Positions 1 to 64,000 of a stretch of DNA of 64,000 nucleotides are shown piece by piece. Source of the DNA: Alphaproteobacteria bacterium (GTDB taxonomy: Bacteria > Pseudomonadota > Alphaproteobacteria > UBA828); NCBI GenBank assembly GCA_965237415.1, contig CBDEFM010000001.1:64001-128000 (forward strand), given 5' to 3'. Below the pieces are notes generated by a model. The model had not been told where the DNA came from. It did no database searches and saw only the letters and a list, made by a program, of their open reading frames with translations. The position numbers were made by a program, and so were the translations under genes. The first letter of the stretch is position 1, and each line of letters opens with the position of its first letter.

Positions 1-362
1 GTGTCGAGCCACGTCTGGAGCATCGGCCTGAGCGCCTCCAACATTTGCTCGTCAGTGGCCTTGCTGCCTTCGCCGGCCGGCCGGGGCGGTCGCTCGCCGG
101 AGGGCGGAAACGAGAACGCTGGCGCGCCCTCGGCGGCCTGTCCTCGCTGGATCACATTGCCCTGCTCGTCGACCACGTCGATCAGATCGAGCACGTCATC
201 GCCTCCGGAAGGCTTGGTCGCGGGCGGGGGCGAAGGTGGGGCCAAGGTCGCTGCATCTGCGTCCGCGCTCCGCCCGCGGCTCTCGCCCTCCGAGACGATC
301 TGGCCGATCGACTCCAGGATCTGCTCCTTCGATAGGTCGTCGCTGGGCTTTCGGTTGGTCAT
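1..362 (-). CDS. PopZ-like / DUF2497 polar organizing protein, partial (runs off left edge)
   Basis: Not in ORF track. ATG at 362 reads MTNRKPSDDLSKEQILESIGQIVSE (PopZ-type N-terminal helix), then a Pro/acidic linker, then MLEALRPMLQTWLD (PopZ-type C-terminal helix). Confidence 0.7.
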   Translation of the reverse strand, partial: MTNRKPSDDLSKEQILESIGQIVSEGESRGRSADADAATLAPPSPPPATKPSGGDDVLDLIDVVDEQGNVIQRGQAAEGAPAFSFPPSGERPPRPAGEGSKATDEQMLEALRPMLQTWLD

Positions 363-524
363 GGCCCCGTGCCGGCGGGCGCGTGACGCGGCTCGGCTCC
401 GAGCCTAGGTTATTCCGGTCACGATTGCCACCTCGCGCACCGATTCCGGGCAGCGGCGGTCGCCTTGGGCCGCCCCTTGGCTTATAATGTTCGGAGAGAG
501 TCGCTTGAGAAGGAGCGGGACCAC

Positions 525-947
525 TTGCCGATATCCACGCTGGAACAGCGCTGCGGCGAAATCGGCCTGAAGATGACCGAACAGAGGCGCGTGATCGCGC
601 GCGTCCTCTCGGATGCGTCGGATCATCCCGACGTCGAGGGACTCTACCGGCGCGCTACCGAGATCGACCCCCGCATCAGCCTGGCGACGGTCTATCGCAC
701 GGTCCGCCTCTTCGAGGAGTGCGGCCTGCTGGAACGCCATGACTTCCGCGACGGGCGGTCGCGCTACGAAGAGCACCCCGACGAGCACCACGACCATCTG
801 ATCGACCTGACGTCGGGCAAGGTGGTGGAATTCCAGAACGAGGAGATCGAGGCGCTTCAGGCCGCCGTCGCCAAGGCGCTCGGCTACAAGCTCGTGGATC
901 ACCGGTTGGAGCTCTACGCTGTCCCGCTGGAAACGCCCGAGGATTGA
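525..947 (+). CDS. fur: Fur/Mur family metal-responsive transcriptional repressor
   Basis: MTEQRRVI, HPDVE, ISLATVYRT and HHDHLID motifs; TTG start chosen after AAGGAG RBS. Confidence 0.9.
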   Translation: MPISTLEQRCGEIGLKMTEQRRVIARVLSDASDHPDVEGLYRRATEIDPRISLATVYRTVRLFEECGLLERHDFRDGRSRYEEHPDEHHDHLIDLTSGKVVEFQNEEIEALQAAVAKALGYKLVDHRLELYAVPLETPED

Positions 948-962
948 CGTACGAAGAAGCCC

Positions 963-1745
963 ATGACCGACGATGATTTCATCATGGCCGGGATCGTCGC
1001 CGGGAGCCTTGAGGTGCGCCTGGCGCGCTCACCGGCTGAGGTAGACGCCGTCCAGGCGCTGCGCTATCGCGTGTTCTACGAGGAGATGGCGGCCGACCCG
1101 AGCAGCGAGATGGCGGCGCGCGAGCGCGACTTCGACCGCTTCGATGCTTATTCCGACCATCTGCTTGTGATCGACCACGACCGCAGCGCCGGCGACAAGG
1201 TGGTCGGCACCTATCGCCTGCTCAGACGTTCGGTGGCGGACGCGCACGGCGGCTTCTATTCGTCCTGGGAGTACGACATCGACACGATCGTGGCCCATCC
1301 CGGCGAGATTCTGGAGCTCGGCCGCTCCTGCGTCGATCCCGCGTACCGCAACGGCACCACGATGACCCTGCTCTGGCGGGGCAACGCGACCTACGTGATG
1401 CACTACGACGTTCCGATCATGTTCGGCTGCGCCAGCTTCCCGGGTACGGACCCGGCGGCGCATGCGGCACCGCTCTCCTACCTTCATCACTTCCACCGCG
1501 CGCCGCCGGCGCTTTGCCCGCGCGCGAGGGACGAGCACTACGTCAATATGAACCTGATGCCGAAGGATGCGGTGGACAGGCGCGCCGCGCTCAAGGCGGT
1601 GCCGCCCTTGATCAAGGGCTATCTCCGGCTTAGTGGCTTCGTGGGCGACGGTGCGGTCATCGACCGGCAATGGGGCAGCGTCGATGTCAGCATCGTCGTC
1701 AAGACCGACCTCGTGACACAGCGCTACCTGGACAAGCTCACATGA
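963..1745 (+). CDS. olsB: Ornithine-acyl-ACP N-acyltransferase (GNAT family)
   Basis: QALRYRVFYEE, DxFDAYxDHL, LELGRSCV and PPLIKGYLRL motifs; next to a PlsC-type gene. Confidence 0.8.
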   Translation: MTDDDFIMAGIVAGSLEVRLARSPAEVDAVQALRYRVFYEEMAADPSSEMAARERDFDRFDAYSDHLLVIDHDRSAGDKVVGTYRLLRRSVADAHGGFYSSWEYDIDTIVAHPGEILELGRSCVDPAYRNGTTMTLLWRGNATYVMHYDVPIMFGCASFPGTDPAAHAAPLSYLHHFHRAPPALCPRARDEHYVNMNLMPKDAVDRRAALKAVPPLIKGYLRLSGFVGDGAVIDRQWGSVDVSIVVKTDLVTQRYLDKLT

Positions 1746-3058
1746 TCGCCTTCGCGGTGCTGCTCCGCTTCTTCGGCTGGACCGTCTGCCTGGTCCCGTT
1801 TCAGCTGGTTCTCATGGCGATCCGGGCGCCGCTTGCCAAACGTCTGCCCGTGGTCTGGCACCGGGGCGTGTGCCGCATCTTCGGATTCAGGATCGAGCGG
1901 TACGGTACGGTGTCGCGGACCGTGCCCACCCTCTTCGTCTGCAACCACACGTCCTACCTCGACATCAGCGCGCTTGGCGCCGTAGTGCCGGGAAGCTTCG
2001 TCGCCAAGGCCGAAGTGCGCAGCTGGCCGATGTTCGGCTTCCTCGCCAGGATGCAGCGGACCGTGTTCGTGGAGCGCCGCGCGTCGCGCACCGCTCACCA
2101 TCTCGACGACATGACCGCGCGGCTCGAGGCGGGCGACAACCTGATCCTGTTCCCGGAGGGCACCAGCAACGACGGCAACAGGGTGCTGCCGTTCAAGAGC
2201 GCCTTCTTCGGCATCGCCGAGAAGCCGGTCAGGAGCAAGCCGCTCGTGGTTCAGCCGGTCTCGATCGCCTACACGCGGCTGAACGGGATCCCCATGGGGC
2301 GGCCCTACAGGCCCTTCTACGCCTGGTACGGCGACATGGAGCTCGCGAGTCATCTGTGGACCGTGGCCGGCCTCGGCAACGCCACGATCGCCATTCAGTT
2401 TCACCCCCCGGTGACCATCGAGCAGTTCCGCTCCCGCAAGGAAATGGCCGAGGCCTGCCAGATCGCGATCGCCGACGGGGTCTCTCGCGCGATCAGCGGC
2501 AAGCTCTCGCCGCCGATCAGAAAACGCTTCTGGGCACCGAGACCCGCCTGAATCGCCCTCGCCGGCGAGGGCAGCCGGCACGATCGCCCGGCGCAAGGTG
2601 AGCGCGTCCACGGCCTCGGTCTGCGGTCTGAAGTAATAGCTGGGGCGGCGTCCGACGGGAGCGAATCCCAAGGCACGGTACAGGCGCAGTGCGGCGGTAT
2701 TGTCTTCCGCGACTTCGAGATAGAGAGCGCGGAGGTCGCGCCGGCTCACCCAATCGATCGCCGCATGCATCAGGGCGCGGGCGATGCCGCGCTCGCGCGC
2801 GGAAGGCGCCACGCCGAGCGACAGCACCTCGGCGCGTGCGTGGTTCGTACGGCCGAGAACGAAGCCCAGCGGCTCGTCCTCGCAGCGCCAGAGCAGGCCG
2901 AAGCCACCCGGAGCCTGTGCGATGCGGCCGATCAGCTCGGGCCGCCACGGTTCGTCGAAACAGCAGGCGTGGAGCGCCGCAACGGCGGAGAGGTCGCCCC
3001 CGCGGATCTCCGCGATCGACGCTGCCGCGATCGCCGGCGGATCACCCACGAGGGGCAT
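1724..3058 (-). CDS. rimI: RimI-like GNAT acetyltransferase; domain spans about 2575-3058 but the frame has no stop until 1724
   Basis: CFDEPW, AEVLSLGVAP..RERGIA, LYLEVAEDN..A..LY..LGF..VGRR..YY; follows tsaB. The C-terminal extension is antisense to olsA (see findings). Confidence 0.65.
   Translation of the reverse strand: MPLVGDPPAIAAASIAEIRGGDLSAVAALHACCFDEPWRPELIGRIAQAPGGFGLLWRCEDEPLGFVLGRTNHARAEVLSLGVAPSARERGIARALMHAAIDWVSRRDLRALYLEVAEDNTAALRLYRALGFAPVGRRPSYYFRPQTEAVDALTLRRAIVPAALAGEGDSGGSRCPEAFSDRRRELAADRARDPVGDRDLAGLGHFLAGAELLDGHRGVKLNGDRGVAEAGHGPQMTRELHVAVPGVEGPVGPPHGDPVQPRVGDRDRLNHERLAPDRLLGDAEEGALERQHPVAVVAGALREQDQVVARLEPRGHVVEMVSGARRAALHEHGPLHPGEEAEHRPAAHFGLGDEASRHYGAKRADVEVGRVVADEEGGHGPRHRTVPLDPESEDAAHAPVPDHGQTFGKRRPDRHENQLKRDQADGPAEEAEQHREGDHVSLSR
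1742..2551 (+). CDS. Lyso-ornithine lipid / lysophospholipid O-acyltransferase (PlsC family, OlsA-like)
   Basis: NHTSYLD and FPEGT motifs; ATGA overlap with olsB stop. Confidence 0.85.
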   Translation: MIAFAVLLRFFGWTVCLVPFQLVLMAIRAPLAKRLPVVWHRGVCRIFGFRIERYGTVSRTVPTLFVCNHTSYLDISALGAVVPGSFVAKAEVRSWPMFGFLARMQRTVFVERRASRTAHHLDDMTARLEAGDNLILFPEGTSNDGNRVLPFKSAFFGIAEKPVRSKPLVVQPVSIAYTRLNGIPMGRPYRPFYAWYGDMELASHLWTVAGLGNATIAIQFHPPVTIEQFRSRKEMAEACQIAIADGVSRAISGKLSPPIRKRFWAPRPA

Positions 3059-3758
3059 TTCCTCCGGTGGGCCGGGCCTTGGGCCGCGCACCGGCCTCGC
3101 GCAGGTAAAGAGGTCGCACGGGCGCCGCAACGCCCCCCTCGGCCTCGGCCTCCGCCTCGGCACGGGCGGCGGCGCAGCGGACGAGCACGCGCGCATCGGG
3201 CGTTGGGGAGCCGCTTGCCGGGCGTGCCTCGATCGCAGGTGCTAACGCCGCAAGCGCGACCTCTTGCCCGGTTCCCACCACGACAAGTGGACTGCCGTTC
3301 CCCGCCGCCACGAACCCAGGCAACGCCTCGGCCGCCAGCGCCTGCGGCGGGCAGAGCGCGCGCAGCGAACGGTCGAAGAGCTGGGCATAGAGGCGTCCCC
3401 GCCCCGCATCGAGAGCAGCGAGAACCGGCCCGTCGCGCTCACCGGCAGGAACGCCGGCAGCGAGAACCTCGAGCGTGGAAAGCCCGATCAAGGGCCGCTT
3501 CAGAGCGAGGGCGAGACCGCGCGCGGTTGCCAGGCCGATCCGAATTCCGGTGAAGGAGCCGGGGCCGACCGTGACCGCGAACCGGTCGATCGCAGCGAGC
3601 GTCGTGCCCCCCTCGGCCGCGACCTCGCGCAGCATGGGCACGAGCGCCTCCGCATGCCTGCCGCCGGCCTCGATGCGCCTGTGGGCGGTCACCTCGCCCT
3701 CGGCCCAGAGCGCGGCCGAGCAGGCCGTCGTCGCCGTGTCGAACCCGAGTAGCCTCAT
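3042..3758 (-). CDS. tsaB: t6A37 threonylcarbamoyltransferase complex dimerization subunit
   Basis: LLGFDTAT, HAEAL, TVGPGSFTGIRIG motifs. Confidence 0.92.
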   Translation of the reverse strand: MRLLGFDTATTACSAALWAEGEVTAHRRIEAGGRHAEALVPMLREVAAEGGTTLAAIDRFAVTVGPGSFTGIRIGLATARGLALALKRPLIGLSTLEVLAAGVPAGERDGPVLAALDAGRGRLYAQLFDRSLRALCPPQALAAEALPGFVAAGNGSPLVVVGTGQEVALAALAPAIEARPASGSPTPDARVLVRCAAARAEAEAEAEGGVAAPVRPLYLREAGARPKARPTGGNAPRG

Positions 3759-3900
3759 CCGTGCGGAGCCATTCGCCAATTGCTGCCTTGCGTCCGCTCG
3801 TGGCGCTCTAGCACCCGCGCGGCTGCGGCCGCAACCATGCATCGCCGGACAAACCGGTGCTATTGTGGCGAATGCTCCCGGTCGCAACGCGACGACACCC

Positions 3901-4464
3901 ATGACCGGCCTGATCGAGATCGCTCCGCCTCGCTTCGACGTGTCGCTGGCGCTTGCCTACGCCAGCGACGACAACATCACGGGCCGCCGCATCTACCGCA
4001 GGGCAGCCTGCTACCTCCACGCCGACGCCGCGGCGCTGCTCGACCGCGCCATCGATCTCGCCGGCGCGCAGGGCCTGAAACTCGTTATCTTCGACGGCTA
4101 TCGCCCGGTCGAAGCGCAATGGGCGCTCTGGCAGCAGTGCCCGGACCCGACCTTCCTTGCGGACCCAAGACGCGGCTCGCCGCACTCGCGGGGCGTCGCG
4201 GTCGATCTCAGCCTTGCGGATCGGGAGACCGGCGCGACGCTCGACATGGGCACCGGCTTCGACGATCTGACGCCGCGCGCATTCCACGGCAGCGCCGCAC
4301 CGACGCCGGCTGCACAGCGCAACCGGATGCTGCTGCTCGGCCTGATGGCGTCGGCCGGCTGGGATCACTATCTCAACGAATGGTGGCACTACCAGATGTT
4401 CACGCCCCGCCGTTATCCCCTGCTCTGGGATACCGCTGCGGGCACCGGGTTGATGGCACCGTGA
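3901..4464 (+). CDS. ddpX: D-alanyl-D-alanine dipeptidase (VanX/DdpX, M15)
   Basis: DGYRP, SPHSRGVAVD, DMGTGFD and EWWHY motifs. Confidence 0.9.
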   Translation: MTGLIEIAPPRFDVSLALAYASDDNITGRRIYRRAACYLHADAAALLDRAIDLAGAQGLKLVIFDGYRPVEAQWALWQQCPDPTFLADPRRGSPHSRGVAVDLSLADRETGATLDMGTGFDDLTPRAFHGSAAPTPAAQRNRMLLLGLMASAGWDHYLNEWWHYQMFTPRRYPLLWDTAAGTGLMAP

Positions 4465-5498
4465 CGATCCGCTCGCTCTTCCTCTCCGGTCGCTCCATGT
4501 GCATCGCACTGGCCACCGCAATCATCGTTGCAACCGGCAGCACCGCGGCGCTTGCCGCCGATTCCGCCGTCCTCCTGATCTACCACCGGTTCGGCGAGGA
4601 CTCGTACCCGTCGACGAGCGTCACGATCGCCCAGCTCGAGGCGCACATCGAGCACCTCGCGAGCGGTGGCTACAGCGTGCTGCCGGTTCCGGAGATTCTC
4701 GCGGCGATCGATGCCGGCCAGCCACTGCCGGAGCGTACCGTCGGCATCACCGTCGACGACGCGACGCGCTCGACCTTCGAGGAAGCGTGGCCGCGATTCG
4801 AGGAGGCGGGTTTCCCGTTCACCGTCTTCGTCTCCACCGACGCGGTGGATCAGGGCCACGCCGGCATCATGAGCTGGGACGAACTGCGCCAACTGGTCGC
4901 GGCGGGCGTGACCATCGGCAATCACAGCGCCGCGCACGGCTACATGTGGCGCGGGGACGACGCGGAGAACCGAGCCGACCTGCTGCGCGCGCAGCGGCGG
5001 ATCAAGGAGAAGCTCGGCGTGGATGCCGCGCTCTTCGCCTATCCCTACGGCGAATGGAACGGCGCAGTTCGTGAGCTTGTCGCGGAGCTCGGATTCACCG
5101 CGGCCTTCGGCCAGCACTCAGGCGTCGTCGCGGCGCATTCGGACAGGCTCAACCTCCCGCGCTTCGCCTTGAATGAGAGCTTCGGAGACATCGACCGCTT
5201 CAGGTTGATCGCAGATACCCTGCCGCTCGGCGCCCGCGCCGTGACACCGACGGATCAGATCATCGTGGAGAATCCGCCGACGGTCGGTTTCACGATCGAG
5301 CCGCCCCTGCCTAACCCCGCCTCCCTCGCCTGCTATGCCTCGGGTGGCGTTGATGCCACGCTCGACCACAAGGACGGCGGCCGCGTCGAGGTGCAGTTCG
5401 ACCGGCCCTTCCCGACCGGACGGGCCCGGCTCAACTGTACCGCCCCCGCCAAGGGCGGGCGCTGGCACTGGTTTGGGCTTCAGTTCGTGGCGCCGTAG
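4461..5498 (+). CDS. Secreted polysaccharide deacetylase (CE4/NodB)
   Basis: Signal-peptide-like N-terminus; LIYHRF, ITVDD, NHSAAH and FAYPYG motifs. Confidence 0.85.
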   Translation: MTIRSLFLSGRSMCIALATAIIVATGSTAALAADSAVLLIYHRFGEDSYPSTSVTIAQLEAHIEHLASGGYSVLPVPEILAAIDAGQPLPERTVGITVDDATRSTFEEAWPRFEEAGFPFTVFVSTDAVDQGHAGIMSWDELRQLVAAGVTIGNHSAAHGYMWRGDDAENRADLLRAQRRIKEKLGVDAALFAYPYGEWNGAVRELVAELGFTAAFGQHSGVVAAHSDRLNLPRFALNESFGDIDRFRLIADTLPLGARAVTPTDQIIVENPPTVGFTIEPPLPNPASLACYASGGVDATLDHKDGGRVEVQFDRPFPTGRARLNCTAPAKGGRWHWFGLQFVAP

Positions 5499-5531
5499 AG
5501 CGAGTCCGATGGCGGCGAGTGCCGCCCCTGG

Positions 5532-5664
5532 CTAGTCACCTGAATCTGAAGTTCGCCACATAAAGACAACTATATTGCACGACCACATTCTTCGACAATA
5601 GAGCGACTTAGTGTGACGACACTGCCAATTGAAAATGATCTCAACTTCAGTGTCAGGTGACTAG
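5532..5664. mobile_element. Miniature inverted-repeat transposable element (MITE)
   Basis: Left end CTAGTCACCTGAATCTGAAGTT and right end AACTTCAGTGTCAGGTGACTAG are inverted (20/22 match, including CTAG at both ends). The interior is AT-rich and non-coding. Confidence 0.75.
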
Positions 5665-6935
5665 ATAGGCTGCTCGCTCGGCAGGCCGGTCAACGCCGTC
5701 CACTGACGGTCGTTCAACCAAGCCCCGTCGAAGTCGTCCAACCGGTTCTGACGGATGATCTGGCGGATGGCTTGGACGTAAGCCGCCCGCCGCTCCGAAT
5801 ACTGGACCAATTCCCCGGCCAGGTCGTAACCGTCGATCGGCCTGCCGGCGCGACGCAGCTGAGCCCGCCGGTCGCGGAAGTCCTCGTAGGCCCAATGGCT
5901 GTTGAGATTGTGGACGTAGGCTCGCACCGCAGCGAGCAGGTTGTCGTGGCTGCGTACGCGATGCCGGCGATCGGCGTCGCGCCGCTCCGGCACCATACCC
6001 GTGACGGACTTGTACGTGTACTGACCGAAGAGCGCGTTGCCTTCCCGCACGAAGCGGGACGTACCCCATCCCGTCTCCTCCACCGCCTGCGCCAGAGCCA
6101 GCGATGGCGGCACGATATCGATCCGGCTCAGCAGGCCAGGCACGTCGAAAGGCGCGGCGCCGTAAAGCTCGGCGGTACCGATCAGCCACTCCCGGTCGGC
6201 AGCCGTCAACGCGCCGTCCCACAGGAGCCTCTCTCCCAGCCGCTCGACCCGCCAGCGCGTCGTGGTGATCTCCTCGTTCACCCGAAGGATGATCGGGAGA
6301 ACCGTCTGGACGAAGAGCCGCTTTTTCGTCTCCACGGACGAGACGTTGGCAAGGTCGTGCGGCAGCGCCTCCAGATAGAGACGCGGAACCGGCCTCGCCG
6401 CCGCCCGCACCTGGTCGAGCTCGTAGTCGAACGAAGCGAAACTCGCGATGACGGCGGTGACGGATGCCCTTGACGTCTTGGGCTTCGGGACGACCGACGG
6501 CACAGCGCTGTCCGGCACGGCACGCGCCATCACCGGCGGCTTCATCACCGGCGCCGGTGCCGGCGTGGGCTGCAGGTCTGCCGGAGAGAGGCGCATAACG
6601 GCGGCAGACGACGCGCTGATTGGCCGAGCGCGCACCACGACCGCCTCTTGCCATGCGGCCTCTTGCGGTTCGCCGGGCGGTACGTCCGAGAGAGAGAAGA
6701 CCAACCTGACACGGCCCGGCACGGCCGGCATGAGGGCTGCGGGCGCCAACTCTGCCGTCGCAGTGTCGGCCGCCTGCATCCACTGTGCGGCAAACAGAGT
6801 CAAATGCATCGGCGTGTGGGCCGCAGCCGGTTGAACGAGGTCGGTGCCGGCCGCGGAAACACCGAGAAGCGCCAGCGTCGCCACTCCCAGCGCACCCAGC
6901 GCTGACAGGGGAGCGGTTCTCCGGCTGCTCGCCAT
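5661..6935 (-). CDS. Bax-like glucosaminidase (GH73) domain protein with N-terminal signal/anchor and Pro/Ala-rich linker
   Basis: KKRLF..LP, IDIVPPSLALAQA.EETGWGTSRF..EGNALFGQ, Y.HNLNSH.AY, YSER motifs. Start uncertain. Confidence 0.8.
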   Translation of the reverse strand: MASSRRTAPLSALGALGVATLALLGVSAAGTDLVQPAAAHTPMHLTLFAAQWMQAADTATAELAPAALMPAVPGRVRLVFSLSDVPPGEPQEAAWQEAVVVRARPISASSAAVMRLSPADLQPTPAPAPVMKPPVMARAVPDSAVPSVVPKPKTSRASVTAVIASFASFDYELDQVRAAARPVPRLYLEALPHDLANVSSVETKKRLFVQTVLPIILRVNEEITTTRWRVERLGERLLWDGALTAADREWLIGTAELYGAAPFDVPGLLSRIDIVPPSLALAQAVEETGWGTSRFVREGNALFGQYTYKSVTGMVPERRDADRRHRVRSHDNLLAAVRAYVHNLNSHWAYEDFRDRRAQLRRAGRPIDGYDLAGELVQYSERRAAYVQAIRQIIRQNRLDDFDGAWLNDRQWTALTGLPSEQPI

Positions 6936-7078
6936 CTCCTTCGCCGGTGGAAGCGAAGACCGACTCCACCCGCAGTCGAGGGCACTCCCTCTGCGCGCGC
7001 GCGCAGGGGCCCGCCCTTCGGCATTCATCAAAACGCCCTATCTCCCTCCCCGGCTTCGCCGGGAGCGCACGAGCCGTG

Positions 7079-7636
7079 CTAGACGGCGCGTACCTCCACG
7101 ACTTCCGGGATGTAGTGTTTCAGCATGTTCTCGATGCCCATTTTCAGGGTCATGGTCGAGCTGGGGCAGCCCTGACACGACCCCTGCAGCTGAAGCATCA
7201 CGATGCCGTTTTGAAAACCCTGGTAAGTGATGTCACCGCCGTCCTGCGCCACGGCCGGCCGTACTCGGGTATCGAGGAGCTCCTTGATCTGAGCGATGAT
7301 CTCCGCATCGGCGCCGTCGTCCGCCTCCCCCTCTGCCGTCTCTGCGGCATCGTCGAGGAGAAGCGGATGACCCGCAACGAAGTGCTCCATGATTACGCCG
7401 AGGATCACGGGTTTCAGCATTTGCCAATCGGCGTCGTCGGACTTGGAGACCGAGACGAAGTCGCCGCCGAAGAAGACCCCGGTGACGCCCTCGATCTGAA
7501 ACAGTCGCCGCGCCAACGGAGAACGTTCCGCCGATTCGACATCGCGGAAGTCCGCAGTCCCAGACGACATCACCGCCTCTCCGGGCAGAAATTTCAATGT
7601 CGCCGGGTTCGGGGTCCGCTCGGTCTGGATGAACAT
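7079..7636 (-). CDS. NifU/NfuA family Fe-S cluster carrier
   Basis: MFIQTE.TPNPATLKFLPG, VRPAVAQDGGDI and GSCQGCPSS (CxxC) motifs. Confidence 0.93.
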   Translation of the reverse strand: MFIQTERTPNPATLKFLPGEAVMSSGTADFRDVESAERSPLARRLFQIEGVTGVFFGGDFVSVSKSDDADWQMLKPVILGVIMEHFVAGHPLLLDDAAETAEGEADDGADAEIIAQIKELLDTRVRPAVAQDGGDITYQGFQNGIVMLQLQGSCQGCPSSTMTLKMGIENMLKHYIPEVVEVRAV

Positions 7637-7749
7637 GCTTTTCCCAACCCTGCCCACTATGGGCGCCTAACCGTTATCCAGAGTGCCTTCCACGTCAAGC
7701 CCAACGGCTATGCAGCTGTTTTATAGCGGGTTTTTGAGTACTGCACAGC

Positions 7750-7758
7750 TTATCCACA
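7750..7758 (+). promoter_or_regulatory. Consensus DnaA box
   Basis: Exact TTATCCACA in an intergenic region; a 1-mismatch copy TTATCCAGA lies at 7674-7682. Confidence 0.35.
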
Positions 7759-7805
7759 GCGCCGGAACGTGTCGCGGACCCCTTGCGGCCCAGATGCGGA
7801 GCCGG

Positions 7806-8312
7806 CTACGTCAGGTCCTGGAGCTGTCGATCGTTCAGGTTGCCGGGGACAACCACGAGAGGGATGTTGAGCTGACCGGCGAGCTGACCGGCCAACCATG
7901 AAATCAACGACCCGTGTCCCTGATCGGGCGGGGCGGCGCCGACGACCAGAAGATTGATCGCCTCGTTCTCGCCGATATGGCCCAGGATCTCGTCGCCGAT
8001 ACGGCCCTCGCGCACCGCCATGCTCGGTGCCTCTCCCGTAACCTCCGTCACCTTCGCGGCCATGGATTGCAGAAGAAGCTCGGCTTCCTCCCGCGTCTCC
8101 TGCCGCATCAGCTCGCCGACCGCCGCCCAATGCTGGAACTCCGGCGGCTGCACGACGTGCAGGAGCGCGACATGCCCGCCGGAATTCCGGGCGCGTAGTG
8201 CGGCGAACCGCGCCGCGACCTCGGAGTGGCCGTCGTCCGCGACGCAGACCAGAAATGTGACCTGCCCGGCGACATGGGTCGCCCCCGGTTCGGGCGGCGC
8301 CTGCTCAGTCAT
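7806..8312 (-). CDS. Universal stress protein (UspA family)
   Basis: FLVCV.D, ALLHV, VREG, LLVVGA and IPLVVVPG pattern. Confidence 0.88.
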   Translation of the reverse strand: MTEQAPPEPGATHVAGQVTFLVCVADDGHSEVAARFAALRARNSGGHVALLHVVQPPEFQHWAAVGELMRQETREEAELLLQSMAAKVTEVTGEAPSMAVREGRIGDEILGHIGENEAINLLVVGAAPPDQGHGSLISWLAGQLAGQLNIPLVVVPGNLNDRQLQDLT

Positions 8313-8333
8313 GGCATCGATCCCGCCGCGTCC

Positions 8334-9107
8334 TCAGCCCTTGCGGAAGGCGAAGCTGCCCACCCATCCTGCCACCAGCGCCAACGCGATAGCAATGACG
8401 CCGTAGAGGGCTTCGTCCGTCCGCGCAAAGGTGGAAATGTCCGCCGAGAAGCCGGCCTTCTCGATATTCAGCGCCGCCGATCGCGTGCTGAGCACCTCGC
8501 CGTCGACCATGAGCAGCGCCTCCACCACGTAATCGCCGGTCGGCACGTGGGCGGGAAGGTCGATCGTCGTGCGGAACAAGCGCTCGTCGATGAACTCGAC
8601 CACGCCCAGCTCCGACCTGTACAGGGATTCGCGCTCCCTGTAGCGGTGGAGGGCGGCGCGGAACTCGTCGGCATCGCCCGACGTGTCGAACCAGATCGCC
8701 TCCAGCAACAGTCGCCCAGAGCCGAGCTGCTTGCGGTCGAGAAATTCGGCGTGCGCAATCTCTTCGAGTGGCCGCGACGCGGCGACGAAGTAGTAGCCGG
8801 GCACGTTGCGGAAGGCGATCGACTCCTGGTTGATCCAGACGCCGACGGTCTGACGCTTGCGGCGTACCACCACGGGCTCCTCGGGGCCGCGCACGGAGAC
8901 CACGACATCGCCCACCTCGTCGGTCGCGCCGAAGAGCAGGATCGACGTGCCGGCGAAGTTCGAATCGATCTCGATGCGCTGCGTCGAGAGCGCAATCAAC
9001 AGGGGCTCGTCAGGCCCCCCTTCCTCCGCCGCCGCGTACGTCACCGCCTGCGCTGCGACCGCCGCGGCGATCGCTGCCATCCCGATCTGGCGAAGAACAC
9101 GCATCAC
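8334..9107 (-). CDS. Conserved membrane protein, TIGR02186 family (partner of TauE-like gene)
   Basis: IEIDSNFAG..ILLFGA, VVVRRK....VWIN, LFRT.I.LP..VP.G.Y and a C-terminal TM; start overlaps the upstream stop. Confidence 0.85.
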   Translation of the reverse strand: MMRVLRQIGMAAIAAAVAAQAVTYAAAEEGGPDEPLLIALSTQRIEIDSNFAGTSILLFGATDEVGDVVVSVRGPEEPVVVRRKRQTVGVWINQESIAFRNVPGYYFVAASRPLEEIAHAEFLDRKQLGSGRLLLEAIWFDTSGDADEFRAALHRYRERESLYRSELGVVEFIDERLFRTTIDLPAHVPTGDYVVEALLMVDGEVLSTRSAALNIEKAGFSADISTFARTDEALYGVIAIALALVAGWVGSFAFRKG

Positions 9108-10021
9108 GGACTGGCCCACAGCGGCGCGACGGCGAAGGGATCGTCCGGCATCACGACCAGCGAGTATGCGAGCCGCCCGCCGACAGCGAGCACCATGAGC
9201 GCCAGCAGACCTCTGAGATGTTCTGCCCGGATGCGCCCGCCGATGCGCGTACCGTATTGGGCGCCGATGACGGCACCGACCGCCAGCAGGAGGCCGAGGA
9301 TGATATCGACGTTGTTGTTGTTGACGGCGTGAGCGAAGCAGGAAACCGAGCTGATCACGATGATGCCGAACAGCGACGTGCCGACCACCACTGAAGTCGG
9401 CATGCCGATGAGGTAGATCATCGCAGGCACCATGAAGAACCCGCCGCCGACGCCCATGATGGAGGCGACGATGCCCATGAGGAAGCCGAGCACGAAGGGC
9501 GGGATCGCACTGACGTAGAGGCAGGAGCGCCGAAAGCGGAGCCTGAGCGGCAGGCCGTGTATCCAGGTGTGGACGTGGGCCTTGCGGCGGGACGCGCGTT
9601 GCCGGCGCGCCATCGCGCCCACGCTCTCGACCACCATCAGGCAGCCGACCACCCCGAGAAACAGCACGTAGGCGAGCGACACCACCAAGTCGATCTGGCC
9701 GGCATCGCTGAGCAGCTTGAAAATGAAGGCGCCGAGCCACGCACCGCCGATGCCGCCGCCGGAGACCAGAGCACCGATCAGAAAATCGACGTTGCCGCGG
9801 CGCCAATGCGCCATGGTGCCGGAGACCGACGAGGCGATGATCAGGTTGGTTCCGGTACCGACGGCGACCGACGGCGTGACGCCCAAGAAAATCAGCAACG
9901 GCGTCATCAGGAACCCGCCGCCGACGCCGAACATACCCGACAGCAGACCCACGCCGCCGCCGAGCACGAGCAGAATCAGCGCGTTGGCTGAAAGCTCGGC
10001 GATCGGGAGATAGATCTCCAT
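9104..10021 (-). CDS. Sulfite exporter TauE/SafE family protein
   Basis: MEIYLPIAE start, duplicated GxxGVGGGF motif, multiple TMs. Confidence 0.88.
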   Translation of the reverse strand: MEIYLPIAELSANALILLVLGGGVGLLSGMFGVGGGFLMTPLLIFLGVTPSVAVGTGTNLIIASSVSGTMAHWRRGNVDFLIGALVSGGGIGGAWLGAFIFKLLSDAGQIDLVVSLAYVLFLGVVGCLMVVESVGAMARRQRASRRKAHVHTWIHGLPLRLRFRRSCLYVSAIPPFVLGFLMGIVASIMGVGGGFFMVPAMIYLIGMPTSVVVGTSLFGIIVISSVSCFAHAVNNNNVDIILGLLLAVGAVIGAQYGTRIGGRIRAEHLRGLLALMVLAVGGRLAYSLVVMPDDPFAVAPLWASP

Positions 10022-10152
10022 CGGCTGGTTCGGGTGGTGCGAGCAAGAATGCGCCCGCTACATGCGCCTCCCGCTCAAGGTGCGCAAGCGAAAAGTCTGG
10101 AATCGCACTGTTATTGCGGGAAACTGGCCTGCAATTTGCGGGCCGGCACCGC

Positions 10153-11145
10153 TCAGGCGTCGAGCAGCCCCATGATGCGCCGCACCTCGGCAAGGTTGGT
10201 GTCGGCGATGTTCCGTGCACGCTCTGCGCCGTCGGCCAGCACCCCGTCGATATAGGCGGGGTCCGCCTGCAGCTCGCGCATACGCTGGGCGATTGGGCCG
10301 AGCGTCTCGATCGCGAGATCCGCAAGCTTGCCCTTGAAGGCCGCGAAGCCCGTCCCGGTGTGCTCGGCAATAACCCGCTCCACGGGCTCGCCGGCGAGCG
10401 CAGCGTAGATGCTCAGCAGGTTCGCCGCCTCGGGCCGCCGTTCGGGGTCGAAGGCGAGGCCCGGCTCGGAATCGGTTTTGGCGCGCTTGATCTTGAGCGC
10501 GAGCGTGTCGGCGTCGTCGGTCAGATTGATGCGTGCGTAATCGGAGCCATCCGACTTGCTCATCTTGCTGCGCCCGTCCCGCAGGCTCATCACCCGCGTC
10601 GCGGCGCCGAAGATCATCGGCTCCGGCAGCGGGAAGAATTCCACATCGTAGGCGCGGTTGAAGGCGCCGGCGATATCGCGAGAGAGCTCGAGGTGCTGCT
10701 TCTGGTCCTCGCCCACCGGCACCGCGGTCGCGTGGTAGAGCAGGATGTCGGCGGCCATCAGCACCGGGTAGGCGTAGAGGCCGAGGAGTGCGCTGTCCCG
10801 CTTCTTCCCCGCCTTCTCCTTGAACTGGGTCATGCGGTTGAGCCAACCGAGCGGGGTGAAGCAGTTGAGGATCCAGGCGAGCTCCGCGTGTGCCGCCACG
10901 CTGCTCTGGTTGAAGATGATGCATTTTTTAGGGTCGAGCCCGGCGGCGAGCAGCCCGGCCGTGACCTCGCGCGTGTTGCCGGTGAGCTCCGTAGGGTCCT
11001 GCGGCACCGTGATCGCGTGCAGATCGACGATGCAGTAGAGGCAGTCGTACTCCCGCTGCATCGCGACCCAGTTCTTGATCGCGCCGAGGTAGTTGCCGAG
11101 GTGCAGGTTGCCGGTCGGCTGTACGCCGGAAAAGACCCGCTTCAT
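10153..11145 (-). CDS. trpS: Tryptophan--tRNA ligase
   Basis: [28 protein letters not shown] and KMSKS motifs. Confidence 0.97.
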
Positions 11146-11196
11146 GTCATGAACGCTCCGCCGGGGCGCGCCTTATCGCGTCCCGGCGCGGTGCCG

Positions 11197-12762
11197 TCAA
11201 CCTTGGCCTTCCCCCTGGCCTTGCCGGCGGCTGAGAAGCGCGCGCATCTCGGTCACCGATACGGCCCCCAGGGCGGCGGCGAGAGCGCCGTAGCCCACGA
11301 GGCCGGCGGCGACGAGAGCGGCAAGCCCCGCAATGCGCACGCCTGTGGTTTCGAGCGGGGTCTCCAGGCCGAGTGCGATCCCCCACAAGAGCAGCGCCAT
11401 GCCGGCCGCCGCCGCGATCATGCGCGGGAGCCGGCGTTTCAGCCGACCGTCCGGCTTGAGGAAGCCTCGCCGCGCGAGACCCGCGGCCAGAAGGCCCACG
11501 TTGAGCCAGCCGGCGAGCGTGGTTGCCAGCGCGATCCCGACATGGGCGAGCGGCCCCATGAGCGCGAGGTTGAGCACGACATTCACCGTCAGGCAGAGGA
11601 TCGCGATCCGCACCGGTGTCCGCGTGTCCTGCCGCGCGAAGTAGCCGGGCGCCAGCACCTTGATCAGCACGAAGGCAGGGAGCCCGGCGGCATAGGCGAT
11701 GAGGGCGCCGGCCGTGGCGCTGCTCTCGTCGACCCCGAAGGCGCCGCGCTCGAACAGGACCGCGATCACGGGGCCCGCAATGACGATGAGCGCGACTGCC
11801 GCCGGCACCGCCAGCAGGAGCGCCATCTCGATTGCCCGGTTCAGGCTCCCGACCGCCTCCTCGACCTCGCCCGCCCGCAGCTGGCGGCTGAGCAGGGGCA
11901 AGAGCGCGGTCCCGACCGCGACGCCGACGACGCCGAGCGGAAGCTGGTTCACGCGGTCGGCGTAGTAGAGAAACGATACCGAGCCCGGCGGCAGCAGCGA
12001 TGCGATGATGATATCGACGACCAGGTTGATCTGGGCGACTCCGGCGCCGAGCGCCGCCGGCGCAGCGAGGATGAGCAGGCGCTTGACCCCCGGCGTGAGC
12101 CGCGGCCAGCGCAGGCGGAGCGACATTCCCGCCCGGGAGGCGGCAACGATCAACCAGACGAATTGAACGATCCCGCCGACCGTGACCCCGATCGCGAGCG
12201 CATGCCCCGGCGTCTCGGTCCAGCGCGCAAGGCCGAGCAAGGCCCCGATCAGGCAGAGGTTGAGCAGGATCGGCGTGGCCGCGACCGCAGCGAAGCGATA
12301 GAGCGAGTTCAGCACGCCGCCAAGCAGCGACACGAGCGAGATCAGGAGGATGTAGGGGAAGGTGAGGCGCGTGAGCTGCACGGTCAGATCGAGCTTCCCC
12401 GGCTCGTCGGCGAAGCCCGGTGCCAGGACGTGCATGAGCCACGGCATCACGATCTGAGCTGCGATGACGAGCACCAGCAGCGTCCACAGCAGGACAGTCA
12501 GAACGTCCTCCGCGAACGACTTGGCCGCCGCGCGCCCGTCGCGCTCCAGCACGCCCGCGAAGAGCGGCACGAAGGCTGCGTTGAACGCGCCCTCCGCGAA
12601 CAGCCGCCGCAGGAAGTTCGGCAGCTTGAAGGCGACGAAGAAGGCGTCCGCCACCGGCCCTGCCCCCAGGACCGAGGCGATCAGGATGTCGCGCAGGAAA
12701 CCGAGCACGCGCGAGCCCATGGTGTAGCCGCCGACGGTTGCGGCCCAGCGGGCGAGTGCCAT
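11197..12762 (-). CDS. murJ: Lipid II flippase
   Basis: SRVLGFLRD, PNFLRRLFAEGAF..AFVP and LYYADR..QLPLG motifs. Confidence 0.96.
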   Translation of the reverse strand: MALARWAATVGGYTMGSRVLGFLRDILIASVLGAGPVADAFFVAFKLPNFLRRLFAEGAFNAAFVPLFAGVLERDGRAAAKSFAEDVLTVLLWTLLVLVIAAQIVMPWLMHVLAPGFADEPGKLDLTVQLTRLTFPYILLISLVSLLGGVLNSLYRFAAVAATPILLNLCLIGALLGLARWTETPGHALAIGVTVGGIVQFVWLIVAASRAGMSLRLRWPRLTPGVKRLLILAAPAALGAGVAQINLVVDIIIASLLPPGSVSFLYYADRVNQLPLGVVGVAVGTALLPLLSRQLRAGEVEEAVGSLNRAIEMALLLAVPAAVALIVIAGPVIAVLFERGAFGVDESSATAGALIAYAAGLPAFVLIKVLAPGYFARQDTRTPVRIAILCLTVNVVLNLALMGPLAHVGIALATTLAGWLNVGLLAAGLARRGFLKPDGRLKRRLPRMIAAAAGMALLLWGIALGLETPLETTGVRIAGLAALVAAGLVGYGALAAALGAVSVTEMRALLSRRQGQGEGQG

Positions 12763-12784
12763 GGCTTGCGCGGGGGCCGGCGGC

Positions 12785-15559
12785 TCAGCCGGCCGCGCGG
12801 CGGCGCGGCACGGGATCGTCCGCGCGCCTGCCGGGCGCGACGCCGGCCTCGCGCCCGAGCATCTCGGTCAGGCGGCCCTGCACCTGCGCAACCTGGGCAT
12901 CGCGGGAGAGCTTCAGGCCGAAGCGGTCCCTGACGTAGAAGACATCGACGGCGCGGGAGCCGACCGTCGAGATGTGCGCCGAGCCGATCGAGACGCCGCA
13001 GGCGCTGAGCGTCCGCGTGATGTCGTAGAGGAGCCCCGGCCTGTCGCGCGCGCTCACCTCGATCACCGTGTAGCCGCGGCTCGCGCCGTTATCGACGAGG
13101 ACATGGGGCTCGAGGGCGATCGGGGCGGAGCGCGCCGGCCGCGGCGCGGCCACGAAGGCCGCGTCATCCGCACGTCCGGCGCCTGCGTCATCCTCGGAGA
13201 GCGCGCGGACCACGCTTTGCTCGAGCCGCTCCAGGCGCCCTTCGTCGCGGAACGCGCCGCCACCTGCGGCCTGGATCCAGATCGTGTCGATGGCCATCCC
13301 GTCGCCGGTGGTGAAGACGCGGGCATCGACGATGTTCGCCCCCGTAGTCGCCACCGCGCCGGCAATGGCGGCGAACAGGCCGATGTAATCGGGCGTGTAG
13401 AGCGTCATCTCCGTCGCGTCCCTGGCCCGGTCGATGCGGGTCTCGATCAGGGGCCCCCTGCCCCCGCCCCGCACGAAGCGGGCGTGGCGCTCCTGCATCG
13501 CGCTGTCGGTAGACAGCCAATAGGTAGCGGGGAGCCTGGTCTCGAAGTGCGCGATGTCGGCCTCGGTCCAGTCCGCGAGGCGGGCACGCAGTGCCTGCCG
13601 GGCCTTCGCCACGCGCGCGTCGCGGTCCTCGGCCTCGCGGCCGCCCGCGAGAACCGCCTCGGCGCGGTGGTAGAGCATGCGCAGGAGCGATCCTTTCCAC
13701 GCGGTCATGCGCCCCGGCCCAACGGCGGTGATGTCGGCCGCGGTTAGCACCAGCAGGAGCCTGAGACGCTCAAGCGAACGGACCCGGCCGACGAAATCGT
13801 CGACGGTGCGCGGATCGTTCGGGTCGCGCTTGAACGCGGTCATGCTGAACAGGAGATGCCAGCGGACCAGCCAGGCGGCGGTCTCGACCTCGTCGCGCGT
13901 GAATTCCAGCCGGGTGGCGACCTCGCGCGCGATCTCGGCGCCGATCTCCGAGTGGTCGCCACCCCGCCCCTTCGCAACATCATGCAGAAGCAGCGCGAGA
14001 TAGAGCACATCGCGCATCCGCAGTTGGGGAATGAGGGTGCTGGCGAGCGCCAGCTCGTCGGCTAGGGCGCCTCTCTCGATCGCGGCGAGCACGCCGATGG
14101 CACGGATGCTGTGCTCGTCGACCGTGTAGACGTGATAGAGATCGAGCTGGGTCTGCGCCACGACGCGGCCGAAATCCGGAAGAAAGCGACCCATCACGCC
14201 GGCCTCGTTCATCATCCGCAGGATCTTTTCGGGATTGTGCCTGTCGGTGAGGATCGCGCGGAAGGCGCGGTTGGCCTCCGGGTCGTCGCGCACCGATGCG
14301 GTGATCAGCCCGTGGCCCTGGTGGATCAGGCGGAGCGTTGCCGGATGAATGTCGCGGCCTTCGGTTTGCGCCCGGCGAAAGATCGTCACGAGGCGCACCG
14401 GGCGCTCGCTGAAGGTGCTTTCGCTGACCGCCGCGATGCGCCCGCCCGAGACGAAGAGCCCGTCGCGGGCGGGCCCGATCTCCGTCCCCGATCGGTGGAC
14501 CGGCGCGGTGTGGAGACGCTCCGCCTCCAGCACCGCGCAGAATACCCGCGTGAGCTCGCCGACAGACTTCGCGACGAGGAAATAGTGCTTCATGAACCGC
14601 TCGACAGCCAGATTGCCGCGGCGCGGCCCATAGCCCATGCGCGCCGCGATCTCGGGCTGGCGGTCGAAGGTGAGGCGATCCTCCGCGCGGTCGCAGACGA
14701 CGTGGAGGTGCGCCCGCACCCGCCAGAGGAAGTCCTCCGCCCGCGCGAAGCGATCATACTCGTGCCGGCTGAGCACACCGCGCTCGACGAGCTCGCCGAA
14801 ACGCTCGACGCGGAAGAGGTACTTGGCGATCCAGAACAGCACGTGGAGATCGCGCAATCCGCCCTTGCCGTCCTTTACGTTGGGCTCGAGGAGATAGCGC
14901 GAATCGCCCGCGCGTAGGTGGCGGGCGTCGCGTTCGTGAAGCTTGGCGGCGACGAACTCGGCCTCGGTGCCGGGCACCAACTCTGTGAGAAAACGCCGGC
15001 GGAACGCATCGTAGAGCGCCTGATCGCCCCACACATGGCGCGATTCGAGCACGGAGGTCCGGATCGTCATGTCCTCCTGCGCCCTTCGCAGACAATCGGA
15101 GACCGAGCGGGTCGCGTGGCCCACGGCGAGGCCGAGGTCCCACATCATGTAGAGCAGATGCTCGATGATCTGCTCGCTTCGGCCGGTCAGCTTGTAGGGG
15201 TGCAGGAAGAGAATATCGACATCGGAGTGAGGCGCCAGATCGCCCCGGCCATAGCCGCCGACCGCCACCAGGGAGAGGCGGCTCGCCGTGGTCGGATTGG
15301 GCTCGGGATAGACGACGTGCGACGCCCACTCCAGCAGCACGCGCAGCAGCTGGTCGATCAGGGAGGTCTGGGCCGCAACGATCTCGGCACCGGATGCCCC
15401 GGCTTCGAGGTGCCGGCAGAGCTCCCGACGGCCCTCGTCGCGGGTGCCTCTCGCAAGCTCCAGGACGGTCTTCCGGTCATCTCGACCGAGCCGGGCGACC
15501 GCTTGCGCGAAAGCCCGCCGGTCGAAAAGCGCCGCCGGCCGCGCGTCGGGCGCACTCAT
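12785..15559 (-). CDS. glnD: [Protein-PII] uridylyltransferase
   Basis: GGYGRG.L.P.SDVD, EPNVKDG.GGLRD, HVYTVDEH, LLHD.AKG, two C-terminal ACT domains. Confidence 0.95.
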   Translation of the reverse strand: MSAPDARPAALFDRRAFAQAVARLGRDDRKTVLELARGTRDEGRRELCRHLEAGASGAEIVAAQTSLIDQLLRVLLEWASHVVYPEPNPTTASRLSLVAVGGYGRGDLAPHSDVDILFLHPYKLTGRSEQIIEHLLYMMWDLGLAVGHATRSVSDCLRRAQEDMTIRTSVLESRHVWGDQALYDAFRRRFLTELVPGTEAEFVAAKLHERDARHLRAGDSRYLLEPNVKDGKGGLRDLHVLFWIAKYLFRVERFGELVERGVLSRHEYDRFARAEDFLWRVRAHLHVVCDRAEDRLTFDRQPEIAARMGYGPRRGNLAVERFMKHYFLVAKSVGELTRVFCAVLEAERLHTAPVHRSGTEIGPARDGLFVSGGRIAAVSESTFSERPVRLVTIFRRAQTEGRDIHPATLRLIHQGHGLITASVRDDPEANRAFRAILTDRHNPEKILRMMNEAGVMGRFLPDFGRVVAQTQLDLYHVYTVDEHSIRAIGVLAAIERGALADELALASTLIPQLRMRDVLYLALLLHDVAKGRGGDHSEIGAEIAREVATRLEFTRDEVETAAWLVRWHLLFSMTAFKRDPNDPRTVDDFVGRVRSLERLRLLLVLTAADITAVGPGRMTAWKGSLLRMLYHRAEAVLAGGREAEDRDARVAKARQALRARLADWTEADIAHFETRLPATYWLSTDSAMQERHARFVRGGGRGPLIETRIDRARDATEMTLYTPDYIGLFAAIAGAVATTGANIVDARVFTTGDGMAIDTIWIQAAGGGAFRDEGRLERLEQSVVRALSEDDAGAGRADDAAFVAAPRPARSAPIALEPHVLVDNGASRGYTVIEVSARDRPGLLYDITRTLSACGVSIGSAHISTVGSRAVDVFYVRDRFGLKLSRDAQVAQVQGRLTEMLGREAGVAPGRRADDPVPRRRAAG

Positions 15560-15771
15560 CGCTGCACACGGGGGCTGCAACCCATCGTGGGCCCTACCCC
15601 GCCGGAACGCGAAGCCCACGCCGAGCCGGATCCCATGGCCCCGGACCTTGCCCCGAATACCGACCACCCGCAAGCGCACAACGGCCTGAGAGGTGCACGC
15701 GCACGTGTCGATCGGGCTCGTGCCCGTTGTGAGCGCATCCGATCAGCACGCATCTCAAGCTGCTCTTCACA

Positions 15772-15802
15772 TTGAATTGCGGTTGAATTGCGGTTGAATT
15801 GC
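15772..15802. repeat. Tandem 11-bp repeat TTGAATTGCGG, about 2.8 copies, in the divergent glnD/rseP intergenic region
   Basis: Read directly: ttgaattgcgg ttgaattgcgg ttgaattgc. Confidence 0.85.
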
Positions 15803-15923
15803 ACGGCGCAGGCGCCACAGTGATATATACTCGACGATGCTACCCTGATCGCCTCACCGAACCGATCGCTCGGCCCGGCTCGACCCGGCGCCCGCGCCCC
15901 ATCATAACCGCACAGTGGCACCC

Positions 15924-17267
15924 ATGGATCTACTCGTCGACAAGCTGAACTATATCTGGCCGTTTCTCGCGATAATCACGCCCGTGGTTTTCTTCCACGA
16001 ACTTGGCCATTACCTGGTGGCCAGGATCAACGGCGTGCGCGTGGAAGTGTTCGCGGTCGGTTTCGGACCGGAGCTGTTCGGCATCGACGACCGTCACGGA
16101 ACGCGCTGGAAGCTCTGCGCGCTTCCGTTAGGCGGCTATGTGAAGTTCGCCGGCGACGCCGACGTCGCCAGCATGTCGGCCGAAGGCGACGGGCCGCTCC
16201 CGCCCGATTCATTCTACGCCAAATCGGTGGGGAAACGTTCGGCCATCGCGTTCGCGGGTCCGTTTGCGAACCTGCTGCTCGCGGCAGCGATCTTCGCCGT
16301 CTTCTTCATCGTGGTCGGCCAGCGATACACGCCGGTGGAGATCGGCGCCGTGCGCGAGGGCAGCCCTGCCGCCGTCGCTGGCCTCCAGCCGGGCGACAGG
16401 CTGGTCGAGCTCAACGGCAGCCGTGTCGAGCGGTTCGAGGAACTCCAGTTCACCCTCCTCCAGAGTCTGGGCGAGCCCATCACGCTTGCGGTCGAGCGCG
16501 GCGGCGCAGAGCTCGAGTTCACCGTGAAGCCGGAGATCGTCGAGGTGCTGGACGCCTTCGACCGGCCGCAGCAGCTGGGCGACATCGGCGTCCGGCCGTT
16601 CACGCCGGCCTCCGTCGCGCAGGTGGTCGCGGGCAGCCCGGCAGAGAGGGGCGGCCTGCAAGCGGGCGATAACATCGTCCGCATCGGAGACTCTGCGATC
16701 GAGAGCTTCGACCACCTTCGCACCATCGTGGAGCGGAACGCGGGAGTACCCCTCACCTTCGTCGTCGAACGCGGTGGTCGCGAGGTCCCGTTGACCGTGA
16801 CCCCGAACGACGTGAACGGGACGGGGCGGATCGGCGTCTACCCCGAAGAGCAGACTGCGTTCCGCGATTTGGGGGTCGGCGAGTCGATCTGGGCCGGCAT
16901 CGAACACACCTATACGCTCGCCGCCGCCAACCTCCGCGCGATCGGCCAGATGATCGTAGGAGCCCGCTCCACCGAGCAGCTGAGCGGACCCGTCGGTATC
17001 GCCGTCATGTCGCGAAGCGTGCTCGAGCGTGGCGTTTCCGGCTTCGTCGAGTTTGCAGCGCTGATCTCCATCGCCCTCGGCCTGATCAATCTGTTCCCGA
17101 TTCCGCCGCTCGACGGCGGACACCTGCTATACAACGGTCTGGAAGCCGCGTTCCGGCGCCCGCTCACCGCCCGGATTCAACAGATCGGCGCGACGGTCGG
17201 CCTGACGCTCGTTATCGCTTTGATGGTATGGGTGACCACGAAGGACATCATTGGCCTGACCTCATGA
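15924..17267 (+). CDS. rseP: RIP metalloprotease with two PDZ domains
   Basis: HELGH, PLGGYVK, AGP.AN and NLFPIPPLDGG motifs. Confidence 0.95.
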   Translation: MDLLVDKLNYIWPFLAIITPVVFFHELGHYLVARINGVRVEVFAVGFGPELFGIDDRHGTRWKLCALPLGGYVKFAGDADVASMSAEGDGPLPPDSFYAKSVGKRSAIAFAGPFANLLLAAAIFAVFFIVVGQRYTPVEIGAVREGSPAAVAGLQPGDRLVELNGSRVERFEELQFTLLQSLGEPITLAVERGGAELEFTVKPEIVEVLDAFDRPQQLGDIGVRPFTPASVAQVVAGSPAERGGLQAGDNIVRIGDSAIESFDHLRTIVERNAGVPLTFVVERGGREVPLTVTPNDVNGTGRIGVYPEEQTAFRDLGVGESIWAGIEHTYTLAAANLRAIGQMIVGARSTEQLSGPVGIAVMSRSVLERGVSGFVEFAALISIALGLINLFPIPPLDGGHLLYNGLEAAFRRPLTARIQQIGATVGLTLVIALMVWVTTKDIIGLTS

Positions 17268-19579
17268 CCCAGCGAGCAAAGCCAATGCCAGGAGCGACAA
17301 CGGCACGCCCAAGGGGCCGGATGCGACACATCGTCTGGCTGACGGCGCTCATCCTCGGCCTGTGGATCGGTGCTGCAACGGCACAGGAGAGCACGATCGG
17401 GTCCGTCCTCGTCGAGGGCAATGTGCGCATCGAGGTGGACACCATACGGTCCTATATGGCGATCGGCCCGGGCGACGAATTCGATTCCGATGCGGTCAAC
17501 GAGTCCCTCAAGAGCCTGTTCGCGACCGGCCTGTTCGCCGATGTGGCCATTCGGCGGGAAGGAAGCGCGCTGGTCGTCAGAGTGATCGAGAACCCGATCA
17601 TCAATCGCGTGGCTTTCGAGGGAAACGACGCCATCGAGGACAGCGAGCTCGAAGCCGAGATTCAGCTCCAGCCGCGCGCGGTCTACACCCGGCCGCGGGT
17701 GCAGTCGGATCTGCAGCGGTTGACCGAGATCTACCGGCGCAGCGGTCGTTTCGCCGCCACCATCGAGCCCAAGGTCATCCAGCTTCCGCAAAACCGGGTC
17801 GATCTCGTTTTCGAGGTGAACGAGGGGCCGATTACGGAAGTGCAGCGGATCAACTTCCTCGGCAACACTCACTTCAGCGACAGTGCGCTCCGGGACGTCA
17901 TCCAGACCGTAGAGAGTGCGTGGTATCGCTTCGCCACGAGTGCCGACACCTACGATCCCGACCGGCTGACGTTCGATCGCGAGCTGCTTCGCCGCTTCTA
18001 CCTCGCCAACGGCTACGTCGATTTCCGCGTGATCTCAGCGGTCGCCGAACTGACGCCGGATCGCCGCGACTTCATCATCACCTTCTCGCTCGAGGAGGGC
18101 GAGCGCTATCGGGTCGCCGCCATCGATATTCAAAGCAGGCTGCGGGACCTCGCGCCGGAGGACCTCTTCCCCATCGTCGAAATCGAAGAGGGAGACTGGT
18201 ACGACGCGGATCAGGTCGAGGACACGCTGCTCGCGCTGACGGAAGTCGTCGGCAGCCGCGGGTACGCCTTTGCCGACGTCAGCCCCCAAGTCGAACCGAA
18301 TCGCGAGGCGAATACCGTCGACGTGACCTTCGAAGTCGACGAGGGCCCGCGGGTCTATGTCGAGCGCATCGACATCGTCGGCAATGTCCGCACCCTTGAC
18401 GAGGTAATTCGTCGCGAGTTTCGGCTGGCGGAGGGAGATGCCTTCAACACGGCCCTCATTCGCCGCTCGCGACAGCGCATCATGAACCTCGGCTTCTTCA
18501 GCCAGGTCGATATCGACACCAGCGAAGGCACGGCACCGGACCGCACCGTCCTTACGGTGGAGGTCAGCGAAGTGGCCACGGGCGAGCTCAGCTTCGGCGC
18601 CGGCGTCTCGTCCGCCGAGGGTGTGCTCGGTGACATCGCCATTCGGGAGCGCAACCTGCTCGGCCGAGGACAAGAGCTCCGGCTCGCGCTTACGGTTTCC
18701 GAAAGTCACCAGGAGATCGATCTGAGCTTCACCGAGCCCTACTTCATGGACCGCGACGTCGCCGCCGGCGTCGACGTGTTCCGGAGAACGGTCGATCTGC
18801 AGGACGAAAGTTCATTCGATCGAGAGACCATCGGCTTCGTGACGCGAGCAGGTTATCCGTTGGCCGAGCGGCTGCGGCATACCGTCTCCTACACACTCAA
18901 GAACGATGAAGTCAGCGATGTTTCTCCCTCCACATCGCGATTCATTGCCGCGCAGGAGGGCGAGACGACCACCTCGGCGGTTGCCCATAGGCTGGAGTAC
19001 GACCTGCGCGACAGCCGCATCGACCCGACCGATGGCTACGTCGTCCGCTTCGGGCAGGAGCTCGCCGGGCTCGGCGGCGATGCGCAGTTCCTCAAGCACA
19101 CACTCACCTACGGCCACTTTTATTCGATCGCGGACGGGTGGGTGTTGAGCGCGATCGCGCGTGCCGGGCATATTTTCGGCATCGACGACGATGTGCGTAT
19201 CGTCGATCACTTCTTCCTCGGCGGCCGCAGGCTCCGGGGCTTCGAGCCAAGTGGCGTCGGCCCTCGCGATGCCGAAACCGGCGATGCGCTCGGCGGCAAT
19301 CTGTTCTATTCGCTGTCGGGCGAGCTGGGCTTTCCACTCGGCCTTCCCGATGAGATCAACCTGCGGGGCGCGATCTTCGTGGACGTGGGCACCCTTACCA
19401 CGATCGACGAATCAGGGCCGGAGCTTCTGGACGAAAGCTCGCCTCGGCTCTCCGCCGGCGTCGGGATCAATTTCCGCTCGCCGCTGGGTCCGATCCGGCT
19501 CGACTTCGCGCGGGCTCTCATAAAGGAAGACTTCGATCGAACCGAGAATTTCCGCTTCAGCTTCGGAACGAGGTTCTAG
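17264..19579 (+). CDS. bamA: Outer membrane protein assembly factor (alternative start 17321)
   Basis: POTRA repeats, LRGF motif, SPLGP and terminal FSFGTRF. Confidence 0.96.
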   Translation: MTQRAKPMPGATTARPRGRMRHIVWLTALILGLWIGAATAQESTIGSVLVEGNVRIEVDTIRSYMAIGPGDEFDSDAVNESLKSLFATGLFADVAIRREGSALVVRVIENPIINRVAFEGNDAIEDSELEAEIQLQPRAVYTRPRVQSDLQRLTEIYRRSGRFAATIEPKVIQLPQNRVDLVFEVNEGPITEVQRINFLGNTHFSDSALRDVIQTVESAWYRFATSADTYDPDRLTFDRELLRRFYLANGYVDFRVISAVAELTPDRRDFIITFSLEEGERYRVAAIDIQSRLRDLAPEDLFPIVEIEEGDWYDADQVEDTLLALTEVVGSRGYAFADVSPQVEPNREANTVDVTFEVDEGPRVYVERIDIVGNVRTLDEVIRREFRLAEGDAFNTALIRRSRQRIMNLGFFSQVDIDTSEGTAPDRTVLTVEVSEVATGELSFGAGVSSAEGVLGDIAIRERNLLGRGQELRLALTVSESHQEIDLSFTEPYFMDRDVAAGVDVFRRTVDLQDESSFDRETIGFVTRAGYPLAERLRHTVSYTLKNDEVSDVSPSTSRFIAAQEGETTTSAVAHRLEYDLRDSRIDPTDGYVVRFGQELAGLGGDAQFLKHTLTYGHFYSIADGWVLSAIARAGHIFGIDDDVRIVDHFFLGGRRLRGFEPSGVGPRDAETGDALGGNLFYSLSGELGFPLGLPDEINLRGAIFVDVGTLTTIDESGPELLDESSPRLSAGVGINFRSPLGPIRLDFARALIKEDFDRTENFRFSFGTRF

Positions 19580-19581
19580 CC

Positions 19582-20142
19582 ATGCGGGGATGGAGACGGC
19601 TCTGGCTGGTGCTCGCGCTCGCGGTCCCTTGTGCCCTGGGCAGCACCGCCGGTGCCTGGGCAGAAGAGCACGGGACGCGGATCGCCATCATCGAGATGGG
19701 GCGGATTCTCCAGGAGGCGACAGCCATCCACTCGATCCGGAGCCAAGGCGAGGCGCAGCGCAGGGCCTATGCCGAAGAGGCACAGCGCGAGGCGGAGCGG
19801 CTACGGGGAGTTCGGGACGAACTCATTCAGCAGCAGACGTTGCTCGCGCCCGCCGCCTTCGAGGAACGCCAGCGCGTTTTCAACGCCGAAGTCGCGACCG
19901 CCGACCAGAGGGCCAAGGCGCAGAACCAAATGCTGCAGCGCGCCGTCGCGGAGGGTGAGGTCCGCTTCCGCGAGGCCCTCGGCACCGTTGTCGCGGAGCT
20001 GGCGGAGGCGCGGGGTATCGAGATCGTATTGCCGGTCCACGCCTCGCTGTTCTCCGTCGCGGAGTTCAATCTGACCGACCTGGTCATCGAACGGTTGAAC
20101 GAAGCGTTCCCCGAGATTGCGCTGACGTTCGACGAGAGCTGA
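19582..20142 (+). CDS. OmpH/Skp family periplasmic chaperone
   Basis: Signal peptide, coiled coil, LT..VIERLN ending; lies between bamA and lpxD. Confidence 0.85.
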
Positions 20143-21170
20143 TGCCCGATCCACGCTTCTTCGCCGTGGCGGGTCCGTTCGCGCTGGCCGAGATCGCCGA
20201 GGCCGTCGGCGCGCTTCTCGCGGCCGGTGCAGACCCGGCGAAGACGCTCAGCGATGTGGCTCCGCTCGGGCAAGCGGGGCCCGAGCACCTGAGCTTCCTC
20301 GACAATCGCAAGTACGTCGAAGCGTTCGCCATCTGCCGCGCCGGCGCCTGCATCGCACCGGCTGCGTTGGCCGACCGCGCGCCGCCAGACGTGGCGATAT
20401 TGACGAGCGAGGCTCCGTACAAGTCTTACGCGCTGGCCGCAGCCTTGTTCTATCCCGTGTCAGCGCCCACACCGGAGGTGCATCCTGCGGCGGTCATCGA
20501 CCCGGCGGCGACGGTCGGCGAAGGGTGCCGGATCGAGGCCGGCGCCGTCATCGAGGCCAGCGCGCGCCTAGGCGCTCGCTGCCTGATCGGGGCCAACGTC
20601 ACGATCGGGACTGCGGTCGAGATCGGCGAAGATACGCGAATCGGTGCCGGCGCCTCGCTCAGCCATTGCATCGTGGGCGCACGGGTGTCGATCTTTCCCG
20701 GAGTGCGGATCGGCCAGGAGGGCTTCGGCTTCGCGGTCGACAAGAGCGGCCACGTGAGGGTTCCCCAGCTCGGCCGCGTCCTGATCGAGGATGATGTCGA
20801 GATCGGCGCCAACACCACCATCGACCGCGGAGCCGGCCCCGATACCGTGATCGGCCAAGGCTGCCGCATCGACAATCTGGTGCAAATCGCCCACAACGTC
20901 CGCATCGGGCGCGGCACCATGATCGCGGCGCAAGCCGGCATCGCGGGCAGCGCCAGGATCGGCGACTTCGTGCTGATCGGCGGGCAGGTGGGGGTGGTGG
21001 GCCACCTCACGGTTGGCGACGGTGTGCGGCTCGTCGGCCAGAGCGGCATAATCCGCGACATCGAGCCGGGCGAGACCTACGCCGGCACGCCCGCCGTGCC
21101 GATCCGGCAATGGCACCGTCAAACCGCACAGTTGGCGCGACTGGCAAGAGGCAGAGCGTCCCCGGAATGA
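20142..21170 (+). CDS. lpxD: UDP-3-O-(3-hydroxyacyl)glucosamine N-acyltransferase
   Basis: Hexapeptide repeats, [18 protein letters not shown] and [10 protein letters not shown] motifs. Confidence 0.96.
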
Positions 21171-21637
21171 ACGAGACGACACCGAAGCAGACCGTGGAGC
21201 GCATGGACATCGAGGATATCCTCGAGGCGATCCCCCACCGTTATCCGTTCCTCATGATAGACCGGGTCATCGACGTGATCCCGGACGAGAGCGCCATCGG
21301 CATCAAGAACGTATCGATCAACGAATCGTATTTTCACGGCCACTTCCCGCGCCGGCCGGTGATGCCGGGCGTGCTGATCATCGAATCGATGGCACAGAGT
21401 GCCGCCGTGCTCGTGGTGGCGACCCTTGGCTCGGCGATGGCGGGCAAGCTCGTGTACTTCATGTCGATCGACGACTGCCGCTTCCGACGGCCCGTGGTGC
21501 CGGGTGATCAGCTTTTCGTCCATGTGACCAAGAAGCACCGCCGCCGGAACGTGTGGAAGTTCGAGGCCAGAGCTGCAGTGGACGACCAGACGGTCGCGGA
21601 AGCGACATACTCGGCGATGATCCTGGAAGACAGCTGA
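21167..21637 (+). CDS. fabZ: 3-hydroxyacyl-ACP dehydratase
   Basis: PHRYPFL.IDRV and [14 protein letters not shown] motifs. Confidence 0.96.
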
Positions 21638-21638
21638 C

Positions 21639-22439
21639 GTGGCGGATATTCACCCGACCGCGATCGTCGAGCCCGGCGCCGAGCTCGGCGAGGGCGTCAG
21701 CATCGGCCCTTACTGCATCGTGGGTGGCGACGTCGTGCTCGGCGACGAGGTTCGGCTGGTCTCGCACGCCGTCGTTGCCGGCCGCACGACCATCGGGCCG
21801 CGCACGAGCATCTATCCCTTCGCCTCGATCGGCCATCCGCCCCAGGACACCAAGTACCGGGGCGAGCCGTCGCGTCTGGAGATCGGCGTCGACAACGTCA
21901 TCCGCGAGCACGTGACCATGAGTCCGGGGACGCCTCACGGCCGCATGCTGACGCGCGTCGGCAACAACTGCCTGTTCATGATCGCAACCCACGTCGCCCA
22001 TGACTGCATCGTGGGCGACCATGTCGTCATGGCCAACAATGCGACCTTGGGCGGCCACGTGAGGGTGGACGACTGGGCCATTCTCGGCGGCCTCGCCGGC
22101 GTGCATCAGTTCGTTCGCATCGGGCGCCACGCGATCGTCGGCGGCATGTCCGGCGTCGAGCACGACATCATCCCTTACGGCTCTGCTATGGGCGACCGCG
22201 CCCGGCTGACGGGGCTCAACTTGATCGGGCTCAAGCGCCGGGGCTTCAGCCGCGACATCGTCCACGATCTCCGGCGTGCCTTCCGCCTGCTTTTTGCGCA
22301 AGAGGGGACTATGTCGGAGCGTCTCGCGGACGTTGCCGAGCTGTTCCGGGACAACGAGCCGGTCATGGACATCGTCGACTTCATACGGCTCGATCGCGAC
22401 CGCTCGATATGCCAGCCCCGGGACGATGGAAACGAGTAG
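21639..22439 (+). CDS. lpxA: UDP-N-acetylglucosamine O-acyltransferase
   Basis: IHPTAIV, PQD.KY, HVAHDC, VHQF and GLN.IGLKRRGF motifs. Confidence 0.96.
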   Translation: MADIHPTAIVEPGAELGEGVSIGPYCIVGGDVVLGDEVRLVSHAVVAGRTTIGPRTSIYPFASIGHPPQDTKYRGEPSRLEIGVDNVIREHVTMSPGTPHGRMLTRVGNNCLFMIATHVAHDCIVGDHVVMANNATLGGHVRVDDWAILGGLAGVHQFVRIGRHAIVGGMSGVEHDIIPYGSAMGDRARLTGLNLIGLKRRGFSRDIVHDLRRAFRLLFAQEGTMSERLADVAELFRDNEPVMDIVDFIRLDRDRSICQPRDDGNE

Positions 22440-23244
22440 TCTCGGGATCCTTGCCGGCGGCGGACCGCTGCCGGGCCTCATCGCGCGAGCCTCGGTCGGT
22501 GAAGGCCGCGATGTCCTGGTCATCGCCTTCGAAGGCGAAACGGACCCGGCGACGTGCGAAGGCGTTCCACACCGTTGGCTCGGGCTCGGCGCGGTCGGCG
22601 CCCTCCTCAAGGCGCTGCGGCGGGCAAACTGCCGCGAGGTGGTGCTTGCCGGTTCGATCCGCCGGCCGTCTCTCTCCACCATCAGACCGGACCTGCGCGG
22701 CATGCGCCTCATGGGACGCATCGCAAGCGCGCGGGGCAAGGGCGACGACGCACTCCTCTCGCTGGTGATCGCGGAGCTCGAGGAGGAGGGCTATGCCGTG
22801 GTCGGCGTCGACGACCTGATTGCGTCCTTGTGCGCGCCTGCGGGCGTGATCGGCGAGCGCGCACCCGACGACGTTGCCGAACGCGACATCGCCATCGGCG
22901 TCGAAGCCGCGCGCGCGCTCGGCGCCCACGATATCGGCCAAGCCGTCGTCGTGCAGGCCGGGCGCGTTCTCGGTGTCGAGGGCGTCGAAGGAACGGACGG
23001 GCTTATCGAACGCTGTGCCGCGCTTCAGGAGGCGGGGCCGGGCGCGGTGCTCGTCAAGATGAGGAAGCCGGGCCAGGAGCGTCGGGCCGACCTTCCGACG
23101 ATCGGGCTCACCACGATCGAGAAGCTCGCGGAGGCCGGCTTCAGCGGCGTGGCGTTCGAGGCGGGCGAGACGCTGATCCTGGAGCGCGCTCAGGCGGTCG
23201 CGCGCGCCGACGCGCACGGCGTGTTCATGATCGGCGTGAGCTGA
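22426..23244 (+). CDS. lpxI: UDP-2,3-diacylglucosamine diphosphatase
   Basis: LGILAGGG.LP, GDDALL, DIGQAVVV, EG.EGTD and DLPTIG motifs. Confidence 0.92.
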   Translation: METSSLGILAGGGPLPGLIARASVGEGRDVLVIAFEGETDPATCEGVPHRWLGLGAVGALLKALRRANCREVVLAGSIRRPSLSTIRPDLRGMRLMGRIASARGKGDDALLSLVIAELEEEGYAVVGVDDLIASLCAPAGVIGERAPDDVAERDIAIGVEAARALGAHDIGQAVVVQAGRVLGVEGVEGTDGLIERCAALQEAGPGAVLVKMRKPGQERRADLPTIGLTTIEKLAEAGFSGVAFEAGETLILERAQAVARADAHGVFMIGVS

Positions 23245-23252
23245 CGGACGAA

Positions 23253-24443
23253 ATGATTCGGGACGCGCCGCTGATCTTCCTGATTGCCGGCGAGCCGTCC
23301 GGCGATCTCATCGCTTCCCGCCTGATGGCGGCGCTCAAGCGGCGCTCAGGCAACGGCGTGCGGTTCGCCGGTATCGGCGGTCCGCTCATGGCCGAACAGG
23401 GGCTGGAGAGCCTGTTCCCCTACTCCGAGCTCTCGATGCTGGGGGTTTTGGAAGTCGTGCCCCACGTGCCGCGCTTGCTTGCGCGTATTCGGGCCACCGC
23501 GCGCACCGCGCGCCGGCTGCGGCCGGCGGCCTTCGTCTCGGTCGACGTGCCGGGTTTCGCGCTCCGTGTCGCGCGCAGGCTGAAGGGTGCCGACTTTCCC
23601 CTGATCCACTATGTGGCGCCCACCGTCTGGGCCTACCGGCCGGGGCGCGCGGCGGAGATCGCGCGCTATCTCGACCGCGTGCTTTGCCTCTTCCCGTTCG
23701 AACCACCCTATTTCGAGGCGGAGGGCCTGAACGCGAGCTTCGTCGGCCACCCCCTGGTGGAAGAGCCCATCGACGATGCCAACGGGCCGGCCTTCCGCAG
23801 ACGCCACGGCATCGCGCCGGCACAACCCGTGATCGCCGTCTTGCCAGGCAGCCGGGCCAGCGAGCTGCGCCGGCATGAGCCGGTGTTCGGAGAGGTCGTG
23901 CGAATGCTCGCCCGGCGCATCGAGGGTCTCCGCATCCTGGTGCCAACGCTGCCGCAGAACCGCGCGACTGTTGCCGCCCAGACCGCGTCATGGGGGGCGT
24001 CGGTTACCGTGGTCGAGGGCAAGGCGGAAAAGTATGCCGCGTTCGCGGCGAGCGACGTGGCGCTCACGGCCTCCGGCATGGCGACGCTGGAACTCGCGCT
24101 CGCAGGTGTTCCCATGATCGTCTGCTATCGGGCTAACCCGCTGACGGCGGCGATCGCGCGGCGAGTCGTCACGGTGCCGTATGTCGCGATGCCCAACATC
24201 ATCGCCGATCGCCCAGCCGCACCGGAATTCTTGCAGCGCGATTGCACCCCCCGACGCCTCGTGCCCGCGGTCGAGCAACTGCTTCAGGACCCCGACCGCC
24301 AGCGCGAGCAGATCGACAGCTTCAGTGAGATCGCCGCCCGGCTCGGACGCGGCGGCCCACCGCCGAGCGAACGCGCGGCCGAGGCTGTGCTGCACATGAT
24401 CGATGGGACGGCGCAGCGTGGCCACCGACCCACCGCGCGCTGA
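23253..24443 (+). CDS. lpxB: Lipid-A-disaccharide synthase
   Basis: AGEPSGD, YVAP.VWA, FPFE, FVGHP and LPGSR motifs. Confidence 0.95.
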   Translation: MIRDAPLIFLIAGEPSGDLIASRLMAALKRRSGNGVRFAGIGGPLMAEQGLESLFPYSELSMLGVLEVVPHVPRLLARIRATARTARRLRPAAFVSVDVPGFALRVARRLKGADFPLIHYVAPTVWAYRPGRAAEIARYLDRVLCLFPFEPPYFEAEGLNASFVGHPLVEEPIDDANGPAFRRRHGIAPAQPVIAVLPGSRASELRRHEPVFGEVVRMLARRIEGLRILVPTLPQNRATVAAQTASWGASVTVVEGKAEKYAAFAASDVALTASGMATLELALAGVPMIVCYRANPLTAAIARRVVTVPYVAMPNIIADRPAAPEFLQRDCTPRRLVPAVEQLLQDPDRQREQIDSFSEIAARLGRGGPPPSERAAEAVLHMIDGTAQRGHRPTAR

Positions 24444-24451
24444 CGGTTGCA

Positions 24452-25354
24452 ATGGCGCTGTCGCTCATCCTCATCCTCATCGCCGGCATCAACTTCAGCC
24501 TGCTGATCCCGGTCAACAAGATCGCCGGCGACGCCGGATTCCCCAATTTCGCCTATGTGTTCTGGTACGCCCTTGGCGCCGGGTTGATTCTGCTGGTCCC
24601 GGCGATCATCCGTCGCGAGCTGCCGCAACTCACGGTGCCGCACCTCAGGCTCTATTTCATCAGCGCCACATTGGGCTTCGCTTTTCCGTTCGCGCTGCTC
24701 GCTTTCGTCGCCACCAAACTGCCCTCTGGCGTCACCGTTCTCCTGATCACGCTCACGCCGCTCTTCACCTATTCCCTCGCGGTCATCGCGCGGCTGGAGC
24801 GCTTTCAACCCATCTGCGCGGCGGGGCTCTTGGCGGGCATCGCCGGGGTCCTCCTCATCGTCATTCCGGGCGACAGCCTGCCGGCACCGAGCATGGCCGT
24901 CTGGTTTCTTATCGCGCTGCTGATTCCCTTCGGGTTCGGGGCGCTCAACGTGATCGTCGAGCGCTTTCGCCCGCCCGAGGCGTCTTCGCTCGGGCTTGCG
25001 ATCGGCAACCTCTTCGCCGGTGCGCTGCTGCTCCTCCCGTTCTTGCCGGCAACCGGCCAGCTCTACCTCTTCCCCGGGCCGGATCTGGACGGCGATCTCG
25101 CGCTCGTCGCGGCGGTCGTCATCAACGCGATCATGTGGCCGATGTTCTACATAATCGTGCGCCGCGCCGGCGCCTCGCTCTTCTCCATCATGACGATCAT
25201 CGGTGTGGTCGGCGGTATCGGTTGGGGCATCCTCTTCTTCGACGAGACCCACTCTGCCTATGTGTGGGGCGCCGCAGGGCTCATGCTTGCCGCCTTCGTC
25301 ATGATGGTGATTGGCTCGATCCGCTCCCGCGGGCCTGCCGCGCACGCCGACTGA
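24452..25354 (+). CDS. DMT/EamA family transporter
   Basis: About 300 aa, roughly ten hydrophobic segments, two EamA-like halves. Confidence 0.8.
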   Translation: MALSLILILIAGINFSLLIPVNKIAGDAGFPNFAYVFWYALGAGLILLVPAIIRRELPQLTVPHLRLYFISATLGFAFPFALLAFVATKLPSGVTVLLITLTPLFTYSLAVIARLERFQPICAAGLLAGIAGVLLIVIPGDSLPAPSMAVWFLIALLIPFGFGALNVIVERFRPPEASSLGLAIGNLFAGALLLLPFLPATGQLYLFPGPDLDGDLALVAAVVINAIMWPMFYIIVRRAGASLFSIMTIIGVVGGIGWGILFFDETHSAYVWGAAGLMLAAFVMMVIGSIRSRGPAAHAD

Positions 25355-25498
25355 GCGCCTGACGCAGGAGCGCGTTCGACATCTCGCGCACGATGGCGTC
25401 GACGCGTCGCGCGAGGATGGGCGTGGCGACCGGGTCCCTTATCATCCCGGCCGACCCGTGGGGCGGCGCCCCTCGTATCGTTCTCCGCCGCCGCCGGC

Positions 25499-25523
25499 AA
25501 AAAAGTGCTCGCCGATGGCGAGC
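25499..25523 (-). terminator. Rho-independent terminator of the csp gene
   Basis: Minus strand GCTCGCC-ATC-GGCGAGC hairpin followed by ACTTTTTT, just after the stop codon. Confidence 0.7.
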
Positions 25524-25527
25524 GGCC

Positions 25528-26082
25528 TCAGATCAGCTCGACATTGGTCGCCTGCGGCCCGCGCGGGCCTTGCGTGATCGTCAGCCGCACGCGCTGCTGA
25601 GGCTCCAGATCGTCGATGCCGGAACGGGCCAGCACCTTGGCATGGATGAACACGTCCTGCCCGCCGCTGTCCGGCGTGACGAAGCCGTAGCTCTTGCCCA
25701 CGTTATAGAACTTGACCGTGCCCTCGACTTCCTCGGTCGGGCCCGTCGGCTCGTCATAGCGCCGGCTCTGGAAGCCGCCGGGGCCGGGGCCGGGGCGGCG
25801 CGGCCGGTCTCCCCGCGGCGGCATGACGGTCGCCGTCGAGGTATCGACGTCAAGGATTTGCGAGACCTGCGGGCCTTTCTGCCCCTGCACGATCTCGCAT
25901 TTGACGGTGGCCCCTTGGGGCAGCGAGTCGAAGCCAGCCCGCTCGACCGCGGACACATGGCAAAAGACATCGGGGGAGCCGTCGTCGGGCACAAGAAAGC
26001 CGAATCCCTTGGTCGGGTTGAACCACTTGACCTGGGCCGTGATTGAGTCGCCTTCGGTAGGCGGCGAACTGATGTCTGACAT
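25528..26082 (-). CDS. Cold-shock protein with two CSD domains
   Basis: VKWFN..KGFGF...DVFCH and VKFYN..KSYGF...DVFIH. The upstream part of the tracked ORF is antisense shadow. Confidence 0.9.
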   Translation of the reverse strand: MSDISSPPTEGDSITAQVKWFNPTKGFGFLVPDDGSPDVFCHVSAVERAGFDSLPQGATVKCEIVQGQKGPQVSQILDVDTSTATVMPPRGDRPRRPGPGPGGFQSRRYDEPTGPTEEVEGTVKFYNVGKSYGFVTPDSGGQDVFIHAKVLARSGIDDLEPQQRVRLTITQGPRGPQATNVELI

Positions 26083-26319
26083 GATGGACCAACTTGTTTG
26101 CTGTGAGATGGGCGCCTCGGCGGGTTCTCCCGCTTCGTTGGGAGCAACATCATAGCGGCTTCCGCGTCGGCTCCACATTTTATTCTGCGCGTTCCGCATC
26201 CCGTGCACGAAATTGTTGAGCGGCAGGCGCAAGCCCGGAACGCGAGACATTGACGGCAGGGGCAGCACCGCCTTACCGTCCGGGCCAGATCGCGCAACGC
26301 CACCGGGGAGGCTGCAGCC

Positions 26320-27252
26320 ATGTCGGAATCGAAGGGAATCGCTTACTGCCAGGGACGCTACATGCCGATCGAGGAGGCGTCGATACCGATCCTCGACCCG
26401 GCCTTCCACAAGAGCGATGTGGTGTTCGACGCTGTCACGGTCTGCGATGGCGTCTTCTTCCGCCTCGACGACCATATGCAGCGCTTCTACGATTCGTGCG
26501 TGCATGTGCGGCTCACACCGCCGCTGCCTGACGCAGAAATCAGGCAGATCATGGCGCAGTGCGCCCACCGTGCAGGCTTCACGAATTCGATCGTCTATGT
26601 GCTTTGCACGCGCGGGCGCTACGCCGGCGGTGCCGCATTCGGCGATCCGCGTAACTCCGAAAACGAGCTGATCGCCTACGCGGTGCCCTATTACACCATC
26701 GTGCCTGAGCCGAAGGTGAAGTCGGGCGCGCATCTCTGGATCGCAAACACCCGCCGCGCACCGGACGCCGCCATCAACCAGCGGTGCAAGAACTTCAACC
26801 GGATGGACCTGACCGCCGCCCACTTCGAGGCGCTCGACAACGGCGCGGACCAGCCCGTTCTTCTCTCCACCGACGGCTACCTCACGGAAGGCCCCGGCTT
26901 CAACGTCTGGATCATCCGCGACGGCAAGGCGCTGACCCCCGGCGACAACCTGCTGGAGGGCATCACCCGCAAGACCGTGTTCGATCTCTGCCAGGACATT
27001 GGCATGGAGGCCGAGGCGGCCGATCTGAGGGCGGAAGACCTCGAAGAAGCCGGCGAGGCGTTCATCTCGTCCTCCGGCGGGGGCGTCATGCCGGTGGTCC
27101 GGGTCAACGACAAGTCCATCGGCAACGGCGCGCCCGGCATCACCACCGGCCGGCTTTCCGACCTCTACTGGTCGAAGCGCGCAGACGGCTGGCACGCGAC
27201 GCCGGTCGCCGACCTGTTGGAAGACGAAGAAGAGCAGGCGGCTAGCGCTTAA
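26320..27252 (+). CDS. PLP fold-IV aminotransferase, (R)-amine transaminase-like
   Basis: FFRLDDH..RF..S, TRG, catalytic K in CKN, LTEGPGFN and LEGITR motifs. Confidence 0.85.
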   Translation: MSESKGIAYCQGRYMPIEEASIPILDPAFHKSDVVFDAVTVCDGVFFRLDDHMQRFYDSCVHVRLTPPLPDAEIRQIMAQCAHRAGFTNSIVYVLCTRGRYAGGAAFGDPRNSENELIAYAVPYYTIVPEPKVKSGAHLWIANTRRAPDAAINQRCKNFNRMDLTAAHFEALDNGADQPVLLSTDGYLTEGPGFNVWIIRDGKALTPGDNLLEGITRKTVFDLCQDIGMEAEAADLRAEDLEEAGEAFISSSGGGVMPVVRVNDKSIGNGAPGITTGRLSDLYWSKRADGWHATPVADLLEDEEEQAASA

Positions 27253-27260
27253 GAGTTGTT

Positions 27261-27364
27261 TCGCTCACGGTAGCCGGCCTTCGGCCGGCGCCTCCGCGAG
27301 GGCGCCGCAGGAGCGGCGGGCCGCGGTCGCGGCCTACCGCGAGTCCGTCCCAGACGGACTCGCT
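27261..27364 (+). repeat. 104-bp multi-hairpin intergenic repeat, copy 1
   Basis: 90/104 ungapped identity (hand count) to the reverse complement of 50164-50267. Confidence 0.85.
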
Positions 27365-27379
27365 CTGGAGGGTGCACCC

Positions 27380-28138
27380 TCACGCCGGGGCGCCGAGACG
27401 CTTCAGCGAGGCGGGCGCGACGGAGAAGATCTCGCCCCAGCCGGCGATGCGGCTCGGATCGACGCCGGCGAGCGCGAGCGTGCCCCAGAGCGCCGCCGCC
27501 ACGCTGTCGTAGACCGGGCGGCCGGCTTCCGCCTCCATCTGCGCGGCGTGGGGCGCGCCCTTCAGGTTCGTGCAGACGGCGGCGATCGCCTCCGGCTCGG
27601 CACCCACCACGGCGCGGATCATGTCTTCGGTCTCCGCCGCGGGGATCGTGGCGTACCCGAAGGTGTCGTCGCTGTCCAGATGGCGCTCGGCCACGCATTC
27701 GAAGCCCTCGCGTCGATAGGTCTCGATGATCGCCTCCTGCAACGCGTCCTCGAACGGCGTGACCAGGGCGAAGCGTTTGATTCCCCGGCTGCGGAAGAGC
27801 TCGGTCAGCGCCAGCGTCGCACTCGTCGCCGGAATGCCGGTCTCGCGCGCGATCGCTTCGCAGAGCCGGCGGTCGAAGTCAGGGCCGAGCCAGCTGCCGG
27901 CGGTGCCGTTCCAGCAGATGGCATGGACTCGGGCGTCCGCCAGCAAGCGCGCGGCGGCGAGCATGGGCTCATCGGCGAACTGAGACGTTGCGTCATCGCC
28001 GAGCGAAATATGGGTCACCCGCACCCGGCTGAAATGCGCGGTCACATCGGGCAGGTCGCTAAGCAGGGCATAGGTCACGGGCTCCAGCACCGTGTTGAGC
28101 GACGGCGTGATCATGCCGATACGCGTCTGGCTCTGCAT
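27380..28138 (-). CDS. Asp/Glu racemase / maleate isomerase / arylmalonate decarboxylase family protein
   Basis: IGMITPS.NTVLE, HFSR, WNGT, LVTP, CTNL and PVYDS motifs. Confidence 0.82.
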   Translation of the reverse strand: MQSQTRIGMITPSLNTVLEPVTYALLSDLPDVTAHFSRVRVTHISLGDDATSQFADEPMLAAARLLADARVHAICWNGTAGSWLGPDFDRRLCEAIARETGIPATSATLALTELFRSRGIKRFALVTPFEDALQEAIIETYRREGFECVAERHLDSDDTFGYATIPAAETEDMIRAVVGAEPEAIAAVCTNLKGAPHAAQMEAEAGRPVYDSVAAALWGTLALAGVDPSRIAGWGEIFSVAPASLKRLGAPA

Positions 28139-28169
28139 GGGTTGCTCCAGTCCGACGTTGCGTCTTCGG

Positions 28170-29735
28170 TCAGGGCGCGCTCACGCACGCATTGGGAGAC
28201 ATCACGTGAGCAACGCCTGTCGCGGTGCCGCTCTGCGGATCCCAAACGGCCGCGTTCGGGCAGGCATACGCCGACGGATGAACCCCGTGCGGCCGCACCG
28301 CGATCGCAAACCGCGCCTCCAACAGGGCAAGCGTCTCCGCCGGCAGCCTGGCATCGGCCTCGACGAGATCGGGGCCATCGACATTGATGCGCGGGCAGTG
28401 CGCGGCGTCGTCCGGGCTCATTCCGAAATCCGCGAGGAAGGAGAGCAGCTGCGCGACGGCGGGGAGGATACGGCGCCCGCCGGAGGCGCCGAGCGCCGCG
28501 CGCCGCCCGTCCGCAAGCTCGACGAGGGTGGGGCACATGTTGGAGAGCGGCCGCTTGCCGGGCGCGATCGAGTTGGGTCCGCCAGGCCGAGGGTCGAACC
28601 ACATGATCCCGTTGTTCATCAGGACCCCGGTCTGCGGCAGCATCACCTTGGCGCCGAAGGGAGAAAGCAGGGTCTGGGTCAGCGCGACCACGGTGCCGTC
28701 CCGGTCCGCGACGCCGAGATGGCTCGTGCAGGACGCAGGGTCCCCGCCGGTGCCCTCGCCCATGGCCCGGAGACGCTCGGCGTAGGCGGCGCGCAATGCC
28801 TCGGCGTAAGCCGCGTAGGCCTCGCCGCCGGGGGGCGCCGCGCCGGGGACGAGCGAGGCGGCGAGGCGGTTCAAGACATCGATCAGCGTCGGCCCTGCGG
28901 TCAGTCCCGGCGCGGTGCTGACCAGAGCATCGCCGTAGCGGGTCGCCGGGGCCTCCTCGACTTGGGCTTCGTAGTCCGCCAGATCGGTGTCCGTTAACCG
29001 GCCGCCGAGCGCCGCCATGTCGGCGCAAATGGCCCGCGCAATCTCGCCAGTATAGAAGTCGGCGGGCCCGGCCTCGGCGAGCCTCCGAAGCGTCTCCGCC
29101 AGCGATCCCAAGCGGATGCGGGGCGCGTCGCCGGTCCAGGGCGTGGCCTTTGGATAGCCATCCGCGAGATAGGTGGCGGCGCAGCCGGGGTTCTGCGTGA
29201 GCTCCGGCGCGGATGCCGCAATCGCGACGGTGGCATGCCAGTCCACCTCCATGCCCCGCTCGGCCAAAGCGCACGCGGGCGCCACGAGGTCGGCCCAGCC
29301 CCAACTGCCGAAGCGCTCGTGCGCCAACGCGAGGCCCGCGACCTGCCCCGGCACCGCGACCGCAAACGGACCGCGCGTGTTGCGGTCGCCCTTGACAGCC
29401 GGCCAGCCGAACAAGTCCGCGCCGGCCTCGCCGGTGAGCGGGTAGTCCGCCGGGTCCAATGCGCCGGGCGCCACCATCCCGAAGGAGACGGCATACGTCT
29501 GGGCCTCGACTGCGGGGCGAACGAGCATGTACCCGCCACCGCCGAGCCCGCTCATCCAGGGCTCGACCGTAGCCAGCGCAAGGCTCGCGGCGATGGCGGC
29601 GTCGACGGCATTGCCGCCGTCCGCCAGCACCCGCGCGCCGGCCTCGGACGCGGCCTGGTGCTGGGTCGCGACCACCCCTCCGCGGCTCGTCACCGCGGGC
29701 TTGCGGACGACCCAGCGTTCCGGATTCTCCGTCAC
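28170..29735 (-). CDS. Gamma-glutamyltransferase family protein
   Basis: GGNAVDAA, EP.MSGLGGGG, TSH nucleophile, PGKRPLSNM.P and GASGG motifs. Confidence 0.9.
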   Translation of the reverse strand: MTENPERWVVRKPAVTSRGGVVATQHQAASEAGARVLADGGNAVDAAIAASLALATVEPWMSGLGGGGYMLVRPAVEAQTYAVSFGMVAPGALDPADYPLTGEAGADLFGWPAVKGDRNTRGPFAVAVPGQVAGLALAHERFGSWGWADLVAPACALAERGMEVDWHATVAIAASAPELTQNPGCAATYLADGYPKATPWTGDAPRIRLGSLAETLRRLAEAGPADFYTGEIARAICADMAALGGRLTDTDLADYEAQVEEAPATRYGDALVSTAPGLTAGPTLIDVLNRLAASLVPGAAPPGGEAYAAYAEALRAAYAERLRAMGEGTGGDPASCTSHLGVADRDGTVVALTQTLLSPFGAKVMLPQTGVLMNNGIMWFDPRPGGPNSIAPGKRPLSNMCPTLVELADGRRAALGASGGRRILPAVAQLLSFLADFGMSPDDAAHCPRINVDGPDLVEADARLPAETLALLEARFAIAVRPHGVHPSAYACPNAAVWDPQSGTATGVAHVMSPNACVSAP

Positions 29736-29781
29736 CGCCGAAACTCAGGCCTGCCGCAGGGAGGGCCGGGCAGCACGAGTG

Positions 29782-31347
29782 CTACACGCTCTGCCAATCC
29801 GCGCTCTTCTCCAGCGCGTCGGCGACCTTGAGCACCGTGAGATCGTCGAAGTGGCGGCCCACGATCTGGCAGCCGATCGGCAGGTCGTCGCTCACCCCGC
29901 AGGGCACGCTGATCGCCGGATGGCCGGTCAGATTGAACTGCGGCGTGTTGTTGATCATGCTGAGCGCCCGCGACATGTACTCCCCGAAATCGGCATCCAG
30001 GCTCGGGATCGGCGCCGGCAGATGCGGAATGGTCGGCAGCACCAGCACGTCCACCTCGGCGAGCGCCTTGTCGTAGGCTTCGGTCAGCCGCCTGCGCTGG
30101 TTCTGCGCCTTCGCATAATAGGTGCCGTGGTAGTAGCGCTTGAGATACCCGCCGAGCAGGAGGACGTTCTTCACGGTCAACGGATAGTCGTTCTGGCGGG
30201 TGAGTGCGGCGCGGGACGCATGCTCCAGAAACTGGGTGTTGTAGTAGCCGAACCAGCCGGTGCCGACGCCGCCCGACTTGAGCATGAACTCGGTCGCGCC
30301 CTCGGCCGCGATGGCGAACCAGACCCTGAGCCCATGGTAATGCTGGGGCACCGAGACCTCGGTGACCGTGGCCCCACGCTCCTCCAGCCGCCGCACCGCG
30401 GCGCGCACCGCCTCGTCCACCGCCGGCTCGCTCCCCGGCAGGCCGAACTCGGGCCAGCTCTCGGTCGTCTGGCCGAAGCCTTCGCTGAGCACGCCGATGC
30501 GGATCCCTTCGCAGCCCGCGCCGATGGCCGGCATGTAGTCCTGCACATAATCCGCAGGGATCACGCCCCGCTGGCGCGGATCGAGGGGGTCGGGGCCAGC
30601 CAGCACCGAGAGCATGCGGGCCGTGTTCTCAACCGTGTTCGTCATAGGCCCGATGTGGTCGAGGGTCATGTCGATCGCGAGGCACCCGGTATAGGGAATG
30701 AGGCCGAAGGTCGCCTTGTGCCCGACCACGCCGCACCAGGAGGCGGGGATGCGGATCGAGCCGCCCTGATCGCCGCCGATGGCCATGGCCACGTCGCCGG
30801 CGGCGACCGCGGCGGCGCTCCCCTTCGACGAGCCGCCGGGCGCATGGGTGGGCTTGCGCGGATTGCGCACCGGGCCGTAGCCGCTGGTGTGGCCGCCGCC
30901 GGAGAAGGAGAAGTCCGCGCAGGCCGTCTTGCCGACGATGGTGGCGCCCGCGTCGAGCAGGCGGGTCACGATGGTGGCGTCGATGATGGGCACGTAGCCT
31001 TCGAGGGCGCGCGCGCCGTTCATCATCGGCAGGCCGGCCACGGAGACCACGTCCTTGATGCCGATCTCCTCGCCCGCGAGGGAACCCGAATCGGCGCCCT
31101 TGATCTCGGCTCGCCAGTACCAGGCGTTGTAGGGGTTCTCGTCGGGGTGCGGCCGGTAACCCGAGGTCCGCGGATAGGCGACGGCCGGGCGTTCCTCCGG
31201 CATGTCGTCGATGTGGCGCAGGCTCGCGATCGCGCCCCGCATGGCGTCCCGTTGGTTGGTGAGGTCGTCGAGCGTCATGTCGAGCCCAAAATCCTGGGCG
31301 ATTGCTGCGAGCTGATTGACGGAGGGAAGTTCCGGACCGCGCGACAT
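29782..31347 (-). CDS. Amidase (amidase signature family)
   Basis: IKD, PGGSS.GS and GGDQGGSIRIPAS (Ser-cisSer-Lys triad). Confidence 0.92.
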   Translation of the reverse strand: MSRGPELPSVNQLAAIAQDFGLDMTLDDLTNQRDAMRGAIASLRHIDDMPEERPAVAYPRTSGYRPHPDENPYNAWYWRAEIKGADSGSLAGEEIGIKDVVSVAGLPMMNGARALEGYVPIIDATIVTRLLDAGATIVGKTACADFSFSGGGHTSGYGPVRNPRKPTHAPGGSSKGSAAAVAAGDVAMAIGGDQGGSIRIPASWCGVVGHKATFGLIPYTGCLAIDMTLDHIGPMTNTVENTARMLSVLAGPDPLDPRQRGVIPADYVQDYMPAIGAGCEGIRIGVLSEGFGQTTESWPEFGLPGSEPAVDEAVRAAVRRLEERGATVTEVSVPQHYHGLRVWFAIAAEGATEFMLKSGGVGTGWFGYYNTQFLEHASRAALTRQNDYPLTVKNVLLLGGYLKRYYHGTYYAKAQNQRRRLTEAYDKALAEVDVLVLPTIPHLPAPIPSLDADFGEYMSRALSMINNTPQFNLTGHPAISVPCGVSDDLPIGCQIVGRHFDDLTVLKVADALEKSADWQSV

Positions 31348-31488
31348 GGGGACCTCGTTCGTTTGGTGGGGGGCGGCCTCCGATCCTAGCCCGGATTTCT
31401 CACCACGGTCACGGCCCGCGTCGCGTCCCGCGCGTCTTCCGTCACCGAGCGCGGATGCACGATGCGAGCAGTACGTTAATTCTCATGC

Positions 31489-31550
31489 GGGATTCGGCGG
31501 GATTAAGTGGGATTAAGTGGGATGAATGGGACAAATGGGATTCCGCGGGG
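31489..31550. repeat. Degenerate 9-10-bp GGGA-headed tandem repeat
   Basis: GGGATTCGGC GGGATTAAGT GGGATTAAGT GGGATGAAT GGGACAAAT GGGATTCCGC GGGG. Confidence 0.75.
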
Positions 31551-31940
31551 CAGGCAGCGGCCGTCCTCGATAACGGTGGCGGCGACGGCGTCGCGCGGGC
31601 CTGAAAGGGACCGCACGCGGAACAATGTTCCGCACGCCCGCAGGGTCGTGCGTGCGGAAATATTGAGTCTCGCACGCTCGCAGGGTCGTGCGCGCGAAGT
31701 AGGGGCGCGCACGTGCGCTGCATGTTCTTGCACTGCATGGCTAAATGTTGGCGCGGACGGCACGCGCCGTGCACCGCACTATGATCCGGGGAGTTGGGAG
31801 GGAAGAGACCCTTCCCGTCCGCCCCCGCCCGACAGCGCTGGGCACGCCTGGCACCGATCCCGATGGCCGCGACCCTGGGCCGCGGCTACCATCGCAGGCG
31901 CACCATGCGGATGGACCGTGCGAACCGGGGCTGAAAGACC

Positions 31941-32523
31941 GTGACACCCGCGCCAAGGGCCGAGCGCCTGCGCGATCACTTCATCGGCTGGCAGTGCCGG
32001 ATACGTGCCGACGCCATGCGCCGCCGGGCCGGGCGGCCGTCGCGGGGGATGTGCCCAGAGGTGCTGAGCGCGGCAGGCGACACGCTGGCACCGGCGGTGA
32101 CGACGCTCCTCGTGCGGCGCGAGGCCGACTCCTTCGCGGCCGAGTTTCGCCATCTGATACGGCGCACCCACGATCCGCGGGATCGGCGCGAGGCGGCGCT
32201 CGCGCTGCTGGCCGAGCGCTACTACCAGTATGCGCGCGGCTTCAGCGACCTGCTGACGGCGACCTTCGCGGCCGACTCAGCCCTTGCCGCCGATCTAGTG
32301 CGGGAGGGCCGCTGCGTCCTGGCCTTCGATCAGGACAGTCAGCGCTACGCGCTACCGTGCTCGGTGGCCTTGCTCGAGACCGCCGATCCGCGCCGCGAGG
32401 AGACCTGGTGGCACAACGCGCTGTTCAATCCGCAGCTCCCGCCGGAACGTGCCCGTCCTGGCCTTCGCCCCCCGCTGGCTGGAGGCTGTCGCCGACCCCG
32501 CGCCTGACCGGGGGCGGTCATAG
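31941..32523 (+). CDS. Hypothetical protein with probable frameshift near 32446 (in-frame stop 32507, shifted-frame stop 32523)
   Basis: Protein-like sequence (LRDHFIGWQCRIR..., WWHNALFNP). The shifted frame gives VPVLAFAPRWLEAVADP with coding-like GC3 usage. Confidence 0.6.
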
Positions 32524-32604
32524 CCGGAGTGGATTGCGGGCCGCGATCGAGCTATAAGGACTTTTGACTCAAAAGTTGGTCACTTGCATCCGGGAGGAAG
32601 CCCG

Positions 32605-33297
32605 ATGGCCAGACTTCGAATGCGGGCGAACGATCCCCGAGAGCTTCCCGCCTACACAATCTCGGAGGCTGCCCACTATCTCGCCGTACCCGCAGCGACC
32701 ATTCGCTACTGGTCGGTGGGCCGTGACGACTACGCGCCTCTGATCGAGGTGCCCGCGCACGTGCCGACGCTGCTCTCCTTCCTCAATCTGACGGAGCTTC
32801 ACGTTCTCGCCGCCATTCGGCGCAAGCACGAAGTGAAGATGCCGAGCATTCGAAGGGCGATCCAGTACCTGGCGGCGCATGCTCGGCATGCGATGGACAA
32901 GCGCCATCCGCTGATCAGCCGCGAGCTGGAAACGGACGGGCTGGACCTGTTCACCGAGCAATACGGGCAATTGATCAATATCAGCCAGGCGGGCCAGACG
33001 GCCATGCGGGAGATCATCAGCGCGGCGCTCCGCCGGATCGATCGCGACTCCGCCGGCGTCCCGATCAAGCTCTATCCATTTACCCGGACCGCCATGGACG
33101 AAACGCCCACGATGGTCGTCATCGACCCGAGGCTTTCCGCCGGACGCCCTGTCATCGCCGGCACCGGACTCGCCACCCAGCTCATCGCCGAACGCTACAA
33201 GGCGGGTGAATCCATCAGCGACCTGGCGCACGACTATGAGCGCGGGAATGAGGAAATCGAAGAAGCGATCCGGTGCGAGCTCCAAGCCGCAGCCTGA
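32605..33297 (+). CDS. DUF433 domain antitoxin (VapB45-like, N-terminal HTH)
   Basis: YTISEAAHYL.VP.ATIRYW, LSF.NL.E, IDP....GRPVI.GTG and ER..AGESI..LA.DY motifs; GGAGG RBS. Confidence 0.85.
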   Translation: MARLRMRANDPRELPAYTISEAAHYLAVPAATIRYWSVGRDDYAPLIEVPAHVPTLLSFLNLTELHVLAAIRRKHEVKMPSIRRAIQYLAAHARHAMDKRHPLISRELETDGLDLFTEQYGQLINISQAGQTAMREIISAALRRIDRDSAGVPIKLYPFTRTAMDETPTMVVIDPRLSAGRPVIAGTGLATQLIAERYKAGESISDLAHDYERGNEEIEEAIRCELQAAA

Positions 33298-33682
33298 ACC
33301 GACGCTCTTCCTCGATCGCAACCTCGGAAGGCACATAATCGCGGACCGGCTTCGCGCCGACGGGGTGACGGTCGAGGTGCATGACGACCATCTCCCGCTT
33401 GACGCGCCGGACGAGGATTGGATCGCGCTCGTCGGACGCATGAGCTGGGTGGCGATCACGAAGGACAGGAACGTCCGTTATCGGGCCGCCGAGATCGAGG
33501 CAATCCGAAGGCATTCGGCGCGGGTCATCGTAATTCGGATGAAGAACGCGACCGGGCTGGACATCGCCGAGCTGCTGGTGAAGGGAAGGCGCCGGATCGC
33601 TCGCTTCGCGGCGAAGACACCCCCTCCGTTCGTCGCCGGCATCCATGGGAGCGGCACGGTCAAGGCTTACGAGATCGTCTGA
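33248..33682 (+). CDS. VapC45-like PIN domain toxin
   Basis: LFLDRNLG, D.DWI and ITKD acidic PIN motif; overlaps the DUF433 gene. Start uncertain. Confidence 0.8.
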   Translation: MRKSKKRSGASSKPQPEPTLFLDRNLGRHIIADRLRADGVTVEVHDDHLPLDAPDEDWIALVGRMSWVAITKDRNVRYRAAEIEAIRRHSARVIVIRMKNATGLDIAELLVKGRRRIARFAAKTPPPFVAGIHGSGTVKAYEIV

Positions 33683-33707
33683 CGCTCGCCTCCGTCACCC
33701 CCTACGT

Positions 33708-33740
33708 CCCCTCTCCGCCCCTGGGGGCGGAGAGGGCCGG
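33708..33740. repeat. Single REP-like hairpin of the 110-bp element family
   Basis: CCCTCTCCGCCCCTGGGGGCGGAGAGGGCCGG, the same as the right half of 33833-33942. Confidence 0.8.
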
Positions 33741-33832
33741 CGGTAGAAACTGAAACTCGATCCACGCTGGCCGGATCGTATGCCGATGTCACGAACCCCC
33801 TCGTCGACACGCGCGGCTCAGCCCGCAGAAAT

Positions 33833-33942
33833 CCCACCTCCCCCTGTCCCCCTCCCCCGGAGGCGGAGGGGGAACGCAGGTGGCGCCGCCCGTTACTCCC
33901 TCTCCGCCCCTGGGGGCGGAGAGGGCCGGGGTGAGGTGGGGG
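33833..33942. repeat. ~110-bp REP-dimer (REPIN-like) element, copy A
   Basis: Near-identical to 51321-51432; CCCACCTC/GAGGTGGG ends enclose two hairpins. Confidence 0.88.
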
Positions 33943-34039
33943 ATTTTATGTTGTAAAATAAGGGGCTACGCGAAATTGGGTTCGTTTTGTAATTTTTCCG
34001 TTTGCGCCGCCGACCCGCTGCTCCGGCGAGCCATCCGAG

Positions 34040-34432
34040 CTAAAACTTCCGATACACCCCGTTGAGGTCGGCCATGGGGTGGCGGGGCGACATCTGGAAC
34101 TTCACCAGCAGCTCGCGGGCGAGCATGTCGCGGTCCTGCTGATTGTCGGGCAGCTCCAGGTTCTCCGGCACCGAGACCCAGCCGTTGATATTGCGGTCGA
34201 ACACCGCCGGCCGGCCTTCCTCGTAGCCCATGTGGACGTCTTCCAGCCAGTTCAGGTCGGTCCAGCCCATGGTCTCGATATAGCGCTTGAGGAAGGGCGT
34301 GAGCCGCTGGTAATCCGGTACCAGGTTCACATCGTAGCGATAGCCGATGTGCTGGCCGATCTCCTTCTCGCGCTCGCTGTCGAGGCCGCTCTGGCTCAGG
34401 TAGTAGTCGACGTCGCCGGTCTTATCGCTCAT
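34040..34432 (-). CDS. Hypothetical 130-aa acidic protein, last gene of the glx-like operon
   Basis: GGAG RBS before ATG 34432, 17 bp after the upstream stop; coding-like codon usage; no recognisable family. Confidence 0.8.
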   Translation of the reverse strand: MSDKTGDVDYYLSQSGLDSEREKEIGQHIGYRYDVNLVPDYQRLTPFLKRYIETMGWTDLNWLEDVHMGYEEGRPAVFDRNINGWVSVPENLELPDNQQDRDMLARELLVKFQMSPRHPMADLNGVYRKF

Positions 34433-34449
34433 GGCGCATCTCCGGGCTG

Positions 34450-35817
34450 CTAGTAGCGGTTCATGTCGGGGCGGCCGACGGTGTGCTGGGAGCCCGCGAG
34501 CGGCACCTGGGCCATGGCGGAGGCCTCCATGGTGAGCGCGGCGAGGTCCTCCGGCTCCAGGCTGTGGACATCGGTCTTGCCGCAGGCGCGCGCCATCATC
34601 TGGCACTCCAGCGTCAGCGTGTGGAGGAAGTTGTAGACACGCTCCGCCGCCTCGTCGGGGTCGAGCCTCTTGCGCAGCTCCGGGTCCTGAGTGGCGACGC
34701 CCACAGGGCAGCGCCCGGTGTGGCAGTGATAGCAGTAGCCGGCCTCGACCCCGATCTCGGACTCGTAGTCGGCCTCCGGAATGTCCTTGTTGCAGTTGAG
34801 CGCCATCATCACCGAATGCCCGATGGCGACCGCGTCGGCACCCAGCGCGAGCGCCTTGGCGATGTCGCCGCCGTTGCGGACCCCGCCGGCGTAGACGAGG
34901 CTGATGCTTCCGGTGGCGCCGAGGTCGTCCAGCGCCTTGCGCGCCTGGCGGATCGCCGCGATGCCGGGCACGCCGGTCTCTTCGGTCGCGAGATGCGGGC
35001 CGGCGCCGGTCGAGCCCTCCATCCCGTCGATGTAGATGCTGTCCGGGCCGGTCTTGATCGCCATGCGCACGTCGTCATAGACGCGCGCCGCGCCGAGCTT
35101 GAGCTGGATCGGAATCTCGCTGTTGGTTGCTTCGCGGATCTCGTTGATCTTGAGCGAGAGGTCGTCCGGCCCCAGCCAGTCGGGATGGCGCGCCGGCGAG
35201 CGCTGGTCGATGCCGGCCGGCAGCGAGCGCATCTCGGCCACCTGGTCGGTCACCTTCTGCCCCATCAGATGGCCGCCGAGCCCGACCTTGCAGCCCTGGC
35301 CGATGAAGAACTCGCACGCATCGGCGAGCCTCAGATGGTGAGGGTTGAAGCCGTAGCGGGACTGGATGCACTGGTAGAGCCACTTCTCGGAGTAGCGGCG
35401 CTCGTCGGGGATCATGCCGCCTTCGCCGGAGCACGTGGCGGTGCCGGCCATGGTGGCGCCGCGCGCGAGCGCGGTCTTGGCCTCATACGAGAGCGCGCCG
35501 AAGCTCATGCCGGTGACATAGACCGGGATGTCGAGCACCAGCGGGCGCTTGGCATTGGGCCCGATCACCGTCGTCGTTGTGCACTTCTCGCGGTAGCCCT
35601 CGATGACGAAGCGCGTGAGCGTGCCCGGCAGGAAGGTCAGATCGTCGAAGGTCGGGATGTTCTTGAAGAGCGAGAAGCCGCGCATCCGGTAGCGGCCGAG
35701 CTCCGCCTTGATGTGGATGTCGTCGATCACCTCGGGCGAAAAGATGCTGCTTCGCCCCAGAATATGCCGGTTGCGGCTGGGCCGGTTGGCGACGGCTTCG
35801 CGTCTGTCGCTGGCCAT
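34450..35817 (-). CDS. FMN-binding glutamate synthase family protein (GlxD/MgsC-like)
   Basis: GMSFGALS, SGEGG, GQG.K.GLGGHL, SP.RHPD, IDG.EG.TGA and CHTGRCPVGVATQDP motifs. Confidence 0.9.
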   Translation of the reverse strand: MASDRREAVANRPSRNRHILGRSSIFSPEVIDDIHIKAELGRYRMRGFSLFKNIPTFDDLTFLPGTLTRFVIEGYREKCTTTTVIGPNAKRPLVLDIPVYVTGMSFGALSYEAKTALARGATMAGTATCSGEGGMIPDERRYSEKWLYQCIQSRYGFNPHHLRLADACEFFIGQGCKVGLGGHLMGQKVTDQVAEMRSLPAGIDQRSPARHPDWLGPDDLSLKINEIREATNSEIPIQLKLGAARVYDDVRMAIKTGPDSIYIDGMEGSTGAGPHLATEETGVPGIAAIRQARKALDDLGATGSISLVYAGGVRNGGDIAKALALGADAVAIGHSVMMALNCNKDIPEADYESEIGVEAGYCYHCHTGRCPVGVATQDPELRKRLDPDEAAERVYNFLHTLTLECQMMARACGKTDVHSLEPEDLAALTMEASAMAQVPLAGSQHTVGRPDMNRY

Positions 35818-35855
35818 GGCGGACTCCTTGCAGGGTAGCGAGAGGCCGCGCTCGC

Positions 35856-36707
35856 TCAGAGCGCGATCTTCTTCTCGGCCGGCTCGAGGTTGTCGTAGTT
35901 CCAGAGCTGCTTGCCGGCGACGATCTTGGTCAGGTTGCCGACGCCGTTCGGCGCCTCCATCCCGTAGGCCGCGAGCTTTCGCTCGAGCCAGCCCGCCTCG
36001 ACATCGGTGATCTCGCCGGGCACGGCATCGACGCCGAGGGAGGCGATGGTGCCGCCGACGAAGATCGTGCCGTCATAGAGCGAATCGCCGAGGTTGGGGC
36101 CGGCGTTGCCGAGGATGACGATGCGTCCGCGCTGCATCATGAAGCCGGTGAATGCGCCAGCACGGCCGCCGATGAGGATGGTGCCGCCCTTCATGTCGAT
36201 GCCGGTGCGGGAGCCCACATCGCCCTTGCAGACGAGGTCGCCGCCGCGCAGTGCTGCGCCGAAGGTGGAGCCCGCGTTCTTCTCGATGACCACGACGCCC
36301 GCCATCATGTTCTCGGCGCAGGACCAGCCGACGCGGCCCTCGATGTGGACGTTGGGGCCGTCGATCAGCCCGCAGCCGAAGTAGCCGAGGCTGCCCTCGA
36401 AATCGAGCTTCAGCCGATTGAGGATGCCGACGCCGAGGGAATGCTTGGCCAGCGGGTTCTGGACCACGATGTGGCCGTAGCCCTCGCCCATCAGCTCTCG
36501 GATACGGAGGTTGACGGCGGGCCCCTCCATCTCCGCCGCGTCGATCGTCGCCTTCTTGGTGAAATCGACGTCGAAGCCTTCGGGATAGGTGTAGTTGTCG
36601 CCCTCTTCGGGGGAGAAGAAGACCTGCTGGGTGCGGCCGGCGAGCTGCTCCGCGTGCAGCCCCATGTCATGGGATTTGTGCCGGTCGGCGGGGCTCAGTT
36701 CTGCCAT
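35856..36707 (-). CDS. GXGXG beta-helix protein (GlxC/MgsB-like)
   Basis: Repeated G..G...G..M.GG motifs; GDSLYDG.IFVGG. Confidence 0.88.
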   Translation of the reverse strand: MAELSPADRHKSHDMGLHAEQLAGRTQQVFFSPEEGDNYTYPEGFDVDFTKKATIDAAEMEGPAVNLRIRELMGEGYGHIVVQNPLAKHSLGVGILNRLKLDFEGSLGYFGCGLIDGPNVHIEGRVGWSCAENMMAGVVVIEKNAGSTFGAALRGGDLVCKGDVGSRTGIDMKGGTILIGGRAGAFTGFMMQRGRIVILGNAGPNLGDSLYDGTIFVGGTIASLGVDAVPGEITDVEAGWLERKLAAYGMEAPNGVGNLTKIVAGKQLWNYDNLEPAEKKIAL

Positions 36708-37651
36708 ACCTTGACCTCCCCCTCGTAGGGGTCCCAGGTGTCGATCTCGTCGGGCATGATGCCGCGAATGGCCACCTCCTCGGAGGCGAGGCCCACAAAA
36801 TCGTCGCTCTCGTAGAGCACCATGGGCTTGGCCGCCATCATGTCCTTGGCCATGCCCAGGCTATCCGCCGTCGCCACCAGATAGGTGAAGACGCCGTCGA
36901 GCTCGCTCACCGAGCGAACCATCGCCTCCTTGAGCATGTCGCCGTGTTCGATGCGGTCGGCGAGGTAGACGGCGATCAGCTCTGAATCGCAGTTCGACAT
37001 GAAGCGATGGCCCCGGTGCTCCAGCGCCCGGCGGAACTTCCAGTAATTCGTAAGCTGGCCGTTGTGGACCAAGGCGATATCGTTGAAGGGATAGGCCCAG
37101 TAGGGATGGGCCGAGCGGATATCGACGTCGGATTCCGTCGCCATCCGGGTGTGGCCGATGGCGTGGGTGCCCTGGAACCCGGCGAGGCTGTACTGCTCGC
37201 TCACGATGCTGGCGTCGCCGAGGTCCTTGATCAGCTCCAGCGCGTGGCCGAGGGAGAGGATCTCCGCCCCCTCGACATCCTCGATGTAGTCGGCGAAGCG
37301 CTTGAGCCGCTGCTGGCCGCCATCGTCGTCACCGGGGAAGCGCAGGCGGTAGCGGAACGCATATTCGGTGGCCGCGTCCTCGTCGAGGATCTCCACCTCC
37401 ATGCTGCGGATGCGCGCATCCACCTCCGCCTTGCGATCCTTGATCTGCTGGTGGATTTCGAAGCCTTTGCCGATGTCCTCCTGCTCCGCCACCTTGAAGC
37501 GCATCACATGGTTGTTCTCGACCGGAACGCCGTAGAAGGCGAAGCCGGTGGAATCCGGCCCCCGATGCTTCAGGGCCTGGAGCATCGTGGTCATCTCCGC
37601 CCCGATGTCGCCGCTCGATCCGCGGTGGATCAGTCCTGCTATCCCGCACAT
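36695..37651 (-). CDS. Class II (Ntn) glutamine amidotransferase (GlxB/MgsA-like)
   Basis: MCGIAG, RGPDSTG, GHTRMATES, AHP, HNG and DSE motifs. Confidence 0.9.
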   Translation of the reverse strand: MCGIAGLIHRGSSGDIGAEMTTMLQALKHRGPDSTGFAFYGVPVENNHVMRFKVAEQEDIGKGFEIHQQIKDRKAEVDARIRSMEVEILDEDAATEYAFRYRLRFPGDDDGGQQRLKRFADYIEDVEGAEILSLGHALELIKDLGDASIVSEQYSLAGFQGTHAIGHTRMATESDVDIRSAHPYWAYPFNDIALVHNGQLTNYWKFRRALEHRGHRFMSNCDSELIAVYLADRIEHGDMLKEAMVRSVSELDGVFTYLVATADSLGMAKDMMAAKPMVLYESDDFVGLASEEVAIRGIMPDEIDTWDPYEGEVKVWQN

Positions 37652-37674
37652 GGGCGCCTCGTCTTTCGATTTGG

Positions 37675-39144
37675 TTAGGGCAGGCAGTCGAGATAGGTCT
37701 CGACGTCCCACTCGGTGACGGTGGACATGAAGCGTTCCCACTCGTCGCGCTTGTAGTGCAAGAAGACGCGGAGCATCTCGTCCGGCAGCGCGGAGTTGAT
37801 CACCTCGTCTCTCTCCAGCGCGTCGAGCGCCTCGCCAAGCGACATCGGCAGCTTCTTCACCTGCTTGCCGGCCTCCATGGCCTGGTAGATATTGCGCTCC
37901 TCTGGCTCGCCTGGGTCCAGATTGCGCGTGATCCCGTCGTCGAAGGCCTTGAGAATCGTGCCGGCCATCAGGTACGGATTAACCATCGAATCGACCGAGC
38001 GGTACTCGAAGCGCCCCGGCGCCGAGACGCGCAAGGCGCAGGTCCGGTTCTGGTAGCCCCAGTCGGCGAAGACCGGCGCCCAGAAGCCGGTATCCCACAG
38101 CCGGCGGTAGGAGTTCACGGTCGACGAGCCGAGGGCGGTGAGAGCCGCAAGATGCTCCATCACCCCGCCGATGCAGTTGAGGCCGACCGGCCCGGGCTTG
38201 TGGGAGTCGAGGGACGGGTCCGGCATGAACAGGTTCTCGCCGCCCTTCCAATAGCTGAAGGTGTCGTCCATGCCGGCGACCGGGTCCTGATGGAGCGTGT
38301 TGACCCGCTGCTCGCCACCCTTCCAGAGCGAGACGTTGTGATGGCAGCCGCTCGCCGAGACCCCCATGAAGGGCTTCGACATGAAGCAGGCGATGACGCC
38401 GTGCTCGCGGGCCACCTGGGCGCAGATCTGGCGATAGGTGGTGAGCCGGTCGGCGGTCCTGAGCGCGTCGTCGAAGGTGAAGTTGAGCTCGAGCTGTCCG
38501 GGCGCGTCCTCGTGGTCGCCCTGAATCATGTCGAAGCCCATGGCCTGGGAATACTCGATCACCCGCATGAAGATCGGCCTGAGCTCCTCGAACTGGTCGA
38601 TGTGGTAGCAGTTGGGCTTGGTGACGCCGCCGTCGGTCTTGCCGTCCGCGCCGCGCTTGAGCCACATCATCTCGGGCTCGGTGCCGTGGCGCATCTGCAT
38701 CCCGTGCTTGGCCTGGAACTCCTCGTGAAGGATCCGCAGATTGCCGCGGCAATCGGAAGTCAGGTGCCCGCCCGGGTTCTCCCGCTCCTCCCGGTTGCGG
38801 AAGCAGGTGCAGAAGACGCGCGCGACGCGCTTGTCCCAGGGCAGCTGCACGAAGGTCTCGGGGTCGGGGATGCCGACCAGCTCGGATGCTTCCGGCCCGT
38901 AGCCGATGTAGTTGGAGTGGCGGTCGGTGAAGAGGTTGGCTGTCGAGCCGTAGACGAGCTGGAAGCCGCGCTCGGCGATCTGTTCCCAGTGATCGGCGGG
39001 GATGCCCTTGCCGACGATCCGCCCGGTGACGGAAACGAACTGATAGTAGATGTAGGTAACGCCGAGATCGTCGATCTTGGCGCGCACCTGCCGCACCAGC
39101 TCGTCGCGTCCCTCCCTGTTCACATGGGCTTCAAGATCGGTCAT
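37675..39144 (-). CDS. Glutamine synthetase family gamma-glutamyl-amine ligase (GmaS-like, divergent)
   Basis: GTEPE, HED.PGQ.E, KP...SGCHH, NSYRRL, WG.QNR and EYR..D...NPYL motifs. Confidence 0.88.
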   Translation of the reverse strand: MTDLEAHVNREGRDELVRQVRAKIDDLGVTYIYYQFVSVTGRIVGKGIPADHWEQIAERGFQLVYGSTANLFTDRHSNYIGYGPEASELVGIPDPETFVQLPWDKRVARVFCTCFRNREERENPGGHLTSDCRGNLRILHEEFQAKHGMQMRHGTEPEMMWLKRGADGKTDGGVTKPNCYHIDQFEELRPIFMRVIEYSQAMGFDMIQGDHEDAPGQLELNFTFDDALRTADRLTTYRQICAQVAREHGVIACFMSKPFMGVSASGCHHNVSLWKGGEQRVNTLHQDPVAGMDDTFSYWKGGENLFMPDPSLDSHKPGPVGLNCIGGVMEHLAALTALGSSTVNSYRRLWDTGFWAPVFADWGYQNRTCALRVSAPGRFEYRSVDSMVNPYLMAGTILKAFDDGITRNLDPGEPEERNIYQAMEAGKQVKKLPMSLGEALDALERDEVINSALPDEMLRVFLHYKRDEWERFMSTVTEWDVETYLDCLP

Positions 39145-39177
39145 CTCCGCATCCTCCCCGGCGATCGGCGGGTCTCG

Positions 39178-40521
39178 TCAGCTCCACGGGAAGGGGCTGT
39201 TGGAGACCGGGTGAAGGCGACCCTCCGCAAAGCGTGAGAAGCGGAAGGGCTCGAGCAGGGCGCTCTCGCGGCCCATCAGCTCGTCCGCAACCAGCTTGCC
39301 GACGGCGAGCATCTTGTAGCCGTGGTTCGAATCGGCGATCACGTAGCAGTTCTCGCGGAAGCGGTCGAACACGGGGAAGCTGTCGGCGGTGAACGCACCG
39401 ATTCCGCCGGAGGGCTCATCGAGCCAGCGCCCGATCTGACCCTTATAGCGGCTCTGGCAGAGGGCGAGCGCCGAGCACCACATCTCCCTGAACTCGTCGT
39501 CGACGACGAATTCCGGCGATTCCGGCCCGTAGGGGTCGATCGCCACGTCGGGCACCGGGGTCTCCACCTTGTAGGGGGCGGCACCGCCCTGGATGCCGCC
39601 GAAGTTGAAGTCCGGCTTGTAGTAGATGCCCCACATCTTGTCGGTGATCAGCCTGCCGTCCACGTCGGAGTAAAGCGGCTCGTCGGAATCGACGTGGATG
39701 ACCGGCGGCATCGACCCGTCGTCGGCCATGCCGAAGGAGGGCTCGACGGCGAGCGTGCCTTCCTGAAGGCACCAGAAACGCCACATATCGACATCGGGGT
39801 GGAGCGTGCCTTCCAGGTCCTTGACGTCGATCCGATCCGGCAGATCGAGCATGTCCCAGATGCGCGGCACCCAGGGGCCGGCCGCGACGACGACCTGATC
39901 GACGCCGATGCTTCCCTGGTCGGTCTCTACCGAGGTCACCGCCTTGGAGTTGGCGCCGAAGCCGAAGCCCTTGACCTCGACCCCGGTGAGGATGCGGACG
40001 CCGGCGCCCCTCGCCTTGTCCGCAAGGCCTAGCATCGAGGCCCGGTTGTTGGCGTATCCGCCCTTCTTCTCGTGCAGGATGGAGGTGATGCCCGGCGCCT
40101 GCCAGTCGCCGAACAGGCGCCGCATGTACGCCGTACAGTCGGCCTCGCCCTCGATGAATTCGGACTCGTAGCCGATCGCCCGCTGCTGCTGCGCGATCTC
40201 GGCGACATCGGCATGCATGCTCTCGGGGCTGATCTGCATGTAGCCCACGGAATGGTAGTGATAGGCCTTGGGATCGCTCTCCCAAGCCTCCACGCAGGCC
40301 GCCATCAGCTCGCGCATCGCCGGCTGGAAGTAGTTGTTGCGGACGACGCCGCAGGCGATGCCGGAGGCGCCGGCCGCGATGTCGCTCTTGTCCACAATCG
40401 CGATGTCGGCACCGCTGCCGTTGCCCTGCGCCTTCAGCCCAAGCGCGAGGTGGTAGGCGGTGCTGAGGCCGTGGATTCCGGCCCCGATGATCAGATATTT
40501 GACGTGCCCCGGAAGCGTCAT
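39178..40521 (-). CDS. FAD-dependent oxidoreductase (DAO / sarcosine oxidase beta-like)
   Basis: IIGAGIHGLSTAYHLA, GVVRNNY, VVAAGPW, TAD.FPV and HGYK motifs. Confidence 0.88.
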   Translation of the reverse strand: MTLPGHVKYLIIGAGIHGLSTAYHLALGLKAQGNGSGADIAIVDKSDIAAGASGIACGVVRNNYFQPAMRELMAACVEAWESDPKAYHYHSVGYMQISPESMHADVAEIAQQQRAIGYESEFIEGEADCTAYMRRLFGDWQAPGITSILHEKKGGYANNRASMLGLADKARGAGVRILTGVEVKGFGFGANSKAVTSVETDQGSIGVDQVVVAAGPWVPRIWDMLDLPDRIDVKDLEGTLHPDVDMWRFWCLQEGTLAVEPSFGMADDGSMPPVIHVDSDEPLYSDVDGRLITDKMWGIYYKPDFNFGGIQGGAAPYKVETPVPDVAIDPYGPESPEFVVDDEFREMWCSALALCQSRYKGQIGRWLDEPSGGIGAFTADSFPVFDRFRENCYVIADSNHGYKMLAVGKLVADELMGRESALLEPFRFSRFAEGRLHPVSNSPFPWS

Positions 40522-40564
40522 CTGTGCGCTCTCTACCGCCGTAGATCGGCCGATTGTCGGGGGC

Positions 40565-40690
40565 GCACTCAAGCGGGCACCCTCACATTTGTCAAGCCAA
40601 TTATGGTCCGACCGGATCGACCAATTATGAACCAATATGAATGAATGGTTGAACGTTGCGTCGAAATTGATTAAAGCAATAAGGTCCACC
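40565..40690. promoter_or_regulatory. Divergent promoter region with FadR/GntR-type operator candidates
   Basis: Minus-strand TTGACA at 40595-40590; TGGTCCGACC at 40604-40613; CCAATTATG twice plus ACCAAT; AT-rich. Confidence 0.55.
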
Positions 40691-40787
40691 GACCGGCTTC
40701 GTGACGTATGCCGTCGTTGCGAGGGCGATTGGGCCAGGGGTTGTCAGGCGGAGCGGAGTGGAGCGAAGCATGCGACAGGCTGGCGCG

Positions 40788-41510
40788 ATGGAGGCAGGAA
40801 GCATACGGCCCGGCGGCGAAAATATCGGTACGCCGCGGACAGCCGATTCGGCAGCAGACGCGATCACGGCCCAGCTCGCGCAACGAATCCTCGACGGCTC
40901 TTTCGCGATGGGCGACCGCCTGCCGCCGGAGCGGAGCCTCGCCGAATCCTTCTCGGCTTCACGCGGCACGGTGCGCGAGGCCCTGCGTTCGCTGTCGGCA
41001 CGCGGGCTGGTGGCGCGCCGGGTGGGTAGCGGCACCTTCGTCATCTACGAGCCGGACGTCGGTGAGACCGATGTCTCCGAAATCACCTCGCCGCTCGAGC
41101 TGGTCGAGGTCCGGGCCGCTATCGAACCGCAGATGGCCAGGCTTGCCGTGCTCAACGCCACGGCGCGCGACATGGCTGCACTGGAGCGCGCGGTCGCCGA
41201 GATGGAAGGCGTGGCGGACGCCGAGAGATTCTCGCTCGCCGACGAGATGTTCCACTTGCGGCTGGCGGAGGCCACCCACAATCCCCTGATCGTCGAAATC
41301 TATCACCGCATCAACCACGTCCGCGCCCACCAGCAGTGGGACTCGATCAAGGACAAGATCCTCACGCCCGCGCAGATCTCCGCCTACAACGCCGAGCATC
41401 GCGCCCTTCTCGCGGCGCTCTCCCGCCGCGATGCCGACCGTGCGGTGGAAGTCGTCTCCGCCCACATGGAGCGCGCCCGCGCCGATCTGCTGGCCAGCAC
41501 CGGCGGCTGA
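40788..41510 (+). CDS. GntR/FadR family transcriptional regulator (FCD domain)
   Basis: GDRLPPER.LA..F..SR.TVREAL, GSGTFV, D..FH..LA.AT.N and EH motifs. Start uncertain. Confidence 0.9.
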   Translation: MEAGSIRPGGENIGTPRTADSAADAITAQLAQRILDGSFAMGDRLPPERSLAESFSASRGTVREALRSLSARGLVARRVGSGTFVIYEPDVGETDVSEITSPLELVEVRAAIEPQMARLAVLNATARDMAALERAVAEMEGVADAERFSLADEMFHLRLAEATHNPLIVEIYHRINHVRAHQQWDSIKDKILTPAQISAYNAEHRALLAALSRRDADRAVEVVSAHMERARADLLASTGG

Positions 41511-41714
41511 ACCGCCCCGCCAACAACGGGCGCGGATACTGCGGGGCATCCCCGGGCAATTTCGGGATGAGCCTTCGCGGCGATTGTGTTTAGATTGGCA
41601 GGATGATCGCCTCCGTAACGATTCGGAGAGCGCTTGGCGCGTCATGACCGTTAGTTGCCGCCTGCACGGGGCTGGACGCGGGCCCCACCGCGCGGCGCCA
41701 CAGGGGAGACGACC

Positions 41715-42908
41715 ATGAACGAGGACAAACTTCTCAAGCAGATGCTAAAGCGCGACCCGGTGCGCGGCGCGGCCGCCACCAGGCGTCAGGTGCTCCAGGG
41801 GATCGGCGCCGGCGCGCTCGCGCTGGGCGCGGGCAGCGCCCTCACGGGACGGGCGCAGGCTGCCGACAACCTCGCGATGCTGACCTGGGACGGCTACGTG
41901 GATCCGCGCGTGCTCGACGGCTTCACCGACCAGTACGGAACCGGCATCGACTACGAGCTGCACACCTCGGACCCGGATTCGGTCAACAAGCTCCGTGCCG
42001 GCGAGACCAAGATCTGGGACATCATCAACCTGAATAACCCGTGGGCGCGTGAGATTATGTGGCCGGAAGGGCTCATCATCGAGCTCGACCGCGCCCGCTT
42101 CGATCCCTACTTCGAGGCGATGCTGCCGATGTTCCAGCCGCCCTACAAATGGGCGATGAGCCTCGACAACGAGCATCTGCTGGGGGTCTGCCAGCGGGTC
42201 GACACCTTCGACTTCGTGGTCAACACCGATATCGTCTCGGCCGATATGGCGAAGGACGAGGGCTGGGATCTCTTCAACAATCCCGACATGGCCGGCCGCT
42301 ACGGCATCCTCGCCTACGACAACTGGAACATCATGCACATCTGCATGGCCGCCGGCCTGCATCCGTTCAAGGAGAAGACCGACGACCAGGTCGCCACCTT
42401 CGAGGAGGCGGCGCGGCGTCTCATCAACGGCGCGAAGATGATCTCGGACGATTTCGTCGCCGTGAACCTCGCCGTGGTCAACGGCGAGATCGACATGTAC
42501 TTCGGCGGCGGCACCTATTCGATCTCGTCAGCCCGGCTCGACGGGCTCACCAACCTCTACCACGTGGTGCCGAAGAGCGGCCCGGCCGACGGCAAGGGCG
42601 GGATCAACTGGATCGAGCTCAACTCGGTGGTTAACAATCCCGACCTTCATCCCCAGGCCATGGACTGGATGGAATACATCCTCCAGCCCGACACCTCCTA
42701 CGCGGTCGCGACCGCCGGCGGCTTCCTGCTCCCGGTGGGGCAGATGGCACAGCCGGAGCTGCTCGACAAGTTCTCGGCGGAGGAGCTCGACTCCTTCCAG
42801 TGGGACGAGTTCGACTACCGCATCTCGCACTCCGTCGAGTACGACGTGGTGCCGGACTACAACCGGCTCTACGACATCTACACGGCGGCGCGGCGCGAGA
42901 AGTCGTAA
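41715..42908 (+). CDS. Tat-exported PotD/PotF-like ABC substrate-binding protein
   Basis: TRRQVL twin-arginine signal, LTWDGY and KLRAG motifs; first gene of the ABC operon. Confidence 0.85.
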   Translation: MNEDKLLKQMLKRDPVRGAAATRRQVLQGIGAGALALGAGSALTGRAQAADNLAMLTWDGYVDPRVLDGFTDQYGTGIDYELHTSDPDSVNKLRAGETKIWDIINLNNPWAREIMWPEGLIIELDRARFDPYFEAMLPMFQPPYKWAMSLDNEHLLGVCQRVDTFDFVVNTDIVSADMAKDEGWDLFNNPDMAGRYGILAYDNWNIMHICMAAGLHPFKEKTDDQVATFEEAARRLINGAKMISDDFVAVNLAVVNGEIDMYFGGGTYSISSARLDGLTNLYHVVPKSGPADGKGGINWIELNSVVNNPDLHPQAMDWMEYILQPDTSYAVATAGGFLLPVGQMAQPELLDKFSAEELDSFQWDEFDYRISHSVEYDVVPDYNRLYDIYTAARREKS

Positions 42909-43031
42909 GCCCTGCCGGCTGCGGCGGGGGCGCGCGGCGGCTGACGCAGCGCGCCCCCGCTACGACCGCACGCCCGGCCGGCCCCGGCCGGGCGTCAGCG
43001 CCCTTGAAAAGAGAGGATCGAAACGAGCGCC

Positions 43032-44099
43032 ATGGTGGATGCCGCGCCCATCCTGCGCATGGTCAACCTGACCAAGCAATTCGGCCGACTGGTCGCGGTG
43101 AACGACGTTTCCCTCGACATCCAAGAGGGCGAGTTCTTCACCATCGTCGGCCCGTCGGGGAGCGGCAAGACCACGCTGCTCCGCATGCTGGGGGGCCTGG
43201 AGAAGCCGACGGCGGGCGACATTTACTTGCGCGAGCAGCGGGTCAACGCGGTGCCCGCCAACCGGCGCCCGACCTGCATGGTCTTCCAGTCCCTCGCCCT
43301 CTTCAATCACAAGACGGTCGGCCAGAACATCGAGTTCTCGCTGAAGATGCGGGGCGAGAACCGCCGTGCCCGCCGCGAGCGCGGCCTCTCGCTCATGAAT
43401 GTGGTCCAGCTGCCGGAGGACTTTTACGACAAGTCCGTCACCAAGTGCTCGGGCGGTGAGCGCCAGCGCGTGGCGCTCGCCCGCGCGCTTGCCTCCGACC
43501 CCGAAATCCTGTTCTTCGACGAGCCGCTTTCCGCCATCGACTATCGCCTCCGCAAACTGCTGGAGGTCGAGCTCAAAGACCTCCACCGCACCACGGGCAA
43601 GACCTTCGTCTACATCACCCACTCGCTCGAAGAGGCGATGGTGATGAGCGACCGCATCGGGATCATGCAGGAGGGGCGCCTGATCCAGATCGGCTCGCCC
43701 AACGAGATCTACCTGCAACCGCGCAACAAGTTCGTCTCGGAGTTCATGGGCGAGGTGAACACGTTTGCCGTGCGCGTGGGCGCGGATGGCGGCATCGACT
43801 GCCCCCACTTCGAGCGCCGCTTCACCAGCCCGGCCCACCCGGATGGGTTTAGCGACGGCTATCTCGTGATCCGGCCCGAATCGATGCGTTTCCTGAACGA
43901 CGCCTCGGAGGCCGAGAACCATCTCGAGGGATCGCTCTTCAACGAATACGCGCTCGGCTCCCGGGTGCAATATCACGTGAGCGCCCGCGGCATGATGTTC
44001 GTCGTCGAGAAACTCCGCGAGCAGGCCTATCGGGGCGGGCTCAACGAGGACGTTCTGATCGGCTGGGACGCCAAGGACAGCGTGCTCGTGGCCGACTGA
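43032..44099 (+). CDS. PotA-like ABC ATP-binding subunit
   Basis: GPSGSGKT, SGGERQRVALARAL, DEP and ITH motifs; TOBE-like C-terminus. Confidence 0.93.
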   Translation: MVDAAPILRMVNLTKQFGRLVAVNDVSLDIQEGEFFTIVGPSGSGKTTLLRMLGGLEKPTAGDIYLREQRVNAVPANRRPTCMVFQSLALFNHKTVGQNIEFSLKMRGENRRARRERGLSLMNVVQLPEDFYDKSVTKCSGGERQRVALARALASDPEILFFDEPLSAIDYRLRKLLEVELKDLHRTTGKTFVYITHSLEEAMVMSDRIGIMQEGRLIQIGSPNEIYLQPRNKFVSEFMGEVNTFAVRVGADGGIDCPHFERRFTSPAHPDGFSDGYLVIRPESMRFLNDASEAENHLEGSLFNEYALGSRVQYHVSARGMMFVVEKLREQAYRGGLNEDVLIGWDAKDSVLVAD

Positions 44100-45010
44100 T
44101 GGCTGACCGCGCGGAGACGCCTGCGGCAATCATCCGGCAGCCGGGGGCCGGGTCGCTTCTGCTGGGCTGGCTGTGCTCGGCGGGCGTGCTCAGCGCGACC
44201 CCGGTGCTCGTCTTCTTCCTGATCGGCTTCGTCGGCCCGCTGGTGATCGTGCTGGCCTTCAGCTTCACCCCGGAGCGCACCTTCGACCTCGGCGCTGGCT
44301 TCACAACCGAGAACTACGAGCGCATCTTCACGGAGAGCTACTACATCTCCTTCATCTGGTCGTTTGCGCTGGCCGGCGTCACCGTCGCCTGCAACCTGCT
44401 GATCGGCTACCCGATCGCCTACGGCCTCACCAAGCTCTTCGGCCGCTGGGCGGCGCCGGTCATGCTGGTGCTCGTCATTCCCCTCTTCGTCTCCGAGAAC
44501 GTGCGGCTCTTCGGCTGGTATCTCTTCCTGATCAAGGGCGGCGGCATCCTGGCGGGTGGGCTCAAGACCTTCGGCATCGACACCGGCACGATGCTCTATA
44601 TGCCCGGCACCATCCTGATGGGCATGATCTACGTCTATCTGCCCTTCACCCTCTTCCCCATCGTGCTCGGGCTCTCCATGGTGCCGGGCGATCAGGTCGA
44701 GGCCTCGCGCGACCTCGGCGCGAACCGCTTTCAGATCTTCCGCGAGGTGGAACTCCCGATCGCCATGCCCGGCATCCTCATCGGCGCGCTGCTGACCTTC
44801 GTGCTGGCGGTGGGCGCGATCTCCGAAGCCAAGCTCCTCGGCGGCCAGAACACGCCGGTCATCGCCCAGGACATCCAGCACGAGTTCACCTACGCCCAGA
44901 ACTGGCCGCTGGGGTCCGCGATCTCGGTGCTGGCCATCGTCGTCACCGGCATCCTCGTGGTGGTGGTGATGCGCCGGCTCGACCTCGACCGGCTGCTCGG
45001 CCGACGATGA
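44099..45010 (+). CDS. PotB-like ABC permease
   Basis: GYPIAY, YLPF...P, EASRDLGA and NWPLGSA motifs. Confidence 0.9.
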   Translation: MADRAETPAAIIRQPGAGSLLLGWLCSAGVLSATPVLVFFLIGFVGPLVIVLAFSFTPERTFDLGAGFTTENYERIFTESYYISFIWSFALAGVTVACNLLIGYPIAYGLTKLFGRWAAPVMLVLVIPLFVSENVRLFGWYLFLIKGGGILAGGLKTFGIDTGTMLYMPGTILMGMIYVYLPFTLFPIVLGLSMVPGDQVEASRDLGANRFQIFREVELPIAMPGILIGALLTFVLAVGAISEAKLLGGQNTPVIAQDIQHEFTYAQNWPLGSAISVLAIVVTGILVVVVMRRLDLDRLLGRR

Positions 45011-45031
45011 CACGCATGGGCGGGCGCTGAG

Positions 45032-45838
45032 ATGGAGAACAAGCGCTGGGTCATAAGCCTGATCGCGGTCTGGACCGGCGCGGTCGCGCTCTTCCTCTAC
45101 ATCCCGATCTTCTCGGTCATCGTCACCTCCTTCGGCAAGTCCCGCTACTTCCGCTTTCCCGTGAAGGCCTGGAGCGACAAGTGGTACGACCAGACGCTCG
45201 GCGCCAACCTGACCACGGACCTCCACCTCACCTCGTTCTATGTCGCGGGCTGCGTCGCGCTCATTGCGGTCGTGCTGGGCTTCTTCGGCGCTTTGGCCTT
45301 CGCCCGCTACAACTGGCGCGGCCGCCAGTTCTATCAGCGCCTCATCATGCTGCCGATCTTCTTCCCGCAGGCCGTGCTCGGCCTCGCGCTCCTGCTCTGG
45401 TTCACTTTCGTAGGCGTGCTGCCGAGCTGGGAGGCGGCGGTCTTCGCCCATCTGGTCTGGATCGTGCCGATCGTGACCCTCGTGATCTCGATCCAGGTCT
45501 ACGGCTTCGACGTAGCCCAGGAGGAGGCGGCCTACGATCTCGGCGCCAACCGCTGGCAGGCCTTCCGCGAGATCACGCTGCCGGCGCTCGCACCCGGCCT
45601 CTTTTCCGGCGCGCTCTTCGCCTTCCTGCTCTCCTGGGGCAACTTCCCGCTCTCGACCTTCACCACAGGCGCCGACAGCACGGTGACCGAATGGCTCTAT
45701 ACCAAGATGGGCGGCGGCTACACGCCGATGATCCCGACCATGGGCGCGCTCTCGGTGTTCGGCGCCATCGCCATCCTCTTCGGCGGCTACATGTTCCTGA
45801 TCGTCCACCGGCGCCGCCGGCTGGAGCGCGGCGATTAG
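45032..45838 (+). CDS. PotC-like ABC permease
   Basis: LFLYIPI...V.SF, WY and EEAAYDLGA...AFREITLP motifs. Confidence 0.9.
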   Translation: MENKRWVISLIAVWTGAVALFLYIPIFSVIVTSFGKSRYFRFPVKAWSDKWYDQTLGANLTTDLHLTSFYVAGCVALIAVVLGFFGALAFARYNWRGRQFYQRLIMLPIFFPQAVLGLALLLWFTFVGVLPSWEAAVFAHLVWIVPIVTLVISIQVYGFDVAQEEAAYDLGANRWQAFREITLPALAPGLFSGALFAFLLSWGNFPLSTFTTGADSTVTEWLYTKMGGGYTPMIPTMGALSVFGAIAILFGGYMFLIVHRRRRLERGD

Positions 45839-45925
45839 CCGGAGCCATGACGAACCAACGGGGGAGTTGTCTCGCCCCGCGCATCGCGCTCTAATCCCCC
45901 CGACTTAGCGCCACAGGAGCAACCG

Positions 45926-46228
45926 ATGGCCTACCAAGTCACGGAAAAGGACCTTTACGTCGTCGACGAGTTCATGGCCAAGCCGATTGGCCACCACAGC
46001 CCCAACTTGCAGCGGGTGCTCAATACGTTGAGGGGAGCGGACGTAAAGGGCAAGCACTGCCTCGTCTGCACCAAGCCCGGCCGCGAGTGGCGCCTGGCCC
46101 AGCTCTCCGGCGTGCGCGGCAAGCCGGTCAAGCTGCTCGACAAGACCTTCGACAATATCGAGGACGCCGAGCGCTACGTCTTCCGCCTGCGCTGGAAGCA
46201 GCACACCGGCAAGGCGTTGCCGAAATAA
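45926..46228 (+). CDS. N,N-dimethylformamidase small subunit-like protein
   Basis: E...P.G.HS..L.R.LN..R and F.....AE..VF..R pattern; directly upstream of the large subunit; AGGAG RBS. Confidence 0.75.
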   Translation: MAYQVTEKDLYVVDEFMAKPIGHHSPNLQRVLNTLRGADVKGKHCLVCTKPGREWRLAQLSGVRGKPVKLLDKTFDNIEDAERYVFRLRWKQHTGKALPK

Positions 46229-46290
46229 CCGCCGCGCGAGCGGCCCTCTTTACCACCGACAATCTACCGCCAGGCCCTGGGGAGCTACAC

Positions 46291-48543
46291 ATGACCAGAA
46301 TCGCGGGCTATGCCGACCGCGTCAGCGTGACGCCGGGAGAGACCATCAACTTCATGGTGAGTTGCGAAGCTCCCTCCTACAAATGCGACATCGTCCGCCT
46401 CGTCTGCGGCGACGAGAACCCCGACGGCCCCGGCGTCAAGGAGAAGGTGGTCAGGACCGGCGCGAGCGGCACCTACAAGGGGCGCCGCCAGGTCTGCTAC
46501 GACGGCTCCTTCATGGAAGTTCCGGCTCATCCCGCGATCCAGGGGCTGGAGAGCTTCACCATTCAGGCGTTCATCTGGCCGACGACGCCCGATCGCGGCA
46601 CCCAGGCGCTGATCTCCAACTGGCGCGATCGCGACAAGGCAGGTGCCGCGCTCATCATCACCAAGAAGGACGGCTCGCTCGCGCTCTGCCTCGGTGACGG
46701 TAAGGGCGAGATCGAGGTGATCGCCACCAACCGACCGCTGATCGCGCACCAGTGGTACTTCGTCGCCGCATCCTACGACGCCGAGTCGAAGCAGGTGACG
46801 CTGGTGCAGCAGCCGCTCAACGAATACCCCAATGTGGACCACGGCCGGACCTTGAGGAAAAAGTCTGCGCTGAGCGGGCCGGGCAAGCACGACGCACCAC
46901 TCACCATGGGCGGCCACTTCAAGCGCGTGGATAAGGGGTGCACCGTCTGCGGCGGCTTCTACAACGGGCGCATCGACAGCCCCCGCATCGCGAACCGCGT
47001 GCTGAGCCCGGCGGAGATGGAGCTTGCCAAGACCCCTCCCACGCACGGATCGCTCGCGACAGCCGTGATCGGCGCCTGGGACTTCTCCCAAGGCATCACG
47101 ACGACGACCGCGACCGATCTCACCGCCAACGCTTTGCACGGCAGCCTCGTCAACATGCCGACGCGCGCCGTCACCGGCTGGTGTTGGGACGGCAGCGAGA
47201 TGAACTGGCAGAGCGCGCCGGAGCAGTACGGCGCGATCCATTTCCACGAGGACGACGTCTACGACGCGCGCTGGGAGGTCGATTTCTCGCTCACCTGCCC
47301 CAAGCGGCTGAAGAGCGGCGTCTACGCCGCGAGGCTCCGGGGCGAAGGCGGCGGCGAGGAATACATCCCCTTCGCCGTCCGCGCCCCGCGCGGCGCGGCG
47401 ACCGCGAAGATCTGCTTCCTGCTCCCCACCGCGAGCTACATGGCCTACGCCAACACCAACATGTCCACCAACATGGGCGCGGCGCAGATTCTCGCCGGCC
47501 GGCTCACGGTGCTGAATGAGAAGAACCTGCAACGCAGCGAGCACCGGGAATACGGCACCTCGCTCTACGACAGCCACATCGACGGCAGCGGCATCTGCTA
47601 CTCCTCGCGGCTCAGGCCGATCCTGAACTTCCGCCCGAAGGCGCTGGAGTGGATCGGCGGCACCGAATCCACGCTCTGGCAGTTCAACGCCGACACGCAT
47701 CTGACCGAGTGGCTGGAAGCGCGGGGCTTCGAGTACGACGTCGTCACCGACGAGGACCTGCACTACGAAGGTCTGTCGGCGATCCAGGACTACACGGTCG
47801 TTCTCAGCGGCTCGCACCCCGAGTACCACTCGAAGGCGATGTGGGACGCGATGCAAGCCTATCAGCAGCGCGGCGGGCGGCTCATGTACATGGGCGCCAA
47901 CGGTTGGTACTGGCGCATCGCCTACCACAACGAGGTGCCGGGATGCATCGAGGTACGCCGCGCCGAGGACGGCATCCGTACCTGGATCGCCCGCCCCGGC
48001 GAGTACTATCACAGCTTCACCGGCGAATACGGCGGCCTCTGGCGGCGCAACGGGCGGCCGCCGCAGGTAATCGTCGGCACCGGCTTCAGCGCTCAGGGCT
48101 TCGACATCTCGTCCTACTACGTGCGCCAGCCGGACAGCTTCAAGCCGGAGGTCGCCTGGATCTTCGAAGGCATCGGCGAGGACGAGAAGATCGGCGATTT
48201 CGGGCTGATCGGCGGCGGCGCAGCAGGGCTGGAGCTCGACCGGGCCGACCCGCTGCTCGGCACGCCGCCCAACACCTACGTGCTCGCGAGCTCTGAAGGC
48301 CACACCGACCTCTACCTCGTGGTCTGCGAGGAGCTCGACGTGAACCGGCCCAATGCCGACGGCACGCAGGACCCGCTGGTGCGCGCCGACATCGTGTTTT
48401 ACGAGACCGCGAACGGCGGCGCGGTGTTCTCCACCAGCTCGATCGCCTGGTGCGGAAGCCTTGCCCACAACGACCACGACAACAACGTCTCGCGCATGAC
48501 CGAGAACGTCCTGCGCCGCTTCGCCGATCCGACCTCGTTCTGA
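46291..48543 (+). CDS. N,N-dimethylformamidase large subunit family protein
   Basis: GYADR.SV.PG, LamG-like domain, YGAIHFH.DD, SY.AYAN, SLYD.H.DGSG, HPEY, LMYMG.NG.YW and GLELDR motifs. Confidence 0.92.
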   Translation: MTRIAGYADRVSVTPGETINFMVSCEAPSYKCDIVRLVCGDENPDGPGVKEKVVRTGASGTYKGRRQVCYDGSFMEVPAHPAIQGLESFTIQAFIWPTTPDRGTQALISNWRDRDKAGAALIITKKDGSLALCLGDGKGEIEVIATNRPLIAHQWYFVAASYDAESKQVTLVQQPLNEYPNVDHGRTLRKKSALSGPGKHDAPLTMGGHFKRVDKGCTVCGGFYNGRIDSPRIANRVLSPAEMELAKTPPTHGSLATAVIGAWDFSQGITTTTATDLTANALHGSLVNMPTRAVTGWCWDGSEMNWQSAPEQYGAIHFHEDDVYDARWEVDFSLTCPKRLKSGVYAARLRGEGGGEEYIPFAVRAPRGAATAKICFLLPTASYMAYANTNMSTNMGAAQILAGRLTVLNEKNLQRSEHREYGTSLYDSHIDGSGICYSSRLRPILNFRPKALEWIGGTESTLWQFNADTHLTEWLEARGFEYDVVTDEDLHYEGLSAIQDYTVVLSGSHPEYHSKAMWDAMQAYQQRGGRLMYMGANGWYWRIAYHNEVPGCIEVRRAEDGIRTWIARPGEYYHSFTGEYGGLWRRNGRPPQVIVGTGFSAQGFDISSYYVRQPDSFKPEVAWIFEGIGEDEKIGDFGLIGGGAAGLELDRADPLLGTPPNTYVLASSEGHTDLYLVVCEELDVNRPNADGTQDPLVRADIVFYETANGGAVFSTSSIAWCGSLAHNDHDNNVSRMTENVLRRFADPTSF

Positions 48544-48577
48544 GCGAGGCACGGCGCTTCCGCCACCGGGGGCCGCG

Positions 48578-49330
48578 ATGAGCGGCCCCGTACTTGAGGT
48601 CGAGGCCCTCACCAAGCGTTTCGGTCCGGTGACCGCCGTCGATGCGTTGAGCTTCACGGTCGCCCGGGGGACGACCGCCGCCCTGCTCGGCGCCAACGGC
48701 GCGGGCAAGACCACCACCATGGCGATGATCCTGGGCCTGCTGCTGCCGAGCGCCGGCACGGTGCGCATCTTCGGCCGCGACCTGGCTGCCCACCGCTATG
48801 CGCTGCTGCCCCGCATGAACTTCTCCTCGCCCTATACAGACCTGCCGCATCGGCTCACGGTGCGCGAGAACCTGACCGTCTACGCCAAGCTCTACGGCCT
48901 CGACGGCGTCAGGCGGCGGATCGAGCGGATGGTCGAGACCCTCGACCTCGGCGCGTTTCTGAAACGGCCGACGGGCAAGCTCTCGGCCGGGCAGCGCACG
49001 CGGGTCGCGCTCGCCAAGGCGCTGCTCAACGATCCGGAGCTGCTGCTGCTGGACGAGCCCTCGGCCTCGCTCGATCCCGACACGGCCGATTGGGTGCGGG
49101 GCGTCATCGAGCGCTACCGCACCGAGACCGGCGCCACCATCCTGCTCGCCTCCCACAACATGGCCGAGGTCGAGCGGCTCTGCGACGACGTGTTCGTGAT
49201 GAGCGGCGGGCGCATCGTTGAGAGCGGCACACCAGAGGCCATGATCGAGCGCCGCGGCCTGAGCACGCTGGAGGAGGTCTTCCTCGAAATCGTGCGGGGC
49301 ACGGCCGGCCTCGGCGAGGCAGCGCAGTGA
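48578..49330 (+). CDS. ABC-2 type exporter ATP-binding protein
   Basis: GANGAGKTT, LSAGQ, LLLDEP and SH motifs. Confidence 0.9.
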   Translation: MSGPVLEVEALTKRFGPVTAVDALSFTVARGTTAALLGANGAGKTTTMAMILGLLLPSAGTVRIFGRDLAAHRYALLPRMNFSSPYTDLPHRLTVRENLTVYAKLYGLDGVRRRIERMVETLDLGAFLKRPTGKLSAGQRTRVALAKALLNDPELLLLDEPSASLDPDTADWVRGVIERYRTETGATILLASHNMAEVERLCDDVFVMSGGRIVESGTPEAMIERRGLSTLEEVFLEIVRGTAGLGEAAQ

Positions 49331-50157
49331 CGGAGACCGGCGCCCTTTGGACCCCGCCGTGGCGAGGGTCGGCAGGGCGGATCGGCGCGCTGGTGCTGCG
49401 CCACACCTATCTGTTGCGGCGCTCCTGGCCGCGCCTGCTGGAGCTCATGTACTGGCCCACGGTGCAGATGATCATCTGGGGCCTCGTCACCATGTTCCTC
49501 GTCACCAACAGCTCGTGGGTGGCGCAGGCAGCCGGGGTCCTGCTCGCCGGCGTCATCCTGTGGGACGTGATGTTCCGCGGCCAGATCGGGCTCTCCCTGG
49601 TGTTCATCGAAGAGATGTGGTCGCGCAATCTCGGCCATCTTTTCGTGAGCCCCTTGCGCCCGTGGGAGCTGATTTTCGCGCTCATGCTCATCAGCCTGAT
49701 CCGCACGCTGATCGGCATGGCGGGCGCGGTGGGCTTTGCATACCTGCTCTACGCGTTCTCGATCTTCGATCTCGGCTTCGCGCTGATCGGCTTCTTCGTG
49801 AACCTGATCGTGATGGGCTGGGCCGTGGGCTTCTTCGTGGCCGGCCTGGTGTTGCGCTACGGCTTAGGTGCGGAGAGCCTTGCCTGGTTCCTGATCTTCG
49901 CGCTGGCGCCCTTCAGCTGCGTCTACTACCCGCTCTCGATCCTGCCGGATTGGCTGGAGCCGGTGGCCGGCGCCCTGCCCTCTGCCCACGTCTTCGAGGG
50001 CATGCGGGAGCTCCTGGTCGACGGCACCTTCAGCGGCGATCACATGATGCGCGCGAGCCTGCTCAACATCGGCTGGATCGCGGCAGGCATCGCCACATTT
50101 CTCGCCTTTCTGCGCAGCGCCCGCATCCGCGGCCTGCTGCATCAGATCGGGGAGTAA
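49327..50157 (+). CDS. ABC-2 type exporter permease
   Basis: Six-TM pattern, EEMWSRNL..LFVSPL and YYP...LP motifs. Confidence 0.88.
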   Translation: MTETGALWTPPWRGSAGRIGALVLRHTYLLRRSWPRLLELMYWPTVQMIIWGLVTMFLVTNSSWVAQAAGVLLAGVILWDVMFRGQIGLSLVFIEEMWSRNLGHLFVSPLRPWELIFALMLISLIRTLIGMAGAVGFAYLLYAFSIFDLGFALIGFFVNLIVMGWAVGFFVAGLVLRYGLGAESLAWFLIFALAPFSCVYYPLSILPDWLEPVAGALPSAHVFEGMRELLVDGTFSGDHMMRASLLNIGWIAAGIATFLAFLRSARIRGLLHQIGE

Positions 50158-50163
50158 GGTTGA

Positions 50164-50267
50164 AGCGGGTCCGACTTTGTCGGACGCGCGACAGGCCGCG
50201 ACTGCGGCCCGCCGCTAATGCGGCGCCCTCGCGGAGGCGTCGGCCGGAGGCCGGCTGCCGTGAGCGA
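50164..50267 (-). repeat. 104-bp multi-hairpin intergenic repeat, copy 2 (inverted relative to copy 1)
   Basis: Reverse complement aligns without gaps to 27261-27364. Confidence 0.85.
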
Positions 50268-50275
50268 TAAATGAC

Positions 50276-51304
50276 TCAGTCTGCGGGGCCGCTGACCCCG
50301 GCTGAGTCGAAGGTTGCCATGCCGTTGTGAGCGGCAATCGCCATGCGCACGAGGGCGGCAGCAAGGGCCGCGCCCGAGGCCTCGCCGAGGCGCAAGCCGA
50401 GGTCGAGCAGCGGTTCGAGTGCCAGCGCCTCCAGCAGCCGCCGATGCCCCGGTTCCGCCGAGCGGTGAGCGACCTGGGTGTGGTCGAGGCCGCCAGCGCG
50501 CAGCCGCGCCACGACGGCCGCGGCGGCGGTGCAGGCAAAGCCGTCGAGCAGCACGGGCACACGGCTCTCCCGCGCTTGGACGACGGCGCCCGCGATCGCC
50601 GCCAGCTCCCGGCCGCCGACGCAACTGAGCGCGGCAAGCGGATCGTGCCGGGCGCGGACATGGCGCGCGAGTGCCGCATCGACCACGGCCGCCTTGCGCG
50701 CGAGGCCTTCGGCATCGACGCCCGTCCCCGGCCCCACCCACGTTGCGCCGGCGCCGCCACAGAGAGCCGCCGCCAGCGCGGCTGCGGCGGTGGTGTTGCC
50801 GATTCCCATCTCGCCGAGGCAGAGCAGGTCGGCGCCCGCGTCCACCGCGGCCATTCCAGCCTCCAGCGCCGCGACGCAGTCCGCTTCGGCAAGCGCCGGC
50901 GCCTCGGTCATGTCCTCGGTGGGCGTCTCCAGATCGAGGGGCACCACCATCAACTCTGCGCCCAGCACGTCGCAGAGCTGGTTGATGGCGGCCCCGCCGG
51001 CCTCGAAATTGGCCACCATCTGTGCGGTCACCGTCGCGGGGTAGGCGGAGACACCGCGCGCCGTCACCCCGTGATTGCCGGCGAAGACCAGCACTTGGAT
51101 ACGCTCCGCGCGCGGCGGATGACGCCCCTGCCACGCGGCGGCCCATTGGGCGAGCGATTCGAGCCGCCCGAGCGCGCCTGCCGGCTTGGTGAGGTGCGCA
51201 TCGTGTGCCCTGGCCCGCTCGGCCGCCGCCTCGTCCGGCCCCGGCATGGCCGCAACGCGGTCGCAAAATGCGGTCAACGAACCGAGCCCGGACTCATCGG
51301 CCAT
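50276..51304 (-). CDS. cobT: Nicotinate-nucleotide--dimethylbenzimidazole phosphoribosyltransferase
   Basis: LTKP.GALGRLE, FAGNHGV, GEMGIGNTT and LRLGEASGA motifs. Confidence 0.94.
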   Translation of the reverse strand: MADESGLGSLTAFCDRVAAMPGPDEAAAERARAHDAHLTKPAGALGRLESLAQWAAAWQGRHPPRAERIQVLVFAGNHGVTARGVSAYPATVTAQMVANFEAGGAAINQLCDVLGAELMVVPLDLETPTEDMTEAPALAEADCVAALEAGMAAVDAGADLLCLGEMGIGNTTAAAALAAALCGGAGATWVGPGTGVDAEGLARKAAVVDAALARHVRARHDPLAALSCVGGRELAAIAGAVVQARESRVPVLLDGFACTAAAAVVARLRAGGLDHTQVAHRSAEPGHRRLLEALALEPLLDLGLRLGEASGAALAAALVRMAIAAHNGMATFDSAGVSGPAD

Positions 51305-51320
51305 GTCGCGGCCCGTTCAG

Positions 51321-51432
51321 CCCACCTCCCCCTGTCCCCCTCCCCCCGGCGGGCGGAGGGGGAACGTAGGTGGCGCCGCCCGTTACTCCCTCTCCGCCCC
51401 TGGGGGCGGAGAGGGCCGGGGTGAGGTGGGGG
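51321..51432. repeat. ~110-bp REP-dimer (REPIN-like) element, copy B
   Basis: Near-identical to 33833-33942, same orientation. Confidence 0.88.
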
Positions 51433-51603
51433 TGTTGACTCCGACCGTCAAGAAGACACGCGCGCGCCGAGCCTTCGCAAGAGGTCTGGAGCGAAATTTC
51501 GAACTGAGTCACTACCCTCTGCCGGGCTTTCTTGGCCACGACCGCGCCCTGGCCTATAAGGCTGAGGGAGGATGCCGGGCCGCGGCGGCTCGGACAAGGG
51601 CAC

Positions 51604-52410
51604 ATGCGTTACGACGACGGCGACGAGGCTCCCCTCCAACAGGCGGCGTACCGCACGGTGCGGGTCTGGCGGAGCGACCTCCGCACCACCCTTCTCTTCC
51701 TGACGCGCGTGCCGTTGAAGGCGGCACGGCCGGAGGGGGACACGCCGCCGCTCGGCCGCGCGGTTCGTGCCTTTCCCATCGTGGGCGCGCTCATCGGGCT
51801 CGTCGCCGGGATCGTCTACGGGATCGCCGCAGGGATCGGCCTGCCGGACATCGTGGCGGCGGTGCTCGCCGTCGGCGCCGGCGCGCTGGTCACCGGCGCG
51901 TTGCACGAGGACGGCCTTGCGGACATGGCCGACGGCTTCGGCGGCGGGCAAACGCGCGAGCGCAAGCTCGCGATCATGCGCGACAGCCGCATCGGCGCCT
52001 ACGGCGTGATCGCACTGGTGGTTGTGCTGGCGGCGAAGGCAGGCGCGATCGCGGACCTCGGCAGCACCGGCCTCGCGATCGCCGGCATGGTGGCCGCCGC
52101 GGCCGTCTCGCGCGCGGCGATGCCGGCGGTCATGCTGTGGACGGAGCCGGCACGGAGCGACGGCCTCGCGGCCGATGCGGGGAGGCCTCCGTCCGCCCAT
52201 GTGTGGACCGGCCTCGCGCTCGCGGCCGTGCTCGCCGTGGGTCTCCTGACCTGGAGCGGGCTCGTCGCCTTCCTCGTCGCGGGCGTCGGCGCTGCCGCAG
52301 TCGCCTGGCTTGCCGAGCGGCAAGTGGGCGGCCACACTGGGGATGTTCTGGGCGGCGTTCAACAGTTCTCAGAGGTCCTGTTCCTCCTCACCCTCGCGGC
52401 GGTTAGATGA
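51604..52410 (+). CDS. cobS: Adenosylcobinamide-GDP ribazoletransferase
   Basis: FLTR.P, TGALHEDGLAD.ADG, IMRDSRIG.YG and GG.TGDVLG motifs. Confidence 0.93.
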   Translation: MRYDDGDEAPLQQAAYRTVRVWRSDLRTTLLFLTRVPLKAARPEGDTPPLGRAVRAFPIVGALIGLVAGIVYGIAAGIGLPDIVAAVLAVGAGALVTGALHEDGLADMADGFGGGQTRERKLAIMRDSRIGAYGVIALVVVLAAKAGAIADLGSTGLAIAGMVAAAAVSRAAMPAVMLWTEPARSDGLAADAGRPPSAHVWTGLALAAVLAVGLLTWSGLVAFLVAGVGAAAVAWLAERQVGGHTGDVLGGVQQFSEVLFLLTLAAVR

Positions 52411-53036
52411 ATTCTCGCACCATCGTGACCCGGTGGTGGTGGGTGCGCCACGCGCCCGTCACCGACCATGGCGGCCGGCTCTACGGCCGCACCAACGTGC
52501 TCGCCAACACCAGCGAGCGGCCGCCCTTCGAGGCGCTGGCCTGCGCGCTGCCCGAAGATGCCGTGTGGCTCACGAGCGACCTGCTGCGCACCCATCAGAC
52601 CGCCGACGCAATCGCCGAGGCCGGCCACGCGGTGCCGGCGAGGGCTATTGAGGCGGACCTGGACGAGCAGGATTTCGGTGCGTGGCAGGGGCTCACCTGG
52701 AACGAGGTCGCGACCGAGCGGGGCGGCCTCGCCCACAAGTACTGGGTTGCGCCGGCCCATGTGACCCCGCCGGAGGGCGAGAGCTTCGTCGACGTGATCG
52801 AGCGGGTCACCGCCGCCGTCACCCGCCGGACGACGCAGCACGCAGGCAGCGACATCGTTGCCGTGGCCCACGGGGGCTCGATCCGCGCCGCCCTCGCCCT
52901 CGCGCTCGGCCTCGATCCGGAACGCGCGCTGGCATTCAGCATCGACAACCTCTCGATCACCCGCATCGACCACGTGGAGGGACCCGCCAGGGGCGGCGCC
53001 TGGCGCGTCGCCGCGGTCAACCTGCCGGCGGTCTGA
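52407..53036 (+). CDS. Histidine phosphatase family protein (probable CobC-like alpha-ribazole phosphatase)
   Basis: RHA, SDL.RT.QTA, EQDFG.WQG, PEGES and HGG motifs; coupled to cobS. Confidence 0.82.
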   Translation: MNSRTIVTRWWWVRHAPVTDHGGRLYGRTNVLANTSERPPFEALACALPEDAVWLTSDLLRTHQTADAIAEAGHAVPARAIEADLDEQDFGAWQGLTWNEVATERGGLAHKYWVAPAHVTPPEGESFVDVIERVTAAVTRRTTQHAGSDIVAVAHGGSIRAALALALGLDPERALAFSIDNLSITRIDHVEGPARGGAWRVAAVNLPAV

Positions 53037-53113
53037 CGACGGGCCCAGGCACGCCAAGGGCCCGGACGCGCGGGCCGGCTGCGCAATACGGGCGGAGCGC
53101 GTAGACTCGCGCC

Positions 53114-54445
53114 ATGAAGCCCCAGGATGCGCCGAGCCTGTTCGAGGACGCAGCGCCGAGGCCGCTCGCCGACCGGTTGCGCCCGCGTGCGCTCGACGAG
53201 GTGGTGGGGCAGGATCACCTGCTGCGACCCGACGGCCCGCTCGGGCGGATGGTGGCGAGCGGCGCGCTGGCATCCACGATCCTCTGGGGGCCGCCCGGTT
53301 GCGGCAAGACCACGATTGCCCGCCTGCTCGCCGACCACACAGACATGTTGTTCGCGCCGCTCAGCGCGGTCTTCTCCGGCGTCGCCGAGCTGCGCAAGGT
53401 GTTCGCCGAAGCGCGCGACCGCCGTGTCGGCGGCATCGGCACGTTGCTTTTTGTCGACGAAATCCACCGCTTCAACCGGGCGCAGCAGGACGCCTTCCTG
53501 CCCGTGGTCGAGGACGGCACCGTCATCCTCGTCGGCGCCACCACCGAGAACCCCTCGTTCGAGCTTAACGGCGCCCTGCTCTCGCGCTGCGCGGTGCTGG
53601 TTCTCAACCGGCTCGGCGACAGCGCGCTGGAAACCCTGCTCGCGCGCGCCGAGGAGGCGGAGGGCCGCGCACTGCCGCTCAGCGCCGATGCCCGCCTCAT
53701 GCTGCGGGCCATGGCCGACGGCGACGGCCGCGCGCTCATCAACTTGGCCGAAGCGCTGTTCGCGGCCGGCGCCAGCACGCCGCTCGACGTGCCTCAGCTG
53801 ATGGAGACAGTGCAGCGCCGCGCGCCGCTCTACGACAAGTCGCAGGAGGGCCACTACAACCTGATCTCGGCCTTGCACAAGTCGCTGCGCGGCTCGGACA
53901 CCGACGCCGCGCTCTACTGGCTCGCCCGCATGCTCGCCGGCGGTGAGGACCCCCGCTATATCGCCCGCCGCCTCGTGCGTTTCGCGGTCGAGGATGTGGG
54001 GCTCGCCGACCCGGACGCGCTGCCGCAGGCGCTCGCCGGCTGGGAGGCTTATGAGCGGCTGGGATCGCCCGAAGGCGAGCTCGCCATCGCCCAGACCGTG
54101 ATCTATCTCGGCACGGCGGCGAAATCGAACGCGAGCTACCGTGCCCTCTCGCACGCCATGGCATCGGCCCGCGAGACCGGCTCGCTGATGCCGCCCAAGC
54201 ACATCCTCAACGCGCCGACGCGGCTGATGAAGGACCTCGGCTACGGCAAGGGCTATGTCTACGACCACGACACGGAGGAAGGATTCTCGGCCCAGAACTA
54301 TTTTCCCGAGGGGATGGCGCGGCGCAGCTTCTACGAGCCGTTGGCGCGCGGCTTCGAGCGCGAGGTGCTGAAGCGCCTCGCCTACTGGCAGAAGCTGCGC
54401 GAGGCCGCCGGCGACGACGGGGCGGACGCGGAGGACGACGGGTGA
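53114..54445 (+). CDS. rarA: Replication-associated recombination protein A
   Basis: PLADRLRP, GPPGCGKTT, DEIHRFN, GATTENP and SALHKS.RGSD motifs. Confidence 0.95.
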   Translation: MKPQDAPSLFEDAAPRPLADRLRPRALDEVVGQDHLLRPDGPLGRMVASGALASTILWGPPGCGKTTIARLLADHTDMLFAPLSAVFSGVAELRKVFAEARDRRVGGIGTLLFVDEIHRFNRAQQDAFLPVVEDGTVILVGATTENPSFELNGALLSRCAVLVLNRLGDSALETLLARAEEAEGRALPLSADARLMLRAMADGDGRALINLAEALFAAGASTPLDVPQLMETVQRRAPLYDKSQEGHYNLISALHKSLRGSDTDAALYWLARMLAGGEDPRYIARRLVRFAVEDVGLADPDALPQALAGWEAYERLGSPEGELAIAQTVIYLGTAAKSNASYRALSHAMASARETGSLMPPKHILNAPTRLMKDLGYGKGYVYDHDTEEGFSAQNYFPEGMARRSFYEPLARGFEREVLKRLAYWQKLREAAGDDGADAEDDG

Positions 54446-54831
54446 AGATCGCGCTCGCCATCGCGCTGGGCGGCGCACTGGGTTCCGTCGGGCGATACTA
54501 CGTCATGGGCGCTGCCGAGCGCTGGCTCGCATCGCTCATCGGGGCGGGTTTCCCTTACGGCACCCTGACCGTCAACGTCGTGGGCTCCTTCATCCTCGGC
54601 GCGCTGGTGCAGGGGCTCGCGGTCTCCTTCGACGCGGGAGAGGTGGTGCAGCGTTTCCTCTTCGTGGGGCTTCTCGGTGGCTTCACCACCTTCTCCGCCT
54701 TCTCGGCGGACAGCATCGCCATGCTGGAGCGGGGCGATGTCGGCCGGGCGCTGCTCTATATCGCGCTCTCGGTCGTTCTCTCGGTCGGCGGCTTCTATTG
54801 CGGGCTCAAGCTGGTACGCGGGGTGCTCTGA
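54442..54831 (+). CDS. crcB: Fluoride efflux channel
   Basis: GGALG...RY, FPYGTL.VN..GSF and G.LGGFTTFSAF motifs. Confidence 0.93.
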   Translation: MKIALAIALGGALGSVGRYYVMGAAERWLASLIGAGFPYGTLTVNVVGSFILGALVQGLAVSFDAGEVVQRFLFVGLLGGFTTFSAFSADSIAMLERGDVGRALLYIALSVVLSVGGFYCGLKLVRGVL

Positions 54832-54832
54832 C

Positions 54833-55825
54833 GTGAGCGGCGTCGCCACCCTGGAGATCGCACCCGAGGACGGCGCTCAGCGGCTCGACCGCTGGTTCAA
54901 GCGGCACTACCCCGCCATCGGGCACGGGCGCCTGGAGAAGCTGCTGCGCACCGGCCAGATCCGCGTGAACGGCAAGCGCGCCCGCGCCGGCACCCGACTG
55001 GCGTCAGGCGACCGGGTCCGCGTGCCGCCGCTTCCCGAAGGCGGCGAGGACCGCGCGCCGCGCCGCGCCCTGCCGCCGATGGACGAGGCGGATGTCGACA
55101 TGGTGCAGGCGGCGGTCATCTACCGCGACGGCGATATGATCGCGCTCAACAAGCCGCCCGGCCTGCCGGTGCAGGGCGGCAGCCGCGTCGCCCGCCACCT
55201 CGACGCGATGCTCGACGCGCTCCGCTTCGACGCAGCGGATGCGCCACGTCTCGTCCACCGGCTCGACCGCGACACCAGCGGCGTTCTCCTGCTCGCCCGC
55301 CACGCGGCAGCGGCGCGAGAGCTCACCGCCCTCTTTCGCAGTCGGCAGTTGCAAAAACTCTATTGGGCACTGGTCGTTGGCGTGCCGAAGCCGACGCAGG
55401 GACGGATCGACGCGCCGCTCGCGAAGCGTCAGGTGGGCGCGGGCGAGCGGGTGATCGCGACCGCGAAGGGCGGCCAGCGCGCGATAACGGACTACGCACT
55501 GATCGATACGGCCGGACGGCGCCTCTCCTGGCTCGCGCTCATGCCGCGCACGGGCCGCACCCATCAGCTCCGCGCCCACACCGCGTCGGTCTTCGACCAC
55601 CCCGTCGTCGGCGACGGCAAGTACGGCGGCGAAGCGGCGTTCCCGGCCGGCTTCGAGCCCCGCTTGCACCTCCACGCCCGTGCGCTGGCGCTTCCCCGGC
55701 CCGGCGGCAAGGCGTTGGTTCTCACCGCGCCGCTGCCGGCGCACATGGCCGCCGCGTGGCGCTTTCTGGGCTTCGATCCGGAGCCTGCCGAAGACCATTT
55801 TGCGCTCTTCGAGGCCGCGCCGTGA
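54833..55825 (+). CDS. RluA-family pseudouridine synthase with S4 domain (RluC-like)
   Basis: RLDRWF, NKP.GL.VQGG, HRLDRDTSG and TGRTHQLR motifs. Confidence 0.92.
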   Translation: MSGVATLEIAPEDGAQRLDRWFKRHYPAIGHGRLEKLLRTGQIRVNGKRARAGTRLASGDRVRVPPLPEGGEDRAPRRALPPMDEADVDMVQAAVIYRDGDMIALNKPPGLPVQGGSRVARHLDAMLDALRFDAADAPRLVHRLDRDTSGVLLLARHAAAARELTALFRSRQLQKLYWALVVGVPKPTQGRIDAPLAKRQVGAGERVIATAKGGQRAITDYALIDTAGRRLSWLALMPRTGRTHQLRAHTASVFDHPVVGDGKYGGEAAFPAGFEPRLHLHARALALPRPGGKALVLTAPLPAHMAAAWRFLGFDPEPAEDHFALFEAAP

Positions 55826-56532
55826 GCGGAACCAAGCCGAAGCGCTTCTACGACACGGCAACGGCAGTGGAAGCCGCCGGCGGGCACGGGATCGCGCTCG
55901 ACGGCAAGCCGGTACGCACGCCTGCCGGCCGGCCGCTGGCAATGCCGGGCGCGGCGCTTGCGGGTGCGCTCGCTGAGGAATGGGACGCGCAGGGGGAGAC
56001 CATCGACCGCGAGACCATGCCGCTCACCCGCCTCGTCTGCACCGGGCTGGACTTGGTGCCTGAGAAGCGGACGGACATCGTGGCCGAGGTCGCGGCCTAT
56101 GCCGAGACAGACCTCGTCTGCTATCGCACCGACGAGCCGCCGACCCTCGCCCGGCGCCAGGCAGCCGCGTGGCAGCCGCTGGTGGCCTGGGCGGCGGAGC
56201 GGTACGGCGCCGACCTTGCGGTCACGACCTCGATTACCCCCATCTCGCAGACGCCGGACGCGTTAGCCGCGCTTCGTGACGCCGTCGAGGCGGAAAACGA
56301 CTTTGCGCTTGCTGCGCTAAGCCTTGCCGCCCGGAGCTTCGGCTCGGTGGTGATCGCGTTCGCCATGCGCGAGGCGCGGCTCGATGCAGAGGCCGCCGCC
56401 GACGCCTCGCTGATCGACGAGCGCTATCAGCTTGAGCGCTGGGGCGAGGACGCGGAGCTTGCCGCCCGCTGCGCCCGCGTCGCCCGCGACGCGGCGGACG
56501 CCGAGCGCCTGTTTCGCCTCCTCGCCGCCTGA
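55822..56532 (+). CDS. ATP12 family chaperone
   Basis: KRFY, LDGKPVRTP, EWDAQ, MPLTRL, TDL.CYR and Q...WG.D motifs. Confidence 0.9.
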   Translation: MSGTKPKRFYDTATAVEAAGGHGIALDGKPVRTPAGRPLAMPGAALAGALAEEWDAQGETIDRETMPLTRLVCTGLDLVPEKRTDIVAEVAAYAETDLVCYRTDEPPTLARRQAAAWQPLVAWAAERYGADLAVTTSITPISQTPDALAALRDAVEAENDFALAALSLAARSFGSVVIAFAMREARLDAEAAADASLIDERYQLERWGEDAELAARCARVARDAADAERLFRLLAA

Positions 56533-56639
56533 CCGGACGCGTCGGATGGCGCGGTGGCGCTTGCATCGGACAGGGCCTGCGGATAGGGTGGCGCCACGGT
56601 GGGCGGGCGGCAGCCGGCTCACCATTAGGAGAATGACCC

Positions 56640-57026
56640 ATGGCGCGCGTGACGGTCGAAGATTGCGTTGGCATGGTGCCGAACCGGTTCGAGCTCGTGC
56701 TGCTCGCGGCGCGGCGCGCCCGCGACATCCGCTCGGGCGCCGAGCTTACGGTCGAGCGGGATAACGACAAGAACGCCGTCGTCGCGCTCCGCGAAATCGC
56801 GGAGGAGGCGATCGATCTCGAAACGCTCCGTTACGATCTCGAGCATGGGCGGGAAGTCGATACCGAGATCGACGAGCCGGACGAAGACACCATGGCGGTG
56901 TTGGCGGCCGAGGCTGCCTGGGCCGGCGTGACCGCCCAGACGACGACCGGCGAGGAGGCAGGCGCGCACGTCGACGAGGCCGACCCATCCGGACCGCCGG
57001 AGACCGCGGCGAAAGCCGAGGAGTAG
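56640..57026 (+). CDS. rpoZ: RNA polymerase omega subunit
   Basis: [20 protein letters not shown] and DK..VVALREI motifs. Confidence 0.96.
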
Positions 57027-57117
57027 CGCCGGCCGGCGGCGCACTGGGCGCGGCGCGGCCGCTGCCCGCACCCCTGCGGAGGGCTTCCGCCGGCGCCGGC
57101 GGGGCATATCAGCGGCT

Positions 57118-59268
57118 GTGATCCGGCAATACGAACTCGTCGAGCGCGTCAAGAGCTACGAGCCCGCAGCGGACGAAGCTCTGCTCAACCGTGCCTACGT
57201 CTTCTCGATGAAGGCGCACGGCGCGCAGACCCGCGCCAGCGGCGACCCCTATTTCGCCCATCCGATCGAGGTCGCCGGCATCCTGACCGAGCTCAAGCTA
57301 GACAGCACGTCGATCGCGACCGCGCTGCTCCACGACACCGTGGAGGACACGGGCACCACAGTCGAGCAGATCGGCACGCTGTTCGGCGAGGAGACCGCGC
57401 GGCTCGTTGACGGCGTGACCAAGTTGAGCCGGCTGGAGCTGCAATCCGATCAGGCGCATCAGGCCGAGAACCTGCGTAAGTTCCTGCTCGCGCTGTCGGA
57501 AGACATCCGCGTTCTCCTTGTTAAGCTCGCCGACCGGCTGCACAACATGCGCACGCTCCATTACGTGCCGGACGAGCGAAAGCGGCAGCGGATCGCCAAG
57601 GAGACGATGGAGATATACGCGCCGCTCGCGGAGCGCATCGGCCTGCAGGCCTTCAAGGCGGAGCTCGAAGATCTCGCCTTCAAGGAGCTCAACCCCGACG
57701 GCTTCCACACCATGGAGACGCGGCTCAAGGCGCTCCGCGATCAGGCCGGCGGCATGGTCGAGCGGGTCACCGAGTCCCTTACCGCGACGCTCAGGAAGCA
57801 GCGGCTCCGGGCAACGGTCGCGGGCCGGGAAAAGCGGCCCTACTCCATTTGGGAAAAGATGCAGCGCAAGAAGCTCGCCTTCGAGCAGCTTACCGATATT
57901 GTGGGCTTCCGCGTCGTCACCGACAGCGAAGAGGATTGCTACCGGGCGCTCGGTATCGTGCACCGTGCCTATCCGATGGTGCCGGGCCGCTTCAAGGACT
58001 ACATCTCGACGCCCAAGCCCAACGGGTACCGCTCGCTCCACACCGCGGTGATCGGGCCCGAGCAGCGCCGCATCGAAATCCAGATTCGCACCCGCGACAT
58101 GCACGAAGAGGCCGAGTACGGCGTCGCGGCCCATTGGCTGTTCAAGCAGGCGGGCGACGTCCGCGACGTCCGTCAGCAGCGCTGGCTTCGCCCGTTGCTC
58201 GAAATCCTCGACAAGGCCTCGGGGCCCGAGGAGCTGCTCGAGCACACCAAGCTCGAGATGTTTCAGGACGAGGTGTTCTGCTTCTCGCCGCGCGGGGCGC
58301 TGATCTCGCTGCCGCGCGGCGCAACGCCGGTCGATTTCGCCTATGCGGTGCACACCGATGTGGGCGACACGACGGTCGGCGCCAAGGTCAACGGGCGCAT
58401 GGTGCCGCTCTGGACCCAGCTGGAGAACGGCGATCAGGTGGAGATCCTGCGCTCGCGGGTCCCCCAGCCGCAGCCGGCCTGGGAACGATTTGTGGTGACC
58501 GGCAAGGCGCGAACCTGCATCCGCCGCTTCACCCGGCTCCAGGAGCGGGAACAGTTCATCGCCCTCGGCCGGGCCGTCGCCGAAAAACTCTGCCGCGAGG
58601 CCGGCGCGGATTACTCCGAGGCGCTGCTGGAGGGTGCGCTCTCCCGCCTCAAGCAGCGCTCCGTGAGCGACCTGCTGGCCGCCCTCGGGCGCGGCGATCT
58701 CACCAGCGGCGAAGTCGCCGACGCCCTCTTCCCCGCCCGCAGTCTCCAGGGCATCGCGCGCCGCGCGCTCTCGGTCGCGCGCGGCCGGCGCGGCACCAAG
58801 GCCGGCGACCGCGGCATCCCCGTGCGCGGCCTGATTCCGGGCATGGCCGTGCATCTCGCCGAGTGCTGCAACCCGTTGCCCGGCGAGCGCATCGTCGGCA
58901 TCGTCACCACCGGCAAGGGTGTGACGATCCACACCATCGACTGCGACACGCTAGAGAGTTTTGGGGACACGCCCGAGCGTTGGCTCGATCTCGCCTGGGA
59001 AGGGGACGCGGAAGAAAAGGGAGTCCATGTCGGCCGTCTCAACCTGGTGGTCGCCAACGAAACCGGGAGCCTCAGCCAGTTGACCACCGCGATCGCCAAG
59101 AACAATGGCAACATCAGCAACCTCAAGATCACCAAACGCTCGCTGGATTTCTTCGAGATGCTGGTCGATATCGAGGTCAAGGACGCCAGACACCTGGGCA
59201 ACATCATGGCAGCCTTGCGGGCGGTAACGACAGTGAGCAGTGTGGAGCGCGAGCGGGCGCGCCATTAG
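57118..59268 (+). CDS. spoT: Bifunctional (p)ppGpp synthetase/hydrolase (RSH)
   Basis: [38 protein letters not shown]; TGS, CC and ACT domains. Confidence 0.95.
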
Positions 59269-59414
59269 CCACTGAACCGAACCGAAGCCGCAAGGATTCG
59301 GCGCTGTGCCTGCGGGCGCCGCACCGAGCCAAATTGTGTAATTGCGGCTCTGGCCGTATATTCCACGCGCCCCAGCCGGAGACCGGCGCGGGGTCGAATA
59401 TGGAGGGAGACGGG

Positions 59415-60749
<1,335 letters not shown>

Positions 60750-60766
60750 CCATACGCCTGAGAGAC

Positions 60767-60842
60767 TGGCGTCCCCAGGGGGACTCGAACCCCCGTTTCC
60801 GGCGTGAGAGGCCGGTGTCCTAGGCCACTAGACGATGGGGAC
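60767..60842 (-). tRNA. tRNA-Glu (anticodon CTC)
   Basis: Minus strand GTCCCCATCGTCTAGTGGCCTAGGAC A CCGGC-CTCTCAC-GCCGG ... GGTTCGAGTCC ... TGGGGACGCCA; 76 nt with encoded CCA. Confidence 0.95.
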
Positions 60843-60995
60843 GCGGCCCACCGGAGATAACCCAGAACGGCCGCGAACTCAACTGCCGGTCCGGACGGCC
60901 CTGTCAGCATCGCGGTCGGTCTTGCGCACCTTGGTTGAGGACGTTTTGGATTTCGTGGGCCCGGCGGCGGTGCGGCCGGGAGGAGGCGGTTCCCG

Positions 60996-62021
60996 ATGTT
61001 CGAGGAGCTGGGATTCGAGGAACTGACACCGATCACAGCCTCGGTCGTGCTGGGTCTGGTGCTCGGCTGCGCCTATGGCGCCTTGGCGCAGCGCAGTGCC
61101 TTCTGCCTGCGCCGCAGCCTGGTCGGCCAGTGGCGCGATTGTCTGCCGGCGCTGGGCGCCTGGGCGATGGCACTGGCGTGTGCGATTGCCGGAACCCGGC
61201 TGGCCGTTGCCACCGACCTGATCTCCTTCGAGGCGCACCGATTTCTCGCGTCCGACGTGCCGGTCGCTTCCGCGCTGTTGGGCGGCGCGCTATTCGGCGC
61301 CGGAATGGTGCTGACGGGAGGCTGCGTTTCGCGCCTTACGGTGCTGGTCGGCACAGGTAATTTGCGCGCCCTGTTCGTCCTGCTCGTCTTCGCCGTCACC
61401 GCCCATGCGGTGATGAAAGGTGCGTTGGCGCCAGTGCGTGAGGCGCTCGGCGCCGCAACCATTCATGGTGGAGAGGCAACAGCGCTCACGGTACTGCCCG
61501 GCGGCGAGGTCTGGCCGCTCGTCCTTGCGGCCGCAGCAGCAACTCTTGCCTTCTTCTCCGGCGCTCGAATCTCCCATCTGGCGATGGCTGGTGCGATCGG
61601 GCTGCTGGTGCCGCTCGGCTGGATCGGCACGGGGTTCGTGCTGCTGGACGATTTCGATCCGATCCCCGTGCAGTCGATGGGCTTCACGGGGCCGATGGCC
61701 GACACGCTGTTCTGGGCCGTGGCGGCGACATCGATTCCGGCAGGCTTCGGCACAGGCCTTGCGGCCGGCGTCTTGGTCGGCAGCCTGGTGGCGGCGCTGG
61801 CGGCCGGCGAGTTCCATTGGCAGAGCCTGGAAGGCCCGCGGCAGACCGGGCGTTACCTTGCCGGCGCCGTGATGATGGGTGTGGGCGGCGTGCTGGCGGG
61901 CGGCTGCACGGTCGGCGCCGGTCTTTCCGGCGTCTCGACGGCAAGCCTTGCCGCCCTGCTCGCGCTCGCCGCCATGGCAGCCTCGGCGAGGGCCGTAGGC
62001 GTGCTCCTCGCCGCCCGCTAG
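60996..62021 (+). CDS. YeeE/YedE (SoxT-like) sulfur transporter
   Basis: FCLR, FG.GM.L.GGC and MG.GGVLAGGC..G motifs (three conserved Cys). Confidence 0.88.
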   Translation: MFEELGFEELTPITASVVLGLVLGCAYGALAQRSAFCLRRSLVGQWRDCLPALGAWAMALACAIAGTRLAVATDLISFEAHRFLASDVPVASALLGGALFGAGMVLTGGCVSRLTVLVGTGNLRALFVLLVFAVTAHAVMKGALAPVREALGAATIHGGEATALTVLPGGEVWPLVLAAAAATLAFFSGARISHLAMAGAIGLLVPLGWIGTGFVLLDDFDPIPVQSMGFTGPMADTLFWAVAATSIPAGFGTGLAAGVLVGSLVAALAAGEFHWQSLEGPRQTGRYLAGAVMMGVGGVLAGGCTVGAGLSGVSTASLAALLALAAMAASARAVGVLLAAR

Positions 62022-62036
62022 CGCTCGGCAGCCGCT

Positions 62037-62067
62037 GCGGCGTTTCCGCTCGGAGCAGAAACGCCGC
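62037..62067. terminator. Hairpin between convergent yeeE and soxF
   Basis: GCGGCGTTTC / GAAACGCCGC perfect 10-bp stem; no strong U tract. Confidence 0.4.
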
Positions 62068-62075
62068 CAACAGGC

Positions 62076-63371
62076 TCAGCTGAACATGTCCCCGATGATG
62101 GCGGCGTACCAGCCGAGCGATTCTCCGTAGGTCGCCTTGCGCAGCTCCGCGCTTTCCCCGGTCTGGGAAATGAAGCCGTCGGTCTTGGCAATCTTCTCGT
62201 CGGTCGCTTCGTAGGAGGCACCGACCTTGACGCCGTCATCGGTGCCGATGAGCGACCAGCAGGTGTTGGAGTAGCGCGGCGGGAACACCGTGGACCCGGT
62301 GAGCGCCCCGCGCACCGCCATGGCACAGACCTTCGCCTGGCTGTTGGCCGAGAAGCCCGACTTCGGCATGTCGCCCTGCAGCGCGGCGTCGCCCAGCACA
62401 TGGATATTGTCGTCTGCCCGGCTCTGCATGGTGTGCGGCACGATCGGCGCCCAGCCGGACTCGTCGGTGATGTCCGCAAGCGCTGCGATGCGCCCCGCCT
62501 GCTGCGCGGGGATGACGTTGCAGACATCCACCTTCATCGCCTCGCCGTCCACCACCACTTCCATGGTGTCGGGCCGCACCTCGACCTTATCGCCGCCGAA
62601 GTCCGGCCCGATGCGCTCGACCATGCCAGCGTAGTGGCGCTGCCAGCCGTCCTCGAACAACCCCTGCTTGGAGAACTTCTCCTTGGGATCGACGATCAGG
62701 ATCTTCGCCGTCGGATTGGCGTGCTTCAGGACATGGGCCACCATCGAGATCCGCTCGTAGGGCCCCGGCGGGCAGCGGAACGGGTTCGGCGGGGCCACCA
62801 TGCAATAGGTGCCTCCCTGCGGCATGGCCTCGATCTGCGCCTTGAGAAGTTGGGTCTGCGAGCCCGCCTTGTAGGCGTGCGGCATGCGGTTCTGCTGCGA
62901 CAGGTCCCAGCCGGGAACGGACCCATCGCGGAAGTCGATGCCCGGCGAGAGCACGAGGCGGTCGTAGGCCAGGCTGCCCCCGCCCGCGAGCCCCACGCTG
63001 CGCTTGTCGCGGTCGATGGAGACCGCCCAGTCGTGCACCACGTTGATCCCGTGATTTGCGGCCAGCGCGCCGTAGCTGTGCCCGATCGACGTCCAGTCGC
63101 GGAAGCCGCCGATATAGAGGTTCGAGAAGAAGCAGGTGTAGTAGACGCGGCTCGGTTCCACGAGCGTTACATCCACAGCACCCTTCGAATCCTTGGCGAT
63201 GTAGCGCGCAGCCGTTGCACCGCCCGCGCCGCCGCCCACGACCACGACGCGGGGGCGGCCCTCGGCGAGCACCGCCGGCGCCGACAGCGCCGATACCGCC
63301 GTTGTCGCCGCGGCCGCGGATGCAAGGAATCCGCGGCGGCTCAGACCGCTCTTTCCGTTCTGTTTGCTCAT
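62076..63371 (-). CDS. soxF: Flavocytochrome c sulfide dehydrogenase flavoprotein subunit
   Basis: Tat signal SRRGFL; VVVGGG.GG, CFFSN, RCPPGPYER, MPKS.FSANSQ and NTCWS motifs. Confidence 0.9.
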   Translation of the reverse strand: MSKQNGKSGLSRRGFLASAAAATTAVSALSAPAVLAEGRPRVVVVGGGAGGATAARYIAKDSKGAVDVTLVEPSRVYYTCFFSNLYIGGFRDWTSIGHSYGALAANHGINVVHDWAVSIDRDKRSVGLAGGGSLAYDRLVLSPGIDFRDGSVPGWDLSQQNRMPHAYKAGSQTQLLKAQIEAMPQGGTYCMVAPPNPFRCPPGPYERISMVAHVLKHANPTAKILIVDPKEKFSKQGLFEDGWQRHYAGMVERIGPDFGGDKVEVRPDTMEVVVDGEAMKVDVCNVIPAQQAGRIAALADITDESGWAPIVPHTMQSRADDNIHVLGDAALQGDMPKSGFSANSQAKVCAMAVRGALTGSTVFPPRYSNTCWSLIGTDDGVKVGASYEATDEKIAKTDGFISQTGESAELRKATYGESLGWYAAIIGDMFS

Positions 63372-63388
63372 CACGCGTTTCCCTTGGT

Positions 63389-64000
63389 TCACGGGTCGTC
63401 GTCCGCCCTGTGCAAATATGCAGCGAGAGCGGCGATCTCCTCGTCCGACAAGCGCCCGGCCACAAGCTGCATGACGGGATGGACCCTCTTTCCGCGCTTG
63501 TAGGCGTGCAAGGCTATCACGAAGTCATCGGGCGGCCATCCGGTTATCGAGGGGATGCCCTCGTCGGCTCCGTCCGTCCGGTGGCAGGTGGTGCATTCCC
63601 CTGCAAGATAGGCGCCGTATTCGGGGTCTCCCCGGATGGCGAGGATTTTCGGGTCGAGGCCGTATTCCTCGGGCGTGGCGGTCGGCTCCGCCGGCGGAAG
63701 ATCGGAGCGGTTACCGGAGAAGCCGCGTAGCCATGCCAGCAGGTACACCCTGTCGTCCGCTCCCGCCATGCCTGCAAAGCTCATGCGCGAGCTCGGCACG
63801 AGTGCGGGCGGGTCGGAGAGGAACGCATCCAGTGTCGCCTCGGTCCAGACCAGGCCGCCGGCACCGGCAGCCTTCATCGCCTGGGAGTAGCGAAAATCCG
63901 CGAGCGAGCCGGCCGCGCGGCCGAAGACATCGTTCAGGTGCGGGCCGATCCGATGCTCCGCGCCGCCGCCCACCTGATGGCAACGCTTGCATTGGCCGAA
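63389..64000 (-). CDS. soxE: Dihaem cytochrome c, partial (N-terminus beyond window)
   Basis: Reading from the edge: FGQCKRCHQVG...IGPHLN (c2-type domain), then ECTTCH...M in a second domain; upstream of soxF. Confidence 0.8.
   Translation of the reverse strand, partial: FGQCKRCHQVGGGAEHRIGPHLNDVFGRAAGSLADFRYSQAMKAAGAGGLVWTEATLDAFLSDPPALVPSSRMSFAGMAGADDRVYLLAWLRGFSGNRSDLPPAEPTATPEEYGLDPKILAIRGDPEYGAYLAGECTTCHRTDGADEGIPSITGWPPDDFVIALHAYKRGKRVHPVMQLVAGRLSDEEIAALAAYLHRADDDP

Follow-up and report, generated by a model that had tools for sequence, protein, structure and literature searches.

The window, a 64-kb stretch of DNA from a sponge-associated alphaproteobacterium (matching host DNA was found in sequencing runs labelled sponge metagenome), carries two divergently oriented gene arms. 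The left arm is, judged by its protein sequences, a widespread, strongly conserved and unstudied sister module to the gmaS-mgsABC portion of the N-methylglutamate (NMG) pathway, present in many marine lineages. The right arm codes for an importer and an amidase. It is a separable unit, which is joined to the left-arm module only in close relatives of the window. We give an even chance to a recent lineage-specific fusion, by which an amide importer-amidase was combined with the sister methylamine module so that the module consumes the amine of the imported amide. All 13 genes attributed to the locus by the original prediction are present (13/13, by ORF layout and by Pfam and NCBIfam scans). Its interpretation was supported in part: the sister status of the module was upheld, but not one conserved system, a true dimethylformamidase (DMFase), oxidation by a single flavoprotein or an exotic substrate.

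A sister of the gmaS-mgsABC genes

The N-methylglutamate pathway, known from Methylocella, Methyloversatilis and Ruegeria pomeroyi, consists of GmaS, the NMG synthase MgsABC and the NMG dehydrogenase MgdABCD. The left arm shares its gene order (a ligase, then a three-piece glutamate-synthase-like enzyme) and its domain set. It is a leftward run of six genes on the reverse strand with intergenic gaps of -13 to 38 nt, which fits the expectation for an operon. The module was surveyed in 80 loci, 44 of them full-length. More than 588 matches at 74-95% identity were obtained from Alpha- and Gammaproteobacteria and Acidimicrobiia, and the order ligase-MgsA-MgsB-MgsC-130-aa protein is found in 44/44 full-length loci. 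Unlike the canonical pathway, the module has an additional 130-aa gene, an optional DAO flavoprotein, a companion gene (c9) and a GntR regulator of its own.

The GS-family ligase (37675..39144; Gln-synt_C, E=3.2e-84) is 28% identical to canonical GmaS and 59 residues longer. It scores 188 bits against the solved GmaS (7cql) and, with 325 bits, stays below the TIGR03105 cut-off of 469.6. Module ligases and canonical GmaS form separate clades (SH-aLRT 100 and 99). The six GmaS pocket residues used for comparison (Y147, Q175, D177, E179, E186 and N188; taken from PMC7948447) are all matched in the alignment, and as in GmaS a Trp is found where glutamine synthetase has the flap Glu. The protein is a candidate gamma-glutamyl-alkylamide synthetase with a GmaS-type amine pocket.

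The trio has also diverged from canonical MgsABC, whose A, B and C subunits share 30-35%, 35-38% and 50-54% identity with those of the window. The MgsA-like Ntn class-II amidotransferase (36695..37651; GATase_6/7 domains) has the N-terminus Met-Cys-Gly-Ile (MCGI) and is 28-36% identical to canonical MgsA. The MgsB-like GXGXG protein (35856..36707; PF01493, E=1.1e-14) shows 63-94% identity inside the module but 31-41% to canonical MgsB. For the MgsC-like FMN protein (34450..35817; Glu_synthase domain, PF01645, E=3.2e-88), these values are 83-99% among module loci and 48-55% to the MgsC adjoining canonical gmaS. Of the original prediction, the divergence of the ligase is confirmed and the paralogy of the left arm to the NMG pathway is supported.

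The last gene of the operon codes for the conserved 130-aa protein (34040..34432), which has no family match in Pfam and NCBIfam scans. An alignment of 28 homologues, which come from several phyla, shows 39 invariant columns, and the AF2 model of the protein has a pLDDT of 74.9. Described beforehand as an embedded orphan, the gene turned out to be a fixed part of the module (44/44 full-length loci). The DAO-family FAD oxidoreductase (39178..40521; 447 aa; PF01266, E=5.8e-35) is an optional first gene, found in 41/80 loci and 26/44 full-length ones and absent from 18/44. Its top PDB match is SoxB (E ~1e-8), and it scores 63.5 bits against the soxB model (cut-off 529). As had been predicted, neither a SoxA/D/G-type subunit nor a HODM/Dmm gene was detected in the 64-kb window by domain and profile scans. 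SoxB/SoxA-type Mgd-like genes are, however, encoded elsewhere in the host genome. These genes and the loci devoid of the flavoprotein make it doubtful that this single protein replaces Mgd.

The GntR/FadR-type regulator (40788..41510, forward strand; GntR and FCD domains) travels with the module. A homologue diverges from the module in 56/80 loci, with 42-56% identity (80-90% in close relatives). The intervening control region (40522..40787) is a real spacer and locally AT-richer, as originally noted. It contains two ACCAATW boxes (40620-40626 and 40631-40637) and the palindrome GGTCCGACC (40605-40613). ACCAATT or its complement occurs three times in the window, twice inside this spacer, and is found in 42/56 GntR-module spacers of other genomes. 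No ACCAATW box is present directly upstream of the gene for the solute-binding protein (SBP) in the right arm, a point against coupling of the two arms.

Genomic company and likely substrate of the module

As for the canonical pathway, Tdm (the TMAO demethylase), Amt transporters and Mgd are neighbors of the module: Tdm is nearby in 19/80 loci, Amt in 18/80, SoxA-like genes in 9/80 and SoxB-like genes in 10/80. Canonical gmaS directly adjoins the module in five loci (L102, L109, L135, L151 and L156). Another frequent companion is c9 (31941..32507, forward strand), a 188-aa protein without a Pfam, NCBIfam or PDB sequence match. In 34/80 loci (28/44 full-length), a homologue (~42% identity) is encoded no more than 10 kb away from the module. 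Judged by this company, the substrate is likely a plain methylated amine and not an exotic one. This goes against the original proposal of a substrate other than plain methylamine.

Co-occurrence was analyzed in 401 genomes from the same class as the window, 38 with and 363 without the module. Tdm is encoded in 24/38 module genomes versus 9/363 of the others; the host genome also carries it (1174 bits). Among the 33 Tdm genomes, the module occurs without PF11927 (alpha subunit of Dmm/HODM) in 22, PF11927 without the module in 7, both in 2 and neither in 2. These counts are uncorrected for shared ancestry, and PF11927 is the dimethylamine-oxidizing family that they cover. No PF11927 match was found in the host genome. 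Because module and Dmm nearly exclude each other in Tdm genomes and the host is without a Dmm match, we favor dimethylamine over monomethylamine; a methylated amine is in any case the most plausible substrate. If it is dimethylamine, the module would take the position in TMA/TMAO catabolism that is otherwise held by DmmABC(D) or the heme-dependent oxidative N-demethylase (PF11927), with a complementary distribution among Tdm genomes. It has no sequence relationship to these enzymes, and the proposed chemistry is ATP-dependent glutamylation versus oxygenation.

A rather unlikely alternative is that the module duplicates the N-methylglutamate route and has the same function, the use of monomethylamine. 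The amidase would then free methylamine from an N-monomethyl amide, for instance N-methylformamide. The fully conserved pocket residues of the ligase speak for it. The host has a solitary canonical GmaS (638 bits to 7cql), and canonical-type mgsABC was not found in its genome, so that the module trio may be its sole NMG synthase. The only other complete Mgs-like trio in this genome is of a third type (38-42% identical). Five genomes with Tdm and the module have no canonical GmaS match, which fits the module handling monomethylamine. The solved Paracoccus DMFase also hydrolyzes N-methylformamide (PMC7686228). On the other hand, canonical GmaS is retained in 28/38 module genomes, including genomes of 1.3-1.4 Mb, which argues that the two are not redundant. 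The full canonical mgsABC-gmaS set shares a contig with the module in L043, L126, L101 and L162. Among Tdm genomes, it is the module and not canonical GmaS that complements PF11927. The tests set with the original prediction thus gave a split result: the proteins fall outside the canonical clades and PF11927 was not found, but Mgd-like genes are present elsewhere in the genome.

Importer and amidase of the right arm

All genes of the right arm are on the forward strand. The PotD-like SBP (41715..42908; SBP_bac_8) has a predicted twin-arginine leader (TRRQVL...AQA) and is probably exported by the Tat system. Its top PDB match is PotD (E=9e-8). With 38.7 bits against the PotD model (cut-off 582), it is too distant from PotD for its ligand to be deduced. 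The SBP gene is followed by those for a PotA-like ABC ATPase (43032..44099; ABC_tran and TOBE_2; 293.8 bits, PotA cut-off 482) and for a PotB-like (44099..45010; 151.5 bits, cut-off 348) and a PotC-like permease (45032..45838; 122.9 bits, cut-off 326), both with a BPD_transp_1 domain. The PotABCD spermidine/putrescine importer has the same four parts, and its models are the closest named ones. The window's proteins differ in that all four are far below the equivalog cut-offs and that the binding protein has a Tat leader.

N,N-dimethylformamidase (EC 3.5.1.56; PDB 6lvb) consists of DmfA1 and DmfA2. The right-arm amidase likewise has a small and a large subunit, LamG-like and DMFA2_C domains and a Tyr-Tyr-Glu iron site with a nearby His. 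The small subunit (45926..46228; 6lvb_B, E=0.005) has 100 aa versus 132 aa in 6lvb_B and is 31-45% identical to the small subunits of four other paralogues from the same genome. The large subunit (46291..48543; 750 aa; PF20254, E=5.5e-104) is a predicted mononuclear-iron amidase that matches 6lvb_A (E=1.4e-188) and 8huy (E=1.1e-161). It retains Y399, Y440, H519 and E521 but has Val in place of F693, a residue of the pocket. Its identity to two annotated DMFase reference genes is 44-45% (84% between the references), and in the tree it belongs to a separate clade outside that of DMFase. We thus classify the amidase as a member of the DMFase family but not as a DMFase orthologue; the initial assignment as dimethylformamidase holds at the family level only.

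Two-subunit architecture and conserved iron ligands would also be expected from a genuine operon for degradation of the solvent dimethylformamide, like dmfR-dmfA1A2 of Paracoccus or Methylobacterium. This is highly improbable given the low identity to the reference enzymes, the different clade and the replaced F693. Furthermore, the neighbors of the amidase genes are those for an ABC importer and GntR and not one for a LuxR-type DmfR, which is encoded on pAMI2 (Paracoccus aminophilus) and pLVM1 (Methylobacterium sp. DM1), and the host DNA comes from sponge metagenome runs, not from an industrial setting.

Possible coupling of the two arms

The claim that the 13 genes form one system was not upheld. 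The importer adjoins the module in 2/80 loci, both from close relatives of the window, and the amidase large subunit in 1/80, the copy from the second importer locus lying beyond the locus edge. No DMFase-family gene was seen in the available sequence around the module in 78/80 loci, nor near the module in 36/37 sampled module genomes (several assemblies being fragmented). The predicted co-occurrence of the arms is thus restricted to one narrow clade and one independent case. The latter is G227 (same family, different genus), where another DMFase-family paralogue, 75% identical to the host's C2:264k copy and 47% to that of the window, is convergent to the 3' end of the module.

The arms may be functionally independent, the right arm being a self-sufficient operon for a larger natural amide (e.g. 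an N-acyl amino or beta-amino acid) that landed beside the regulator; we regard this, too, as improbable. Amidase orthologues without the module occur in L182-L185, as a complete SBP-PotABC-small-large unit in L182 and L185 and as a small-large pair in L183 and L184. L003 and L184 are one genome, in which the two units are ~190 kb apart. In five relatives, an MttB-family gene and a LysR regulator are inserted within the right arm. A short-chain dehydrogenase gene follows the amidase in the module-free outgroup loci L182, L183 and L185, and one solved relative is an N-acetyl-(R)-beta-phenylalanine acylase. Together with the Val at F693, this suggests that the substrate may be larger and unrelated to methylamines. 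Six DMFase-family paralogues in varied contexts are encoded in the host genome, and 4-6 per genome occur in the taxonomic family of the window, so some chance adjacency is expected.

Against independence, the same fusion is retained in 10/14 informative orthologous amidase loci at 90-98% identity, and the juxtaposition in G227 is a second, structurally different one. The right arm is co-directional with the module's GntR gene, with gaps of at most 204 nt, and nothing like a terminator was seen between GntR and SBP. Both arms are covered at ≥95% similarity by metatranscriptome contigs, which come from three studies. They bridge GntR and SBP (41181-42824) as well as the stretch from PotA to the large subunit (43151-46829), although RNA-library contigs may include DNA and are no proof of a single transcript.

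From the observed gene content and families, their distinctness from canonical genes, distribution, neighbors and presence in RNA libraries, we infer the catalytic steps, the nature of both amide and amine and a functional link between the arms as follows. Under the fusion of importer-amidase and methylamine module, the binding protein and ABC importer would bring in a small N-substituted (N-methylated) amide, from which the two-subunit iron amidase would release a small alkylamine, leaving an acid. This is in line with the solved Paracoccus DMFase, which frees dimethylamine or methylamine from formamides (PMC7686228). In an ATP-dependent step, the GS-like ligase would join the amine to glutamate at its gamma-carboxyl. 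The resulting compound would become an N-alkylated glutamate through the action of the three-piece glutamate-synthase-like enzyme, in which the 130-aa protein probably takes part. Glutamate would then be regenerated by the DAO flavoprotein and/or an Mgd-like dehydrogenase encoded elsewhere, with the alkyl group leaving as a C1 unit. The small methylated amine released from the imported amide would thus probably be consumed where it arises.

Gene layout and control region

At this locus, an amide importer-amidase unit has been fused locally to a sister, widespread but uncharacterised, of the methylamine-glutamate pathway. All 13 genes of the original prediction were confirmed by gene calling (codon-position G+C with inspection of start sites) and by Pfam and NCBIfam scans. 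Its proposal that all 13 form a single conserved system acting on an unusual formamide was only partly right: a sister of the NMG pathway is present, but it is joined to the other genes by local fusion of two units.

The window has a G+C content of ~66% and sits on a 713-kb contig. The genome (G000) has 4.75 Mb in two contigs (C1 and C2) and is 96% complete. Because core genes are found in the window (trpS, murJ, glnD, lpxA/I, relA/spoT and cobST), the contig is not obviously a plasmid.

The leftward set, referred to as the module, codes for a DAO flavoprotein (39178-40521), a GS-family ligase (37675-39144), an Ntn amidotransferase with an MCGI start (36695-37651), a GXGXG protein (35856-36707), an FMN Glu_synthase-domain protein (34450-35817) and a 130-aa protein without an assigned family (34040-34432). 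The intergenic gaps are -13 to 38 nt. Rightward, a GntR/FCD regulator (40788-41510) is followed by a binding protein with a Tat leader (TRRQVL...AQA; 41715-42908), an ABC ATPase with two permeases (43032-45838), and a DMFase-family amidase with a 100-aa small and a 750-aa large subunit (45926-48543). The regulator belongs to the FadR (FCD) subfamily of the GntR family (N-terminal HTH, PF00392, E=4.8e-22; C-terminal domain, PF07729, E=5.6e-27).

Homology to relatives ends precisely where the 130-aa gene ends, at its stop codon. The adjacent region (32507-34040) has a weak coding signal and contains a PIN_10-domain ORF (33206-33682). It is followed by c9 (31941-32507), a gene often found near the module, and, just past c9, by an amidase-signature amidase, a gamma-glutamyltranspeptidase and an Asp/Glu-racemase/Amdase-like gene (27380-31347). 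A link of these three genes to gamma-glutamyl intermediates is possible. On the other side, an ABC ATPase and an ABC-2 permease (48578-50157) start 34 nt past the amidase. This pair is kept there with cobT in 11 relatives (L170-L179 and L181; ABC ATPase 88-99% identical) and is not kept at that place in L182-L185.

Two ACCAATW boxes lie in the divergent spacer (40522-40787), together with a GGTCCGACC palindrome. Of 56 GntR-module spacers of other genomes, 42 contain ACCAATT or its complement, which is therefore a candidate operator of the module's regulator. This box was preferred over the palindrome GGTCNGACC, which was rejected as a conserved operator (1.3 Mb of module loci gave 13 matches, few of them in the spacer). 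The 204-nt gap between the regulator and the binding protein gene has neither an ACCAATW box nor a terminator-like site; thus, the right arm (binding protein to amidase) may be read through from the GntR promoter. A scan for sigma-70 promoters and terminators gave one promoter-like and 9 terminator-like sites, which is not above shuffled sequences. Contigs from four metatranscriptome-labelled runs (three studies) cover both arms at a likeness of at least 95%. They bridge the regulator and the binding protein (41181-42824) as well as the part that runs from PotA into the large subunit (43151-46829 and 43941-47485), but may include DNA and are no proof of one shared transcript; depth differences and uncovered stretches were left unused. 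Some runs containing the stretch are labelled as sponge metagenome.

A sister of the methylamine-glutamate pathway

The window ligase reaches 325 bits with the GmaS model TIGR03105 (cut-off 469.6) and falls outside that family. Its matches to solved glutamine synthetases and to GmaS are about equal (188-211 bits; 188 for the solved GmaS 7cql). The genome has a canonical GmaS elsewhere (C2:2808593; 660 bits on TIGR03105, 638 bits to 7cql), which is solitary, beside ppk/ppx. In a tree that combines 11 ligases of the module with 11 canonical GmaS and with 8 other GS paralogues from G000, the module ligases and canonical GmaS form two separate clades (SH-aLRT 100 and 99); this was a quick search, and the GS paralogues are on long branches. 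As described for GmaS (PMC7948447), the amine pocket consists of Y147, Q175, D177, E179, E186 and N188, and Trp300 stands where glutamine synthetase has the catalytic flap Glu. When aligned to 7cql, the window ligase has Y180, Q208, D210, E212, E219 and N221 at the pocket positions and Trp at the flap position. These residues are characteristic of a gamma-glutamyl-alkylamide synthetase that acts on a small amine, and not of glutamine synthetases; this activity is predicted from sequence. The same alignment shows substitutions at nearby ATP-site residues (Y174 to I, W189 to F, Y191 to F); ~24 residues are inserted after residue 276. A lone 147-aa fragment elsewhere in the genome (C2:3424850-3425335; L089:6850-7293) matches the C-terminal 150 residues of the module ligase with 60% identity and looks like a remnant of a second module copy.

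The three proteins that follow have the architecture of NMG synthase, with separate Ntn amidotransferase, GXGXG and FMN Glu_synthase-domain proteins. They are not orthologous to the trio beside canonical gmaS, with an identity of 28-36% (MgsA), 31-41% (MgsB) and 48-55% (MgsC), compared to 59-93%, 63-94% and 83-99% within the module. Because the ligase clades are separate and the trio is only distantly alike, the window proteins are not nested in the canonical clades, and the left arm is a paralogue outside canonical GmaS/Mgs, as had been proposed. Canonical gmaS usually follows mgd genes, mgsA, mgsB and mgsC; this trio is found in 40 of 80 canonical-gmaS loci (read by eye).

In a survey of Glu_synthase-domain relatives, no canonical-type mgsABC was seen in G000. 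A trio at C2:696508-699464 was rejected for this role; it represents a third type, fused with or beside a GltD-like protein. The full set (C2:693985-699464; L082) consists of an amidotransferase, a fused GXGXG-FMN protein and the GltD-like protein, and adjoins LarA, aldehyde:ferredoxin oxidoreductase and ThiS. This third type is 38-44% identical to the window trio; of the 80 canonical-gmaS loci, 8 have it at a distance of ~4 kb from the gene (L100, L120, L128, L129, L131, L134, L148 and L164). L130 has only a 43% MgsC-like piece at the locus edge. Beyond the module and the third type, the domain is found in a lone copy (C2:2670403) and within a 4.5-kb ORF (C2:1255863).

The locus does not encode a joint set of the four subunits (SoxB-, SoxD-, SoxA- and SoxG-like) of MgdABCD or heterotetrameric sarcosine oxidase; it has a single DAO protein. 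This protein scores 63.5 bits with the soxB model (cut-off 529) and is 24-27% identical to the SoxB-like proteins of G000, where SoxB/SoxA-like genes are encoded at C2:2905996-2910864 (Mgd-like) and C1:433784-438384.

A search of one genome per species retrieved at least 588 relatives of the window ligase. The best 80 of these are 74-95% identical and come from Alphaproteobacteria, Gammaproteobacteria (SUP05/Thioglobus, Arenicellales), Acidimicrobiia and others. Of these 80 loci, 44 offer at least 20 kb of DNA, and every one of them has the order ligase-MgsA-MgsB-MgsC-130aa; the 44 have the GntR regulator in 34 cases, the DAO flavoprotein in 26 and c9 (190 aa, no family) in 28. Given its fixed position, the 130-aa protein may be a fourth subunit of the synthase or help in its assembly. 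It has 39 invariant columns in 28 sequences, and its predicted model is of moderate confidence (pLDDT 74.9), with residues 40-130 well ordered. Foldseek found nothing in the PDB at E<=0.001, the best VIA-align wide hit had a Z of 3.0, and the ESM Atlas had no usable match, so that no convincing structural or feature match was obtained.

For the same 80 loci (best 80 of at least 588), the genes within 10 kb of the module include those for TMAO demethylase (Tdm, DUF1989+GCV_T; 19), Amt-family transporters (18), SoxA-like (9) and SoxB-like (10) proteins, which are 70-80% identical to MgdA beside canonical gmaS, formate-THF ligase (8) and FolD (4). SUP05 module loci have OpuAC-type transporters within 10 kb. 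Canonical gmaS directly adjoins the module in L102, L109, L135, L151 and L156; full canonical and module sets are on the same contig in L043/L126 and together in L101 and L162. A 90%-identical relative without the right arm (L003:3811-7618) has a Liv/AmiC-type ABC transporter (Peripla_BP_6) beside GntR, and an Amt transporter after the 130-aa gene. A full-text search that covered few subscription journals found no literature on the module or on gamma-glutamyl-dimethylamide or N,N-dimethylglutamate metabolism.

The amidase, the importer and their fusion to the module

The large subunit matches the solved Paracoccus DMFase (6lvb, E=1.4e-188) and N-acetyl-(R)-beta-phenylalanine acylase (8huy, E=1.1e-161). 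According to the structural description of DMFase (PMC7686228), which frees dimethylamine or methylamine from amides and is a solved member of the family, the iron ligands are Y399, Y440 and E521, with H519 nearby, and F693 constricts the pocket and shuts out larger amides. The window enzyme has the two-subunit build and the iron site including H519, residues kept in 15 of 15 family sequences. The F693 position is Val in the window large subunit and its orthologues. Identity is 44-45% to pAMI2 DmfA2 and the Methylobacterium DM1 enzyme, which are 84% identical to each other. In a tree of 15 sequences, the window protein groups with a paralogue from the same genome (C2:1487k) and a Burkholderia homologue (long branch), away from the DMFase clade. 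The amidase is not a DMFase orthologue.

G000 codes for five further DMFase-family large subunits (C2:264235, 938919-941367, 1487854, 2949608 and 3053283), four of them with small subunits. Their contexts include a Liv-type ABC transporter, a phosphonate-type binding protein, GST/CoA-transferase and a luciferase-like monooxygenase. The copy at C2:938919-941367 is broken into three frames, with an integrase fragment alongside. A gene annotated as 'dimethylformamidase' in an environmental genome (this one has six paralogues) is not to be equated with solvent degradation.

The importer scores far below the PotABCD equivalog models (PotD 38.7 vs 582, PotA 293.8 vs 482, PotB 151.5 vs 348, PotC 122.9 vs 326), and the binding protein resembles PotD only distantly (E=9e-8). 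Transfer of a ligand from solved relatives was rejected, as these are too distant.

The right arm is separable from the module. Orthologues of the amidase are found at 16 loci (85-98% identical), two of which are too short to judge. Ten show the window-type fusion; in five of these, PotC and the small subunit are separated by an insert with a gene for an MttB-family methyltransferase and one for a LysR regulator. Four are outgroup loci without the fusion: L182 and L185 have the binding protein, PotABC and both subunits without the module, while L183 and L184 have the two subunits alone, L184 being ~190 kb from the module (L003) of the same genome. A short-chain dehydrogenase follows the amidase in L182, L183 and L185 (3 of 3 examined). 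The MttB-superfamily insert (E=1.3e-198) with LysR is at L002:630-3304 and in the matching gap of L172, L173, L176, L177 and L178. It is a further methylated-amine-linked gene inside the right arm.

Among the best 80 of at least 588 module loci, the importer adjoins the module only in the close relatives L001 and L002, and the large subunit is inside the locus only in L001. The survey of neighbourhoods thus found the two arms joined only in close relatives, together with a second juxtaposition that involves another amidase paralogue. DMFase-family genes are present in 16 of 37 other genomes with the module, but G227 (different genus, same family) alone has one less than 10 kb away from it. Here, the amidase copy is convergent to the module's 3' end; it is 75% identical to the C2:264k copy of G000 and 47% to that of the window. 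This makes two structurally independent juxtapositions within one bacterial family. They are suggestive of a functional link between the arms, but chance adjacency is possible with 4-6 paralogues per genome.

Methylated amines and the fate of dimethylamine

Methylated amines are a major marine nitrogen pool and a climate-relevant carbon pool. An open question, as raised in PMC5520151, is the fate of dimethylamine in the many bacteria that form it from TMAO and have no dimethylamine monooxygenase. We compared gene occurrence in 401 genomes of the window's own class, using PF11927 for the alpha subunit of heme N-demethylase/Dmm. The module is found in 38 genomes, PF11927 in 47, Tdm in 33 and canonical GmaS in 64. 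Tdm occurs in 24 of the 38 module genomes vs 9 of 363 others. Among the 33 Tdm genomes, 22 have only the module, 7 only PF11927 (one weak match), two have both (one weak match) and two neither (one genome 75% complete). The avoidance between module and PF11927 (Fisher p ~3e-4) ignores relatedness, so the signal is overstated. G000 fits the pattern: it has Tdm (1174 bits), the solitary canonical GmaS and the Mgd-like SoxB/SoxA genes, while PF11927 gave no match and no canonical-type mgsABC was seen. Two candidates for Dmm components were dropped. The c9 protein has no PDB sequence match at E<=1 and no Pfam or NCBIfam match that would make it a small Dmm subunit, and a suspected dmm cluster (C1:666669-668598) proved to be a GcvT-like and a c9-like gene. 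In the surrounding region (C1:666669-673885; L193), the GcvT/DmdA-like gene and this second c9-like gene come first, and then IS630 and IS256 transposases and the reverse transcriptase of a group II intron.

The phyletic pattern points to dimethylamine as the module's substrate, at a step after Tdm. It is also compatible with the module being a second monomethylamine route. Canonical GmaS is kept in 28 of the 38 module genomes, including genomes of 1.3-1.4 Mb. Five further genomes with canonical gmaS beside the module gave no PF11927 match, and four of them have Tdm. The module probably handles a methylated amine, possibly dimethylamine.

If it is dimethylamine, the GS-like ligase would glutamylate it. 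The MgsABC-like enzyme and the 130-aa protein would convert the product to N,N-dimethylglutamate, which would then be demethylated. In this sponge-associated lineage, the importer and iron amidase would feed in dimethylamine directly from a natural N,N-dimethyl amide. It is tempting, though rather speculative, to join both arms in this way, the module being an alternative dimethylamine route in bacteria without DmmABC (the SAR11-type 'bottleneck', Lidbury et al. 2017), here plugged into an importer and an amidase; we consider this combined reading unlikely as a whole.

With 38 of 401 sampled genomes of its class, the module is common; its occurrence closely follows that of TMAO demethylase and nearly excludes that of the known monooxygenase. 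Unlike its other occurrences, this locus physically ties it to an enzyme family with a dimethylamine- or methylamine-releasing solved member. The link narrows the candidate substrates and yields a 13-gene unit open to expression and assay. If the combined reading were true, the locus would offer a compact genetic system in which to test the pathway independently.
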